Part shown: in pieces, positions 1 through 64,000 of the stretch | How the letters are laid out: each line of letters begins with the position of its first letter | Position numbering within the stretch: the first letter of the stretch is position 1 | NCBI GenBank assembly: GCA_973895155.1 | Contig: OZ316891.1 | Span: 4,683,708-4,747,707 of the forward strand | Direction: 5' to 3' | Origin: Marsupella aquatica | Lineage: Eukaryota; Plantae; Marchantiophyta | Length of the DNA: 64,000 bases | The notes under the pieces: generated by a model | Told to the model about the DNA's origin: nothing | Databases searched by the model: none | Seen by the model: the letters and a program-made list of their open reading frames with translations, nothing else | Position numbers and translations under genes: made by a program

Positions 1-218
1 ATTTTTCAGTCCTACTGAAGTTGAAGATATTTTAACGACTCGGAAGATTAAAGCTGAAGGGACTTACTGACTATATAGTACTAAACGTCGTATTCCGATG
101 GCTTCGACTATGGAAACATTGATGTGAAGAAAGAGAAACTGCTTTAATGCTGTGAGTGTTTGTCTTCTTATCCGTCAGGATGGCCGTGTTCTAACTTGTG
201 TCATGGTGGATATCTCAG

Positions 219-2098
219 GTTGATGATCTCGAAGAAGTGAGCGATTATTATCAGAACAGAGGTCACTTTGATGAACTCATCACACTCATGGAGACTGGTT
301 TGGGTCTGGAGCGCGCACACATGGGGATTTTCACAGAGCTCGGAACCCTGTATGCGAGATACCGGTCGGAGAAGCTTATGGAACACATCAAATTGTTCTC
401 CACTCGCATCAATATTCCCAAGCTTATTCGCGTATGTGATGAACAGCAGCACTGGAAGGAGCTCACTTACCTATACATTCAGTACGATGAGTATGACAAT
501 GCTGCAGCCACTATCATGAATCACTCTCCGGAGGCTTGGGATCATATGCAGTTCAAGGATGTGTCTGTGAAAGTTGCAAATGTGGAGCTGTACTACAAGG
601 CTGCTCACTTCTATTTGCAAGAGCATCCAGAGCTCCTCAATGATCTCCTCAATGTGATGGCTCCAAGGGTTGACCATACACGAGTGGTTGACATCATGCG
701 AAAGGTGAGTACTTCTATGGGGTTTTGACCTTTGACCTCCCGAACGTTACTTCTGTTCCAAAGCATAGTTTGCCCTACAGTTATTTATGACTATCGATGG
801 GTTACTTCTTACATGGTCTGTTATTATTTGCGTCACTGATATTTCTGAGAAAGGGCAGTTTGTACAAGTCGGGAATGTTGAGCACCTTGTATACATGTAT
901 TGATGTGATCTCTTGGATTTGCTTGCATCAGGCTGGTCATCTTCCACTTGTCAAACCTTACATGGTTGGAGTCCAGAGTAATAATGTCACAGCTGTTAAC
1001 GAAGCTCTCAATGAGCTCTATGTGGAGGAGGAGGACTATGAACGATTGCACGACTCAATTGATATGTATGACAGCTTTGATCAAATCGGGTTGGCACAGC
1101 GGGTGAGTTTCAAGACTTGATAGCAAAAGAATTTTCTTATATTACCTGTCTGGTATATCCTTCTCACTGATATACATACTGCCTTCTACAGATCGAGAAA
1201 CACGAGCTTTTGGAAATGCGCCGTATTGCAGCCTACATCTACAAGAAAGCTGGGAGGTGGAAACAATCTGTTGCTCTCTCTAAGAAGGACAATCTTTACA
1301 AGGATGCAATGGAAACTACTTCACAGTCTGGTGATAGAGACCTTGCCGAAGAGCTTCTTAACTACTTTGTCGACCAGGTACGCCAGACGCGTACATTCTG
1401 GAGTTGATGTTGTGTCTTGGGTCACTGCTGTCAGCTGACAGATGGTTGATTTTTCCTTGCAGATTGAAAGAAAGGTAAAGGGAATGCGATTGATGAATGT
1501 GTGACTTGGGTGTGTATCCTGTGCAGGGAAAGAAGGAGTGCTTCGCGTCTTGCCTGTATACATGTTACGATCTCATCCGTCCGGATGTTGCGTTGGAGCT
1601 AGCATGGTTCAACGGCATCTTAGACTTTGCCGTCCCCTACGTTATGCAGGTAAATTGTGATCTCGCAGTTTGTACCAAAGCATTAAAATCGTAACTTTTC
1701 TTTTGAAGGACTAACCGTGTGTGTTGATCCTTGTAGTTCCTGCGTGAGTACACTGGCAAAGTGGATGAGCTGGTTAAGGACAGGGAGTTAGCTCAACAAG
1801 AAGTCAAAGAGAAGGAGAAGGACGAGAAGGATGTCATCGCTCAAACGGTACGATGTCTAAGCGGAATGGGGACATTCATGATCATGATCTTTATTTAAAA
1901 TTTCAATCTAATTGAAGATACCCTTTCTGACCAACGAGCCTTCTGTTATTGCAGAATATGTATGCCCAATTGTTGCCGTTGGCCTTACCTGCTCCTCCAA
2001 TGCCTGGTATGAGCGGAGGTTATGATCCTGGTTATGGGGGTATGCCACAAATGCCAGCTTATGGCATGCCTGGTATGCCTGGCATGGGTGCGTACTGA
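219..2098 (+). CDS. CHC: Clathrin heavy chain, 3' part (exons ~219-704, 932-1102, 1192-1377, 1527-1649, 1737-1847, 1955-2098; 5' part lies upstream of the window)
   Basis: Translation gives hallmark CHC sequence ([98 protein letters not shown]); GT-AG introns keep the frame; stop TGA 2096-2098. Confidence 0.97.
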
Positions 2099-3703
2099 GC
2101 TTCACTACTGTGGTGGCAGGACATCTGCTTACCACAAGATTGTTTGCTACATGTGGGTGTGTTTACAATGCTCTGATATATGATCTGCACCGTTGCAATG
2201 TGGGATTTGTTCTTCTTACTTCACTCACTGTTGGGTGAGTCTTCTCTGAGTGGGGAGAAACAGCAGTGATATTCATTGTAGAGATGATGTGCTTTTCATT
2301 TGAGCATTATCGTCCTCTACACAAGCCTTTTTGAAAGTTAGTCTGTAGTCGATATTATCTTGACAGTTGAAGGTAGGGTAATGAGATAGCCAGCCATCAC
2401 ATGTTCATGCCTGTTTGAATATTCAGTTCTGTAATTGTAGATACCAAATGTAGGCACTCGAGGGTGCTTTTGGTTTCGAGCTCCAAAAAACTGTCAGTTA
2501 GACCCTCAGTGTATCTTTACATTTCTCCAAAAGGAGGGCACCTGGCATTTGGATTTCACGCAATCTGGAGTTTCTTGCTTTATTGAAGAATTATGTAGGT
2601 TCCTGCTTGAAAGATGCAAACGTCGGACCACTCTGCGGACCCTCAGCTGCCCTTCCAGCTATTTGCAGCTTGAGGACTACTGCAGGACCTATCTTGTAGT
2701 TTACCTAGGATAGCCAGCTTAGCTTTGCAAAGGAGACTTCAAGTACTAGACATTGGGGCTCTCTGCTCAGCGCAGCGCAAAGTGTGCCAGACTTGGGTGA
2801 AAATTCTGGGTCTAAGAAATCATCGACTCTGTGCTGGACACGTGGAGGGATGTCAATTCTTGTGTACTTATCAGTGAAGGCTGAGCATTCCAGTGGCTGG
2901 CTGCTCCTTTCATTATTTTAACTTAAATCACCGTTCAAAAGTTGTAGAAGTTGTCGATGAATGTTGTGGCCAGCAATGAAGATGAGTTTTTAGGTCTCTT
3001 CATTTGATCATAACAATGACAATCTATTTGGTTCACGAGAGATGTGTGACAAGTTTCCCGCCAATTCTTGTTATGCAGTAAGCGGAGAAACGATGTGCTG
3101 TTTGTCGACCTTGCAGTGAATAGTTTTTAGGGTGTCTAACATTGCCTTCAGTTAATTGTGTGTGCATTCCTGGTTTGAATAGGAATAGTATGCCTTCTTA
3201 GGAAGGTGCACGCTCACAGTTGGTGCGATCATGGACCATTCTATAAAGCTCTTGAGTTCTATGAATACTATCATTACCGTTCTATGAAGCTAATGAGTTC
3301 TATGAATACTAACTTCGCCAAAATCCTTGGGAACGTCGTATTGAAAGGGTGGGGTCTAAGCAAGGAAAACATGGTCGAAGGTAATTGTCCCAAGATAAAG
3401 TGCACAAGTGGACGAAACTGTCTGATAATGGTTCCAAATGGGGTATTTCAAAGTAAAGTCGAGGCGAATCATCGAACTATCCAAGGCAGCTCCTGGGCTG
3501 TGCACATTCCTCACCTTCTGCTTCTTGGCATTGTTGCCAATTGATCTTAGTTGTCAAGTAGTACCTTCAACTGCTTGGTTTGGTCTTGATTGTCAAGTAG
3601 ACCAGGCCTGGTCTACTCATTTCCATTTTGGTTAAGTACCTGCGGAATTGGAGGAGAATTATCCATCTCAGTTGTGTTCTCATTTCCATGTTGGTCAAGT
3701 ACC

Positions 3704-4189
3704 ACCCTGAGTTAAATCTACATCAAGTTAATGCTTCCTCACTTTCCCGGGGTGTCGTACACTGCCCGTCCCAATCCCCAATGCTGCTGCCCGCTCCGGT
3801 CCAAGTTTGGCAGAACATAAACCTACTATTGGAGTTGTGGTTTATGTCTTGGCAAACCTATAAAGTCGATCGGGCTGGAGCGTATGCGTACTTATTCTCT
3901 ATGGAGTTGTGGTTTATGTCTTGGCAACACTTGTTTCCAAAAAGTTGATGACACAAAGTCAACCGGGCTGGAGCGGCCGACAAAAAGTGATGGGTGCCAA
4001 AACATAAACCCGAAGTCGATGGTGCAAAGTTGATCGGACCGGAACGCATGTGTTAAATCGTAGAGTATTGGAATATGTTCTGCCAAACTTGGGCCGGAGC
4101 AGGCAGCAGCATTGGGGATTGGGACGGGCAGTGTACGGCGCCCCGGGAAAGTGGGGGAGCATTAACTTGATGTAGATTTAACTCAGGGT
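3704..4189. mobile_element. Mutator-like MITE (486 bp)
   Basis: ~115-bp imperfect TIRs (ACCCTGAGTTAAATCTACATCAAG... / ...CTTGATGTAGATTTAACTCAGGGT) flanked by a 9-bp TSD TCAAGTACC (3695-3703, 4190-4198). Confidence 0.9.
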
Positions 4190-4283
4190 TCAAGTACCTG
4201 CCTTCTCCAATGTCTTGTCATGTTCCCCTTCCCCTTTGACTTTTCCCCTTTCCCCTTGGCGACCAAGTTGGAAACTGGCAAAA

Positions 4284-4481
4284 CTTGAGCACCCCTTCAG
4301 AAAATACTAGCAGTCAACAAATGGATGGGAATTGTTTCCTGGGTGGTAGCTTGAGCACCCCTTCAGAAAATACTAGCAGTCAACAAATGGATGGGAATTG
4401 TTTCCTGGGTGGTAGCTTGAGCACCCCTTCAGAAAATACTAGCAGTCAACAAATGGATGGGAATTGTTTCCTGGGTGGTAG
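4284..4481. repeat. Perfect tandem repeat, 3 x 66 bp
   Basis: Unit CTTGAGCACCCCTTCAGAAAATACTAGCAGTCAACAAATGGATGGGAATTGTTTCCTGGGTGGTAG starts at 4284, 4350 and 4416. Confidence 0.95.
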
Positions 4482-4858
4482 CATACAACACAGGGTGGGT
4501 TAACTTGCTGCACACTTTTGGGATACACTATGTGAGCCTGTAATTCATGATACGATTCATATTTGAAATTCTAATGACCTAATTAAGTGAAGGCCCATAG
4601 TTTATAAAGAAAAAATCTATAAACCATAATTATAAAGAAAAAAAGAATTCCATATTTATTTAAGCTTAACCTCAAAAAGTATACAAAAAGGTGACAGCCA
4701 CCAAGATTTTATGCTAGATCCAAAATTGATTATTCTTTGTTAGAAGTCACATTTCCAGAGTCAATTATTTTGGCAATATTTCTTGTTATGACAAGATAAA
4801 TTAAATTAAATTTTTGCATGATCCATGATTGCATGTTCATGTTCGTACAACCTGTAGA

Positions 4859-5521
4859 CCAGGTCCCGGTTTGGACTTGTCGGACAAATAGGAGGATTTG
4901 GGATGACAAGTGACATATGTCGTCCCGGTTGATCCCAGTCGATCCCGGCCGGGTGACAGGGTCAGGCCGGGAGAAGGGTCGGGGGGTTGGCTAGGTTGGG
5001 CCGGGAAGGGAAGGGCCGGGCCGGGCCGGTCCGGGAAGGGAAAGGGTGGCAGGCCGGGCCGAGCCGGGCCGGGAGGGTTGGGGGGTTGGCTGGGTTGGGC
5101 CAGGGGGGTTGGGGGGGGGGGGGGGGTGGACCGGGCCGGTCCAGGAAGGGAAAGGCTGGCGGGCCGGGCCAGGCCGGGAATAGGCAATATTGGACAAATA
5201 GGTTGGGCCAGGAGGATGTGAAGCCGGGCCGGGAGGCTCGGGTGGTTGGCCGGGTTGGGCCAGGGGGGTTGGGGGGGTGGGCCGGGCCGGGAAAGAGCCG
5301 GGCCGGGAAGGGAAGGGAAGGGCCTGGCCGGGAAGGGGAGGCCGGGCCGGGAGGATCGGGAGAGTCTGGGACCGGGCCAAGGATGGGTCAGGAATTTTTG
5401 GTCCCGGCCGGGGGAATATAAGGGAATATTGGACTAATAAGTCATTTTTGGACGGACAAGTTGTCATTTGTCGTGTTGGACAAGGACACATCTTGTCCGA
5501 CAGTGAAAACCTGGGACCAGG
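4859..5521. mobile_element. Putative non-autonomous TIR element with a G-rich GGCCGGG interior
   Basis: Imperfect ~30-bp TIRs (CCAGGTCCCGGTTTGGACTTGTCGGACAA / TTGTCCGACAGTGAAAACCTGGGACCAGG); TSD ambiguous (GTAGACCA vs GTGGACCA); interior strongly G-skewed and internally duplicated. Confidence 0.55.
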
Positions 5522-5704
5522 TGGACCAGACGATTATTGCCTTTGGTCCTTGCCCTGACCAGGCTGCCCATACTTTTGGCTCCAACCTTCAACTGGTTTT
5601 GACTTTGTTGCTATAGCTTGCAATTCTCATAGATCACTGGAATTAGGTTGTCCTGTAAGAACCACTCATTAAACACTATAATACAATATTCCGCCTTTTT
5701 ATGA

Positions 5705-5906
5705 AGTGGTCGTCATTCAAATTTGCACTGCAAAAAAAAGTAATAATAAACAGAAATCATAAACCAAAAGTGAATTAAATATAATGAGTACCTAAAGCAC
5801 TGGAGTGGTAGTCATTCAAATTTACACTGCCAAAAAAAAGAAGGAATAATAAACAGAAATCATAAACCAAAAGTGAATTAAATATAATGAGTACTTGAAG
5901 CACTGG
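5705..5906. repeat. ~100-bp tandem duplication, AT-rich
   Basis: AGTGGT..TCATTCAAATTT.CACTGC...AATAATAAACAGAAATCATAAACCAAAAGTGAATTAAATATAATGAGTAC present twice. Confidence 0.85.
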
Positions 5907-6439
5907 AAACCTTTTACACAAAAAGTAATCAAATGGTGGCAACAAAAGACAAAAAATGAAACTAACACTTTTGCAAGTATGACTATCAAGGAGGTAACTC
6001 ACTTTATCATCATGAAGCTTTGGTACAAGGAGAGTAGAAATCATTATAATATCATTTTCTCTATAAATCTTATATTTACAAATTCAATAAAAAATGGAAA
6101 CCAATCCTAGCCTTTCATTAAAAATTAAATTTTCTGGAACCATCTGATCCATCTCTACCCCTTTAAATCTCAATTATCCTGCCCAAGCTACCTGTAGCCT
6201 ACCCTAATCTGACCAACATAAACAATTAATTTAATATTATTAAAACTAATTATTAGCTTAAAAAAAACTTGAGTATAAATACCATATATAAAACATCTAT
6301 TTTTCTAAAAGTTTAAAATAAAAAAATATTTTTTCTATCACTCAGTTGTGCTTCGACTCTATACTGAGGTGACCGTTATCTTGTGTCTCCAATTTCTATG
6401 TGCAATACACGGGTTATTGAACACCATCACAATAACTTT

Positions 6440-7850
6440 ACCCTGCCTTGACATATTTTCTCATCTCGGCATTTTTTTCACATTAACATCTTCATCTTAA
6501 CATGACATATTTTTTTCACCCTCGACGTATTTTCTCTCCTTGACATCTCGGGGGGTTGACTATCAAAAATCTTAGGAACCACGTGCGATCTAAAATAAGT
6601 ATTTTTGATAGAAATTAACTAAGTTTTTAAAAAGCATAGGAGGCAAAAGAAGGTATTATAAACTCGTGTTTATAGAATATTCTCTAATATATACCTTGTA
6701 TAAAGAAAAATAGGTTATTAATATTAAAAATGGAGAATATTCTTAGGATATTTTCTTTATAAAATAGGTCTATTTATATTAGGCTAGGATCGCACGTGGT
6801 ACCCCAAAATATACACTTAGTTAACCCCCCGAGCTTGACATCTGTTTCTCATCTTTATATAATTTTCTCACCTCACCATGTTTTCTCTCATTGACATCTT
6901 TTTTCACCTTGACTTATTTTCCTTCCCTCAACATCTCATTGACATCTTTCTTCACCTTGACATATGATCCCTTTCTCACCTCGGTCTACATTTTTATCTC
7001 ACCACAACAATTTTTCCTCATCTTCACATGTTTTTCTCACCTCGCCATTGTTTCTCCCCATGATATATACTTTCTCAACTTGACATCTCTTTTTCTCATC
7101 GACATCTTTGTTCACCTCAACATCTTTTTCTCATTGCAACTTCCTTTCTCACCTTGATATCTTTTTTCACCTCAACATCTTTATCTCACCACGCCATCTT
7201 TATGCAATTTTTGTCTTAACAGCATCTTTTCAACTTAATGACATCTCTGGCAAACATGACGACGTCTCTTTACTTAAGGACATCTTGGGTGTCCGGCTTG
7301 GGTGCCATGACATTTTTTCTTAACAATATCTTGGGTGACACGATTTTTTTTTCTTAATGACACCTTGGGCAACAAGACATCTTTTGTTCCACGACACCTT
7401 TTTTCTTAGCAACATCTTGGGTGACATGATATCTCTTTTCTTAAGGAGATCTTGAGGGCCACGGCATCTTGGGGGCCGCAACATCTTGGTTGACAATCAT
7501 GATCTTTTTGCTTCATGACACTTTGGGCAACACAACATCTTTTTCCTTAATGACATCTTGGGTGACACAACATCTTTTTTTTTTGAATGACATCTTAGGT
7601 GACATGACATGTTTTTCTCAACCAAATCTTAAGTAGGTGACACAACATATTTTTTCTTAACGACATATTGGATGACACGACATGTTTTTTCTCAATGATG
7701 TCTTGGCCGACACGATATCTTTTCTCTCAATGACGTCTTGGCTGACATTATATCTTTTCCTCAATGACCTCTGACTTGGCCAACACAACATCTTTTTTCT
7801 CAATGACCTCTTGATTGACACGACATTTGTTTTCTCAACCTAATCTTGTC
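6440..7850. repeat. Degenerate minisatellite (TTGACATCTTTTTTCTC / GACATCTTGGGTGACAC units)
   Basis: Dozens of diverged ~20-40-bp units; interrupted by the MITE at 6547-6833. Confidence 0.75.
6547..6833. mobile_element. MITE with 8-bp TSD (CTCGGGGG termini)
   Basis: TIR CTCGGGGGGTTGACTA / TAGTTAACCCCCCGAG; TSD CTTGACAT (6539-6546, 6834-6841); subterminal ACGTGCG/CGCACGT. Confidence 0.9.
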
Positions 7851-8010
7851 CGACTTGGCATCGTGATCGATGCAACATCTTTTGTGCAACTCATGGATAT
7901 TGAGCTAGTTAGATTATTAAAACATGATGTAAACAAATAAATACTATTTTAGATCTTATCCGGTTTATTACTTATAGCCAAAAATGTATATTCCAGACAT
8001 TTGTAAATCA

Positions 8011-9524
8011 CTCGGGGGCCTCAATCCAAGGGGTGTCCCATATCACGCTCGAAGTTTGGGGGGAATAAACACAGGAAAATACTTGATGGGGCCCCTCTAA
8101 TGAAAGATATTCCTGACTAGCCCCCAACTTTTCAAATATACTTAATGGGGCCCCTTGTCCCTGCAACCCTTTCTCTCCACCTGTCATACTTAGTTTTTCC
8201 ATTTTTTAATTGTAATGTACTATACTTTATAAGTCAGTCCACAAGATGTACTATCTAGAAGCAATTCAATGTACTTTTTTTTGGAAATACTTATAGAATT
8301 TATGTACTAAGTATTTAGCACTTCTTACTCACATATTCGCTGCCCATATTCACTTGTTTCATGTTTTGAAATATTTCTACAAGGGAAGTAGTCCTTAAGG
8401 CATGTAAGTTTTGCTCTTGTTGGTTCTTTCTCTCAATTGTTTGGAATTATTCATAACTGAAAGCATTTCTCCAAAGCATAGTTTCACCTGAACTTTAGGA
8501 AGGTGAACCAATGGATTTGGGTGCTATCTGGGTGGTGACATCTTTTATAAATTGTTTTTTGCACATGACTCATGTGGTACTTAGACAATTCTTTGATACT
8601 ATTTTTCCAAAACATGTTTGGAAATATCCACCTTAGACGGGAGCATTTCCTTGGTGTCATTTTTGTGACATCTTAAAAAATCACAAAAATGACACCAAGG
8701 GAATGCTCCCGTCTAAGGTGGATATTTCCAAACATGTTTTGGAAAAATAGTATCAAAGAATGTCTAAGTACCACATGAGTCATTTGCAAAAAACAATTTA
8801 TAAAAGATGTCACCACCCAGATAGCACCCAAATCCATTGGTTCACCTTCCTAAAGTTCAGGTGAAACTATGCTTTGGAGAAATGCTTTCAGTTATGAATA
8901 ATTCCAAACAATTGAGAGAAAGAACCAAAAAGAGCAAAACTTACGTGCCTTAAGGACTACTTCCCTTGTAGAAATATTTCAAAACATGAAACAAGTGAAT
9001 ATGGGCAGCGAATATGTGAGTAAGAAGTGCTAAATACTTAGTACATAAATTCTATAAATATTTCCAAACAAAAGTACATTGAATTGCTTCTAGATAATAC
9101 ATCTTGTGGACTGACTTATAAAGTATAGTACATTACAATTAAAAAATGGAAAAACTAAGTATGACAGGTGGAGAGAAAGGGTTGCAAGGACAAGGGGCCT
9201 CATTAAGTATATTTGAAAAGTTGGGGGCTAGTGGAATATCTTTCATTAGAGGGCCCATCAAGTATTTTCCTGGAATAAACACCATAAAAGTTAAGTCAAT
9301 AAAATTTTTTCAAAGAATTTTTTTACCCCTAATTTAATAGAATATTCCAAAAATATTCCTATATTTAATAATAAAAAACATTATGATATTTATAATTTTC
9401 AAAATTGGATTAAAATAATCTCAATGTTCTTCAATAAAAATTTAAAAGTATTTCATTAAAATGAATAGAAAACACTATATTTATTCGCACGTGATGGGTC
9501 CCAATAAAAGAAATGAAAACCCGG
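8011..9524. mobile_element. MITE (CTCGGGGGCC family) interrupted by a foldback element
   Basis: TSD GTAAATCA (8003-8010, 9525-9532); after removing 8072-9272 it aligns by eye with the uninterrupted copy at 15220-15523. Confidence 0.85.
8072..9272. mobile_element. Foldback (Mutator-like) element: ~600-bp inverted arms around a 12-nt loop
   Basis: Arms begin CAGGAAAATACTTGATGG and end CCATCAAGTATTTTCCTG; centre 8669-8680; 9-bp TSD GAATAAACA (8063-8071, 9273-9281). Confidence 0.93.
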
Positions 9525-10861
9525 GTAAATCAAATTTTACTGAAATGTTTTTTTATATTAAAAAAATCATTTAAAGTTTTATCAAAATGCTTGAAACAAA
9601 TTATTTAATAAAAATAATGTTTAAGCTTATTAATTTTAATTTATTTGTGCATGTGCTTTAGTGTTTTATTACACTGAGTGATTCGATGGAGGTGTTAAAC
9701 TCTTTCCAGATAACCAGCTCGCGTGGCCAAGCGATAACCCTTCATTTGGCCGCCCCAATGCACCAAACTCGCGCAAAATTATATACGCACGTTCAGAGCC
9801 CGGTTCAGAGGAGGAGGAGGCTTCTGCATTAGGCGCTCCACTGATGATGAATTATACAACCCGTTGACTTCAAAGTATCGCAACTGCGTGGGCCCGGACA
9901 GTAGGGGAAAGTCGTGGATTGAAGCTTCGGTATTTCGGGATTGAATTGTGTCGCAACTGCTCCCTCCATCATGTTTTCTTATATAATGTCAGCGTATCTC
10001 GGGACAAAGTAGGTTGTTCAGGTGGAAACTGAAGGTTATTACTTTGGGATTGGAACTCGCGAAGTCATGGTCGGGATTTTCTCAGCAACAGCAGGGATGA
10101 TATAATGCATAGTATGCCGAAGATAGGGATCCTGCTCAAGCGGGATCTCGCAGGATGTAGTTCTTCTACGGGGAGTATACCAGCTCAGACAACAAAAGCT
10201 TGGGTTTCGTTTCACATTCATTTCTGGAAATGAAAGGGAAAACGAACGAACAGGTCGGATTGTTGTGTTGCAATTTCTACTGTAGTACTGGCTTAGATAC
10301 AAGAAGCGCTTACAACAACTTTTATTCAAGCGAACATTGCTTATAGCCATGTGAATTCTCGACCACATGTTTTGTTGTCCATGGTTTTAGATATCGAGGT
10401 TATCGAATATTGGATACCGACCAAATATTAGCCAGGTCAGAGTCGAACGTTGGTTACCGACATTCCAAGTTCTCGAAATTCCAAAGTCTTAGTCGGGTTT
10501 GGCTCAGCAAGGATGATGGAATGCATCATCTACTCGGGAAAAGGTAAGAGTGGAAATCACTGGACAGAAACAAGCGGATCGCAACGGACCTACTGAGCTC
10601 AGACTACACAACCTTGGGTACGTAACGATCATATCCTTTCCCATTCGTTTCTGGAAGCGGTGTGAAACCACAGCTTTTCTAGACCATAGCAACGAGAGTA
10701 TATTTAGAGCCCAGTCTTTCGATCTTGTCGGTTCGATCTGGAAAGAAGGAGACCCCAATATATTAAAATCCAAATTGGACAATATATGTACAATCAATTG
10801 GAAGAGGAATACATCTCAATCAAGGCTTCGGCTGAGAAGCTAAGGCAGTTCAAGACTCTGG

Positions 10862-11793
10862 ATGGCTATAGCTGCACCGGTGGTAAGCCCAATCCTTCTG
10901 CGTACCACATGAGACCCAGTTGGTGGTAAAACCAAATCACGGTTCGGCGCGATTCGGCAATATTCAACCAAAGACGAAAATGGAGTAACTCCTGTTTACC
11001 ATGAAATCTGAGACCCGGTTTTTTCCTCAAACCAGGATAAGGATTTACGATGCTACATCGGGGAAAGTGCTGCTAATAATCAAGGAGGGAGAACAATGGT
11101 TTGGGCGCCCTCCAGGCCATGGACAGCTTTCCATGCATGGGGACAGCGAGAGCGAGAGCCAGCTGCTGTTTACCATGAGGGAGAAGGGTTCATTCAGTAA
11201 GTCTTACAAGGTGTTCCTTCACAAAAACAATGATTCTTCAAATCCGCACTTCTATGCAAAGACAAAATCGTGGTCGAGCATTACCTTTATCATTCTCTCC
11301 AACGGCAGACCCGTCGCTGACGTGAACAGCGGAGAATCTCCTACTAATTCATGCCAATCTGTGAATTTGAGAAATAGAGTACCACATACACTCAATTCTC
11401 GTTTAAATTAAACTTGATGTATATTCCCGCGTATACTGCTCGTAGATTGCCCTTCTCTTCTGAATTTGGTTCTACAAACTTGGTTCAGGATTTGGTGTCC
11501 GGGATCAGATCAGAAATGGTGATTGATCGATCGTCAAAACTTCCAAATTGGGATACAAAAGCGGTGATCAACTTGATTTTAACCGTGAAAGTAACCCTGA
11601 GAGCACTTAAATCATTGCTTTCAACTTCTGGTGCAGGCTAAACGGACCGGGAGGGTGAGTTCAAGCTACTCTCTACTCAGAGGTTGATCGAGCGTCTATC
11701 GCTGCTCTGGCGATAGTATGGATCCCACAACGCATGGAGCAAACTTCGGGCGGTGCAGCCACAGCACGATCATCACAGGGTCGGACCAAATAG
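10862..11793 (+). pseudogene. LURP-one-related (LOR/Tubby-C2) gene, frameshifted
   Basis: Fragments MAIAAPVVSP / FCVPHETQLVVK, RIRIYDATSGKVLLII, LLFTMREKGSFSKSYKVFL...PHFYAK...GRPVADV and a last exon VDRASIAALAIV resemble LURP1-family proteins; frameshifts near the N-terminus. Confidence 0.65.
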
Positions 11794-13263
11794 GCTTCAT
11801 CCTTTCGGTAGTTGTCCACTAGCTGCACGGTTCATGGAAATCAACAATAGGGAATGATCAGAAATGCTATTTCGGGCGACATGACGAGGCATACGAAACG
11901 CTTCCGGTTAATAATTGAGTTTTTCTTCGTGTCATGTTTAATGTGGTATCACTGGCAAAGAATTTTTTCGGGCTTAGAAAAAGTTGCCACCAACTCTTGA
12001 ACCCGGTCTTGAGTTTCTATACATATGGAAAGACAAGTCGCGAGGTTTTCTGGTTATGGGATGGTACGTTTTGCTGAGCTGCAGCAGGGATGATGCAATG
12101 CCAAAGATAGGATCTGTTGTGATTCATATATATAGAGACAAACGGATCTCAGTGGAACTTGTAGGTAGTTTTTGGAGTGAACAACTTCAGACAGAAAAAA
12201 GCTTTCAACTGACAACGGGGTGCCGACAATTCAGTTTAATGGCAGGTACATACGGTAGGTAAGTCATCGACCTATTTACCAAACTGCAGTTTGAACCACG
12301 CCAAAAAGTTAAAATGAAAACGTGCAGAAAACGAGTCTGTGGTAAAATCCAAACACTCTGTGGTAAAATCCAAACACTAAAAACAAATCTGCTTGTGAGT
12401 GAATAGGTTGGCGGAAAGCAGTAACTGTTTCCATTCAAAAGGGCAGAAAGTGATTTCCATAAAGTGAATAGTGAACAATGAAAGGGAGTAGGATTAATTT
12501 TTTTGGTCAGATTTGTTTTTTCTCATCTCAGCATGTACTTCAAGGAGCGAGTAATGCTAGTGACCACCAAAACTATTATGCATGTATTCATTTTAATATC
12601 AAGAACTATAATAAAGAGATCTTCATTCAAATTTGGTGTGCCGTTTAGTGTGAGAAAAATCAAAACCGGTAAACATGAAACCAATAAGAGGGGAAAAAAT
12701 GTATTGCGTTTGGAAGCGACGACTTGCAGTGGCAATCGTTGCCACAGCAGAACCCTCCCTCCGAAGGCCGCTGCACTGCGACAAAGTGATGACTCACCTT
12801 CCCTCTGAGCACGCCCCACGTTTGGCTTTTGGGTCAACTTGGCCGACTCGCCCAAGTGGCCCCTCAACTGTCCTGGACCCCACGCTGTCGGAACTCCTGC
12901 CACCGCACCTCAACCATGCCTCAATGGCGCCGCGCGCCCCTCGCCCCCTCAATGTCCCTCTTGGCCCAACTATACACTCCCGTTGCCCGACCTCAGCCTA
13001 CCATGCCCACCGATAAGCTAGGGAGGGAGCAACAAGTCCACACTGCCCACCATGAATCCCTAACAAGGAAAGGAGTGGCAAGCAAGGGAGAGCTCGCCTG
13101 ACCCCAGGCCACCACCGCGCTTGAGGGCCCCGTGCTGCCTGATCCAGCCCCGATGAGGGAGGTAGCAACAACCAAGGGAGAGATAAGGGAGTGACAAGGA
13201 GAGACAAGGGAGACTAAGGGAGCGCAGAAAAAGGAGTGACGATGGAGAGGATTCACGGCAAAG

Positions 13264-14922
13264 CACTAGTACATATTAAGCTGATTTCCGATGCTCAATT
13301 TTTGCGAACAATCGGCGTCCGATTCTTTTAGCATCGGAAATTCCGATTATTAAAAAATGGCAATATGCCATACTCTCGGCTTCGGATGTCTTCATTTCCG
13401 ATATAATTGACAACGAAACCTTTCCGATGCGTTAAAAAACGGATCATATCCGTTAGAAAACACATCGGATCCCTCAACAGAAACTTTGATTAATATGTCC
13501 GATGTTTTTTGTAACGAAAATGATGTGCGTTACAATATTGATCGGAAACTTTCCGTAGTTAATAATAACGGATATTATATCCGATTGTGCTAACATGGCA
13601 AAGTCCGATGTTGGGAGAATGGGAAAGTCCGATGCTGGGAGTATGGGAAAGTCCGATGCTAGAAGAATGGGAAAGTCCGATGCTGGAAGAATGGGAAAGT
13701 CCGATGCTAGAAGAATGAGAAAGTCCGATGCTGGGAGTATGGGAAAGTCTGGTTATGACAAAAAGAAAATTTTTGATTGTGTTAGAATGAAAAGTTTTGA
13801 TGTGTTAGATGGGGTATGTGGTTGCACCGACATACTCTTCCCAAAAGATGCAATCATTCTTGCATGCATGAATAACTTCATACTTGAGGCAAATGGACTT
13901 GAGTGTTGTTTTTGCCTCATTCCAAGACCCAACATATTGTTCCCTTACGGAAATATGTGCTCAACATGCCAAGTCCAAAATACATCATCTAGAAGGAGGT
14001 TGCTTGTCCCATGTAGTCTTTGTTGCAAGTCCAACAACAACATAGTTGATAAAAGATGAGACAATCAGGAGCCATTGACGCTGAGGCTTTGGAAGGACCA
14101 AAATATCATCCATAACTAATAAGCCATAATTATCCCATATCAAATCTAATGAACGAGGGCTTTACAATCGATGAATGACCCCTGCCAGATTTCTATTGGT
14201 TTCTCCTAGGGGAATGTAATAGGGTAACTAGAATAGGTCACTTGATGCAAAGATCTAATCTCATGATAGAGAAAAATGGATCAAGAATGGGTCCAAATTA
14301 TGGGTCTTAGTAAACTCACAAGTGTATAAAATCCCCAAACACTCTAAGTCAAACAACAAAAGTGCTAGGCTTGCATGTACAATGTAAGGAATAAGAACCA
14401 CAAAGTTAAGCTCATGTTGGAGGAATAGCAATTGGGATGGGTGACCAATTAGTTGAGAAAATTTGAAGAGTTCACATGTCAAGGGAGATGGGCACCTAGC
14501 TCATAGTTCCAAATGAAAGTAGAAACCCAATTAAAGGAAGAGATGGGTGACCTGAGCATGTCGCGTCCGCTGAAATGCATATCCCATTTTGATTGCTTCG
14601 GACTTTCCCATTCTCCTAGCATCGGACTTTCCCATTCTCTCACCATCGGACTTTCCCATTCTCCTAGCATCGGACTTTCCCATTCTCTCACCATCGGACT
14701 TTCCCATTCTCCTAGCATCGGACTTTCCCATTCTCCCACCATCAGACTTTCCCATTCTCCCACCATCGGACTTTCCGATAGAAGTCCGATTGTCGATATC
14801 CGATACTATAAAAATGGCATGTTGCAATGCTAGTAGTATCGGATATACGGTTTTTCAAATTTTATTTTACAAAGGCGTCCGATGTGGAGAGAATCGGAAA
14901 AAGGAGGTAAAATGTACTAGTG
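13264..14922. mobile_element. Non-autonomous CACTA element related to element A
   Basis: TIR CACTAGTACAT / ATGTACTAGTG; 3-bp TSD AAG; TCCGAT/ATCGGA subterminal motifs; opposed 24-bp tandem arrays at ~13596-13750 and ~14599-14778; decayed TnpD fragment on the minus strand ~13800-14070 similar to 33405-33660. Confidence 0.93.
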
Positions 14923-15219
14923 AAGGAGTGACAAGGGAGAGGAAGAGACGAGCAATGAGGGAGAGAAAGCGGGGACAAGGGTGTTAGGAATTGACTCTAG
15001 TTCCTGACTTAGTTAGTTTGGCCTTACTAGGGTTAGTTAATCCTGGATTACATTAGGATAAGATCCGCTTAGTTTTTAAGCCCAATCATCTTGGCCCCCT
15101 TGGGGGTATAGGCTGGAGGGAGAACACTCTCTCCCTCATTCTTCGCATGTACTCTCATTTGCTATGGAGTCTTTAGGAGTTTCTCCACTCGGGGCGTCTT
15201 GTTGGTGTAGCGTCTGATT

Positions 15220-15523
15220 CTCGGGGGCCTCAATCCAAGGGGTGTCCCATATCACACTCAAAGTTTTGGGGGAATAAACACCCTAAAAATTAAGTCAATA
15301 AAGTTTTTTTTAGGAATTTTTTCCCCTAACTTAATGGAATATTCCAAGAATATTCTCATAATTGATTTTAAAAACCCTATGATTCTTCTTATTCTCAAAA
15401 TTGGATCAAAATAACCCTAATGTTCTTCAACAAAAATTTTAAAAGTTTTTTACTAAACCCAATAAAAAAACCCTATACTTATTCGCGCGTGATGGGTCAG
15501 AAGAAAAGAAGTGAGGACCCCGG
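15220..15523. mobile_element. MITE (CTCGGGGGCC family), uninterrupted copy
   Basis: Near-identical to 8011-8071 plus 9273-9524; TIR CTCGGGGGCCTCA / TGAGGACCCCGG; imperfect TSD GTCTGATT / GTCCTGATT. Confidence 0.8.
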
Positions 15524-16994
15524 GTCCTGATTGAGTCTCTCTCATGTTTCCGCATTGCTGTCTAGTCTGGAGCCGATGGTTTATCACAAAGGGAGGGAAG
15601 ACAAGGGAGTGATGACTTCCTTGCATGCATGCCTGGACCCAAAACCCTACGAACTGATTCTAGAGATCCCCAACTTGTCGCTCCCGATCGCTGCCCTGGC
15701 CCTCGCCTGGACCCAATTAAGATCTTGGGGTGCAATGAAACCCAAGACTCAAGGGTCCCATCCCCAACCGTAACTCAATCTCTTGCCCGGTTCCAACTCC
15801 CAGACAAGCCCTTGGTTGTAGTGATCACTTCTTACCCAATTTAGAACTCAAACATGCATGGGTTGGGGTCAAAATATTGGGACCAACAATGGTCCGGGGG
15901 TGGCAGGTCCGCATAAGTATATATCGGGATACCACCTACTCTCAAACATCCAATGTTGGAAAGTGTTGGGAACCATAACAACACCCCAAAGGGACAGTCA
16001 TGGTGTTGGCAAGTAAGGAGCCAAGTAAACTTGGATGATGTTACCAAAGGGGTTCCATGCAAGGGGTAGCAAAATTGTGTTGCTAAAAAGTGGGTTGAGC
16101 TGTGCCATTGTCCCAAGAAATCTTGGCATTGGGGCGACCAAAGCCAAGTAAGCAACAATGGCGACTTTAAGTTAATCGTTTAAAGTAACAAAAAATGTGG
16201 GGTTACCAATCACTAGTACATTTTGAGGCGTTTTACCGATTGTATTTCGATCGGACGCCTTCAGGAAATCCGATGCGGAAATCTCACCTGTCCGATACCA
16301 AAATAATCGCAATTTCCAATATAAATTTTATCGGAAAACGACAATTGGAAACTAATCGGAACTACCGATACCAAAACATTCGGGAGTTCCGTCGCCTAAA
16401 CTGTCAGGAAACACTATGCGTAATCGGATTTCTGTTCCACGCATTTTCTGTTAATGGAGGCGTCCGATTCTAGACCGATATTCTGGACATGGAAATGACC
16501 GATTGGTTTAACATCGGAAATGTCCGATGTGATTTGGAACGGAAATTGCGATTATAGTAGAATCGGACTTTGCGATACGTTTGGGATGGAAAAGTATGAT
16601 GATTGTGGCATCGGATATGGATCGGTATCTACCCGGAAACTATTTGGCGAGCTTGATTGGGCCTATTTTAAATGGGGGGCTAATTGGGGGTTTAATTGGG
16701 GTGCAATTTAATTCTTTAACTGAGTTTTTATCTAGGGTTTAGAGAGGTCATTTAGTCAAGAGAGACTATCAATTTTGATTGCACACTATGTACCTTGAAA
16801 CCTGGGCATGACACGGCGTAACTATATCTTATATACAAAAATGAAATATCGAGGGCAAAAGTACAAAAAATGGAGAACATCTCCATGCATAGTGCCAGCT
16901 ATGCTAAAGGCTGGGCATATCAAATGGACATAATGCCCTCCAACTATCCACCTCGCTAGCCTGGTACTAGATCTATACATGTCTACCTAGTCCA

Positions 16995-19982
16995 CTATCC
17001 ATACAAGCTATGTCGCGTCTTCCTCTTCTTCACACGGGAACGACTAGGCTGCTCTGCTCTATGAGTCTCTACCGCTGACACACTAGGTAGCACATCATGG
17101 TTGTGGCTACCTGATCTGCCTCCATCGTCATGTGGATGAGGTGCAGAAGCAATCTCTGGTACTCCCCCACCTCCAGATGCGCCTGAACCATGGGAAGGCA
17201 CTCCTTCCCCGACACAAATGTGGAAAGAAGCCCCTCCAACACCACCACCACTACCCCCCTCAGGCCGAGTCTCACCTCCACCACTATGACGGGAACCTCC
17301 CGACTGGGTGCCTACACCACCACTATGAATAGGATATGGTGTGGGCACATGACCACCAAGGCCCCCCCCGGACTGTCGCAAACCAGTTGGTACACTACCA
17401 GGGCTAGCCCTAAACTGACGAGGTGCAGCAACTCCACCACTACCCCCCTCAGGGCGAGACTCACCTCCACCACTATGGCCGGAACCTCCAGACTGGATGC
17501 CTACACCACCACTATGAACAGGAGATGGTGTCGGCACATGACCACCAAGGCCTCCCTCGGACTGTCGCAAACTAGCTGGTACACTACCACGGCCAGCCCT
17601 AAACTGACGAGGTGCAGCAACTCCACCACTACCCCCCTCAGGACGAGACTCACCTCCACCACTACGGCCGGAACCTCCAGACTGGATGCCTACACCACCA
17701 CTATGAACAGGAGATGGTGTGGGCACCCCGGTGGGCACATGACCACCAAGGCCTCCCCCGGACTGTCGTGAACCAGCTGGTACACTACCAGGGCCAGCCC
17801 TAAACTGACGAGGTGCAACTGTAACTCCACCACTACCCCCCTCAGGGCGAGACTCACCTCCACCACTACAGCCGGAACCTCCTGACTGGCCAACGACACG
17901 ACCAGTATGAACACCAGCCCGTTGTCGAGACCCACCTGGTACAACACCAGGGCCAGTCCTCACTCGACCACCTGCTGTGGCTAGAACTCTAGACTCACTA
18001 CAAACCCCTCGGTTGTGACCTACTGTGGCTGGAACCCGGGACTCACTCCGTCCACTCTTACCGGCTAATCTCTGACGAGAAGGAGGCATATCACCTGCTC
18101 TACGCTCCATCCGGCGAGTGGAGCCACCTACACCCCGACCAGACTGGTGACGTCCACTCTCTCGGGGTCCTGACCGGCCACGTGCACCAGTAGAACCTCG
18201 TACTGGAGCCTCGGCCACACTCCCCTTTGAAGCACTATCATCCTCCGCATCCTCCTCATCCTCCTCCCCCTCACCATCCTCCTCACTCTCCAAGTCCTCC
18301 TCACCCCCTGACTCATCCTACACATAGTAACAATCTCCAATCCATATGTCATTCCGCAACATACATACCAGCATGAAGCCATCTTTCAAATCATTCTAAT
18401 ATCCGCACTTACCGAGGCCAACATGTCGTCCATGTGAATCTTCAGCGCCCGAGCACCATGCTCCTTTGCCAGCTCTCTCTCTGCCGGCAACAATGGTCGT
18501 CCGTGCTCTTTCTCCTACACACCCAAACCATATGCCACCCCCAATACTAAGGTCAATTATAGCAACCCTACCCTGGCCTAATTAAACACCTATATAAACC
18601 CTTCACCGTCAAAGACCCATAAGAACACTTAGCCGTTCATGCACAAACTATTCAAAAATTTGAATATGTCCGATACTAATAGAATCGGTACCCTCGACAG
18701 TTCCGATTCTTTTTTATTGTCCGATGCTGCATCCCATACTTAAAGGATCGAACTAGAATCGGACCTTACATGCCGAAAGCAAAAAAAAACTAAGGCATGA
18801 TCGAGCGACCTACGGGCATACAAAGACCTATCCCGGGTTTGGAAGGGTTAGGCATTCGTCAATTGGCCTCAGGTGATTAGGGAGGAGGAATGTTGCTGAA
18901 GGAATGCATGGAGAGGAGGGGAATGGAGCACTTACAAAATCGGCCTTGAGACGCTGTGATCCGCCTTGCCCCATTCTGTGAGTAACCTTTGGCCTCTTTG
19001 TTACTCTCAGCAGAGCTTTCATTAGCCAGGATGGTGGGTCTCCAACCAGGGCTGATTTTGCTGACCATTCTTCAAGTTCTTGATGCATGGGTGCAGTATT
19101 CACCATCTCTCCTTGTTCAATCTTCTTCTGAGCTGCTTGAATTTCAGCTTCCCAGCGTTGTGTGGCTTGCCAAGCTCGAACTTGCAACTCTTCTTCAAGC
19201 CAGGCACACCAAGCATTCTCAGGAATCTCACCAGCTGGGCTTCCCCCTTTCCTGATCACCTCCTCATCCAGTTTGCATTCAGCCAGGTACTTTCGCATCT
19301 TCTCTCGTACATGATTTTGCATGTCTGCAAGTGAGACTGAGATCTTTTTGTTTAAGAATCGATCGTCCACAAACGACCCATTCGAAAATCTCTCTTTGAT
19401 TTGCTCTCGAATTCGGAATCTCTCATCCTGCTTCTTCTTCCCCCAGTAGTCCATCGGGCCAAAATGAGACCTCACAATCTGCCTAACTTGACTCCCAAAC
19501 AAACGATAACTCCTGGAGAGTGGAGCACCTCCCTCATTCAGAAACAATTTTGGCCTCTTGGCCCTATCCTCTGCCTTCTTTCGTTCCTCCTGAATTCTCT
19601 GTTGTTCTGCAGCCCGAGCCTCCCTCCTTAGGCTCTTCTCCTTTTGTCTTGGTGATAGGGCTTCCACTGGCCTCTCTCTCTCGTCCTCCCTAGTGTTACG
19701 TTTCCTCTTCCTCTGCAATCTCTCCTCCTTGAGTCTGGCTTGGAAAGCTTTTTCTGCATCAGTGATGGCTACCTTCTGGGAGCTGTCGATCAGTCCTTGA
19801 GTCAGCTGAGCTACCTGCAATGCAACCTCCGGCGAGAGCCCTACCTTCTCCCTAAACAATTGAGCCATGACTTCACCATAGCTGCTTGATGGCCCGACAC
19901 CATCTCCCATCCCTCCCGCATTCCCTTCCATCGCTACGAGCTCCGCAAAGGTATCGTGAAATGCTCCCGATGCTTTTCCCAA
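16995..19982 (-). CDS. Element A TnpA/PTTA-like accessory gene (exons ~19931-18936, 18514-18413, 18317-16995)
   Basis: Three phase-0 GT-AG exons form an open frame; motif VTHRMGQGG resembles the Ptta/En-Spm H..G..G motif; homologous to the plus-strand gene of B; Gly/Ser-rich repetitive C-terminus. Confidence 0.7.
17245..17960 (-). repeat. In-frame ~180-bp tandem repeat (~3.5 copies) in the last exon of the TnpA-like gene
   Basis: Repeated peptide GGGESRPEGGSGGVAAPRQFRA.PGSVP..LRQS.GGLGGHVPTPSPVHSGGVG.QSGGS. Confidence 0.9.
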
Positions 19983-20997
19983 CTAGAGTGCCTTCGCACT
20001 TTAGTCGGGTGACCTAAAAACCCAAAATGCATAACGTCCGATACTTTCTGCATCGGAAACTCCGATTCTAGGTCAATCGGACTTAGTATCGGACCCCTCC
20101 TCCAAAGTATCGGACTTAACCCTCCCAATGTATTTTCTGATGGTTTGTGAATCGCATGACCTTGGCATTTGGACTTTGGCATTTGGATCCCATGTATACT
20201 ATAATGACCCCCTTTATGTTAGTTGGGGGTTAATTATGCTATATTGTGGGCTTATTAGGTGTGCGGCGCAAAACAGGCATATCAACGTACAGTTGCCGTG
20301 ACAAAGCTAGCACACTATTTTTTGGTGGGTATGGATGATCATTGAATGTATGTACCCAGATCTATTTTCAGTTTGATTTTAAATGATTCCCATTTTGACC
20401 ATGAGGCAATGCTATATGCATGGTGCAACTTTTGGGGACTATAAGAAGTCACAAATTAAATTAACACTCTAGTGCTATTTTGTGCAATTTTGTATTTTTT
20501 GTTTTTGGAGGGTCGGGTCGTTGCTTTTCCTTGGTTTTCTTAGTAGGGTTTATTTTTGCCAATGCATTATGCACAGCGAGAGTATGCGCATCCAAAAGGT
20601 ATGACATATATGATCCTCCAAAATGTATTGGAAATATTTGACATGATATATGCGTTACTTGTGGGAGTTTATAATTGGACATCCAACTCGTCATTGATTT
20701 TTATTAATTTCATTAATTATTGGTTTGTTACTTAGGTTTGCATGTATGTCATATCATCTTTCAACTTCCCCACCTAGCCTGTATGTGCAGGTTTTTTTTG
20801 GATTGGCCTTAGCATATAGTCTAAGGCTTAGAGCCTAGTAGGCACTGTAGAGCACGGATATCATTCAGGTACTAATTAAGTCCAACACTGCAAATTATTA
20901 ACATACTATATATTTCCTGTTTGGGTTTACCTCAAGTTAGGGTGATGAATCAATCTTGCATTTTGGTAAAGACTTGTTTGTGTGTAATTGGCAGACA

Positions 20998-21229
20998 ATG
21001 TCGACTTCTGAGAGTTTGGAGACAGATTCCAACTCTGACTTGTCTTCCTCTGAGGGGAACATTCCTCCTCCCCCTCAACAGCCTCAAGCACCCCCTCCAT
21101 TAGGCCCTATTCCATGCTGGTGTCTTAGATGACATAAAGGACTGGTGGTTCATCAAGCGTGGCAGTCCATTGAACACATCGAAAACTATGGTCGACATGA
21201 GGGTGATTTACCGGGATTCAGCTCGCCAG
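20998..21229 (+). pseudogene. Element A exon 1: transposase-associated N-terminal Zn-binding segment
   Basis: MSTSESLETDS...IPCWCLR*...HIENYGRH, homologous to B exon 1 (LCDCTRC...HIER) and to the C TnpD N-terminus (RCPCTQC...HLLRHERH); one in-frame stop; donor CAG/GTATT. Confidence 0.7.
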
Positions 21230-21939
21230 GTATTGCTTGACATGAACTCCGCTATATATGATACACTATCATAATAGTTGGCTGGTTTGAGACCTTTTAG
21301 GAGACAAGTATTAATTTTTGTTTGTTTATGATTGAATAGGTGCGTTGTAGGGCCCGTCCCACTACTACATATTTGCCAATTTTGCGAAGGCATTTTACAA
21401 GAGGAAGAAAGCTTTGCAAGATTAATCTCATCGCTAAACTTGCGATCCGATACGCATCGCACTTAGCGAATCTACACACATCGCAACACATAATTGCGAA
21501 ACTTAGACCATCGCAACATTTTACGACACTTCAGGTATCGCAAAACATTTCCGAAGCAATTACCATTGAACAAGTTAGTGATCTTTACCGCTTCGCAAAT
21601 TCATTGAGATGCGCTGGAAAACTAAATGGTTGCAAATATTTAAGCATCTCAAAATATTTTGCGAGTCTTATTGTCTCGCAAATGAGCGATGTTTGTGGAA
21701 TATATGGCTAACTTGCGATAGTAATAGGCTCGCAAATCCTGTGCCTGTCTAGGGTCTCATTTTGTGAATGTTTTGGTTTCGCAACTTTGAGATGGTGGTA
21801 TCTTCGGAAGTTTGCGATGAGGGAATGATGGCAATTAGGGAGCAGTTAAGTATCGCAAATGTAGCGATGAGTTTGCGGGTGTAGGGGTTTCGCAAGATGT
21901 TTCGCAAAATATTATGAGCGCTTCAAAGAGGTGGAAAAG

Positions 21940-22560
21940 GAATGGGATTGGGGAGGGAGGGTAAAGGAGGGTGGATACATGTAATTTTTAGGGAGGGACA
22001 ATGAAAAGGAGGAGGAAGGGAATGGGGCTAGGAGGGACAAGGAACGGAGGGATCCAAGAGGGAGGATACAGGTTTAGGGGGCACAAGGAAATGAGGGAGG
22101 AGGAAGGGTATGTAGATATAGTTTTAGGGAGGGTTTGGATTTAGGGAGTGAAAATAAAAAGGAGGGAGTTTAGGGTTTAGAGGGACAAGGAAAGGAGGGA
22201 GGGTATTGGTTTAGAGAGGGACAAGGAAATGAGGGAGGTTTAAGGGTATAGGTTTAGGAGGGAGGAGAGAAGCTAGGTTGTATAGGTAAGAGTGGGGGAC
22301 AGGGGTGGAAAGTAAGGAAAGTATAGGGTTGAAATAGAAAGCCAGGGGTTGGGACAAGGAGAGGAAGGAGGAAGGAGGGTTTAATAAGAGGGACAGACAA
22401 TGAAAGAAAGGAGGAGGGAGGTGGGTACAAGTAATAAGGAGAACAGCTAGGGGGGATTAGGAAAGCATGGAGGATAGAGGACTACAAGCAACATGAGTTT
22501 TCTTTGCATAAAGTCTACCAAAAGGTGTGGTGAGTGTGGGGTAGGGATGGGAGATATAGA
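21940..22560. repeat. Purine-rich low-complexity tract (GGAGGG / GGGACAAGGAA units)
   Basis: Almost C-free G/A-rich strand 3' of the B TnpD gene. Confidence 0.7.
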
Positions 22561-22711
22561 AAACAACATTTGAAAATGATATACTTACAAAACATAAGTT
22601 TATTGATAATTGAGAAGCACATATTTCTCCATTCTACCGAGAAGAGAAATCTTCATATCATCAAATCTAACTATATATCCGTGTAGCTATATATCCACAA
22701 ACACAGACCCC

Positions 22712-25700
22712 TCAAACTTGGTCCTCATCATCTTCAGGTTGGGACACAACCAGAATATCAGGCTTTTCCCCAACGATTGAACGAGACCGTGGCACATATG
22801 TGATGACAAGTGACCATTCCTCTGGGTTTGGGGGGTATGGAATATAGAAACATTGTTCCACATGACTTGGAAAAGTGAACGGCTCTGATGTTTGCCAATG
22901 AGATGGCTGGAAACTAGTGGCAGACGTCTTCAGTCGTGTAAATCCACACTCATCTTGAACCACAGTAGGATTGTTACCTGCAAGGTTCACTTTGAACCAC
23001 TTGCACTTGAAGACATACTCTTCAAACTTTGATTGTGCATCATAAGATATCACTAGAATCTCTTCTACCTTTCCATAATGTGGCACAACATCTCGAATAA
23101 TATTTGTGTCATGGCGACTGCTGCGGGAATCTTGAGAGAATTGTCCTTGAACTCCACAATCAAAGGTACGACCCCTCTTCTCATCAAGGGAAGAAATCCT
23201 AAAATCCATCAAACCATAAGGATATGTTACACAAAAATAGACACAAACATATTCCAATTAATTGAACACACCAAGAATCTGCCTCTTCAATATACGTGCT
23301 TGTATTACAAATGAATTAAATTAAACCAAGTGATTCAAATCAAAGGTTACTAAGGTAGATGGAGATCACCTGAAATGTCTTCCTTGTGTCCACATTGCTG
23401 TCCTTGTTGTAACCACTCTCAAGGGACCATGAACAATGGTACGAACATCATCTGTGATAGTTGGAAAATGTAATACACTCTCTCCCCTGACCACCATGTC
23501 ATCCACCTCAACTAACTTCTCCTTCATATAGTCAAGGTACTTTGGAAAAATCCTTGGTCTTGTGCTGTTACTTTTGGCATCCTCATAGAAATTTCTCCAT
23601 TCTTCCATGATAGTGCTGTTACTCAACATGAATGTGGTCAGTTGTTTCACCTCCACTGGTGTCAACATGCGAGTTTTCCTAGCACCTATTAAACGATCCT
23701 CTTCATCTTCCCTCTCCTCTACCCAAGTACGGGGAGAGGTACAATCAATTGTGGCCAATATGTTACTACAATAGAACATACTCTCAGCTGCTAAGTATCC
23801 TGTAGCCATGCTTCCCTCAACCCATGCACGGTTACGTACATAACCTTTTAACACTGCCATGTATCGTTCTAGCCAATACATCCACCGACAATGCATAGGA
23901 CCTGCAATGGCCACCTCATGAACAAGATGAACAAGTAAATGCACTTGACAGTCAAAAAAGGAAGGAGGAAGGGCCTTCTCCAACTTGCATACCACCTCTG
24001 CTGCCAAAACCTCCATCCCAGGGATCTCATCAGTATATATCTCCTTAGAGCATACCCATCTCAATAGTTTTCCCAATGACCAAAGGGCATCTTGCACTTC
24101 TTCACTTGCCAAACCTATTATGGCCACAGGCAATATGTGCTGCAATAACCTATGGTAGTCATGTGTCTTGAGATACCTTGGCCACTTATGATTGTCCTCC
24201 ATCCCAAAGGCCTTTCGGAGATTGGCACCATAACCAGTAGGAAACTGCATGTCTCCTATGCGATTCTGAAACTCCCTTCTCTGGCCAATAGGAAGCACCC
24301 ATGGAGCTGAAGGTCGATGCTCGATCCCTGTGATAGGATCACTTATGACCCACACGTCTGGATGCATCTCAAGATCCTCACAAGCCTCCCTGAAGTTAGT
24401 GTCTTTCTCTCCATAGAAAGCCTTTATCAAAGCCTTTCCCACATTTCCCTCAATGTGCATGGGGTCTAATAGATGGCGGATCTTCAACTCACCCCAATAG
24501 GGCAAAGTGGTTAATATACTCCACCTTGTCAAGCCACTACCGTCAAATTGCATGGGATCCTCTGGGTCTGCCACTCTTGCAGCCATGTCTTTCCAGTGTG
24601 TAAAAGTTGTTGGCTTAGGTACATCACGCTCGTCACCAAAGGGCATATCAATAGAGGAAAATAGTAGTGGGTCACGCCTCATCTGATGTCCCATTGGAAG
24701 AAACTTTGTATGCCCAAGATAAACAATCTTGCGAAGATGTGATGAATACTTGGCTACATCACCAAGGCTTGGGCCACAAGTGGAGCAAGCCTTGTAGCCT
24801 TGGGTTTGCAACCCACTCACAAAGCCAAATCCTGGTCATATAAACACACATTATGTTAGGATTAGCACATGGAAATGAGGGGATACCATGCATTAGAATA
24901 TGATGCATTTAAACAACAAAGTTCTTACCTGGGTAGTCATGCATGGTCCACATACAAACCCCTTTGAGTTTGAAAACCCGTGGGGTACCCCTTGTAGTCT
25001 TTCGACCATCATATGCCCATACTCCTTCCCATAATTTCTGGAGTTCCTGAACCAGTAATGTCAAATAGGTGTCCATGTTCTTCACCTTCTTTGGCCCTGG
25101 GATAATCAAAGATAGCAACAAAAAACCCTTTTTCATGGACAACCATGGTGGAAGGTTGTAATTCATGAGAACCACAGGCCAGACCGATGTAGGTCTCCCC
25201 TTCCCTCCAAGTGAATCAGGGCTAACTCCATCTGATGCCAACCCCAGTCGCACATGCCGAGGGTCACGCTCAAAATCTGGCCATGTTGATTCCAAATGTT
25301 TATGAGCAGGAGAGTCAACTGGTAATCGCATGACACCGGGCTCCGAACGATGTTTCTTGTGCCATACCATCAACTCGGCCAAGTCAGAACATCTATACAT
25401 GTGCAACAAGCGAGGAATTATGGGGAACCAACAAACTGCTTTCCTTGGTACCTTCTGGGTTAGCATGTTTGGCTCATACCGTGGCTCATGACACACTGTG
25501 CATTCTATGATATGGGCTGTATCCCCGTGAAATAACATGCAATCATTCACACATGCATGAATAATATGGTAATCCATACCAATGGATGAGAGAACCTTCT
25601 TTGCATCCTTCCAGGTCCCTGGCAACACATTCTCCGAGGGTAACATCAAGTCATGACAATATTCAAATATATCTGATAACATAGAATTGCTTGTCTTGTG

Positions 25701-26105
25701 TTTGGCTTGAATGTTCAAGAGCCCCAATATGGCAGAAAGACGGCTCAATCGAGCACCCTCAAAAATAGGTGTTTGAGCATGTTCCTCTGCCTCTTTCCAT
25801 TGTTGTTGTCCCTCTGGAGTATGTTGTGGCCGTGGGTCATTTGAAGGGCCAACCTCATGACCAATGTGAGGCACATCATCCTCAACATCAGCACCAAACC
25901 AATCAACCATGAAGTCATCCATGGCTCTATCTTGATCATGCATGACCTGGTCATCAGTCCGAGGTGCGGCTTCCTCATCAGCACCACCTACATCATTACT
26001 TGATGAGGAATCACCCTCTGATGGTTCTCCCTCTTCTGGCATACCCATCTCCCGATATGTTGCTCTCAACCTTCGTGGTAACATTTGTTGAGATGGTTGC
26101 GCATT
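22712..26105 (-). CDS. Element B TnpD transposase (Transposase_21 / DUF4218 / DUF4216-type; exons ~26105-24929, 24831-23370, ~23198-22712)
   Basis: IHACVNDCMLF, DPRHVRLGLASDG, SVWPVVLMNYNLPPW, WTMHDYPG, HLLDPMHIEGNV, LKTHDYHRLLQ, PPSFFDCQVHLLVHL, RWMYWLERYM, FKCKWF, EPFTFPSHVEQCFY; frames open. Confidence 0.95.
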
Positions 26106-26316
26106 CTATGCACATTACAACCAAAAAACCTCCTCATGTATATTTGACCAAGTACAACAAATTAAAATAGACTTAACACCATTCATTCAAGACATTAAGA
26201 ATTAAAGTAAATGCATGGGCTAAAACCTTATTACTCCAAAATGAGCCCAAAGGCCATATATATAATAGTAAATGGGAAGTCCAAAATAGGTGCAAGAGGA
26301 TAAAGGACATGATTTC

Positions 26317-27147
26317 CTAATCCCACTCATAGTGTGTGAATAACTCATCTCCTGCTCTAATGGTCCTAGTAGCAAGAACTAAGCAATGGTCCTTATGATA
26401 TGTCGTGCCATATGGTGCCGGCATTGGACCATCAGTAAAAACCCACTCACAATTGGCCCTATGCTTGGGCCGAGTCCCCACAGTACTATTTATGAAACCA
26501 ACAATATTCCCATTACGTATGGGATCACCATCTATCACCCGCTGCTCACTATACCTTCTAGTGCTACCATCAAAAGTATCCATCTCTAGAGCATATGTTT
26601 TCCACTCAGGATGTTGTGCAAGGATCATGTTCCAATGTCTTCTCTTGTAGATGGGTCCACCGTATGGGAACAAAGTAGGACCCTCTCTACCACGAACACT
26701 TGACCCACCCTCCTCATCCATGATGATATCCTCACAAGCAAATACTCCATATCCATGTCTCTCTCCAAGTGTGGAAGTTTTCACAATCCAACGTCTACCC
26801 CAAACCACAATCTCCTCATCAAAATCTGTAAAATAAGGCAAGCCAAGAGTGATAGGTTCCCAATCCTTCATGATAGAGGCACACTTGCCAGTGAATGAAC
26901 AAACACCCCACCTACCCTGAACTAGTGTTCTGGATGGGTCATTGGGTGCTCGTGGCCTCCTGTTGGATTGGGGCCTGGACCGGGGTCTTCGTGTCTCAAT
27001 GGGCACATGAGGGTGTTCCCCTTCTGTCCCATGACTGGTACTAATTCCCAAACCCAAGGCTTGTGAAAGTGCATTGCCTATAGCATCTAAAACTCCTTGT
27101 GATGGGACATAGGGTGGTGGTGTCACCAATCTACGCATACTGGATCC
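26317..27147 (-). CDS. Element B SET-domain exon (putative lysine methyltransferase)
   Basis: SET motifs WIVKTSTLGERHGYGVFACEDI, LFPYGGPIY, IDGDP..NGNIVGFINS..ANCEW, VLATRTIRAGDELFTHYEW; no pre- or post-SET; open frame of 273+ aa. Confidence 0.88.
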   Translation of the reverse strand, partial: GSSMRRLVTPPPYVPSQGVLDAIGNALSQALGLGISTSHGTEGEHPHVPIETRRPRSRPQSNRRPRAPNDPSRTLVQGRWGVCSFTGKCASIMKDWEPITLGLPYFTDFDEEIVVWGRRWIVKTSTLGERHGYGVFACEDIIMDEEGGSSVRGREGPTLFPYGGPIYKRRHWNMILAQHPEWKTYALEMDTFDGSTRRYSEQRVIDGDPIRNGNIVGFINSTVGTRPKHRANCEWVFTDGPMPAPYGTTYHKDHCLVLATRTIRAGDELFTHYEWD

Positions 27148-27258
27148 CTATTCCATGCAAACACCCACAAACAACCAAATGTGTAAACCATATGTGTAAA
27201 CATTGATTCACCTCTAAAAATAACAGTAAAGAACGGCAATCAATTGAAACAAACTTAC

Positions 27259-27514
27259 CATATGGGATGAAGAAGCCCCGGGAGTAAGACCTCTATGACG
27301 TCCATCTCTCAATATGTTGAGCACACACATAAGATTTTTGAGAAATTTGGCCCACACATCTGGTGCAGTCACAAAGTCTTCGGGGTGGACCACGAGGACC
27401 AGTAACCTCGGGCTGAGGAGGAGGGGGTATATCGTCATCGGAGGAGTACTCACTACTGGATAGTTCAGAGGAAGAGGACATATCCACTGCCACATTACAT
27501 TGCATGTAGGGCAT
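27259..27514 (-). pseudogene. Element B exon 1: transposase-associated N-terminal segment (small frameshift)
   Basis: MSSSSELSSSEYSSDDDIPPPP...RRLCDCTRC...CAQHIER / GRHRGLTPGASSSHM followed by donor GTAAGT. Confidence 0.7.
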
Positions 27515-27634
27515 GATTAGGAAAAATTAGGCCATATATAAAGCGATTTTTAAAAAAATGAACTCAAAAAACAATTAGGTTGGTTTATACATGGGGTTTT
27601 ATTACCCTTTTATATTTGTTAGCATGAAACCCAA

Positions 27635-28640
27635 ATTAAGGTGAGTGTCATGCAAGAAGAAACCACATTATAACCTTTGGGAAAATTGTAATACCCTATG
27701 TCCTAAGTGAGGTTAGATTATTACCTGAATGAGACCCGGGCTCAACAGTGCCTATAGGTCACGTGGCTTTTGGAACATTTGCCAAATCTAGAAGTAGGAG
27801 GAAAATACTGGAAACAAAATGTAAGTTTGGATGGTAATTAGCAGCCGTCAAGTTGTGGAATCTTAGACATTTACCCACATATATCATGGCACAACAAAGA
27901 AGGGCAAGCATAAAAATCTGTACTAACAACATTGACTGTATACATGATGTTATACCTTTTAGATGCCCGGGTTCCCACAATGCATATGCATTAGACAAAA
28001 GTTGAGGTAGTAGTGTTGGCCCTGCGTTGTATCATGATTACATGGGTTTTCCCCTCAATTGTTAGCATAAAACCCTAAACCCTAAACCCTTATCCCCCCT
28101 CGAGTGAAAGGTGAGTGTCATGCAATAAAAACCCACCCTAGACCCCTGGGAAAACTCTAAAGGCCTAAGCCCAGAATGAAGTTGGACAATAATTACCTGA
28201 ATGAGATCCGGACTCAATAGTGCCTGTAGGTCGTGTGGCTCATTGAACATGAGCTGAATCTAGAAGCACGAGGAAAATACTGGAAACAAAAAAGTAAGTT
28301 TGGATAGCCATTAGCTTCTCTCAAGTTGTAGACCCCCAAACATGTGCATATAGATATTCTTGCACAACAAAGAAGGGCAAGGTTTATGAACAATCTCTTT
28401 ATCAAACCCTGCTAACATACATGTTTAAATATACCTTTTAGATGTCCGGGTTCCCACAATGCATATGCATTAGACAAAAGTTGAGGAAGCAGTGATGGTC
28501 CTGCACTGGATCATGATTACATGGGATTTCCCTCAATTGTTAGCATAAAAACCAAAACCTCATCCCGCTTCAAGTGAAAGGTGAGTGTCATGCAATAAAA
28601 ACCCACCATAGACCCTTGGGAACTCTAAAAGCGTAAGCCA
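27635..28640. repeat. ~470-bp tandem repeat (2+ copies) in the intergenic region of B
   Basis: AAGGTGAGTGTCATGCAA recurs at ~27638, ~28108 and ~28578 with long matching blocks (e.g. GGGTTCCCACAATGCATATGCATTAGACAAAAGTTGAGG twice). Confidence 0.85.
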
Positions 28641-29289
28641 ATGAAGTTAGCAAAAACCTAAATGGTCAATTCCCTTCAACCATCCTATGCTTCTCTCTAC
28701 CATAATTATATGCCACCCCTCTTGGTTACCCTCCTAAGATACCATAAAAGTAACCCAAGATACTATAAAACTGAAACCTCTCTTTCAAACCCTCCTAAGT
28801 TGGCCTAAACCCCAAAACCCAAAACATAAAACCCCTCCTAGCTCTTACCCTCCAATACATATAACCCCAACCTTCATAAATAAAACCCCCCTGCAAACCC
28901 AAAACATAAAACCCCTCGTATCTAAGCCAATCTAAGCCCAACCTTCACAAAAGAAACCCTCCCCTAACCAGGCCAAACCCCCTCCTCTTACCCTGCAATA
29001 TAACTCCTTCAATTTTCTAACCCCCCCAATCCTTATCTCATCACATCCCACTAAAATGCAACATAATCCTCTACATCTACCCCATTTAATGTTCATAAGC
29101 CCCCTTAGTATCCCTAACAACACATCAAATACGCATGCGAGACGGGGGTTATGGCAAAACCAAATAGCGAAGGCTTTTGCGAATCTTGAAGCTTCGCAAA
29201 GATAGAATTTGTGAAGCTTTTTGCGAAGGCCGATGCATCGCAAACTGTGATGCGAAACGAATCGCAAAGCCCAATATTTTGAATCCTTA

Positions 29290-31220
29290 TGGATTGCCGA
29301 GCAAGCAGGTCTCACTGCAGGGCAAGCAGCAGTGGAGGAGGATGCAAGGAAGGCAGCAGAGCAGGCGGCTGCTGAGAGGAAGCGAAAGAGGGACGAGAGA
29401 GCTCAGGCTGGAGTGCTCTCGCCTCAAGCATTGGAAAAGAAGAGGAGGAAAGATGAGAGAGACCTGATCAGGAAACAGAGGGAGGAGCAAAGAAAGAAGG
29501 AGGCAGCAAGGAGGAAGTTGCCTCTGATTACTTTAGAGGATGAGGGGATTCCCACCGAGCTTGCTTACAATGGGGCCAAGAGCACAATCAGGCACATTGT
29601 ATCCACAAATTTTGCAAGAGGAGTCGAGTGGGGCACTCGCTCAAAGGCAGAGCAGAAGTGAGTCATCAATCAGGTGAAAGATGCATTTCGAAATGGAGGA
29701 GAGATGGATTCACAGTGACTTGCTGACAAAATTTCAAACTCCATGTCACAAGCTAGATACCATGATAGAATGAAGATCAGGTCTCACCTTAGAGATTTGG
29801 AGGAGTATAGGAATTTGCAGAGGCCGCTGCAATTCTCAGAAGATATCTGGCAGGCCTTCTACCAGACAGAGGTGAAGTTGAAAGCAGCCAGGCTCCTCAA
29901 TGATTTCACAAAGAAGCTGGCAAAGGCTCGAAGGGCAAAGGAGGCCGGGAAGTCTGACCGGGACCTGAAGGTGATGGAGCAGAAGGTAGCCCAGCTCCAG
30001 CAGGTTGTAGCAGAAGTAGGCGATCCACCCAACAAGTTCCTGAAGGCAGCTGAGCGAGTCCGAGACAAGCCCAACATCACCCACAGGCTGGGTCAAGGTG
30101 GCCTCCCCGGCCTCAAAGCAGCATTCGTGAGTGCACCTCCCTCTCCTCCCTTGACTTCTTGCTACTCCAATTCCTATTCCAACACACCTGCAATGAGCCA
30201 ACTCTTTCTTGCATTTCCACCAAGTAGTTACAATTAGACTTGTTGTGTCAGATTAGGTCACGTACAGTTGCTTCCCTCTCGGGTTTTTGCCATGACAGAG
30301 TTTGCGATACATTTGCGATGCAGGTAGCTTCGCAAATCCTTTGCAAACCTTATTATGGCCTTTTTTTGCTTACGTTTGCGAAGGCATTGCGAAGATGTTC
30401 GCATCGCAACCAGCTTCGCAAACGTAATTGTCCTTATGATTGCGAAGCTGGCGCCTTCGCAAAATTTCAAAAATTTGAATTTTTAAATTTTCCGATCGTT
30501 TAAGTGTTCTTTGAGGGTCTTCCCCATATATGCCACCCTCCATAACCCCAAAACCTTGATGCACCACCCCACCAGCCCCAACAAACCCCCTAATTTTTAG
30601 AAGCCATGTGAATCGGGTTATGGGTTGGTGTTAACCCAATTGTGCTGGTTTTGTTTTGGCTTAGTACAAGAGGTACAAGAGGAAGATTACGGCGGCTGAG
30701 ATGGAGGTGGGCCAGAAACATGGGAAGGAGCATCTCTTTCAGCAAGTTGATGAATTATTGGTGAGAATTTTTAGGTTATTACATTCATTGCAATTTTGAA
30801 TGAATATCTCTTTTGTTCACACTTGTAAAGAATATGAGACTAACAGACACCCTGGTTTGCTAATGGAAGCAGGGAGGGGAGGATGGTGACTCCCATACCG
30901 AGGGTGGCACCGATAGTAGTGATGAGGATGTGGAGGGGACAGGGGAGGGGAGCACAGCTCCTGCTACTCAAGCCAGGCCAACTAGCACTGGAGACCAGTC
31001 ATTTGCATCAGCACATTCCAGTGGTGCTGGGGGTGGTAGCGCGGCAAGCCAGGGCAGTGGAGGTGGGGATGAGGATGAGGATGAGGATGAGGATGAGGGT
31101 GACCCCGAGGGTGACCAAGAGGAGGAGGAAGTCCAGGTTGCACCCCCCCCAAGAGCACACAAGGGCAAGGAGAAGGCCAAGGGGAAGAAGGCAAGGAGGG
31201 GCAGGAACACTCCTTTCTAG
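29290..31220 (+). pseudogene. Element B TnpA/PTTA-like gene with premature stops
   Basis: Aligns with the A gene (LSPQALEKKRR vs LSPRQKEKSLRR; ITHRLGQGGLPGLKAAF vs VTHRMGQGGSQRLKADF; same three-exon layout); TGA stops at ~29659 and ~29716. Confidence 0.75.
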
Positions 31221-32011
31221 CTCGATGTAGACAAGTTGTAGCTAGAGCACTTACATCGAGTTCACATGTATAGCGATCAGCATGCATGGCCGTGGCACTT
31301 TACCTAAGGGTTTTTACCCTTCCATTTTGTAACTTTTGTACTTTTTCAGTAATGCCATTTTAATTGCGGCAGATTGGGTCAACATCACTTTCCTCCCTCC
31401 TTCAAAACCCATGAATGGTCTCCCTCACCCTCACCCTAACCCAAATACACAAAAACCCATGAAATATACATTTTGCAAAGCTTTTGAGAACCAACCCCCA
31501 TCTCAAAGAGCCACGGTGAACATATCGCAACCATTCCGAGGAGAAACGCATCGCAACACTTGCGATGTTGTCTAAATCACAACCCTAGCGAAGACTTACT
31601 CTCCACACGTTTGCGAGTTAAATGCCTTCGCAACAAAGCGGTCATCCGCTTCTCGCAATCTTACGAGTTTGTTTGCATCGCAAGTTATAGAGAAATTTAA
31701 CATCGGAAATTGCGATGTAAATGTTATCGCAACGCGAGCGATTCATTTGTTCTCGCAAAATAATGAAATTTGTCGTTTCTCAATATTTGCAAGGACAGTG
31801 CCGTTGCAACGTTGCGGAGATGTTGCGACGTATTTAGAATCGCAAGTTGCGAAGTAGTTGCGAAGGGCCGTTTGCGAAGAATTTGAGATGGGAAGTAGCG
31901 AAGACGTTGCGATGCGAGTAAGTTCGCAAATTGGGTATTTCGGATTTTGTTTCCTTTGTATGATGCGAAGGGTGGTGGTTCGCAAAAGAGGTGCATAGTG
32001 TTGTAGTGTCC

Positions 32012-32954
32012 TCCATTGGTCTCTAGTCAACTATGGCATGATGCATTCCTAGCTGGTGCTAGACAGTTGCTTGCATCATCAGTTGAAGACCCCGAGCAAT
32101 CATGTACCCCCGCACATGTTCAGGCAGATGTTGTTCATGAACCCATAGTGGTAGAGTTGGGGCATGGTAGGGATGATGCACCGCCCCCTACTAGGGTTCT
32201 ACGCACAAGACCATGTTCTCATAGACGTTGACAACAGCATGTAGTTCTAGACACAGACCCATCCCATGAGCACTTTAGAAGGAGTGTTATGCCTCCACCA
32301 GGGGAGGAGTACATAGAAGTTGAAGGGAGGTTGGGCTTGTCATATGTGACGGGAAAGGCAATCAGTGTCTTCAAGGATTTTGACCCTGAGAGTTTTGCGA
32401 TTCCTCGTGGCCTAGCCATTGACATCCCTGTACATATATGGGGTCGGCAATGGATAGTGAAGGCATCGACCCTTGTCGGGGAGGTTGGGTTAGGCTTATT
32501 TGCTTTGGAGGACATTGAGGTCCCTCCAAAGCCTTGGCGTCGTGGCTATGATGGGGAACACCTTTTCCCTTACATTGGGCCTGTGTATACATCCAAGAGT
32601 TGGAACATCCTCTTGCGCCAACATCCAGCTTGGGGGGTATATGCATTGCAGATGGGCTCAGACCCAGATGAGGTCCTAAGGAGGCCTTGGCATTGTAGGA
32701 TGATTGATGGGGACCCTGTGCGTTCAGATAACATAGCTGGGTACATCAATAGTACACATGGTAGAGGGAGTGGACTCCAGCCTAATGTAGAGTGGGCTCA
32801 GATTTTTGGCCCACCCACTCCGCCTTACTATGTCACACATATGGATGATCATGTTATGACAGTAGCCATACGGACCATTAGGGCGGGTGATGAGTTTTTT
32901 TGTGACTATCAATGGAACGCACCCACGATGGGCATTCGATCTGGCCACACTTAG
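32012..32954 (+). pseudogene. Element A SET-domain exon (begins 21340-21359, split by B; one premature TGA at 32229-32231)
   Basis: WIVKASTLVGEVGLGLFALEDI, LFPYIGPVY, IDGDPVRSDNIAGYINS, PNVEW, VAIRTIRAGDEFFCDYQW; clearly homologous to 26317-27147. Confidence 0.88.
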
Positions 32955-34810
32955 CACATATGTGTATTCCCCATTTTTGAAGTAATATAAGAATATTGTA
33001 GTTTTTTTAGGAACCCATGGGCTAACTCAAACGTATATATATGTTTTGTGCGTTGTATGATAGAATGCATATGTTGAGCCGGATGTTGGGGTGTTACCAC
33101 GAGCTATGCGCCAACACCTTGTGCAGGCCATGGAAGATTGGCGACATGCCTCTCTACCACCAGATGGCGATCCGGATGTTCCAGAGCAGGAACCAGATGC
33201 CTCCCAATCAAGAGTTGATGAAGATAGGGCCATGGATGACTTGATGCACCAATTCTATGACATAGAGGATGGTGATCATGATATGGCTGATGGGGAGAAC
33301 ATTGAGGTCCCACTTCCACATCAAGAAGGTTCAAGGAGTTCAGCCTCCAAACAGTGGGAGGAAGCACGTCAACATGCGCAAACTCGGATATTTGATGGAT
33401 CACGCTTGTCTCGTCTTTCAGCAATAATGTTGTTGTTGAACTTGCAGCAAAGACATGGAGCAAGCAACCTACTTCTTGATGATCTCTTTCGGACATTGCA
33501 TGATTGTATCTTGCCAGAAGGAAACAACTTGCCAGACTCTTGGAAAGAGGCAAAGAAGGTGTTGAAGTCCATAGGTCTACAATACGAAGTCATACATGCT
33601 TGCGTGAATGATTGCGTTCTGTTTAGAGGCACTTATAAAGATGCAACGTCATGTCCTACATGTGAGAAGCCGAGGTATCGTGAGGACATGTTGACGGGAA
33701 AAGTTCCTCAGAAGGTCATGAGGTACTTTCCTCTTATACCTCGTTTGCGCCACCAATATAGATGTGCTGAGTTGGCTGAGTATATGGTTTGGCATTCCCA
33801 AAATCGCTCAGATATGAGTTCACAACCACCCACCATGCACATGATGGTTGACTCCCCTGCAAACAAGTTTGTGGAGGAGAGATGGGGTGAGTTCCGAACT
33901 GACCCACGTCATGTTCGCCCCCTGGGCCCCCAGCCTTTGTATTGATAAGGGGTATACGTGCGTACAGCCCCTTACCACATACCCCTTATTATTTTTGGTC
34001 ACTGATAGATATAGCTCTTGTTATTCTTAAAAACTTAATTTTAGAGAATTTAAAAGTCCCTTGCAAAAATTATAAATGTACCATTAATCACATTTAAAAA
34101 GGTCTTAAAATATTATAAATTTTTGAAAAATATTGAAAAATATACAAAACTCATTAAAGGTATACCATAGAAAAATAGGTATCTCTATATAAAATAGTGT
34201 TGGAATGGAGAAGAAGACTCAACTTTAACACATATAAGAGTGTGTTCTTATGTTCTAGCACATGTAAGAGTGCTTCACTATCACATGCAATAGTGATTAC
34301 AAATCTATCTATTGTCTATAAGAGCATATATGTAAAAGTACTTATACAACTATTTTCTAATAATTTTATAAAAGCACTATTTCTAGAAAACATTTTGCTG
34401 TAAACATGTAAGAGTGTTTGCAGAAGTTCTCAACTAAGAGGCCGGGCACACATGTAAGTTTAGTGCATACAGAACTCCTATCAGAACTAAGAGAACACTG
34501 TGGAATTTATATGTCCTCCTCTTGTCTTCCATCTTCAAACGATCTTGTCTTCCTTCTTCAAAAGATCCTGAGTGAACACAATCAAAAAAATTTACATCAA
34601 AAACAGTAATGATTTGTCCAAATTAAACTACTATGTGGAGTAGTATGTAAGCCCCTAATGAGCATATGTTTTACTGTGTCATATCAAATGGGATATCAAA
34701 TTGTTCACAAAAAAGCAAACAGGATCTTAAGCACTTGCCTTAGAAAAAATCTTGTCTTCTTGCATGGCTGAATTCTCAGAATATCACCATTTACCCCTCT
34801 GTTGTACCAA

Positions 34811-37800
34811 TCACGTATGGGCTTTAGCAAAATCATCCAGCAAATTTGCATCAGCGGGATGCAAATGAAAAACATTTGGAGTTGTGGGATTCACTGATAG
34901 TGTCACGTTTGATATCACACAATCCAAATCGATCCACTGAGGATCACAAACATTGTAAGCAAATCTGTGCTTACTATTTCCAATCCTTGAAAACCATTCA
35001 AAACGAACTCTTACAGCTTCTTCACCGCCAGGCTTATCAAGTAAATCCACTGATTGTCTTGTTCTACCCATCACCCGACCCTGATATTTTCGTTGGATGC
35101 ATTGTACCCTCCCTATCCACCAAGTGTACTTAAGGGTATCAGGTACTGTGGTAACGTTCACAGGTTCTCCCCTTGGCTTTTTTGGATTGGGAGCAGAAGA
35201 TCCATTTGTTGTCCCACATTCTTTCCTTGCTCTTTTCCCTTTCATGGCTTTTTGTATAGCCTCAGTGGCTCTTGTGGCCCGAGTCTGTACTGTTGTATCA
35301 GCAAAGAGAACTCCACAATCACTGTACCCACAGTCATGAACATGGTGACTGCTCTTGCTCGATCTTTGGGTGCATCAACTAAATTGTTGAAGTACAAGCT
35401 CTGTTTCACTCTAGTCAAACGATCTTTACTTACATTGGGGTTACCAACTAGTTGGCTTACCAATGTGCTCTTGTATATGGTCCGACCATCAAAACTCACA
35501 GTTGGTCTGATGTCAAGCTAGAACAGGTTGTCCATACACCAAGTCTGAATGCATTTCAGACATAACAGCAGAACAGTGATCTCCTACTATTGCAATGCTT
35601 GGCCTTTCACTATCTTCAATGATCTCACTACCTTCTGCCATTGCAATATCAGCTGGAAGTGCTAGGATGGTTACATTAGCTGCAATTTGCCTGATCTCCC
35701 CGCCTGATTCTTCATCATCACTATCAACAAGTGCAAGATCCTCCACCTTAACATCACACCATCCTCCAAACTTGGACCCTTTTTTTTCAGTAATCCAAGG
35801 TGATTCCCACCATACTTTATCCCTACAAGATGTAGATGGATTCATCAGCAACTCGATTCCTACAGTCTGGGCTAATAGTAACCCTTCTTTTAGGGCTATC
35901 ACAACTTCCTCATTGGTTTCAATACCTGTGTAGTCTACAGGATTAACAGAAATCGAAGTACCAACTTGTACCGGTACCGGATGCAATTTCATCCAAATAT
36001 TGCAATGCTTCTTGTGACTTTTTCCAGCCCCTCTGATCCCTTTGCTGAGATCCATTGCAGCCAACCTATTCAGAGATGTTGCACAGTCAATCAACTCAGA
36101 GAAATCATAACTACGCTCATTCCCTTTCATTCCTCCTACTTTGGAGAAAAACTGTTCGCATGCATCAGATCCTGTCAAATGCAATGGCACATTTGGCAAA
36201 TGTCTGAAATTATCCCTAAATTGGATAATTAGAAGTACTACAAAGTGCACAGACATCTGAATGTCAAGAAACGTCTGCATAGGGACACAACTCACAGTAA
36301 AGTTGATTGTTGTTGTGTTACCTCCAACACCATGATTTCCATGAAAACACCATAGTCGCCAAAGGCGGAAAAAGAAACTAACTTTGGCACAAAGCACAAC
36401 TCGCTCTCTCAAGGTGAGACAAGGATTCATAAAGATATCCAAGTAATCACCACATATTGTGAGATACATCTCAGTCCCTAGAGTTCGCTCAACTCTTGCA
36501 TCTTTCCTTTCACGAAGCATTCTTAGTGCCTTCACAACTTTTCTAATACATAGTCGTTGTGCACTAGCCCAATTCTGTCTATCATTCCGTGTAACATCAC
36601 CTTTGTTCAACCCATGATCCAAGTTGCTATATAAACGTTGGAGAGTGTCCAAGTTACTGATTCCAGCCACCTCTGTTCCAAGCTTCAAAGTTCTGGCAGC
36701 AGAATCAAGTGGGTTTATTAACTTCTTTCCATTGTGAATGTAATCCTGATCATGTAACCCAACAGCATGTGTATGACGTCCATTGGTAGTGAATGAGTGG
36801 CTCAATAGCCAACCTTCCCATCTCAGATTTTGTCTTGGCCCTTGATATGAGCTTTGACCAGTGTAGTCTTCCAGCATCAGCTTCCTCCTTCGTGCATCTC
36901 CATCACTAGCATGACCCACGAGAGGACCAACTGAGTCTAGACAATATTTAGCCCACAGTGTGTCTGTGGACTTCCATTGTTGACTGACAAAATCTGCAGT
37001 AAACTTACCGCATGTACTCATAGCTACCATGCAAAATTTAGGAAATCTTTCTGCAAGAGGATTTACTACTATACATCTGGCCTGGTTTCCAATTTTGTAA
37101 TTCTCAAAGGTATCAGTGATTTTGCTGAAACCTTCCTCTCCTGCTCCAACCTTTATTGTCAAGCCAACCACACATTGATGATCCTCTTTCAACCCACAAA
37201 ACCCCAATAATGTGTCATGTTTTGGTTGCCATCTGCAACACAGCCATCCACAATAGTGGTCAGCCACAGACCTACTGGGGAGAGGGATAATAGACAAAAA
37301 TTTGCTATAGTTTAGGGTATTGTCAAGGAAATGAAATCACCTTACTGTCCGCTTAAGACATGTCTCATCTTCTGCCAAATAGCATGGCACAGGACCTGTG
37401 ATCCCCATCCTCTGCTTTAGTTGAGAGTATACAGCAGCAACAAACTTGAACTGGTCAGCATGTAAACCAGGCCTAAATATAGCCATGGCCCTCCTGTCTC
37501 GTTGAAGGGTGTTCAGGCTAGGGCCTAATGCATTACTTTGCAAGCAGTCCACTACACGCCTGCCACCGTGTTGGAACAATATGATCTGGGAAAGAAGTTT
37601 AGTGCCAGGCCGAAAGGTGTTTCCTTCTTTCTTCCTATTAAGGTTTGCAGCTACATCTCGCAACAAGTCCCATAGGGCCTCTCTCCCACCAAATGCACCA
37701 CGCTGGTGAGCCAAGACTATGTCATTGCAGAACTTGTATAGGTCTTTCCTATTTCTAGACTCTTTGCAAAGATCTCTCAAAGTGGGGACTCGGGCTCCCA

Positions 37801-39553
37801 GCATGCACAGGCGGTGCTGCTGAGCTCTGAGACGTTTTTTGAGAGACGAAATGTTTCTCTTGTAAGTTTTAGCTTGTTCTTGGATCTCAGGAATTGTGAG
37901 ATATGCCAACCGTCTACCCCTACTGGTTCCTCGAGTACCTCTTTTCTCTACTGCAATGTCCTCTCTAAAGGCTCTTAAACAAAAATCACCCATCCTTGCA
38001 ATACTGTAACATTCTTCACAAGTCAGATCCTGAAAACCACCAAGAAGTCGTGATCCTCTACTATAGTTCACATGCCTGAATAGTCCTTCTACCGAACAAG
38101 ATTCTTGGCCTAGAAGACACCACACCTCTGCCTTTACCCCTGGCTCTGAGTACCATGCTCCGTCAAACTTTGGCTGATCTAATAGGATATCCTTGATAGG
38201 CCTGATTACTGCACCATACTGAACTGAGTTCCGCCACAATCCCCAACACAACAACGACCAAGGGTGGGGTTTACCTGCATCTCCTGTCATATCCCCTGAA
38301 TTGCCTGAAACTCCACTGCAACCACTACCTCGAACTGTCCCTCCTGACCGGCTACTGGAAGCAATATCTCTAGCCTACCGGGTTAAGAACCCATTAATCG
38401 TCCTTTGGCGAACATCCCTCTTATCATCCTTAGGAGGTCTGCCTGACCTTCCTGACAGTACTGGTGCACCAGGCGGTGGCTTCAAACTCCTAGCCATTGT
38501 TGATAGATGATTTGTAGAGATGCAATGGGATTTCAGATTCACCTCCAGATTACGTTGCTTGGGTACCAAAGTGAACACATCGGAGCAGAAATGACACGCT
38601 ACTCTGAACCGCTCTAACTTCTCCATAGGCTCTTTCTGAACATCACCTATAATGTAGAAGGTAGGGTTGGACACAGGCTCAGATTCATTGAGCCTTTCAA
38701 CAATCTGAACGTGCATGTCAAGAGTTGCACAATCATTCAAGGAAGAAGCTGCAGCCCTACGACTGATTTCAGCAGAGTCTACTCTCTGCCCCCTGTTATG
38801 TGCCACATTTTTGGCATGCTTTGGGGTGATCAAATGCTTCTGCTTGAAATTTGTGAAACAATTAGTGACAGACACCCTATCCATAACATACTTAGATGAT
38901 CCAGAAATATTAGTGTTGCACTCACAACACTCTATCTTACCACATGGAACACCACTAGTGTCCCAAGTTTTGACTTTCCACTTGTGGTCCTCACACTTTA
39001 TGAAGGCCATATGCTCCTTCAACTTGTCAACACTAGACACCCAGAGCTTGGCCAGGTCGTTTGACATAGTTGTTGACTGGAAACTCACATGTGGATCATC
39101 ATCCACAGGTACATGCAGATGCTCATTAGGTATAGGTGAAACTGGGGGTGAAACAGGCAGAGGCAAGTCCTCCTGCCCCCATTGAAACTCAGGCTCCACC
39201 CTAACTTCAGTGTGCCACTCTCCATCACTAATGCTCTTACTCAGAGCCTCAGCATTGGAAGCATTGCTGCTTCCAACATCAACCCCCACTTTTTGGACAG
39301 GCATAGACTGTATTTTTGGGATGATGACAATCTTTCCATCACAATCATCAATGAGATTGTCTTTTTCCCAAGCAGCACGCAATCTACAACCTCCCACGCT
39401 ATCAATAAAATCAAAATCAAAGTCCCAAAGTTCCAAATCCACCATTTTCTGTCTAGCATCCGCCAAGGTCCATCCAGGGAGACAACTAATAGTCCCAGAG
39501 TGTTTTCTGGTCCCTGACTCATGGTCAGCGAGAAATACAGGCACAGGCGGCAT
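34811..39553 (-). pseudogene. DDE transposase, P-element/THAP9-like, with two N-terminal C2H2-like fingers
   Basis: LAEDET (D1), GHASDGD (D2), DQDYIHNGKKLINPL (D-x-x-H), GSDACEQFFSKVGG (E); intron ~37340-37232; one in-frame TAG at 38375-38377 and two frameshifts near 35515 and 35325; CxxC...H..H fingers IECCECN and VACHFCS. Confidence 0.7.
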
Positions 39554-42500
39554 GCAAAAATCACAGATTCAGACCTGCAAACAATACATTGGACAGGTCA
39601 CATGCAAGCATTTCCCCACAATATACACAAGTCAATTACACAATCAACACTATCAAAACTTTTCTCCAAACATTTAATTTTGGCCAATGTGGAATAGTCT
39701 TCATGGTGTGGGGAATAAGCCCACAACCAATGGAATTCCACTTGGTCATCTCAGGATGAACCACTACCACTGAAACCCTGTGTGATGGAATGTCACAACA
39801 GGCTAACATGCAACATTCATGCAAGCTTCCATCTGCCATTTTAGCAGTCAATAGACCACAGACATTTACCGTAGGCAAATATGTATAGAGAGGTCAAGGA
39901 GGGAGTTGTCTATTTCGGTAGGGATACAGTTTCCCACCTACGTCAACCAAAAAGTCTGTGGCCAGAGGATTTTCCAGACGTCCTGGATTTCATCAAAACA
40001 TTCCTTTCTATTTTCCTTGTAGAAGTTTTCTTCATACAACAGAAGCCCCTTCACCACATGACAAAAGTGAAGAATGAAGGTCTTCACTGCACTGGATTTA
40101 ATGAGGAGAAATATAACATTTCTATTGTACTTGACATATTTGTCCCATCTAATGTAAATCATTCTATCGCCTTGATCCACAAAGAAATGATGCACGTTCA
40201 AGTAATATTCTTTGCAGAGAAGCTCTGCAATATGTATAATTAATTTTGAATTCAACCTCTTCAACTGTAACAGAAGATCCCCTCTGCCATAATCAGGCTC
40301 GGGTTATATCCACTTCATGTATGGATAAATCTCCAACATTGCTTGCTAAAACCAGGCAGAAGGCAATGAGTTATTAAATCTAAACTGTGACCTCCCCAAT
40401 CAAATACCCTAGTACAAAACACCTACAACAGCCCACTGCTTGGGAGACCACATCCATTGGACCAACCCCCAAGAGAGCCTTGCCCCATCCCGGCTATTGC
40501 TCTTGGTGATTGGCTTCTACAGATCCAAGTCAGTTTTCTCCGAGACATCTCGGGTGGGAAGGGCGGACCCTTTGCTGAGAAGGACTCCAATATCAATGTA
40601 AGCACTAGAGGGATTGGGGTCTGTAACATGCTCATGTGTGCTTAGCATGTACAGTCGGGTTGCCCACACTCCAATTCCCTCCACTCAAACACAGTGGACT
40701 TGGACTCAGTCCCTATCAACCCTAAGTGCCCCAAGAAATTGGATTCCTTGACAATCCCGGACCAACCAAACCCTAACACTTTGGGCTCTAATCAGGAATG
40801 CCATTGGCAATCAACTCCAAGGCCCCCCCCCCTCCCAGGCAACCTGCTCTCTCATTCAAGGGGCGCTAGACTGCTAAGTCATCACTTCCAGCAAGTCTCC
40901 ACCAGGGGCATTAGTTCCCTGGGGTCCCAATGAACTTGAGGAACCTGCAGACCCACACTTGCAATAGCAGGAAGGGACAATGCAAAAAAGACATGCAAAA
41001 TTGAAACCTATGACTTACCTCAACAACACACAATGCCTGTCAGTTAGCGTCTATGGAAACATTATAGATACAGTAATCCAGAAGGAAATAGGACAAAAAT
41101 CAAAATTGATTTGATACCTTGTGATGGTGGAACCCAACACTTGGGGGCGTCTGTCCTTCCTGACTCCCTTCCTGTGACTTCAGAGGAGTGTATGAATATC
41201 TGTGTAAATGACACCAAAAAATGAGTTGAAGGAATATCTTTAAAAATAGAAAATAACCTGTTTGCTTGCAATTCCCTCCAACAGCAAAGCTTCTCACAGA
41301 CAAGCAACAACTGGATGATTCCCTTCAAATGTAGCAAGACCTTGGGTGCACTACCAACAGGAGCAATCTAACCTCCCGGACTGCAATCGCCTTGCGCGCA
41401 ACTAACCTCATGGACTGCAATCGCCTGCAGTCTTTTGAGGTGGCATGGACAGCGCTGACCCAAACAAAAAACTCTGCAATCACAAAAAAAAATTCAGCTA
41501 AAGAAAAATAGCACTCCACAACTCCACAGGCATCGACACCCACATTAAACAGGAAGCCCTAGACCGACATTAAATTGAATGCAAATAGAGACAATGAATG
41601 CAACAAAAGAGAGCAAGTGAACACAAGCACATTGATTGAGCACATTGGCAAAAGTAAGGTCGTAACCGGGGTCGCAACAAACTGCAGCTCGATCAGTCGC
41701 AGCAAACTGTAGCTCAGTTCGATCAGTCGCAGCAACACCCAACGTTGTGAATTTGGGACCCTTGAAGGTTGGATTGCCTGTAGAAGCAGGCGCATGGAGG
41801 TCTGCTGCACCTTCCTTCCAAGGAAAGTGGCAATTCACCAAAAAACTCTGCACACAATGAAACAACAAATGATCCAAGAGCAATTAATTCAAAAGCTGAG
41901 CAGGAAATGGAGATTGGTTTAGAAAATGTTCATAAAGCACCCACATTGCCTATTATCAAATGTGATGGGCTTCATACCTTGGAAATCAATTTACTGAGTG
42001 GACGTCGACCGCGTAGATCAACTAAGCGCAACCGCTCCCTCCACACTGCATAATCATTTCACTCAGCAGACCTGGACCAGGTAGGTGAACCCAAGCACAA
42101 CAGGTCCCTCCACTACACCTGAAAAAAACAAAATTAGTAGGGAAATAATTAGTGAAGATATAACTACAATGAAGTGGACCTGAGAGTAGTTCAGAGAGCA
42201 AAATGGTCTGAAAACAGAGTGAAGGCAAATCAAGTGTGAAAGCAACTAAGGCCAGACAGAATTTTCTCTCAGATCTTTTAGAACGGACTTCACACTGCAT
42301 AATGGATCCTAAATTGGGCCTTACTCACACCGATCACAATTGCAAAGTGGACAGAGCCTTACTCACAAACCAAAATAGTCCTCAGAAGTTTGTGCTTGAT
42401 CATGATCCAAACCGGGGCAAAATCTGCACAACAAGAGTATCCGCCAATGAGCTTTGTAGAATCAATGGCAGGAAACATAAAAGTAACTGGAAAGAGATAG

Positions 42501-42647
42501 GAAAACTGCATTACAACAATAATATAACAGGCAAACTCAGAAAGCAACTCGCCATTCATGCAAACTCAAATGATGTACAGGAGAGTAGGCAATGGTGGGC
42601 GAATTGGAAGGTCTTGAGTCAACTGAGAAACGTAAACACCTGGCGGA

Positions 42648-42729
42648 AGGAGAGCAACTATAGGAGAAGGGAGCAACTATAGGAGAAGGGAGCAACTATA
42701 GGAGAAGGGAGCAACTATAGGAGAAGGGA
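42648..42729. repeat. 19-bp tandem repeat, ~4 copies
   Basis: GGAGAAGGGAGCAACTATA repeated. Confidence 0.9.
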
Positions 42730-45700
42730 GGGAAAGGCGATGAAAGGAAAGAAATCTTACCTTTACGCAATGAAATCTACTAAGATACCTACAGACGGCC
42801 TTACGCAAACAACTTCTCCTGCACAGCAGCACCAGCAGCGTTACAACTTCAGCGGCACCTTCCACAGGCAGAAAGCCGGGCAGCAAGAGCGACAACCTCT
42901 GCACATGTTTGAGCCCTCACATTAGATGTAGTGGACTGGCTATGGTTGTTATGCAGACGCAGAGGAACAACGGAGGAACATGCACAAGGCAGAGACTCAG
43001 AGTTGACAACTAATGCGAAATCGCAAAGGGAGAGGGAGAGGGAAAGGCAAACACAAAAGCAAATCATCCTCAATAGCAATGGCCACAATGCCAACAATAT
43101 CTACAATTCTAGCGTGACCTAGATAGCAAGGTGGTGAGAAGGATTACAATGTAGGGAAAACAAACCTGCTCGACAATGTCTCAACCCTAGGCTCAGCAAT
43201 AGCTTTGGGCTTTCTTGAACAACAGCGCACTACAACAACGCCAACATGAAACCACAACAACGCTAGCAACCACAACAACGCCTTCGGCCAGCTTTGGGCT
43301 CAGCAATAGCTTTGGGCTTTCTTGAACGCCAGCAACAAACCTCCCTACAAGCGCCAAACAATGCCCGACATTTACTAAACGGAATGCATCAAAGACAGGG
43401 AGCCGAAGGATAGTACCACATTGTCTAACAAAGTCATCAAATACACCATGAAACTAAGTGTTTATAAAATCCCAGTCCAGACTTCAATGTAGGGTAGCAA
43501 ATCCCGGGAGAAGATCAATGCAAGCACATCATGCAGCTCAGGTAAGGTGGTGGAAAAGTAACAAACCTGCTAGACACAAAATTCCCGACACAATAAGTGA
43601 CACAATGTCTCAAACACGGGCTTAGCAAGAGCGAGAGCGACAGGTCTGGGCTTTTGTTGCTAAAACGTCCCTTCCTCCTTTGCGATGCAGTCTCCACAAG
43701 AGTGTCCAGCTTCACACAGCCCCGCACAGTGCTTTACCAAACAAAGTATACAGTAACTCACCACTCAATCGCCCTAATGCAGAATGTACTCAGGCCACAA
43801 TTGTAGCATTCCTGTCACTCGCCAAGCTCATAAACTCCATAGCCAGATTGATGTGGCGGCTACTCTGAAAGCGCGCCCTACATAGAATATGTGCCAATCA
43901 ATATCAGCTAAAGAAAACCAGCACTCCACAGACACCCGCACAGACATTGGCAGCCACATTTAGCTGCAACCAAATAGAGGCAATGCGCGTAGAGAAACAT
44001 TAAGCAAAGCTCTGATTGGCAAGTTCAAATGATAGGAAGAAACCAAACCTCTCGCACGTTGATAGCTTCCCGCAAATAGCACCTTCAGTAACGCTTGTCC
44101 TCAACCTAGTCTCGCCACTGTATTCCTTGATCAGCCTTGACGAAGCTTGCCTTTGTCCCAAAACCTACTTGTTGCCTTCATTGCCTAAGGGAACCTACGG
44201 AGATCCAGCACCCATCAACGACCTCCACTCGAGCCTCCACTGCAGCATTTCATTCAAGGCTCCATAGCTCACAAGCTCTGTGCAGCATTGCCAAGCGGCA
44301 AGCTTCCAACTTCTCTCAAGCTTGCCCGTGGAATGCGCGGCAAGTCCCTAGTGTGTCCAAAAACCCTAAAGGACTTGGGCCCTCACTCCCGCCCTCACTA
44401 CCCCGCGCTCACGTCCAAAACAGCCTGGCAAAAGAGGATGGCCTTTAGGGTCTAGCACTATACCCACTACTAACCCTGCCCATAACCTTTCCCTTTGAAC
44501 TATCCGGCGAACTATCCCCCAAACCAAAAAAACTTCCAAAATCCTTAGTCCTAGGTAGTACTAGTGCCATTTACACAAGCTTCAATAAGGACAAGCCACG
44601 TGGACCAATGATGTAATGACGCGTGGCCTCGGGTATTACAACCCCCCTTCAAGCAAATTAAATTGGCCCCTGGATTTACATTACCCTGCACTAGTTATAA
44701 CGTATGCTACACATACAACACACCCTTGTTGGTTATAACCCAATTATAAATATTAGTCGGAGTTTGGATTAAAAGCACCATTCGGCCGTTCGCACGTCCG
44801 GCTCGTTATTAATAATGCTGGGGGCCCAGGGTGTTCGCCTAGGATTGGCAGCGGATGGCATCAGCCCATTTGCACTAGCAGGTAAGGCCCAACCATATTC
44901 ACTATGGCCAGTGGTCCTTACTAATTACAACATCCCTCCATGGATGTCCATGAAGAAGGGTCATTTGCTTCTTTCCATGATTATCCCTGGTCCTAAGCAA
45001 GTGAAAAAAATTGATGTGTACTTGCAACCATTGATTGTGGAGCTACAAAAGCTTTGGAGTGGTGTGGATTGCTATGATGGTCGAGTGCAAACGGGGGGCT
45101 TACGTCGAGAATTTAAGTTGAAGGCCATTCTTATGTGGACCATACATGATCTTCCAGGTATGAATCTTTGTTAAATTATCCCTTCCCATAGCTAGGCAAC
45201 CATACCTAGCATACTTTGTTATGTATTGAGTTAGCTAGAAGCACATATATCTTTTAATAAACTTATTTACTTATGCATGGGATATATATTTATATGCAGG
45301 GTTTGGATATATTTCTGGCCTAACCACATCAGGATATCGAGCTTGCCCAACTTGTGGACCTGATTTGGAAGGAATAGCGCGGCCAAAGTCAAAGACCTTG
45401 AGGTAGATAGTGTATATTGGTCACACCAAGTACCTCCCTCCAGACCATGATTGGAGGAGAGACCCCTTTTTATATGACACTGAGGATGGCCAACCAGACA
45501 GACGACCACAACCTATTCCAAAAGATCCTGCATATTGGAAAGAGGTATGGGAGAGAGTATCTAATCCAGATGACCCATTGCAATATGCCCGCACTAGTAG
45601 AAACCGGGGGGTATTTAGACCCCATTAAACGACTATTCAGTACCGTATAGGACTTGGAAACGACTGGGAAGGACTCTAGTCCTTTATAGGACTGCGAGTC

Positions 45701-46417
45701 GTATGTTTTGTTACTATAATCAACTGAATCCTTTATAGAACTAGTTTATAAGTCGTTTAATAGACTGGATTTTCAGTCTATTTTAGTCTTTGTGTGGGTA
45801 GCTTTGGTGAGTCGTTTTCAGTCTTTTATGGGCTGCGATGATGAGTTGTTGGGAACGACTAAAAAGGTTATGGAGGGTAGTCTTTAAATATACTTTGTGG
45901 GGTATGTATAAGTCTTTCATGTCAACTGGATATGAGTGATGAAGACCCCACTATACTACTTGGAATGAACCCACTCTTGTGCACAAATAACATATTGCAT
46001 TCATGTTTTATTGTGTACTTGGAATGAACTCACTCTATAAGTTCACCATTCATCATGTTAACATTAGAATACATAGTTTCAGAAAGCCATCTTCTATACC
46101 ATGTACACTAATATGAATTCACAGATTCAAACTTCATAGACTACAAATGAGGTCACAAAGTATTCCTCTATACCATACACAGTAATACTGAAATGATAAA
46201 ATAGATTCAAGTATCATAGACAATCACCATAGAGCCATAGTTTGACATCAATCACTTGTTTCATACATACAGAATTCAGAAATATCAATGTCACACACAA
46301 CGTCTCCTTCATCCTCTTTACCAAATGGAAAAATTGGTACAAATATTTCTTGGATCTTTCCAAGGCAATGTCAAAATGTGACACAATTCACATGATGCTA
46401 TCTACACTTGCATTCAG

Positions 46418-49400
46418 TCACTGTAGACTAACACACTCTGATGGCCAGAGCACAAGAGATCCTACTGCATTTGCAATTATTTCCTGAGGTGGATCATCAT
46501 CTCTATTCGGAAATGGCAAATTACAATCAGATACAATCACTGTAGTCAACAACACTACTACATGGTCATCCGGGACCACTTTGCCATGGAATTTTGCATG
46601 ATCCGGTTGCAAAATGCCTGTACCCACACATACTTGCGAGTCATCCTCCCATGATAGAAGATTATGGACTGGCTCTGCTGTGGCTATCACCTCCACCTTA
46701 CCCTGGCTGTTTTTCTTGGCTTTCCTGGGTGGCTTATACATGACATTATTCATACCTTGGTTGCGAGTCATGACTTTGGCACGAGTGTTTTGTGCTGGTG
46801 ATCGAGAATTGGCTACACTCTTCTTCAAAGAATCTGCATCCATATTTGACACTTCTGATTGTGTAGCAGGATTTCCCTGCGACATCATCTCAGTATCTGC
46901 CAACATTGTACTTGCTTCAATTGAAGCATCTACAATCTTACTTGCATCCAATGTTGCTCCCAAGTTTCAACGTCGCTTCACCCTACTCCCACTTGGTTGA
47001 GAGTCTGTCAACTCTGCATCAACTACAATTCAGTGTCATGTCCAACATAAGTCAATCACTCATCACATGTGCTAAATGTACATGTCACCAACCACAAAGT
47101 TGTCACTATCTCCTTACCATTATGAACAGCCTTCTTCCCCTTCTTTGCCATTGCCATATGCTCCATGTCTGCTTCTGTTGATCAATAAACACACCACAAT
47201 ATTCAGGTTGAATCTATTAACCACTGAATTGTTGCCCAACATTCATATAGAGGAATTTAGAGCATCAGCTTACCTGATACCTCCTTGGCTATGGTCACTG
47301 AGGCACTGGGCACATCTTCTTCATTATTGCTCTTTGAATCACCTGATACATCAATCATGATGTCACTTCAGATCCCAGTTCATCCAACCAGTTCTTACAG
47401 AAAAGATTACCTCCAACCGGCTTAAGCTTCACAAGACTCCATGCACTTTTCAAATGTAATGTACTGGATCATAGCAGGTTACCTGTCTCAGCAACCTTCT
47501 TGCCCTTCTGCTTACTGATTACAGGGTCCTTCTCTGCCTCCACTCTTCCTGCATTCAAACCATTCACTCAATTCATGAAAACTTACTTCTAACATTTGAA
47601 CATAGAAAACAATGAACAATGGGCCGGTGTCATTTCCATACCTGTGTCAGATTTGCCAATTCCCTTTTTTGTTAACAAGGGCACACTTTGTACAATGTTG
47701 CCCTCATTGTTTGGTTGGGAACCACCCAATTTTTCAATCACAAGCTTGAAATTAGATTCCAATGATGCAAGAAGGTTCGCTACAGATGCCTCCACAATAT
47801 CCAAACGATCAGCCAATTTACTTTCCACTCGAGGGAGTCCACACTCTAATGACTTCAACCGTTCACACATCTCTGTGAGAGTTGTAACAGTTCCCTGTCA
47901 TAACACAGCTTACATATCTCAGATAACTGTCCCCAAGAACTGGTTGCTTACTTCCTACTACATTTCTTTTTGATGCTCAAGGCCAAATAGTCACAGAACA
48001 TACAGAATTACAACATAATCACCTGTTTGGAAGTTACACTTGTCACCTCACTCCTTTGTTTCATGAACTCCTCTCTCACTTCTTGTGCTGATGGTTCTTC
48101 ACCTGTCAATTTCTTCTGCAGTCCACATCAACATACATATGAATGAAACCAAGTGTTGATTGTCAATGAAAATGTAATAATGGTAGCAAGATGATAAGTT
48201 TGAGGCTTACTATCAGGCATGTCACTGCCTTACCAATTGTTCTTTCACTGGAGCATAACTTCCTCTCCCAGCCTGTGAAAGGTGTTTCACTTTGCCTCGA
48301 GCATTTGACATCAGTTCACTCTTGCTCTGTCCAGCCTCCGACATGAACCCTTTGATTAACCGTGTCCATTGATCCAGTTCCAATGATGGGGGTGGTGGCA
48401 TTCTCCTGTTAGAACCATTGTCTATCCACATCCTTTTCAACCTATGCCTCTCTTGTTTCAAAATCCTCATTGCATAATCTGATATGCAATCTTCAACTGG
48501 GCCCTTACCATCATTACCAACATACTCCCACCGTTCAAGAATGTCCTTGCAGATAGCAGCCCAATCAGCTTTGTTCTGACTCCTAAACTCTGTAATGCTC
48601 AAATCTAACCAACGCAATACTTCTCCTCTTAGGTCAGAATGCCAACGGTTCTTACCATCACATGTGGGAGTTATCCAACCTTCGGAATTCACTTCTACTT
48701 TACCAAATTTGTTACTGTCTCCTGCCTTGGTACTCCCTGAAGCGCTACTAGGTGTCCCTCCACGGCCTGGTGTCCCCCCACGGCCTGGGGTCCCTCCACG
48801 GCCTGATCTCCCCCCACGGCCTGGATTGCATTGTCCAAACCTCCCTGGAGTCCCTGCACATTTACAGGATCCATTTACAGTCACTTACATTAGGTAAGTA
48901 TGAATCATAAATCCCGCTGCCAAATATACAGTGGACTTCAGAGCAATTCTGCAATGACCAAGTTACCTCTCCCTTGGCGCATAGATGGTTCTGGACCACC
49001 TGTCCTATTGCTTTGTCTTGATGAATTAGGGGCGTTTCTCTTGCCTGTGAATGATTGCCTCCTATCTGAACGTGGATGGCCTTTGTTGTTTTCGTGATTG
49101 TCCCAATCAGAGTCTGCATACCAACAGGTACATGCCACACTCATGGACCTGTAAGATAAACTCTTTGCCCTAGCTACACATCAGATAAGTGCATATTGAG
49201 CTAAATCTCTACTACCATCACAAAATCACTAGCACAAGGCACTTACTTGTCCAATCATCCTCCTCACCTTTCCATTGCCCTCTGTACCCGTCTCTACCAC
49301 GCTCTAGGTGTTCATATTCATCCCATCCATCTTCTGCTCCATCATAGTCATCATCATAATTATCAGGCGTCCCTTGCCAATAACTCTGGCTCCTTCTAGG

Positions 49401-49589
49401 GTATGGATTATGTGATTTCTCTCTAGCTGCCCACCTACCTGGGACTTGATGAGGGCCCTGTGCATCTTGCACAGGTGCATTTTTTTGTGAGCCCCCTGCA
49501 TCTGGGTCTCCATCCATATCCAATCTTTCCTCTTCACCCCACTCTCCAAGCCCCATGTCTGTCTCCATGTCATCACCCTCTTCCCCCAT
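46418..49589 (-). CDS. Element C TnpA/PTTA-like multi-exon gene
   Basis: Exons include QERHRLKRMW...PPPSLELDQWTRLIKGFMSEAGQSKSELMSNARGKVKHLSQAGRGSY (Transposase_24-like) and C-terminal VGTGILQP...FHGKVVPDDHVVVLL...LPFP...NAVGSLVLWP (DUF8039-like); exact exon chain not fully resolved. Confidence 0.75.
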
Positions 49590-49766
49590 AGCTTCTGCAC
49601 AGCACCCACAACCAAACAGGGAGAATCAGCACACTAAATTCAAAGTATCAATCAATTTCATGCATATCCAACTATCCTAAACATCATTCCAGGCAGCAAT
49701 TCCCGTTCTGTGACTCTGTGCAGGTAGTCATCCTCAACCTCATACTTGCCAATCGCCAGCTGTTGC

Positions 49767-52700
49767 CTATTGCAAATCATCAACCTCATCATATTCCATT
49801 TGCCCAGGTTCATCATATGTCTCTCTCAATGTTAAGGGGATGTAGTCAGTCCCTGCCCGAGTTGGAAGTACAGTCTCATGACTAGGATGCTCGAATGCAG
49901 CATGGTCATCCAAACTGAACTCTACTTTACTTCCATCCATCCGCCTGTTCCGTGCTTGGCTATGGCATACCACCCTCCAGCCATGTGACTCCTCCACATC
50001 TGTAAAGAAAGCCTGTTCAACTTGGCTAGGGAAAACAAAAGGCTCAGACCATTCTGGTACTCTAGACCTAAAATTGGCCAACAAGAACCCATCATGATCA
50101 CGCTTCATGGTGGCCCTTGGTCTCTGCCACTCTGATTTCACCCATGATCCCTTCATCAATATCACTGGGACACTTGTGTTACCATAATTCAACACCCAAA
50201 TGTCGGTCAACTCCCCCACGTAACCCATCTTCATCCACCCCCTCTGTTCTTCAGAGGTTCTCTGCTCAAACACAGAAATCAAACCACAATCATATGATAC
50301 ACAATGGTCACCCTGCTCATCCCTCACTCGATAATGATTTCCATAAGCTCTCATCCGTTTGTAGGTCAGAATAGACAATCGTGGTGGCACAGATAGAAGA
50401 TACAAATCCTTCTCCATATCTGGGTGATGTCTACTATGCTCTCAAATTGTCACCCGAATCCACTGCTCGAACTGTGGGAAGGGATCCTGCTGCCCAGAGT
50501 GTGCAGCTTTTTGCATATCATATTCCCTGCAATATGAGGTACAGGCATAGTTAGGTCTAAACAACACATGACAACCTAAGATCACCCTTGGAACAGACAA
50601 GAAGCATCACAACAAAGGCAAGTCAATTCAATCACTCACCTCCACCATGGTTGCATAGGCTCTGTGTTTGCCAGCACATATGAATGAGCCTTGTCTCGAA
50701 TCGCAACAGGCAGTTGAACAGCACGTCCCACACCTTCAACAACCTCGCCACTCACTCCATCATCTTCACCAGATTTCCAAACTCTTGTCATAGCTTCACC
50801 AGACCCAGCCATGTACTCTGTTAGGAATCCCAACGTCTCATCCTTAATGTACCCCAATGCCATGGAAGCCTCTGGCCTGTAGTATGTTCTCACATGACCT
50901 TTCAACAACTTCATGTATCGCTCCATAGGGTACATCCATCTGGTACTGACTGGCCCATACTGCCCTAGCTCTTCTACCACATGGATTAGGAGATGAGTCA
51001 TAACATCAAAGAAAGCAGGGGGGAAGTATATCTCCAAGTCACAGAGGACATAAGCAGCATCCTGCTTCAACTGCTCCAATCCTTGGGGATCCCACACTTT
51101 CACACATATACGGCGAAATACATTGCACAGTCGAAGAATGACATTACGGACTGGTTTCTGCATGAGACCTCTGAGGCATAGGGGCAGAATGTGCTGCATC
51201 AACACATGGTAGTCATGTGTTTTCATACTGCCAAGTTTATTCTTTGTAATATGCTTCTTGAAGGCACCAGCATAGCCAGAGGGCACTTTCAGACAGCTCA
51301 ATCTATACAAGAATGTCTTCCATTCATCCTGTGTGCACACATAGGGAGCTTGGAACTTGAGAAGTACATTGGGATTGCTTGCATGGGGCTTCAACCAAAG
51401 GTGAGGGCGAATCCCCTTCTGTTGCATATCAGCTCGAACTGCTCCTGTATCTTTCTCACCCGACAAGAACTTCAGCAAGCTCTCACAAATATTTTTCTCA
51501 ATGTGCATGACGTCCACATTGTGTTTGCTGGGCTCGAATTCCTGCACTCCACAAAGCAAAGAATTCAACAACAGAAACACTAATTAACCACATAGGAGGA
51601 TTGTAACCAACATCAATCCACCATTGCTCCAATCTAAAATTGCAATCATATAGGGGCTGGAGGCTAAGTACATTACCCTCCAGTACTCCAACTCCAAGTC
51701 CATCAAGGTCTGTCTTTTCACACCGTGTTTCACCACTGGATCCTCAGGTTCTCGATCAGTGGCACTTCTCTTGTCCCAATCAGCCTTCCTGGCTGCCCAC
51801 CTCAGGACTTGCTCTCTGGTGACCCTCTGTGGTGGGCCACGAAGCTCTGTTTTGTTGTTGAAGTGTGCAATTTGAGACCGTGTGTGCCTGTAAGGATGAT
51901 CAACAGGCAGATACCTTCTATGCCCCTGAAATTTCATACTGTGCAGGGCATGCGACCACTCACTTGTCACATTTTTCCCACATGGTGTGCACCCCACATA
52001 GCCCTTTGTCACTCGTCCAGATATGATGCCATGGCCTGGGTAATCTGCTATATCCAGCAAACAAATTACATGCAGTCTAAAGGGGCTGGTTCGAAGAAGC
52101 CCCTTCAGAACATCATGGGTTAACATCCCTTCTATCCACAAAGTCTTCCACTCTTCCACTGTTGGAGCCAACATGATATCTATGAATTGCTCGGTCACAG
52201 AAGCTGGTCCAGGGATTAACAACACCATCATGACAAAAAACCTCTTTGTAGTCATCCATGGGGGAAGGTTGTAATTTAGCAGCGTAACCGGCCAACATGA
52301 ATAACGGTTGTTTTTGTCTCCAAATGGGTCTACTCCATCCAGTGATAGACCAAATCTAAAGTTCCGCTTCTCTGCAGCAAACTGTGGCCACCTCTCATCA
52401 ACAAATTTCCAATGGTTGGAATCTCCAATGTGACGCTGCAGGCCATCACTGCTCTTGTTATCAGGAGTCCATGTCATCAGCTTGGAAATGGCAGGGCATC
52501 TAAACAGACGTTGTAGTCTAGGAATGAGAGGAAAATGACGAAGAACCTTGGCAGGGTGTGTACATTTCCCTACATTCTTGTACCTGTGCTTACCACAATG
52601 AGGGCATGTCAATTTATCTGCATGCTCTTTGTGAAAGAGAACACACCCATCAGGGCATGCGTCAATAGACACATAGTTCAGCCCAAGGTTAGACATCAAT

Positions 52701-53467
52701 TTCCTAGCCTCGTACATATTTTTTGGAATTGAATTACCATCTAGTAACACATTTCGGCGCAGGAAGGTCAACAACTCTGTCACAAATATATTGGGAACAT
52801 TGTGATTGCCACAGATGTTCAACAACAACACGACAAAACCCAACTTGGAGCAGTTCGACCCCTCGTAGATAGGAATGCAAGCTTCTTTGATGTGTTTTGG
52901 GCCCCCAAACACCCACTCCCTCTCTGCTGCACCTTCCCCAATGTCAAAGTCAGGTTCAGCTTGGCCGTCGCCAATGTGTGGCTGCGGTTCATTGTCCTCT
53001 TCTGATTCCACTGTGTCGTAAAAAGCATCAAGGTCTTCAAAAATCTCTTGAACCATTCTTGGGACATCCATCCCACCGTCCTCAGTGACTGCCTCTCCAT
53101 CTCCATCTTGGTCATCCACGTTCTCATGTTGGACCCCAGGACCATCCTCTGCACAGTCTATGTCCTGCTCTACGTAGTCTCTATGCCTAGCTGTATTAGA
53201 ATCCACAAAGTCAGCTCTCCACTCTTCATCAGGGGAGTCTTCTTCTGCTGGTACATTCCAAACCCTCCACCGAGGGTGCCTTTCATGCCGCAGCAGGTGA
53301 AGGTGCACAGTGTTCAAACTCAACGACTTGAATCCTTGGCACTGTGTGCATGGGCATCTCATCCTCCTACTCCTACCTTGGGCGGCTCGGGCTTGTTCAC
53401 GCATCCACAATTTAGAATCATGATGCCTAATCCTAAATGGGTTGTGAAGAGGCAACCTTGGAGCCAT
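49767..53467 (-). CDS. Element C TnpD transposase (exons ~53467-51678, 51541-50640, 50526-49767); one probable CGA>TGA stop near 50443
   Basis: RCPCTQC, IDACPDGCVLF, RFGLSLDGVDPF, SCWPVTLLNYNLPPW, DIADYPG, HNVDVMHIEKN, MKTHDYHVLMQ, FPPAFFDVMTHLLIH, RWMYPMERYM, EPFVFPSQVEQAFF. Confidence 0.95.
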
Positions 53468-53793
53468 CACTATACACACGCACTCAGCACCCTGTCATTT
53501 TATTATGCAAGTGAAAAATACACTTCCTGTTAAGGATTTCACCCCCGACTGTACTTGCCAAAATACGTAACGTTCCAAAAAAACAAAAAAACAAAAAATA
53601 TAGGTGCCTGAGTCATGTACCTATTCTCAAGTGAATGAGACAAAATTCCTAAATGTTTGAGGGTGTCAACTCCTCCGCTGTCCTCACATGTACTGCCTCT
53701 GCACGTACATCCATGACCATATCAGAGTCCAATCATGTATAGTCATAGACACAGGTGCCAGGTGCGAGACCGGTGTGAGATGTCCTCATCTTA

Positions 53794-54363
53794 CTACCAC
53801 ATCAAATACGGATACCAATCCTGTTGTCGATGCCACTCAACCCTGAGGTACTCAGGCATGTACATTAAGTCATCAAGGTCTAAACCCTGCTCATGCCATG
53901 GTGGTCTTCGATCCGTGCCTACAAGCAGTGGCAGCAGTGCCCTCCATGGTGCACATGTTGCTACCAAATCCCTCCACTGGGTACTAATTAGTCTATATTT
54001 GCAGATATCTTGTGCGCCAGACACCACAAGAACCCTCGGCCAGACATGTGTAAGAACTATATCATCTGCCAAATCAGGCAACAAGGAACCACCTACAGCA
54101 TCGTGCTTGTCTAACTCATCTGCTGAAAAGTAAATGTCCTCTTCCGACTGTGCATCCTCATTCACCACAGCATTCACAACACATCCAAGGTCTGCAGGCA
54201 TTATCTTGGATGGAGCTACACTCTGTCTGGTTACCAATCCACACAAGTAAGCCCAAGCAGTAGCCATGCACGATGCAACCCGTAGGAGGACCCTACATAG
54301 GGCCTGACGGTCTGGAAGAGGCAGCATACCCACCAAAGTCTTCAGCCAAACAAAGCCCAGCAA
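53794..54363 (-). CDS. F-box-like small protein (cargo of C)
   Basis: SLLPDLADDIVLTHVWPRV...DICKYRLISTQWRDLV fits the plant F-box pattern LIPGLPDD...R.V.K.WR.L; first ATG at 54327. Confidence 0.6.
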   Translation of the reverse strand: MLGFVWLKTLVGMLPLPDRQALCRVLLRVASCMATAWAYLCGLVTRQSVAPSKIMPADLGCVVNAVVNEDAQSEEDIYFSADELDKHDAVGGSLLPDLADDIVLTHVWPRVLVVSGAQDICKYRLISTQWRDLVATCAPWRALLPLLVGTDRRPPWHEQGLDLDDLMYMPEYLRVEWHRQQDWYPYLMW

Positions 54364-54503
54364 GTAGATTCACAGTCACACCCCACGCAGCAGGAAACAA
54401 CAATCACTTCAACTGCGACCAACCATGACAAGATGAGTTAGTTCAAGGATCACATTTATTACAAAATTGTGATTTATACAAAAATATGAGGGACTCCTAC
54501 TCC

Positions 54504-55367
54504 TCACTCTCTCCCACCTTTGCTAAGCATACATCTCCGCTGAATCTTGGAGGGCCAGGCCTCAAAAATATCAAAGTCCCAAGCATTCTGTCGCTTCCCT
54601 CTAGCTGCTGATTCCAGAAGCCAATCAGGGGAAAGCACCCAAAGATTGTTGTTCATGACAAAATCACGCACTGTTGTCTTAAAGAATTTTCTGCATATTT
54701 TCATGTATGACAGACCTACAACATGAGTGGAGGTTTCTGTTAGACTCTCCTCCACTGTCCCACCTAGCTCAACAACTATAGACTTGTACAATCTGCACTT
54801 AGTCTCCCCAATTCCTTCTTCTGCAAATACCACACTGAACCCCTTCATAATGGTATTTCTCTCCTTGCCATGCTCATTCAATATAGCATCTGCACGCATA
54901 GGATGGTGTCCTATGTTGACAACAGGTCCATATTGGACAGAAGCAAAGTTGGGTTTCTTTGCCGCTGCTTCATAGGCTTCCTTTTCAGCCAAAGCCTCTG
55001 CAGTGGCCTCCTCACTCTCCCACAACTCATATTGCTCAGTACTCTGTACACACCTATGTTTAACAGAATCGGTCAGCCAAGAGACTTCAACTACTTTTAG
55101 ACCTTGGTTGGTAATGGCAGAATCAATGAAGGACCATGACCACTTGTTCATCACATCCAGCCATGTCCCCGCAACAACATGTGTAGTCTGTGGAGTGATG
55201 TCCTTGACTTCAGTCCCATGGAACTCTGAGAATCGTTTTTGTACGATTGGCCAACTCACTTGGGTGAACCCATAGTGGCCAGGAATCAAAATGGCTTTGA
55301 TTCCAGCCAACAGAGGTGGGTGGTCAACCTTTGTACGTTTCCTAGAGGCCATGTACACACGGACCAC
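54504..55367 (-). CDS. Tandem double-BRCT protein (cargo of C), resembling the plant Pol lambda BRCT
   Basis: Two repeats: LAGIKAILI...THVVA...VVEVSWLTDSV...EQYEL and MKGFSVVFAEEGI...ELGGTVEESLTETSTHVVG...LSPDWLLESAARGKRQN; ATG at 55352. Confidence 0.85.
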   Translation of the reverse strand: MVRVYMASRKRTKVDHPPLLAGIKAILIPGHYGFTQVSWPIVQKRFSEFHGTEVKDITPQTTHVVAGTWLDVMNKWSWSFIDSAITNQGLKVVEVSWLTDSVKHRCVQSTEQYELWESEEATAEALAEKEAYEAAAKKPNFASVQYGPVVNIGHHPMRADAILNEHGKERNTIMKGFSVVFAEEGIGETKCRLYKSIVVELGGTVEESLTETSTHVVGLSYMKICRKFFKTTVRDFVMNNNLWVLSPDWLLESAARGKRQNAWDFDIFEAWPSKIQRRCMLSKGGRE

Positions 55368-55950
55368 CTAATCATTGCAGACCGGAAGATAATGCGTTCA
55401 CCTGATAATCGGAGGGCCCTTAAAATGCTGCATTTATAACTTGGTCCAGTCTAGTCGTCTGGTGAGTCTCTGCTCCGATTCCAAACGGGAGAAATATTGG
55501 GACAAACGTACTAGACACCTGCAAGCATGCACCTCATAGTTTGAATATGTGCCTTCACAATATTGAAGGTGACAAGTGCAATTGTTTTGTGATGCCACAT
55601 ACAGATGTTGTAAATGGGCAGACATTCAATGACAATACAAAATGTTGGTACACTTTAAGGGAATTCTCGCAAATTAAATAGCCTTGTAACTTATATGCTC
55701 ATAATGAGAAGTCCTGATTTAATTTAAGCAGTGTCATGTAAGTCGTGATCAAAATGATTGCAGAGTTAAAAAAGTTCCTAGAAGGCTTAAGGGGAGTTTT
55801 TGAAGGCATGTACCCAGGAACAAGTAATGAACTTAGGGTACTTGTTGCCTAAGCATCCTCTCCTACAGAGGTCCTTCTTCTCAAAATTGGAATGTCTGCA
55901 ATCTCCAAGGTATCCACATCAGGTGCACTATGCATGTACATTATTCAGGT

Positions 55951-56631
55951 TCAAAGCCAAGAAATGTGATCTCTCATGGGAGTGTGCAAAGTAGGATCTA
56001 TGGCATGGCGATGACAATAGAAGATCCATCGATCAACACCATGTGCAGAGTGATCATAGATGTGTCTGTCACAAGCATAGCCTTCTGCTTGACGCTCCTT
56101 CAAACAATGAAAGTGCCACATGGTGGGACACCTAACACAGTGGACTATGTCCACCCAGAAATCTTCATCGTGCTGACCACATGCCTTGCACTTATGAAGT
56201 GGGCAAGCTGTGGCAAGATCGGGCAAACATGAAAAACAAAAGAACCTCACACAATATCTGTCAGGGCATTTCCTAACAAGTGGTGGAGCATCAACAGAGC
56301 CCTCATAAGACCCCAACTTCCCACACTGTGCACACTTAGCCTGCTTCTCCAAACAATCAGTGCACATCCAGCCTCCCTGGTGTGCTGACGGGAGGCCCAC
56401 CCCTGGACAGTTGTTTTCTGCAGCAAGGTCAGACTCCGGGTTGAGGTGGAAATGCCTCATGCAAGGGCCCTCACATATGGCTAAGCCACCACCATCATCA
56501 CAAATGGCACAACAATGAGCTGCCTTCTGGAAAATCTGACTTGCGGAGAAGTTACTACCATCTGGCCCAACTACACCTGTGTTGCTCACCTCTGTCCCCC
56601 ACTTCTTGGCTCGGATTTTAGGGCGTGCCAT
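55951..56631 (-). CDS. Stand-alone EDM2-like composite PHD-finger protein (cargo of C)
   Basis: CAICDDGG.L.ICEGPCMRHFH...CTDC...CAQCGKLGS...KC....C.RFF...CPLHKCKAC...HCVRCPTMWHFHCL...IFYCHRHAIDPTLHTPMRDHI follows, from memory, the EDM2 PHD region including its LIYC.EH.IDEEL.TP.RDH end. Confidence 0.85.
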   Translation of the reverse strand: MARPKIRAKKWGTEVSNTGVVGPDGSNFSASQIFQKAAHCCAICDDGGGLAICEGPCMRHFHLNPESDLAAENNCPGVGLPSAHQGGWMCTDCLEKQAKCAQCGKLGSYEGSVDAPPLVRKCPDRYCVRFFCFSCLPDLATACPLHKCKACGQHDEDFWVDIVHCVRCPTMWHFHCLKERQAEGYACDRHIYDHSAHGVDRWIFYCHRHAIDPTLHTPMRDHISWL

Positions 56632-57300
56632 GCCTACGCCTGAGACAGATAGTACAATTTAGCAGAGTGCACAGACAATACAATTTAGTGTAGTGTACAA
56701 AAAGTACAGTGTAGCATATAGACTAGAGTGGCAATTGCTACTGCAATGAAATGTTCACACACATGTGCAGAGTAGACATACTTTTTGGTTTGTTGAGCCC
56801 ACACTAAAAACTGATCCCCTCGTACAATAGCTCCACCTACACCTCAATTTTGTGGCTATGATTCACCAAAGGAGATCTGCAACAAGATTTAATGCATTTG
56901 AATCACATATAACAGTCGTGACATGTAAAACAGGCATTTTTTGAACAGGATTGGTATCAAGCAGTGTGATCAGGGTTGTAATTTATACATCCTAAATAGG
57001 CTATGATAATGAATGAGACAAATAAGTTAGGCATAAATCACTTTTTCCAGGTTATCACATGGCCCATTAATTCCAGTCTTTGAAAGGAGACTTTTAAGTG
57101 AGCTTGCTAGCCTCTTAAATTAGGATATTGTACTTAGTGCAGCCATAATAGGATAAGTTATGTACTGTTGACCGTAAACCCTGGACCCAAAATTGCTCAT
57201 AATTCAAAATCTTAAGTAAATATCCTCTCTGTTCAAGTCAAAGTGTTAAGTTATAGGTCAATGGTCTCTGGTCTGTGCATGCGGTGTGACAAGTGGTCTT

Positions 57301-57861
57301 CTACAGCGTGTGATCCAAACATGTGTAGACACCAAAGTGACCGGTGGTGGGGTCTGGGAGGGCAGGACAAGTGACATCGCCAGGCACACTGCAGGATGGC
57401 GAGTGGTTCCAGATGATACATTGTGCTCTGTGAAAAAACCGACATCCAAGAGAACGGTCATCCAACTCTAGGCCAGAAGCCCTATAGGCAGGACAGTCAT
57501 ACTGGCAACTGTGCACACACCCTTGGGCCCTAATTTGTGGCGGGTCATGTACGAGAGACAATGTTGGGAAGGGTGGAGAAGCAGGTACAGGGCGGCTATA
57601 GTTATTCCTGGCAACAACTGGGTACTCAAAGTACCATGCAGACTGGGCTGGAAGGATCCCAAGTCTGACATACTCAAGGCGCAACATGTCTGCCTTGCGT
57701 GCAAGCCGCACATGTTCAGCATTGCGGGTCCTCACCATAAGTGTTGCTTTTGTGGAGTGTCGTGTGTTCACGTCCTCTGATAAGCACCTTCGATCAGCAA
57801 GGTGAGCAGGAGCTGTACTTGCCTCACCAACAGCAACCAACCTTAAATTATCAGTTCCCAC
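57301..57861 (-). CDS. Hypothetical Cys/His-rich protein (possible cargo of C)
   Basis: 186-codon ORF co-oriented with the other cargo; C-terminal GCVHSCQYDCP...GCRFFHRAQC..NHSPSC; no family recognised; start codon uncertain. Confidence 0.35.
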   Translation of the reverse strand: MGTDNLRLVAVGEASTAPAHLADRRCLSEDVNTRHSTKATLMVRTRNAEHVRLARKADMLRLEYVRLGILPAQSAWYFEYPVVARNNYSRPVPASPPFPTLSLVHDPPQIRAQGCVHSCQYDCPAYRASGLELDDRSLGCRFFHRAQCIIWNHSPSCSVPGDVTCPALPDPTTGHFGVYTCLDHTL

Positions 57862-59280
57862 TCACTGTGTCATTCCATTGGTTCCAGCTAGGGGTCACAA
57901 TGTAAACATAGCATGAAACACTCCTAATCAACTTGCTTACAAACTACAATATCCAGAAAGAGTGAAAGTCTCACCCTCCAGTGAGCAGCAGAGAGGTAGT
58001 TCATTGGATGTGTTGATGTGCAGTTAAACCTCCACTATTGCTTACTTCCGGTGTATGCTGCTTAGTCGGAGACATATTAGTAGCAGCAAATTGCAAATAA
58101 TGGCCATAAGCAAACCGTGAGAGTTTGCAGAATGTTACGACAACTATTCATCCATCACAACAGTGCTCCACAGGAATGAAACCAAGCAAAATTTGGTGAC
58201 CTCGGCCAATGACAAGGCCAATGTAGTTCACAATCCTTGACCGATCAGGATATGGATTGGAATTACAATTAGTCAGCTCTTCTTCTTCTTCTTTGTTTTC
58301 TAACTCTGGGCAAATGAGCATGACCAGGGAATTCTCTGAGAAATAGAAGTGCACAGGGAAAATGAAATTGGCTCATTGAGTTGCGCAAGACCGCCCACTG
58401 CAGCATAAACAAACTCATGAAGTGGCAGAAAGGATAGCGTCGCCACAAGCGCAAAATCCCGACAGGTTTAAGCTGCAAAAAACTAACCCATCCAAATGTG
58501 ATTGCAATGGTGTTGAGGTCGTCTATTCACCACCCCACTCCACCGTGGGAGCATTGGGCACAAGGCATGTTCGGATCCAGGGAGGAGCAAAATAGTCATG
58601 TGAAGCAACAAGTGTGGAGAGACCAATAAGTAAACAAAAATAGGGAAGAACAATGCGGTGATCATGAGCAGCAGGAAACAAGGAAGTTGATTTGGGAGGG
58701 ATTGTAGGGACAGAGCTTTTGGTGGGCTTGGCTGCGCGTTCATATCGGAAGATAGATGCGAGAGAGTGTGAAGAGGGTGGCAACCAACAAAGGCAGTGGC
58801 AAGCAAGCAAGCAATACACGATGATAGCCGCAATCGGCAATGGCGGTGGGAGGCAGCAATAGGCTAAATGACTATTCAGTACCAATCCGCAGCTCGTCCG
58901 ATGAGAATGAGTGACATGAGGAAAATGCCAACACACTGACCCACTACCAAGAAGAAAGAAAACCAATCTCAACCACCCTCTATCATCAATGACAGGACAT
59001 ATATTCAAAAATCCAAGCTGCAATTGACGGAAACAATAACATAAACAGAATTCTGAACATAAACTGCTCATGAAGCTTTCGGGATCATATATTCCAAGAG
59101 CAAATGTGAACATGCCAATATATGAAAGCTCTGGCATATAGGGCATTGCATTCCATAGAGACGTCTGCACCAAAGAGCTTGGAAGCAATTGCCTATCTGC
59201 TGGAAGCAGGAAACATATATGTAAATCCCAAGCCCATACTACATTGGAGATGATCAGCTCACTCAGACAGACATTGCATT

Positions 59281-59420
59281 TTGATTAACCAAATGTAGCA
59301 GGCTAGCAGAGGGACGAAGGATAGGGCCAACACTAATGCATAGCAGTGAACAACTATGATTAACCAAATGTCAGTAGCAGGCCAGCAGAGGGACGGAGGA
59401 TAGGGCCAACACTAATGCGC
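59281..59420. repeat. ~75-bp tandem duplication
   Basis: TGATTAACCAAATG...AGCAGG.AGCAGAGGG.ACG.AGGATAGGGCCAACACTAATGC twice. Confidence 0.8.
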
Positions 59421-62400
59421 AGTTGTGAAAGACTGACAAATAGAAAGCAAACGAGAGCTTCAAATATAGAACATCAAACCTTCAGCAGCGGTCAATGGGC
59501 TTTGATTCACAGGTCGCCTGGCTTGGTCCCTTGTCGCAGCTCGCCCAGCTCCACAACACCGTAGACAAGGAGTTGGCTGGTCCAATTTCCACCATGCAGC
59601 GTTAGCAAAACTGCAATGCTTGATCTTCGCCCTCCGCCCTTTGCCCGAACCCCAAAATAGACCTCAAAGTAGAAAGCCAGCAAAGGGTTGAGCAGAAATC
59701 CCTAGAAAATCCCGCCTCTAAAGTCCATTGCTCGTGGTTACAAATGATGGCAACGGAATATTCGGGCAACCCAACAGTTGAACTGACCTCAATCACACCT
59801 GCACCTGGTTGGCAGCTCCGCAGACACTAATTGTAGCTCTAGTTGAAGACATCATTTGAACAGCAAATCAGTCACAGCTCATGAATCCGTTCAGACTAGC
59901 ATCATGGGTACTACGTCGGAGCACTGCGCAAGAAGCCAGGAAAAAACTGCAAACATGGGGACCCACAGGCAAGAAATCTGGACCTCCGACACAATCTGGA
60001 AATCCTTTCGCAAACAACTGGCCCTCTCCTCAACAACTTGCGATGGTAGTAGCTCGCAATGGTAGCAGCTCGCGATAGTAGCTCCCTTCAACAAGCTTGG
60101 TAGTGCGATAGGAGCAACAACTTACAGAGAAGACAGTGACCTCCCCTATGAGACTGATTGAAAGACCTCAATACAATTACTGAAGCAGGGATACAGAACG
60201 GGGAGAAGCCTTTCGCAGTTTGGGACGGCGAGAAGTGTGAACACTTAGGGCAGGGCCCGCAGGAAGGTCACTCAGTCCGAATGAGCCACAAGCTTATCGC
60301 CCAAAACCACGCAAACCTGAAGTTGAAATTAGCACTATGAGGTAGCAAGCTACAAAATAGCATTTCCCACATTCTTAATGCATGGCATCGGAGCTCATTC
60401 CGCCTAGAAAACCAAAGCCACTACCAAAACTAACTTGCAAATGGAAGTTTGGACTAACCAGGGTGATTCAGGGCAGTTCAATGTCACTATGGCAGGTGCA
60501 TTGCTGCTCGTAGCTGCAATGTACCTTAGCGCTCCCGGTCCCTCCACGGCTGCAACTTCCCAAGACCGGTCGGTCCCAGCCAGTCAGTCTTCTCTGAATC
60601 TTGGTGCGCCCACGTTGTCTCAATCCGAAGCTGTCAGCTCTCAGGCAGGAGACAAATCTCCGCTTGCCTTCGCACCAAAAGCTGTCACTGGCCTCAAGAG
60701 CCTCTAAGGCAATGTCCGCAATGCCTCAATGTCCTTACCACCTCACGACTGTCAAGGTCCCAAACCAGCGCAAACCACTTGCTGAACTCCTTTGTCCAAA
60801 CAATTGTAAGGGGCATGCAGGTAGAACTGTCAAAAGCGCTCGCAGGAGCGGATGGCAACAATTGACTACAATCGCCTCCCAGCTTCCCTCGCAAAATGTT
60901 AACCCTAAACCCTACTCGTATGCTCCACTCATAGAAGCAAAGCACAATGTTCTGTCGCACAATGGGGCCCGAACACATGGGCGCAAGTACTCGATAGTTC
61001 CCTTCACAAAAACCCAATAATCACCTGATGACCAAAGCACACTCACCCTAACCCAATACTTAGTGCAAGCAGTCATGTAAGCTCGTTTCCGTTGAGGTGA
61101 CCCGTTGAGCATAATAAGTACGTTTGCGCCAGAGTGTTAGGCAACACACAAAACTAAAGAGGGTTAAGGATAACTTTAAATAAATCCCTTTGGTGACAAA
61201 GTCATGGCCACTTAATTAGTTGTGGGCCCCCCTAACCCTCCCCCCCCCCCCTTGTGGAATTAATCTTGGATCAAAAGGCACCATCATTTACACTCAAATC
61301 AATCAAGTTGTGGACTGTTCATTATGTCAATTAGTGCCCATGACCCTGTCAAAACAACACTAGTTGGCAATGCGGAATATATCATGGTGTGGGAGTTGTA
61401 CCTAGCTAGGGTTATAGTGATGCATTAGTTCCGGTTCTGGTTAGAAACCACCCTAAGCCCTCCAGTACAGTTGTACCCTAAGTTATGAAAAGTACCCGTT
61501 ACATGAATATTTATGGTACAATGTTAGTTAAGGTTGGTGATATATACAAGGCATGTCCTTAAGCACTTAGGCCCAAAAGTAGGATGTCGCCCGGTCCTTC
61601 TTAAGTATACTCTTATCATGAACCCTTGTAAGACTTTGTCTTATACTAGTCTTTGTGTGGACCTTTAGAGTGATTCCAAGAACAAAACCCATGATGTCCT
61701 AGAGTGTTCACCCTTCACAAAGTAGCAAGGTTACTTTTCATAGTCTTTAACTAAACCGGAAAACACTCAAAGTCTTTTATAGTCTTTAACAAAACCTTGG
61801 CAATGGGTGCAAGTCATTTAAAGTATGGAAGAAGGACTTAGTGGGCTTAGTCCTATAAGGTATGGTCTAAATTACCCCGGTTTCTACTAGTGCCGGTGTG
61901 GCATGACTTGTTTGTCTGCATTGTCACAACTGCCTTATTGGGCTGAGATGCCACTTAACCATTTATTTGACCCTATGCACATTGAGGGAAATGTTGGGAG
62001 GTCCTTGATTTGCCACCTATATGGAGAGAAAGACAACAACTGGAGAGAGAGTTGTGAAGAGATGGGGATGCATGGCCCTCATGGTTTTTGGCCATCTATG
62101 GATCCCGATAATGCCCCCCTTACTATTCATCCTCCTTGGGTTTTGACACGAGGTGAGCGGACCGAGTTTCGCAAACGCATAGGGTCTATGCGATTTCCTA
62201 CAGGGTATGGTGCCAATCTTCGCAAGGCATTTGGTGGACTTGACTCTCCAAAATGGCCAGCTTTCTTGAAGACCCATGATTATCATCGCTTATTGCAACA
62301 TGTTATTCCAATTGCTATTATTGGATTGGGTAGTGAGGATCTTCGTGATGCCCTTTGGTCGTTGGGTAAGTTGTTGAGATGGGTGTGTCAAAAGGAGGTG

Positions 62401-64000
62401 AACGAGGATGAGGTTGCAGCAATGGAGGTGTTTGGAGTGGAGGTTGTGTGCAAACTTGAAAGGGCCCTTCCTCCTTCATTTTTTGATGGTCAGGTTCATT
62501 TTCTACTACATCTAGTGCGTGAGGTTGGTATTGCAGGCCATGTACATTGTCGTTGGATGTACTGGGTAGAGCGGTACATGGGAGTGATGAAGTCCTATGT
62601 TTCAAATCGCGCAAGGGTGGAAGGTAGCATTGTAGAGCGTCATCTTGGAGCAGAGAGCATGTTTAATTGTACAAACATTATTGCTACACTTGATTCAAAT
62701 GCTCCAAGGGGGTGGATAGATGAGGCATCAAGAGAAGCAGACTATGAGGATGACCGTTTGACAAGTGCAAAGGGAGAACGGCTTCTTGACCCTAGTGAGC
62801 GCACTAAACTCACTGCATTCATGTTGTATAACTCTCCAGAGATTGTTGGGGAGTGGACCACATTTTATGAGGAGGATAAGCACAATAGTCGACGACCACG
62901 CTTATTTCCCAAATTCCACATGTACATGAAGGGGAAGTTGTTAGAAGTGGATGCCTTGGTGGCTGCTGGGGAGAGTGTATCACACTTCCCAATGGTGACT
63001 GATAAGTTGCGCACCTTGGTTCATGGACCTCTACTTACAGTTACAACCAGGACTGCCATGTGGTCCAAGGGGAGACACTTTCGTGTGGAACGACTTGATG
63101 ACAAGAGGGCAGCTACACAAGATTGTGGTGTGATGGGTTGGTTCACCCAGGATTTTGTAAGTAGCAGATCTGACACAAATCCCATCCGTTCTACTATAGC
63201 TCACTATGGAAAGATAGAGGAGATCCTTGTTGTAAAATACCATGCGCATACAACATTGGAAGAGGTGGTGCTGAAGTGCAAATGCTTTCGGATGAATCTT
63301 GTTGGCCACAATCGAACATGTGAAGAGGATGCTTGCGGCTTCACACGACTGAAGATAGGGGCTGTCATCAGCTCAAATTGGAGGGCCTCAGATCCTTTTG
63401 CATTTCCGCATAATCTTGAGCAGGCATTCTATCTCCCTTATCCAGATGATCCTGAGTGGTCCATTGTAATGCCTTACATTCCACGATCCCGATCCATAGT
63501 CCAAGAACAGCCAAATGTAGTTGTTGTGGAAGATTTGGAAAATGAGAACAACTAGCTACTTAGGAATTTCATGGTAAAAGCTAGGTAGCTAGCACTAGCT
63601 AGACCTAATTAATGACCACTTCCCTCCATGTATTGATTTTTTCGGCATATATATGTTATCTACATTGTCATTACCATTTTTTTGTTGCATGTTACTTTAC
63701 TTATATATACCACTTAAATCTCTGGGCTCTAGCTGTGGCTATATATTTGTGCTTTTAATATATATGAAATGAAAGCTTCCAATTCATTTCAAGTTGACCC
63801 TAGTTGAGTTCCCACATACTTCAAATGGAAATGGAGTCAAAAACCTATCGGAAACACAACATGCCTTAATTAGAAGCTAGGAAGATGATAAAACCCTCAA
63901 AAAACCCCGGCTCTACAGAAAACTGATATTTCCGATATTAAAAGAAACGGAACTCATATGCCATACTACAGGTATCGGGAAACTTTTCCATCTTTACCAC

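Follow-up and report, generated by a model that had tools for sequence, protein, structure and literature searches.

The window analysed here, the whole 64,000-nucleotide stretch of DNA from the liverwort Marsupella aquatica, holds a transposase gene of the CACTA type in which a SET-fold exon follows the first coding exon and precedes the transposase body. With its layout conserved and purifying selection acting between lineages, this nested exon is a real feature of the transposon family. The splice signals further suggest that, by alternative splicing, one gene would probably give either the transposase TnpD or a short protein that joins exon 1 to the SET domain. The gene belongs to element B, whose features are the following (basis of each assignment in brackets):

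21360..32008, no strand assigned: element B, a 10.6-kb CACTA/EnSpm transposon (CACTAC ends, TCC duplication, subterminal TTGCGA repeats)
27259..27481, minus strand: exon 1, with an acidic Ser-rich start, the motif C-x-C-x2-C-x13-H-x3-Y-G-R-H and the donor ATG/GTAAGT (sequence, family contigs, profile)
27148..27258, minus strand: predicted intron 1a, 111 nt, GT..AG, 45% T (cross-lineage conservation)
26317..27147, minus strand: SET exon with its own stop, comprising a conserved helix, an Arg-rich linker and a divergent SET domain (GxG, YxG, N-S, ELxxxY, tail YEWD) (Pfam, alignment, structure model)
26106..26316, minus strand: 211-nt spacer rich in T, predicted both to hold the 3' end of the SET message and to form the 3' portion of the long intron, which ends in GCATAG (cross-lineage conservation)
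24929..26105, minus strand: TnpD exon 2, start of Transposase_21, phase-0 acceptor (Pfam)
23370..24831, minus strand: TnpD exon 3, remainder of Transposase_21 and DUF4218 (Pfam)
22712..23198, minus strand: TnpD exon 4, DUF4216 (Pfam)
29251..31230, plus strand: second gene, head to head with TnpD, with two in-frame stops in the window copy (TnpA-like by position)
27638..28648, no strand assigned: tandem units of about 470 nt upstream of exon 1, with splice-like sites (repeat analysis)

The termini of element B, CACTACTA at 21360 and CACTACAA at 32008, are CACTA ends in inverted orientation, and a TCC target duplication flanks them (21357-21359 and 32009-32011). TTGCGA/TCGCAA occurs 16 times in the left end, 18 times in the right end and once within 22000-29100. 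Internal TTGCGA clusters are found around the TnpA-like gene (five copies at 29150-29300, nine at 30280-30480) and resemble the internal binding-site clusters of anti-silencing systems. On the minus strand, exon 1 is followed by a 111-nt intron, the SET exon, a 211-nt spacer and three TnpD exons that match Transposase_21, DUF4218 and DUF4216 in Pfam; one metagenome locus (L016, 2628-2773) has a TnpD intron that element B lacks. Regarding the second gene, it has no significant Pfam match, and we infer from its position that it is TnpA-like; it occurs in element B, in element A (see below) and in related loci, and most of the family depth in contigs of the DNA runs differs from the window copy at 29659 and 29718. 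The tandem units are likely to be a 5' leader or promoter region. Within the 211-nt spacer there is no canonical AATAAA, and a GTAATA past the SET stop (26229-26234, minus strand), which recurs in the spacers of element A and of the metagenome locus L007, possibly serves as an additional donor or belongs to a 3'-end signal. Contigs from all four DNA runs contain the empty site of element B, and the flanks at 21360 vary; element B is thus one of many copies.

The insertion site of element B is itself a SET exon, that of element A, which represents a second family with the same layout:

20998..21229, plus strand: element A exon 1, same motif, donor CAG/GTATTG, 232 nt in the window (sequence, family contigs)
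21230..21339, plus strand: element A predicted intron 1a, 110 nt, ending GAATAG (cross-lineage comparison)
21340..32954, plus strand: SET exon of element A, interrupted by element B and lying at 21340-21359 and 32012-32954 (Pfam SET, 28 bits)
33064..33945, plus strand: element A TnpD body after the acceptor GATAG/AAT, truncated (sequence)

Element A thus runs, as element B does, from exon 1 through a 110-nt intron, the SET exon and a 109-nt spacer to TnpD, and the SET domains of the two elements share 42-45% identity.

The sequence-only reading had proposed that exon 1 of element B ends at a phase-0 donor facing two phase-0 acceptors, one opening the SET exon and the other the TnpD body. All three sites were found on the minus strand, each as a single occurrence in the window: the donor CAT ATG/GTAAGT, with its GT at 27258, the SET acceptor GAATAG/GGA TCC, with the exon beginning at 27147, and the TnpD acceptor GCATAG/AAT GCG, with the exon beginning at 26105. 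The donor phase stands for the family but not for the copy in the window, where ATG (27481) to donor measures 223 nt (phase 1) and where a 2-nt gap at 27303 leads the CxCxxC frame to an early stop, the TAG at 27295-27293. Indeed, two extra letters at 27303 dominate the family contigs of all four DNA runs (1207/1353, 6479/6556, 3915/4032 and 4265/6305 of the depth, i.e., 68-99%) and bring the exon to 225 nt, so that the donor is in phase 0 at the family level. The window copy of element B is, by this frameshift in exon 1, dead for both isoforms. For element A, the family contigs differ from the window exon 1 by minus three and plus two letters, which gives 231 nt and phase 0. An AT present in exon 1 of the family contigs is absent from both window copies (at 21215 and 27303), owing either to slippage in old copies or to an assembly tendency.

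In a single copy neither acceptor is proven, as both are merely the TAG ahead of each open reading frame, and the proof has to come from conservation. Among 36 metagenome loci, 20 span exon 1-SET and 20 span SET-TnpD; in these loci, mostly of one subfamily with 93-96% identity, the donor GT is kept in 20/20, the SET acceptor AG in 18/20 and the TnpD acceptor AG in 19/20. Since most of the loci belong to one subfamily, the independent units are four, namely B, A, the L007 type and L006. Each of these lineages has a GT..AG intron of 110-117 nt with 40-50% T ending in AATAG, keeps both phases and has the far acceptor ATAG/AAT. The interior of the intron is no closer between B and A than between shuffled sequences (z 0.5), with z 2.3 for B against L007, and just past both acceptors the length changes come in multiples of three, one of them being a six-letter change ahead of the first Met after an acceptor in L006. 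Exon 1 lies upstream of SET in 19/20 loci and TnpD downstream in 20 of the 23 loci with room for it; in the three exceptions, it is the SET that is broken off. Neither spliced junction is present in any of the 36 loci, as expected of DNA, and the contigs from the four DNA runs cover the introns. The proposal that one donor pairs with two alternative in-frame acceptors is thereby strengthened, with signals and phase kept in four lineages, the spacing to TnpD matching that of a third transposon, element C, and gene models joining exon 1 to SET.

Element C (45592-61892) is a 16.3-kb CACTA with CACTAGTAGAAACC ends and a CCG duplication, whose insertion site is the TnpD of a further CACTA. It was said to carry the same N-terminal segment contiguous with TnpD, and it does hold CxCxxC and Transposase_21 in one open reading frame. 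The Cys/His spacing of exon 1 is that found at the start of this unbroken TnpD, and a profile of exon 1 picks the N-terminal CxCxxC of element C at 4.3 bits, above 1000/1000 shuffles (best shuffle 3.7). When exon 1 is spliced to TnpD, the distance from the Cys to PIFEG is 150 residues in B and 144 in A, compared with 160 in the contiguous element C and 426 with SET included. This modest but consistent evidence from profile and spacing suggests that exon 1 is the N-terminus of TnpD. Exon 1 gave no Pfam match in 11/11 proteins, Transpos_assoc (PF13963) included, and element C reaches PF13963 below the cut-off (E 1.8e-4); moreover, in the structure model of a homologue (P0002), exon 1 and the linker have a pLDDT mostly below 50 apart from one helix. 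DNA or zinc binding by exon 1 is hence putative. A weak search found no long protein carrying the exon 1 region and none carrying the first 260 residues of TnpD exon 2, so that the case for the exon 1-TnpD isoform is one of conservation.

Among named relatives, gene models from Calypogeia fissa and Sphagnum come nearest to the SET reading frame, with up to 69% identity over most of its length. Gene models, which are predictions, join exon 1 to SET in Sphagnum jensenii, S. troendelagicum, S. balticum, S. fallax and S. compactum, in Calypogeia fissa and in Riccia sorocarpa. The C. fissa model makes the join at the same junction as element B, and P0037 has this same SSHM/GSSMRR junction. KAH8930834.1 of S. 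fallax is an example of an intact exon 1-SET protein. P0069, from a Logan contig only, combines the exon 1 motif with SET in a single frame and could be an mRNA or an intron-less copy. Among 32 representatives with a long N-terminus, the exon 1 motif is present in 6 by pattern and in 7 by profile, and distant SET relatives in Ginkgo, Adiantum and Calypogeia occur without it. Pattern matches in viral contigs (43) and in prokaryote genomes (47) yielded no confirmed relative. Look-alike SET clusters from Streptophyta, haptophytes, giant viruses and Pseudomonadota ('type III effector'), together with viral fold matches, are leads only and give no origin. The Sphagnum and Calypogeia models (P0001, P0002) are 62% identical over the whole fusion, and element B of the window shares 77-80% DNA identity with metagenome loci (L001-L035) that carry Sphagnum-type proteins; from these identities, horizontal transfer between moss and liverwort is possible. 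A three-part exon 1-SET-TnpD protein was considered and rejected, the SET stop being conserved with no common donor before it; such a protein is seen only in models that leave SET part-way (P0020, P0061, P0137, P0144) or run past it (P0114). Hundreds of Sphagnum gene models annotated 'SET domain-containing' (360 members in one cluster) are probably transposon parts.

The 276-aa reading frame at 26317-27147 scores 25.8 bits against the Pfam SET profile (PF00856; cut-off 22.4), and the SET fold is confirmed by Pfam, by AlphaFold and by fold searches. The model of the window SET is weak (pLDDT 59.7), and the one used here is that of P0002 (pLDDT 70.6), with values near 90 over the SET domain. SET proteins fill the top 41 rows of its fold search (Z 11.8, rmsd 2.8-3.0, 124-134 aligned), and Foldseek matches it to SET structures with E 2e-7. 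As Set1, SET7/9, SET8 and EZH2 tie (Z 11.0-11.8, 15-28% identity across classes), no substrate can be read from the fold; most of the top matches are histone methyltransferases, and the non-histone enzymes SET7/9 and SETD6 are also among the matches, as is the SETMAR structure 3bo5. The flanking domains of host KMT classes (E(z), Trx, Ash/Set2, Su(var), ATXR5) were absent from the Pfam scan, and the best hit of a sequence search against solved structures had E 0.29. A patch rich in Arg and poor in Lys lies just ahead of the folded SET (26940-27010; Arg 0.14 vs 0.08, 31 homologues), and the structure model places a conserved helix directly after the SET acceptor; both are possibly a nucleosome anchor, a nuclear signal or a partner site.

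Regarding the catalytic residues, the SET of element B keeps GxG and ELxxxY, with N-S where N-H was expected, as had been read from the letters, and it also keeps YxG. A profile search gave 146 clusters at 50% identity, and among the representatives covering each column, counts that include P0202, an S-layer protein and false match among the 146, GxG is kept in 90/95 and 94/99, Asn in 101/112, Glu in 84/85 and the last Tyr in 78/79. Ser follows the Asn in 104/112, so that N-S is a selected family signature and not decay. Instead of RFINHxCxPN, a motif of SET lysine methyltransferases according to the available part of PMC3980110, the family has G[FY]INS and an insertion (RFINH to GFINS). The domain had also been described as devoid of pre-SET and post-SET, which is right for a Cys-rich pre-SET and for the post-SET segment, but some 45 conserved residues ahead of the core do fold confidently. 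The tail after the last Tyr counts 3 residues in B and at most 10 in 45 of 68 representatives. LegAS4, described as an active H3K14 methyltransferase in the portion of its literature available, aligns weakly with this SET (E 0.33) and has N-F at the N-H place. As far as this weak alignment goes, the His is thus not required for activity, and a departure at N-H excludes the canonical classes rather than activity. The available parts of two sources state that regions flanking SET are needed for activity (PMC3980110) and that the isolated LegAS4 SET binds SAM poorly (PMC10653858); activity of the present SET may likewise need a partner. On balance, we give slightly better than even chances to its being an active enzyme.

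Selection was assessed between element B and six loci. The dN/dS of SET is 0.23-0.29 in 6/6 pairs and that of TnpD 0.085-0.17 over six pairs. For the same lineage pair (26317-27147 versus L001-L016), SET has a dN similar to that of TnpD and a lower dS (about 0.6 vs 0.85-1.3), which may reflect either additional constraint at the RNA level or a SET exon exchanged at a later time. Within one subfamily, dN/dS is 0.41-1.18 (12 pairs), the value expected of dead copies.

In the mechanism that we propose, one pre-mRNA would be transcribed from the divergent promoter region that separates exon 1 from the TnpA-like gene. Joining the exon 1 donor to the near acceptor would make SET the last exon of a message ending in the short T-rich spacer, while joining it to the far acceptor would skip SET and give full TnpD. 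The SET isoform would be a short protein with a zinc motif and a C-terminal SET domain, and its predicted activity is the methylation of lysines on the chromatin of the element. Less firmly, the shared N-terminal motif and the Arg-rich linker may steer this isoform to the DNA of the element or to the transposase complex, where it would write a histone methyl mark favouring element activity, with a partner probably replacing the missing post-SET lid. Taken in full, i.e., with both isoforms made and an active enzyme having chromatin as target, this reading falls just short of an even chance in our estimation, and a histone substrate serving anti-silencing is put forward tentatively, at a little less than that. 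At its widest, and unlikely to hold in every part, the reading would be that of a moss and liverwort CACTA clade in which splice choice switches between DNA cutting and a lidless SET writer that is steered by the transposase N-terminus and marks its own chromatin as active, within an unplaced SET lineage reaching ferns and Ginkgo and maybe moved between mosses and liverworts. If true, this would be the first demonstration of a plant transposon that places histone marks on its own chromatin.

The same two isoforms and an active enzyme could also serve a non-histone substrate, such as TnpD itself, the TnpA-like protein or a host silencing factor, and thereby tune transposition. Such a role would suit a domain whose catalytic residues are kept but whose N-H and post-SET are changed, the presence of SET7/9 and SETD6 among its fold matches, and an N-terminus in common with TnpD that could dock SET on the transposase complex; it sits less well with the predominance of histone methyltransferases at the top of the fold search and with the chromatin-editing cargo described for other transposons in the available text of PMC12730594 and 10.1101/2025.02.11.637652. 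We regard this alternative as rather unlikely. Low probability is also given to a catalytically dead SET within the same two isoforms, one that binds histone tails or silencing enzymes or acts as a decoy for them, with the near acceptor additionally capping the amount of transposase. The absent post-SET lid, the change from RFINH to GFINS and a dN/dS above that of TnpD are all in line with it. Nevertheless, dead SET domains tend to lose GxG, the Asn and the last Tyr, and here these residues are near invariant across clusters sharing less than 50% identity.

Splicing itself might not alternate: exon 1 would always join SET and TnpD would have its own start or leader, or SET would be a nested gene with its own start. 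Indeed, every public exon 1 model seen runs into the SET exon and none directly into TnpD, a Met lies at most 16 codons from the TnpD acceptor in all four lineages and another at codon 4 of the B SET exon, and the GTAATA in the spacers of B, A and L007 is a potential donor. However, length changes leave the frame from each acceptor to the first Met intact, the spliced spacing agrees with element C, family A has no Met ahead of the conserved helix of its SET exon, and intron 1a measures just 110-117 nt; we consider this explanation improbable. As for passive capture of a piece of a host gene that does nothing for the element, CACTA elements do capture gene pieces, element C carries BRCT and PHD pieces, and the high within-subfamily dN/dS could be counted in its favour. 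These values are yet what dead copies give, whereas purifying selection is seen between lineages, the position is fixed in moss and liverwort families and the SET family comprises 146 clusters; this very improbable explanation is largely refuted by the dN/dS analysis.

A CACTA-superfamily element with SET is already known, and so is alternative splicing in En/Spm. According to the available text of PMC13547354 and 10.64898/2026.08.24.746577, maize En/Spm and Arabidopsis EN/SPM3 and EN/SPM7 produce TnpA and TnpD by alternative splicing of one gene. Like En/Spm, the present element is a CACTA in which one transcription unit likely gives the transposase and a second protein, the latter linked in En/Spm to anti-silencing; unlike En/Spm, whose second product is the DNA-binding TnpA, it has a separate, head-to-head TnpA-like gene, and the alternative product would be a SET-fold protein with a coding N-terminal exon in common with TnpD. 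In Plavaka elements of the red alga Bostrychia, of the EnSpm lineage, the accessory gene PAG2 contains SET (PF00856), as described in the available part of 10.1101/2025.02.11.637652. Both are thus elements of the EnSpm/CACTA superfamily with SET as stable cargo; compared by description, PAG2 is a separate accessory gene that also has an adenine DNA methylase domain, whereas here SET lies inside the transposase gene and in land plants. SET genes of HarbingerS and MuDR in Phytophthora (as cited in PMC12730594) and SET-bearing Helitrons (as cited in 10.1101/2025.02.11.637652 and PMC12730594) are further DNA transposons with a SET methyltransferase gene, in other superfamilies and hosts, and these are described in the available text as accessory genes and not as an alternative transposase exon. 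No function is stated there for the transposon-borne SET genes of oomycetes, red algae or Helitrons. VANC of VANDAL21 and TnpA of Spm are sequence-specific anti-silencing regulators that induce hypomethylation, according to the available parts of PMC12730594, 10.64898/2026.08.24.746577 and 10.1101/2025.02.11.637652. An element-encoded protein acting on the chromatin of its own copies is likewise predicted here, and internal motif clusters are also present in element B; unlike these regulators, the predicted protein would be a methyl-writing enzyme. In CSB-PGBD3, with an alternative last exon inside an intron, and in SETMAR, where SET is fused to parts of a transposase, it was a host gene that acquired the transposase, whereas here it is a mobile element that acquired SET. 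A SET exon nested in the first TnpD intron with a common coding N-terminus was not found in the literature searched, which was outside subscription journals, Repbase reports and bioRxiv supplements, and the available text of PMC11982613 and PMC4158355 makes no mention of it.

With relatives that are tractable, this family provides a test case in land plants: its protein is short, its copies are numerous, two junctions are predicted and the catalytic residues are clear. Such a test would show whether a transposon writes its own histone marks and whether splice choice couples these marks to transposase dose. Moreover, the N-S domain, which lacks the lid, provides a natural experiment on the minimal requirements of a SET enzyme.

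Finally, several other features of the window deserve description. The open reading frames of element C include twin BRCT domains (54504-55367) and NSD-like PHD fingers (55951-56658), i.e., chromatin-reader cargo by Pfam. On the minus strand at 35513-39568, three long in-frame reading frames of about 1350 codons, split by two stops and containing Cys/His clusters, have no Pfam match and are perhaps another transposase type. A short non-autonomous CACTA at 13264-14922 has an AAG duplication, 24-nt subterminal arrays and a TnpD fragment resembling that of element A. A near-perfect palindrome of 1.2 kb (8072-9272, 97%) is inserted in a copy of a repeat that also occurs at 15220-15523, and the first 1500 positions of the window (1-1500) hold exons of the host clathrin heavy chain, as identified with Pfam.

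Follow-up and report, generated by a model that had tools for sequence, protein, structure and literature searches.

Few plant transposons have been shown to counteract host silencing, and the described cases comprise VANC, TnpA and a rice CACTA microRNA (PMC12973397, 10.64898/2026.08.24.746577). The VANDAL elements encode VANC, an accessory protein with a host chromatin regulator as its presumed ancestor (PMC13317346, PMC13547354), and captured chromatin genes are also described in complete transposons, namely TET/JBP genes in fungal EnSpm, Plavaka and KDZ elements and SET genes in HarbingerS and MuDR elements (PMC12730594), whereas ULP1 captures, which the first-pass annotation of the present locus had attributed to CACTA elements, are placed in MULEs by a review (PMC13317346). 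Among 775 active plant CACTA clusters surveyed, one case each of a SET and a BRCT-type accessory domain is listed, and PHD and F-box domains are listed in MULEs only among the active plant elements (PMC12973397, Table S6); this survey took elements of 2-12 kb, so that a 16-kb element would be missed. The closest precedent for the element described here is the red-algal Plavaka of the EnSpm/CACTA lineage, with its PAG1-3 cassette, which it resembles, as far as the preprint describes it, in size (17-19 kb), in having a fixed accessory set with one member of unknown function, and in the proposed action on chromatin (10.1101/2025.02.11.637652).

The window, a stretch of 64,000 nucleotides from the liverwort Marsupella aquatica, contains a CACTA element of 16,301 bp that we called element C, with the following features:

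45592..61892, minus strand, CACTA element C, delimited by TIRs, CCG duplication, empty-site joint and TnpD-like flanks
61875..61892, minus strand, TIR on the 5' side of the genes, with the target duplication CCG at 61893-61895
58836..61655, unstranded, internal segment of low contig depth, likely in a minority of copies only
57301..57738, minus strand, accessory ORF 1 (145 aa), Cys/His family with a CxHSC-x3-C core, a conserved NH and a distal Cys
55951..56631, minus strand, accessory ORF 2 (226 aa), stand-alone EDM2/NSD-type triple PHD finger
54504..55352, minus strand, accessory ORF 3 (282 aa), two BRCT domains
53794..54327, minus strand, accessory ORF 4 (177 aa), likely F-box; hydrophobic helix at the N terminus, conserved short tail
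49767..53467, minus strand, TnpD transposase, exon model (Pfam Transposase_21, E 7e-58; DUF4218; DUF4216)
46418..49589, minus strand, TnpA-like gene, likely multi-exon, with a Transposase_24 match below cut-off
45592..45609, plus strand, TIR on the 3' side of the genes, with the target duplication CCG at 45589-45591

The two TIRs start with CACTA, are identical over 18 bases and are both flanked by the 3-bp duplication, and the empty site (joint 45588>61893) was found in three of the four sequencing runs compared. Element C interrupts the TnpD gene of another CACTA, TnpD-like pieces of which flank it at 44827-45457 and 61951-63498. Repeats of 10-14 nt, candidates for the subterminal repeats in both orientations that are typical of CACTA elements, occur in both arms, with 2-3 copies per family as counted without a chance control. 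The summed contig depth of the segment 58836-61655 is 1-8% of the TnpD median in sequencing runs X2, X3 and X5, and this segment is likely carried by only a minority of element C copies. An ORF at its edge (58523-59146), which has no Pfam match, was not counted as cargo.

The TnpD model has three inferred exons (53467-51677, 51541-50640 and 50526-49767), and after removal of the two inferred GT-AG introns it comprises 1150 codons with a single internal TGA, at codon 926 (50442-50444). It had been proposed that the cargo is intact while TnpD is broken; the in-frame TGA is indeed present, but the contrast is weak, because a single lesion would land in TnpD 58% of the time given the target lengths (3453 versus 2502 nt). 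In the likely TnpA-like gene, Transposase_24 matches the ORF at 48222-48470 with an E-value of 0.002, which is below the Pfam cut-off.

Directly upstream of TnpD, four ATG-started ORFs follow each other on the minus strand in the order 57301-57738, 55951-56631, 54504-55352 and 53794-54327, ahead of TnpD from 53467, with stop-to-ATG spacers of 669, 598, 176 and 326 bp. The co-oriented array inside the TIRs that had been noticed initially is thus borne out in its TIRs, coordinates and strands, and the spacers lie near the proposed range of ~140-700 bp, but the start of the Cys/His ORF had been set at 57861 and is actually at 57738: a Met occupies this column in five of the six homologues, and a common 1-nt insertion (57757) falls in the would-be extension. 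The region 53468-58800 contains four ORFs of at least 145 aa, and more than two were found in none of 500 simulated sequences with the same trinucleotide make-up. There are no introns inside the four ORFs. The ATGs of the PHD ORF, the BRCT ORF and TnpD are preceded, at a distance of 8, 15 and 24 nt respectively, by acceptor-like AGs at the 97-99th percentile of 1160 AGs ranked by a home-made score of splice-acceptor strength, and no strong acceptor by the same score was found before ORF 1 or ORF 4.

ORF 2 is formed by three tandem NSD-type PHD fingers plus the EDM2 C-terminal tail. Its profile search matches NSD2 (E 8e-11), the Pfam NSD-PHD models match below cut-off (E 1e-5 to 6e-3), and it is 29% identical to the PHD region, including the C-terminal tail, of a 1305-aa EDM2-like frame, so that both the earlier EDM2-like call and the observation that the rest of EDM2 is missing are correct: the protein has 226 aa and a conserved stop, versus about 1300 aa with N- and C-terminal domains. 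The identity to the EDM2-like proteins compared, from sources other than the host species, is 28-30%, and 24 of the 31 Cys/His residues of the EDM2-like region of metagenome locus L002 are kept, with the zinc ligands among the features retained. Five short homologues were found (38-81% identity), in four of which the C terminus aligns with that of the window protein; all five share with ORF 2 a ~21-residue deletion relative to EDM2-like proteins, and in a tree with three metagenome EDM2-like rows the six group together as a single clade (100/100). Within this family Cys/His columns are preferentially invariant (24/38 versus 29/188 others, p=6e-9). The AlphaFold model (pLDDT 51) gave PZP and NSD PHD domains as top Foldseek rows (NSD PHD-C5HCH rows at E 0.003), with no match under E 0.001. 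In the PHD finger of AIRE, an Asp two positions ahead of the first Cys has a role in H3 binding. Four of the six cargo-type PHDs have His at this position, where two of the three EDM2-like rows have Asp, and therefore the H3 binding of the cargo PHD may have changed. Isolated PHDs are not peculiar to element C, since short PHD-only EDM2-like frames (216-380 aa) are present at metagenome loci L001, L003 and L005. The metagenome scan gave nine loci, all distant (26-46%) EDM2-like or generic PHD and none a cargo orthologue, and no DNA of cargo relatives was found in viral contigs and prokaryote genomes.

The double BRCT assignment of ORF 3 is confirmed, as Pfam BRCT matches two stretches above cut-off (E 6e-14, 52.5 bits versus 21.3). 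The two repeats are 24% alike, and the homologues form a single cluster (294 aa, 61% identity). Its description as an NHEJ adaptor was, on the other hand, a guess, the matches to DNA ligase 4 (LIG4), BRCA1 and TdT being weak (E 0.006, 0.04 and 0.29). Both repeats may also resemble the BRCT domain of plant Pol lambda. The phospho-peptide pocket of BRCA1-type tandem BRCTs includes a Ser/Thr-Gly and a Lys of the first repeat; in a weak alignment, these are not kept in BRCT1 of ORF 3, which has Tyr/Phe and Ser instead.

ORF 4 is likely an F-box protein, judging from its relatives. The F-box profile matches two of its three homologues (52-55% identity) with E-values of 0.0011 and 0.0034, the 19.3 and 17.7 bits falling short of the 20.5 cut-off, and no F-box Pfam match was obtained in the window ORF itself. 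The comparison with the Atlas placed an F-box cluster at 0.91 (rank 3), F-box rows in the PDB have E-values of 0.6-0.9, and the AlphaFold model has a pLDDT of 41. In Pfam the F-box-like call stays sub-threshold. ORF 1 is a new Cys/His family without known domain, as far as the databases compared go: it has no match in Pfam (best E 0.04), the PDB or the Atlas. Cys/His is invariant in 6 of 15 columns of its alignment with six short homologues (30-55% identity), versus 11 of 130 other columns (p=0.003), and the protein is likely metal-binding.

For each of the four ORFs there are short homologues (30-81% identity) that stand alone, are about as long as the ORF and mostly share its start or its end, although protein databases list intact ORFs preferentially and the distant homologues are known as proteins, not tied to transposons. 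Metal-binding Cys/His residues are selectively kept in two of the four, ORF 1 and ORF 2. The summed contig depth over the array is 0.4-3.5x the TnpD median in X3 and 0.4-1.7x in X2 (0.02-0.08 at 58.8-61.6 kb), so the array is a family trait and not a one-off capture, and two joints in X2 (51091>57312 and 46922>57561) show ORF 1 connected with the core of the element in other copies. The low cover of some bins in X7 and the small shares of X6-X11 were left out of account, and none of the 13 runs listed was an RNA run, which has no bearing on expression. Among the 12 indels listed of 119, nine are in 53468-58400 and none in the cargo ORFs, which make up 51% of that stretch. Three of the four listed cargo substitutions change the amino acid, but these lists (the top 40 entries of 1159, most of them peculiar to this one copy) are too short and biased for pN/pS. 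Broken alleles exist as well: the F-box ORF is hit by a deletion of 43 nt that shifts the frame (depth 8173 versus a bin mean of 182046 in X2, and 42.7 versus 80 in X5), a second lesion of this ORF, a frameshift-sized replacement, is present in X3, and further deletions take out ORF 1 or most of the array.

In our view, the four accessory genes have probably been kept by selection on element C. Random Pack-type fragments are disfavoured by the family-wide array and by the conservation of stand-alone ORFs over deep divergence, and neutral capture of the array is unlikely. That part of the first-pass proposal of a selected toolkit is supported; the functions proposed for it are candidate roles. 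The genes would also help the element against host silencing, a reading that as a whole is about as probable as not. They would likely be transcribed from a promoter in the 5' arm into separate mRNAs, with a 5'-UTR splice acceptor ahead of each ORF. In H3K9me2 chromatin, host EDM2 represses early polyadenylation (PMC7529245); the EDM2-type PHD would attach to histone H3 tails in the heterochromatin of the element itself and, without the rest of EDM2, would act as decoy or adaptor, so that the long stretch of array and transposase stays transcribed. The F-box-like protein would direct a host SCF ligase against a factor that restricts the element, the BRCT pair would contact a host protein of repair or checkpoint control where excision has left a break, and the Cys/His protein would likely be a metal-binding partner or a sequence-specific anchor. 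Since TnpA is by itself enough to reactivate Spm elements in Arabidopsis (10.64898/2026.08.24.746577), additional anti-silencing genes are not required. In elements B and D, two other CACTAs of the window, the TnpD gene is immediately preceded by an intact SET ORF, which occupies the position of the array (Pfam above cut-off, 45% alike). A broader version, possible but doubtful, is that CACTA families of this lineage run modular, enzyme-free counter-silencing operons, in which one promoter would serve a new zinc-binding anchor, a stolen EDM2 reader sustaining transcription through the element's own heterochromatin, a viral-style F-box destroying a silencing factor and a BRCT repair adaptor, with a SET methyltransferase in the same slot of sister families.

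The selected genes could instead serve transposition, the PHD steering the transpososome to a chromatin type and the BRCT pair handling donor-site repair, with silencing not the target. The PHD of RAG2 steers RAG1 to a chromatin type in this way. Such a role is in line with the insertion of element C inside a CACTA TnpD gene and of element B (21360-32008) inside a third CACTA region, with a BRCT match above the Pfam cut-off, and with the motifs that RAG1 and EnSpm transposases have in common (PMC12730594). However, survival bias also yields nesting in repeat-rich DNA, the SET-type elements are nested too and have no such PHD ORF, and the F-box fits poorly, which leads us to consider this role unlikely. 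Still less probable is that the ORFs are independent mobile genes, hopping between families or serving the host (small-RNA camouflage, co-option), and that their order is accidental and they form no set. Family depth is unequal, ORF 1 and the PHD reach down to 30-38% identity while the BRCT pair has one cluster, and Plavaka accessory and TET/JBP genes switch transposon types (10.1101/2025.02.11.637652, PMC12730594); against this, all four ORFs are co-oriented and tightly packed in one position, and ORF 1 is joined to the core in other copies.

We give very little credence to neutral host fragments that spread along with a successful master copy. Capture by Pack-CACTA elements is described and mostly ends in pseudogenes (PMC13317346), broken cargo alleles exist, and family-wide depth alone is what a hitch-hiker would show, but ORF 2 has only 28-30% identity to the EDM2-like proteins compared and keeps the zinc ligands, relatives at 30-81% keep length, start and end, and the ORFs are intronless and avoided by the listed indels. 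It is very improbable that splicing joins the ORFs, to one another or to TnpD, as the exons of a single fusion protein: acceptor-like sites do lie ahead of three ATGs, and alternative splicing is used by Spm elements (PMC13547354), yet the acceptors are upstream of the ATGs, and each ORF has its own ATG and stop, at positions conserved in homologues.

Element C represents a high-copy family, and its four conserved genes are small enough to clone, which makes a possible transposon subversion of silencing, by mark reading and host-factor degradation, directly testable; ORF 1 supplies a protein family without known domain. No published report of the four-ORF array was found in the open literature searched, and related families may be described in Repbase Reports, subscription papers and bioRxiv supplements (e.g. 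Table 6 of the Bostrychia preprint). Pack-CACTA elements likewise have host-derived sequence inside CACTA TIRs (PMC13317346), but element C has its own TnpD and TnpA-like genes, and its cargo is old, intact, made of intronless ORFs and conserved as proteins. VANC, as described, differs in belonging to the Mutator superfamily and in being one sequence-specific DNA-binding protein with shown activity (PMC13317346, PMC13547354), and no VANC-type domain was found by Pfam in the four ORFs. ORF 2 shares with EDM2, of the ASI1-AIPP1-EDM2 complex, the triple NSD-type PHD and the same C-terminal tail (PMC7529245), and departs from it in its length, the lack of flanking domains, the ~21-residue deletion and the changed residue before the first Cys. 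The reported TET/JBP and SET carriers differ in having single enzymes, in fungi and oomycetes (PMC12730594), and the SET ORFs of elements B and D are the nearer parallel to them. In Plavaka the described accessory proteins are also enzymes, PAG2 being an adenine methylase plus SET and PAG3 a 2OG oxygenase with a ParB-like domain (10.1101/2025.02.11.637652), whereas element C has predicted non-catalytic reader and adaptor modules on a canonical CACTA with TnpD and a likely TnpA-like gene. Compared with the known accessory-gene transposons, its novelty would thus be the presence of reader and adaptor modules in place of enzymes.

Element C is a CACTA transposon by its terminal inverted repeats, target duplication and transposase. 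The repeats start at 45592 and 61892, are identical over 18 bases and both begin with CACTA, and CCG is duplicated on either flank. On either side lies one half of a TnpD gene from another CACTA, and the empty site (joint 45588 to 61893) is present in contigs of three of the four sequencing runs examined. The ORF map and TnpD model bear out the first-pass annotation, which had placed four same-strand ORFs (the cargo), followed by a TnpD with an internal stop, inside these repeats:

57301-57738, minus strand: ORF 1, Cys/His ORF, 145 aa
55951-56631, minus strand: ORF 2, NSD-type PHD, 226 aa
54504-55352, minus strand: ORF 3, two BRCT domains, 282 aa
53794-54327, minus strand: ORF 4, F-box-like, 177 aa

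The spacers from ORF 1 through ORFs 2, 3 and 4 to TnpD measure 669, 598, 176 and 326 bp, and none of 500 simulated sequences held more than two ORFs of this kind. Removing two GT-AG introns gives a TnpD model of 1150 codons that a single in-frame TGA interrupts; the gene downstream of it is likely TnpA-like (Transposase_24 match, E 0.002). Transposase domains of plant type and the EDM2-type tail of ORF 2 point to a land plant as the likely host.

ORF 2 matches three NSD-type PHD models, all under the Pfam cut-off, its family profile matches NSD2 (E 8e-11), and it is 29% identical to the PHD region of a 1305-aa metagenome frame (locus L002) that we take to be EDM2-like, in an alignment that includes the tail past the third finger, which supports the EDM2-like PHD identity first proposed. 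The F-box-like assignment of ORF 4 holds in part: two of its three homologues match F-box and the Atlas gives an F-box cluster at 0.91 (rank 3, after two unnamed clusters), but the homologue matches lie slightly below the cut-off and ORF 4 itself has no Pfam match. Two of its five PDB rows, all weak, are F-box proteins, and an F-box protein is its likely product. ORF 1, with no match in Pfam, PDB or Atlas, appears to represent a new Cys/His family.

Homologues were found for ORF 2 (5 among 107 candidates, 38-81% identity), ORF 3 (1 among 771, 61%) and ORF 4 (3 among 116, 52-55%) in searches confined to proteins of near length, hence blind to fused forms. The ORF 1 search, without length limit, gave nine matches, of which six are short full-length relatives (30-55% identity); three long repetitive proteins (P0014, P0016, P0018) are excluded from the family. 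In most rows homologue starts and ends share alignment columns with the cargo ORFs, and that the ORFs are fused exons seems to us very improbable. Cys/His are invariant in 24 of 38 columns of the PHD family, against 29 of 188 for other residues, and in 6 of 15 against 11 of 130 in the ORF 1 family. A deletion is common to the six short PHDs, which group as a single clade relative to three metagenome EDM2-like rows, with a distant outgroup and two long branches. Short PHD-only EDM2-like frames of 267-380 aa also occur on metagenome contigs (L001, 541-1660; L003, 137-1280; L005, 203-1000), as an independent stand-alone form. Of ten homologues checked, nine are encoded on Logan contigs and one is a JGI/IMG entry; all are unnamed or annotated as 'hypothetical', and their contigs span 1-3 kb. 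It is unlikely that the ORFs are unrelated mobile accessories.

Part of the window was found in 11 of 13 listed runs, and half or more of it in four of these, in two studies; one run may be the source sample. Contig coverage of element C was analysed in four of the 13, with 5695 matching contigs in run X3 and 14116 in X2. Relative to the TnpD median, summed depth of the array bins is 0.4-3.5x in X3, 0.4-1.7x in X2 and 0.15-0.98x in X5, a measure that is not copy number and is unfit for ranking genes. The stretch 58836-61655, which has no recognised ORFs, reaches 1-8% of TnpD depth (0.02-0.08x the TnpD median in X3 and X2). It probably represents a capture that came later and is limited to some copies, and would offer a neutral control of natural origin. 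Among the 12 of 119 indels listed, nine fall within 53468-58400 and none in cargo ORFs, which is only a hint of avoidance, because the spacers are AT-richer and 12 of 119 are listed; two of those listed are in TnpD exons, each of 3 nt. Of the cargo substitutions listed, mostly specific to the window copy, three of four are non-synonymous. ORF 4 is broken in some copies by a 43-nt frameshifting deletion, which amounts to a few percent of the depth in X2 and to roughly half of it in X5, and joint evidence in X3 indicates another frameshift-sized change. Some copies carry deletions that take out ORF 1 or the greater part of the array, and deletion joints in X2 link ORF 1 with TnpD and with the TnpA region in other copies. 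The proposal of a selected toolkit stands in part: conserved stand-alone ORFs and a family-wide array, with depth near that of TnpD, argue for it, the broken ORF 4 copies and array deletions against it, and the roles it assigns are conjectural. We regard neutral capture of the cargo as improbable. That the cargo serves targeting or repair is a minor possibility. The double BRCT first proposed for ORF 3 is confirmed, both domains passing the Pfam cut-off, and their matches indicate no clear donor (LIG4, E 0.006; BRCA1, 0.04; TdT, 0.29). The residues of the BRCA1 phosphate pocket are not kept in ORF 3.

We give about even weight to the reading that the cargo comprises reader and F-box genes countering host silencing; its structure, domain types and conservation are established, and its expression and function are inferred. 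A short-tailed F-box protein, as ORF 4 may encode, would lend itself to the removal of a host factor, in the manner of viral F-box suppressors. Acceptor-like AGs precede three of the start codons, that of the PHD ORF by 8 nt, that of the BRCT ORF by 15 nt and that of TnpD by 24 nt, and score, on a home-made scale, about as both TnpD intron acceptors do, a score equalled by 2-6% of 449 ATGs; nothing special precedes the ATGs of ORFs 1 and 4. Their placement agrees with introns in the 5' UTRs of separate mRNAs, driven by a single promoter or by more than one. CpG observed/expected is 0.2-0.6 in element C, and the transposase lies 8 kb from the element's 5' end, downstream of four genes. PMC7529245 describes host EDM2 as a protein that binds chromatin marked by H3K9me2 and suppresses polyadenylation at proximal sites. 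An EDM2-type reader, as adaptor or decoy, could benefit an element with a distal transposase in methylated DNA.

Two further CACTAs in the window carry SET-domain ORFs:

21360-32008: element B, 10.6 kb CACTA, flanked by a duplicated TCC, with a match at 9 of the initial 10 TIR bases
26317-27147, minus strand: intact SET-domain ORF of element B, directly upstream of its TnpD (minus); its likely TnpA-like gene is on the plus strand
32232-32954: SET ORF of the third CACTA, upstream of TnpD at 33064

The two SET ORFs are 45% alike, and each scores above the Pfam cut-off. The TnpDs of these elements share about 32% identity with the element C TnpD, so two distant CACTA lineages in this genome fill the same slot with chromatin genes. 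The third CACTA (32232-33945, with 16211-21359), for which no ends were found, is likely interrupted by element B. Elsewhere, long minus-strand frames at 34811-39568 (187, 607, 345 and 397 aa, with stops between) have no Pfam match and resemble a P-element-like transposase; 13264-14922 is a 1.66-kb non-autonomous CACTA with an AAG duplication and inverted 24-nt subterminal arrays; and 8116-9232 holds a near-perfect 550-nt fold-back (arms 98-99% complementary, 12-nt centre), possibly a hairpin RNA source or a MITE. The sole clear host gene seen in the window is at 195-1438, presumably exons of clathrin heavy chain.

Element C was rejected as a VANC system and is probably not a Pack-CACTA. In the portions of the literature available, no account of such an array was found, and the accessible part of Table S6 of PMC12973397, with 775 CACTA clusters, lists SET once and one BRCT-type model once. 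The kind of element is already known: excerpts of the sources describe red-algal Plavaka of the EnSpm lineage (17-19 kb), whose three-gene cassette has domains of methylase/SET and oxygenase type (10.1101/2025.02.11.637652), En/Spm elements of Chondrus that hold 4-5 ORFs in 16-20 kb (PMC6431247), and TET/JBP carried by fungal EnSpm (PMC12730594). Unlike the Plavaka cassette, the cargo of element C includes no enzyme: it combines a reader derived from EDM2 with two BRCT domains, a likely F-box and a putative new Cys/His family. The idea of an accessory cassette thus has precedent, and the novelty of element C lies in its gene content.

What the first reader, a model, noticed from the sequence alone, without database searches (positions are those of the whole stretch)
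55951..56631. Transposon-borne EDM2-like composite PHD domain
Seen: a 226-aa ORF that is almost entirely the composite PHD module, with a short basic N-terminus (MARPKIRAKK, NLS-like). Known: Arabidopsis EDM2 reads H3K9me2 through this module and, with ASI1/IBM2 and AIPP1, promotes full-length transcripts across intragenic heterochromatin. Inference: a TE copy lacking the EDM2 C-terminal methyltransferase-like domain could mask H3K9me, act as a decoy, or help the element transcribe through its own heterochromatin. I know of no description of this in CACTA elements.
Basis: partly seen in the sequence, partly recalled or inferred. Interest (0 to 1): 0.85.

Follow-up and report, generated by a model that had tools for sequence, protein, structure and literature searches.

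The report
Transposon carries remodelled EDM2 reader gene
A 16-kb plant jumping gene (a CACTA transposon) carries an intact small gene made of the zinc-finger module of the plant chromatin protein EDM2 in a consistently altered form, which likely helps the element keep being transcribed in silenced chromatin, though neither histone binding nor expression has been shown.

Summary
In detail: 55951-56631 (minus strand) is an intact 226-aa ORF made almost wholly of a triple zinc-finger module. It is EDM2-type rather than generic NSD-type: 29% identical to Arabidopsis EDM2 over residues 41-225 (E 3e-25). It shares EDM2's PHD1 insertion and C-terminal tail, which the NSD-like controls lack. It lies inside a bounded 16.3-kb CACTA element (18-bp terminal repeats, CCG duplication, empty site in three runs), in a row of same-strand cargo ORFs upstream of the transposase. 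About twenty short relatives exist, down to 38% identity; the 11 put in a tree form one clade. They are a remodelled module, not a plain EDM2 fragment. The acidic residues before PHD1 are gone in 18 of 18 and kept in 124 of 124 host proteins; a PHD2 His has become Cys; about 19 residues are deleted. So identical H3K9me2 reading cannot be assumed. Host EDM2-like proteins without the methyltransferase-like domain already exist in liverworts and moss. Best reading: a maintained anti-silencing chromatin adaptor of the element (0.45). Binding, partners and expression are untested. It is a new variant of transposon chromatin cargo; SET cargo in EnSpm elements is already published.

The parts
55951..56631 (-). 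226-aa stand-alone EDM2-type triple zinc-finger (PHD module) ORF
45592..61892 (-). 16,301-bp CACTA element that carries the ORF
   Evidence: terminal repeats and CCG duplication; empty-site joint 45588-61893 in X2, X3, X5
45592..45609 (.). left terminal inverted repeat (18 bp), preceded by CCG
61875..61892 (.). right terminal inverted repeat (18 bp), followed by CCG
56632..56642 (-). candidate 3' splice site (CAG/G) just upstream of the PHD start codon; use not shown
   Evidence: crude score, rank 38 of 1161 AG sites in the element
57301..57738 (-). 145-aa Cys/His-containing ORF upstream, no family match; gene status uncertain
54504..55352 (-). 282-aa BRCT-domain cargo ORF; one stand-alone relative at 61% identity
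53794..54327 (-). 177-aa cargo ORF with a weak F-box-like stretch (E 0.1, below cut-off)
49767..53467 (-). TnpD-type transposase in three ORF pieces (Transposase_21, DUF4218, DUF4216), probably joined by splicing
   Evidence: splicing inferred
46418..49589 (-). TnpA-like region in several ORF pieces (weak Transposase_24)

Best explanation
The ORF is an intact accessory gene inside a CACTA transposon, encoding a remodelled copy of the EDM2-family PHD module that likely acts as a small chromatin adaptor countering silencing of the element. Shown: location inside the element, EDM2-type ancestry of the module, conserved zinc ligands in a divergent family, and loss of EDM2's other domains. Inferred: capture from a streptophyte EDM2-family gene long ago; nuclear import by the basic N-terminus; binding to methylated-H3 chromatin and/or to EDM2's RNA-processing partners. 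Inferred outcome: transcripts run through the element's own methylated body and past the upstream cargo ORFs to the transposase, or silencing readers are kept off. Because the PHD1 pocket is altered in all readable members, its ligand is predicted to differ from EDM2's.
For: Bounded element with an empty site. Contigs of X2, X3 and X5 cover all 30 bins of the element, the ORF included, with many variant contigs. EDM2 characters: the tail motif is in 9 of 11 short members, 35 of 40 EDM2, 6 of 6 liverwort short paralogs and 0 of 6 NSD-like controls. The PHD1 His-to-next-Cys distance is 7-12 residues in the short family and 2 in the controls. Profile scores favour EDM2 over the controls for 11 of 11 members, though by under 5 bits for two. 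The family is one clade, 100/99. Constraint: relatives at 38-81% identity keep full length and ligands. In one diverged contig, 28 listed differences of 30 give pN about 0.10 and pS about 0.22, and none of 15 Cys/His codons changes residue. Rationale from papers: the EDM2 complex promotes distal poly(A) use across heterochromatin (PMC7472560); edm2 mutants lose COPIA4 transcripts (PMC3632883); TnpA-activated Spm elements keep H3K9me (bioRxiv 10.64898/2026.08.24.746577). CpG observed/expected is 0.24 in the ORF, against 0.55 in the first 3 kb of the window.
Against: Acidic residues in the six positions before the first PHD1 Cys are absent in 18 of 18 readable short members and present in 124 of 124 readable other proteins. 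His39 aligns with an AIRE aspartate that I recall as the unmodified-H3K4 contact, so H3 binding may be changed or lost. About 19 residues of PHD2, which could be a partner surface, are deleted. The protein has no recognisable sequence-specific DNA-binding or effector domain, so how it would favour its own element is unexplained. EDM2 represses the DNA transposon Mu1, so an EDM2-like activity need not help a DNA transposon. The trees do not nest the family inside EDM2; one placed it between EDM2 and the NSD-like outgroup (support 87). Only the window's copy has known flanks.
Confidence: 0.45

Rival explanations
1. Integration-site reader: the module guides the transposase to a chromatin state (for example other repeats), as chromodomains do for some retrotransposon integrases. 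It could work as a separate subunit or be spliced to other element exons.
For: This copy is inserted into another CACTA's transposase gene in a repeat-dense region. There is a candidate splice acceptor just before the ATG. Readers fused to integrases are described as linked to targeted insertion (PMC12477816). A remodelled pocket fits a new mark preference.
Against: One insertion site is no bias. The ORF has its own stop upstream of the transposase, and its start context recurs in relatives. No transposase interaction was tested.
Confidence: 0.2
2. Non-histone scaffold: the zinc fingers no longer read histones and work with the neighbouring BRCT and F-box-like cargo in recruiting repair or ubiquitin machinery during transposition.
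For: The PHD1 pocket is altered in all readable members. BRCT cargo is adjacent and conserved, and there is a weak F-box-like match.
Against: The whole three-finger module and the EDM2 tail are kept. Neighbourhood alone does not show partnership, and the F-box match is below cut-off.
Confidence: 0.17
3. Faithful EDM2 mimic: it binds H3K9me2 exactly as EDM2 does and bridges to AIPP1/ASI1 homologues.
For: It covers the full module of EDM2. EDM2 PHD fingers are reported to bind H3K9me2 (review PMC7472560), and EDM2 came down with H3K9me1/2/3 peptides (PMC6208443).
Against: Fixed changes at PHD1 and PHD2 and a long stem branch. The part of EDM2 that binds AIPP1 was not established in the passages I read.
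Confidence: 0.1
4. Neutral passenger: a captured gene fragment (Pack-type) multiplied with the element, without function.
For: CACTA elements capture host sequence (PMC13317346). Several short relatives are truncated or change frame. pN/pS is only about 0.46 in the one contig tested.
Against: Full-length relatives down to 38% identity share start, end and ligands. The deletion and substitutions are shared and in frame. In run X7, diverged contigs lie on ORF segments at summed depth up to about 8400, against 17 or less in the flanks.
Confidence: 0.08

Closest known systems
Arabidopsis EDM2 (EDM2_ARATH) and land-plant EDM2 family
   Same: Triple atypical PHD module with the PHD1 insertion and the C-terminal TP-x-RDH-type tail; 29% identity, E 3e-25.
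   Different: No RFTS (DNMT1-RFD) domain, acidic tract, methyltransferase-like domain or proline-rich tail. Acidic pre-PHD1 residues lost, PHD2 His replaced by Cys, PHD2 spacer 7 residues against mostly 26-27. Encoded inside a transposon.
Bryophyte short EDM2-like host proteins (Marchantia Mp1g03210 and Mp4g03050, Riccia, Calypogeia, Physcomitrium)
   Same: Module near the C-terminus, no methyltransferase-like domain; Mp4g03050 is 280 aa and almost module-only. Sisterhood with the five liverwort short paralogs tested is not rejected (p-AU 0.27).
   Different: They keep the acidic residues, the PHD2 His and the long spacer. Sisterhood is not shown.
NSD1/2/3 PHD cassettes (PHD1-3 and PHD5-C5HCH)
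   Same: Same Pfam models. The C-terminal half of the predicted model resembles PHD5-C5HCH tandems, including the NSD3-H3K9me3 complex 4GNG (Foldseek probability 0.99, E 0.013; VIA Z 5.1, rmsd 2.7 over 75 residues to 9GBF).
   Different: Much lower profile score (45 bits). The match ends before the EDM2 tail, and there is no PHD1 insertion.
Plavaka (EnSpm/CACTA) accessory genes of red algae; SET cargo of HarbingerS and Helitrons
   Same: Large CACTA-type elements with conserved chromatin-related accessory genes (bioRxiv 10.1101/2025.02.11.637652, passages).
   Different: Those are enzymes (adenine methylase-SET, 2OG oxygenase). This is a reader-only module from a host RNA-processing and chromatin factor; that paper's text has no PHD mention.
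VANC of VANDAL and TnpA of Spm (transposon-encoded anti-silencing factors)
   Same: Element-encoded accessory proteins proposed or shown to counter silencing.
   Different: These are sequence-specific DNA-directed regulators. The PHD protein has no such domain and derives from a host gene.

Membership tests
CACTA/EnSpm element cargo | CACTA-type terminal inverted repeats with 3-bp target duplication enclosing the gene | tested here: met
   empty site
CACTA/EnSpm element cargo | TnpD (Transposase_21) within the same ends | tested here: met
   E 6.6e-58
EDM2-type PHD module | Three consecutive atypical zinc fingers alignable to EDM2 225-432 | tested here: met
EDM2-type PHD module | EDM2-specific PHD1 insertion and C-terminal tail, absent from NSD-like proteins | tested here: met
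   tail 9 of 11, 35 of 40, 6 of 6, 0 of 6
EDM2-type PHD module | Phylogenetic nesting within the EDM2 family | tested here: inconclusive
   long branch, position unresolved
EDM2 orthologue (full protein) | RFTS N-terminus and methyltransferase-like C-terminal domain | tested here: not met
EDM2 orthologue (full protein) | Acidic residues before PHD1 Cys1, PHD2 His ligand and long spacer | tested here: not met
EDM2 orthologue (full protein) | Binds H3K9me2-containing H3 tails | not testable with these tools
   needs a binding assay; no EDM2 structure appeared in PDB searches
AAE (ASI1-AIPP1-EDM2) complex member | Binds AIPP1/EDM3 | not tested
   no AIPP1 sequence held; complex prediction not run
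NSD/ASHR3 methyltransferase | SET domain in the same protein | tested here: not met
   SET ORFs in the window belong to other elements
Transposon anti-silencing factor (VANC/TnpA-like function) | Expression reactivates or demethylates cognate copies | not testable with these tools
   needs a transgene or knock-down experiment

The most novel reading that the evidence does not exclude
CACTA elements of a land-plant lineage captured the reader module of the host's own heterochromatin read-through factor EDM2, re-engineered its histone pocket, and use it as a histone-level counter-silencing protein. With the SET-domain cargo of neighbouring CACTA families, this would be a transposon-encoded reader/writer toolkit acting on histone marks rather than on DNA motifs.
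Probability: 0.3. Interest if true: 0.85.

Novelty: new variant of a known kind. Interest (0 to 1): 0.62.

Why it matters
The plant transposon anti-silencing proteins in the papers I read (VANC, TnpA) recognise DNA motifs. A conserved, element-borne derivative of EDM2 would point to a second route through histone reading or RNA 3'-end control. It is also a small natural variant for dissecting how the EDM2 module recognises H3K9 methylation, for which I found no solved structure. The substitutions fixed in the family (acidic patch, PHD2 ligand, PHD2 spacer) give directly testable residues.

Tried and rejected
No whole genome is held, so copy number, other copies' flanks and the host's own EDM2 could not be examined. 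The run search listed no RNA holder among 13 runs, which says nothing on expression; no joint listed or 56 had intron-like ends over the ORF, but both tables were cut and the runs are contigs of unrecorded kind. A search for longer fused forms returned only 2 distant NSD-like proteins among 3195 candidates; it missed EDM2 itself, so it is weak. Metagenome scans gave no usable locus: 0 of 118 stretches and one 19-residue match of 153, treated as chance. Earlier-findings look-ups returned nothing. The first structure model was poor (pLDDT 50.8). The second (67.0) is weak over PHD1, so the pocket was judged from sequence only. The idea that every cargo ORF has its own splice acceptor: YAG/G within 25 nt of the ATG in 3 of 6 ORFs against 16% background, too weak to use. 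Sisterhood with fern and seed-plant EDM2 is borderline (p-AU 0.056) and with liverwort short paralogs not rejected (0.27). The tree used 64 rows, and searches used subsets of 33 and 25, dropping long-branch P0147 and most angiosperm rows. Complex prediction was not run because no H3 or AIPP1 sequence was held. Lei et al. 2014 is not held, so its binding data come only through a review. ESM Atlas gave only a streptophyte NSD-like PHD cluster at 0.93.

Full report
Observation. The ORF is real and on the minus strand: 56631-55951 gives 226 residues starting MARPKIRAKK and a stop. Residues 39-180 match the Pfam NSD-like PHD1, PHD and variant-PHD models in that order, each below its cut-off. The window is streptophyte DNA: a clathrin exon matches Streptophyta clusters best. 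A non-seed land plant is my inference, from the closest host relatives being mostly liverwort, fern and lycophyte proteins; it was not tested. No genome is held.

Setting. A scan of CACTA-type ends found 45592 and 61892 with 18 identical bases and a CCG duplication. Contigs from 3 of 4 runs laid (X2, X3, X5) join 45588 to 61893 with three ambiguous letters, which is the empty site. The 16,301-bp element interrupts the transposase gene of another CACTA (pieces at 33064-33945, 44773-45174, 45407-45625 and 61891-63555). On the minus strand it holds, in order: a Cys/His-containing ORF without family, the PHD ORF, a BRCT ORF, a weakly F-box-like ORF, TnpD in three pieces and a TnpA-like region. Runs X2, X3 and X5 (organisms A, B, C) cover all 30 bins. 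X2 and X3 contributed 5651 and 14050 contigs, most 95-100% alike, which fits a multi-copy family although depth is not a copy number. In X7 (organism D), diverged contigs lie mainly on transposase and PHD-ORF segments: summed depth up to about 8400 within the ORF and 17 or less in its flanks.

Family. Five relatives of 217-245 aa at 38-81% identity were found among 107 candidates. A profile search of 1.84 billion representatives (545 hits, best 150 listed) added more short members, which took most of the top ranks; I counted 22 short members including the window's, several truncated. None of the 8 short members looked up has an NCBI or UniRef record, and three more are Logan-only. That fits repeat-masked transposon genes but does not prove it; only the window's copy has known flanks. 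The 11 members put in a tree form one clade (98), as do 8 in the careful tree (100/99). In one 227-base diverged contig, 28 of 30 differences were listed: 10 silent over 45.7 sites and 18 replacement over 179.3 sites, and none of 15 Cys/His codons changes residue. This is modest evidence of constraint.

EDM2 or NSD. The long hits are EDM2-family proteins: Marchantia EDM2 133.5 bits and Arabidopsis suecica EDM2 106.7, against 45.3 for NSD2 with the same profile. P0001 aligns to EDM2_ARATH 225-432 at 29%. Two characters separate EDM2 from NSD-like controls, and the short family has both. The C-terminal tail motif is found in 9 of 11 short members, 35 of 40 EDM2, 6 of 6 liverwort short paralogs and 0 of 6 controls. 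The PHD1 insertion is 7-12 residues from His to the next Cys, against 2 in 5 readable controls. Against this, the trees do not place the long-branched clade securely. It falls on the EDM2 side in an unresolved polytomy, but between EDM2 and the outgroup (support 87). Origin from a streptophyte EDM2-family gene therefore rests on shared characters and scores; the donor is unknown.

What differs from EDM2. (1) No RFTS or methyltransferase-like domain. The missing methyltransferase-like domain is not unique: Marchantia, Riccia, Calypogeia and Physcomitrium host proteins lack it too, and Mp4g03050 is a 280-aa near module-only protein. (2) In the six residues before the first PHD1 cysteine, 0 of 18 readable short members (of 19 tried) have Asp or Glu, against 124 of 124 readable others (of 181; these include isoforms and near-duplicates); 17 of 18 have His at -2. 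That His aligns with an AIRE aspartate which, from memory, binds unmodified H3K4. (3) In PHD2 the His ligand is Cys, with a 7-residue spacer in 14 of 22 short members (7 unreadable, 1 mis-parsed). The others have His in 111 of 124 and a spacer mostly of 26-27. The AlphaFold model (mean pLDDT 67, weak over PHD1) resembles NSD PHD5-C5HCH tandems in its C-terminal half, one of them solved with H3K9me3; scores are middling and show no function.

Mechanism. Shown: a conserved, intact, reader-only accessory gene in a mobile CACTA family. Inferred: nuclear, chromatin-associated and beneficial to the element. EDM2's PHD fingers are reported to bind H3K9me2 and other marks, and the ASI1-AIPP1-EDM2 complex favours distal polyadenylation across heterochromatin (PMC7472560, passages; PMC7529245, passages; PMC10852260, passages; PMC6208443, passages). 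EDM2 promotes COPIA4 transcripts but represses Mu1 (PMC3632883, passages). TnpA-activated Spm elements retain H3K9me (bioRxiv 10.64898/2026.08.24.746577, passages and one section), so an active CACTA may need to be transcribed through marked chromatin. This element's transposase also lies behind several same-strand ORFs. I commit to an anti-silencing chromatin adaptor with altered specificity (0.45). The rivals are integration targeting (0.2), a non-histone scaffold with the BRCT and F-box-like cargo (0.17), exact EDM2 mimicry (0.1) and neutral passenger (0.08). Binding, partners and expression are all untested.

Novelty. Chromatin cargo in EnSpm/CACTA elements is published: Plavaka accessory genes with SET and adenine-methylase domains, with SET cargo also in HarbingerS and Helitrons (bioRxiv 10.1101/2025.02.11.637652, passages). 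Readers fused to integrases are known as well (PMC12477816, passages). I found no report of an EDM2-type module in a transposon in ten full-text searches. The direct ones were: EDM2+PHD+transposon+composite, 0 papers; CACTA+liverwort+PHD+transposase, 0; EDM2+Marchantia+transposon, 1 listed and not read; EDM2+CACTA, 9 listed of 10, two read in passages, seen mostly as listings. A gene-capture review and an Arabidopsis TE-product atlas have no PHD mention in their main text; PMC7218100 has no EDM2 mention. The library lacks most subscription papers and Repbase. The supplements of the bioRxiv survey of 962 Spm proteins were not seen and could list such a domain.

Verdict. Real, correctly located and EDM2-related, but a remodelled stand-alone module of untested function. 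New variant of a known kind; interest 0.62.

Noticed in passing
window 26317-27147 (-) and 32232-32954 (+): Two other CACTA elements each carry a SET-domain ORF directly upstream of the transposase on the same strand (Pfam SET above cut-off; 45% identical to each other). Both read INST where the usual SET motif (recalled) has NHS, so activity is uncertain; no PDB match.
   Followed up: partly
window 54504-55352 (-): Stand-alone BRCT protein as CACTA cargo, probably tandem BRCT; one stand-alone relative at 61% identity.
   Followed up: partly
window 34811-39568 (-): Run of long ORFs (187, 607, 345 and 397 aa) without a Pfam family at cut-off, lying between pieces of the SET-bearing CACTA's transposase; possibly another, unclassified DNA transposon.
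   Followed up: no
window 13264-14922: 1.66-kb non-autonomous CACTA-type element with terminal repeats, AAG duplication and inverted arrays of a 24-bp repeat.
   Followed up: no
window 8116-9232: Near-perfect long palindrome: 472-nt arms 98% complementary plus inner 81-nt arms with a 12-nt spacer.
   Followed up: no
window 58768-61552: Part of the PHD-bearing element with roughly 10- to 50-fold lower contig depth in X2, X3 and X5 than its core; perhaps a subfamily-specific segment.
   Followed up: no
proteins P0060 and P0147: Other short EDM2-type module proteins outside the transposon clade: Marchantia Mp4g03050 (280 aa) and an unnamed 226-aa JGI protein, suggesting repeated origin of module-only forms.
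   Followed up: partly
window 195-1438 (+): Exons of a clathrin heavy chain gene, the only clear host gene seen.
   Followed up: partly
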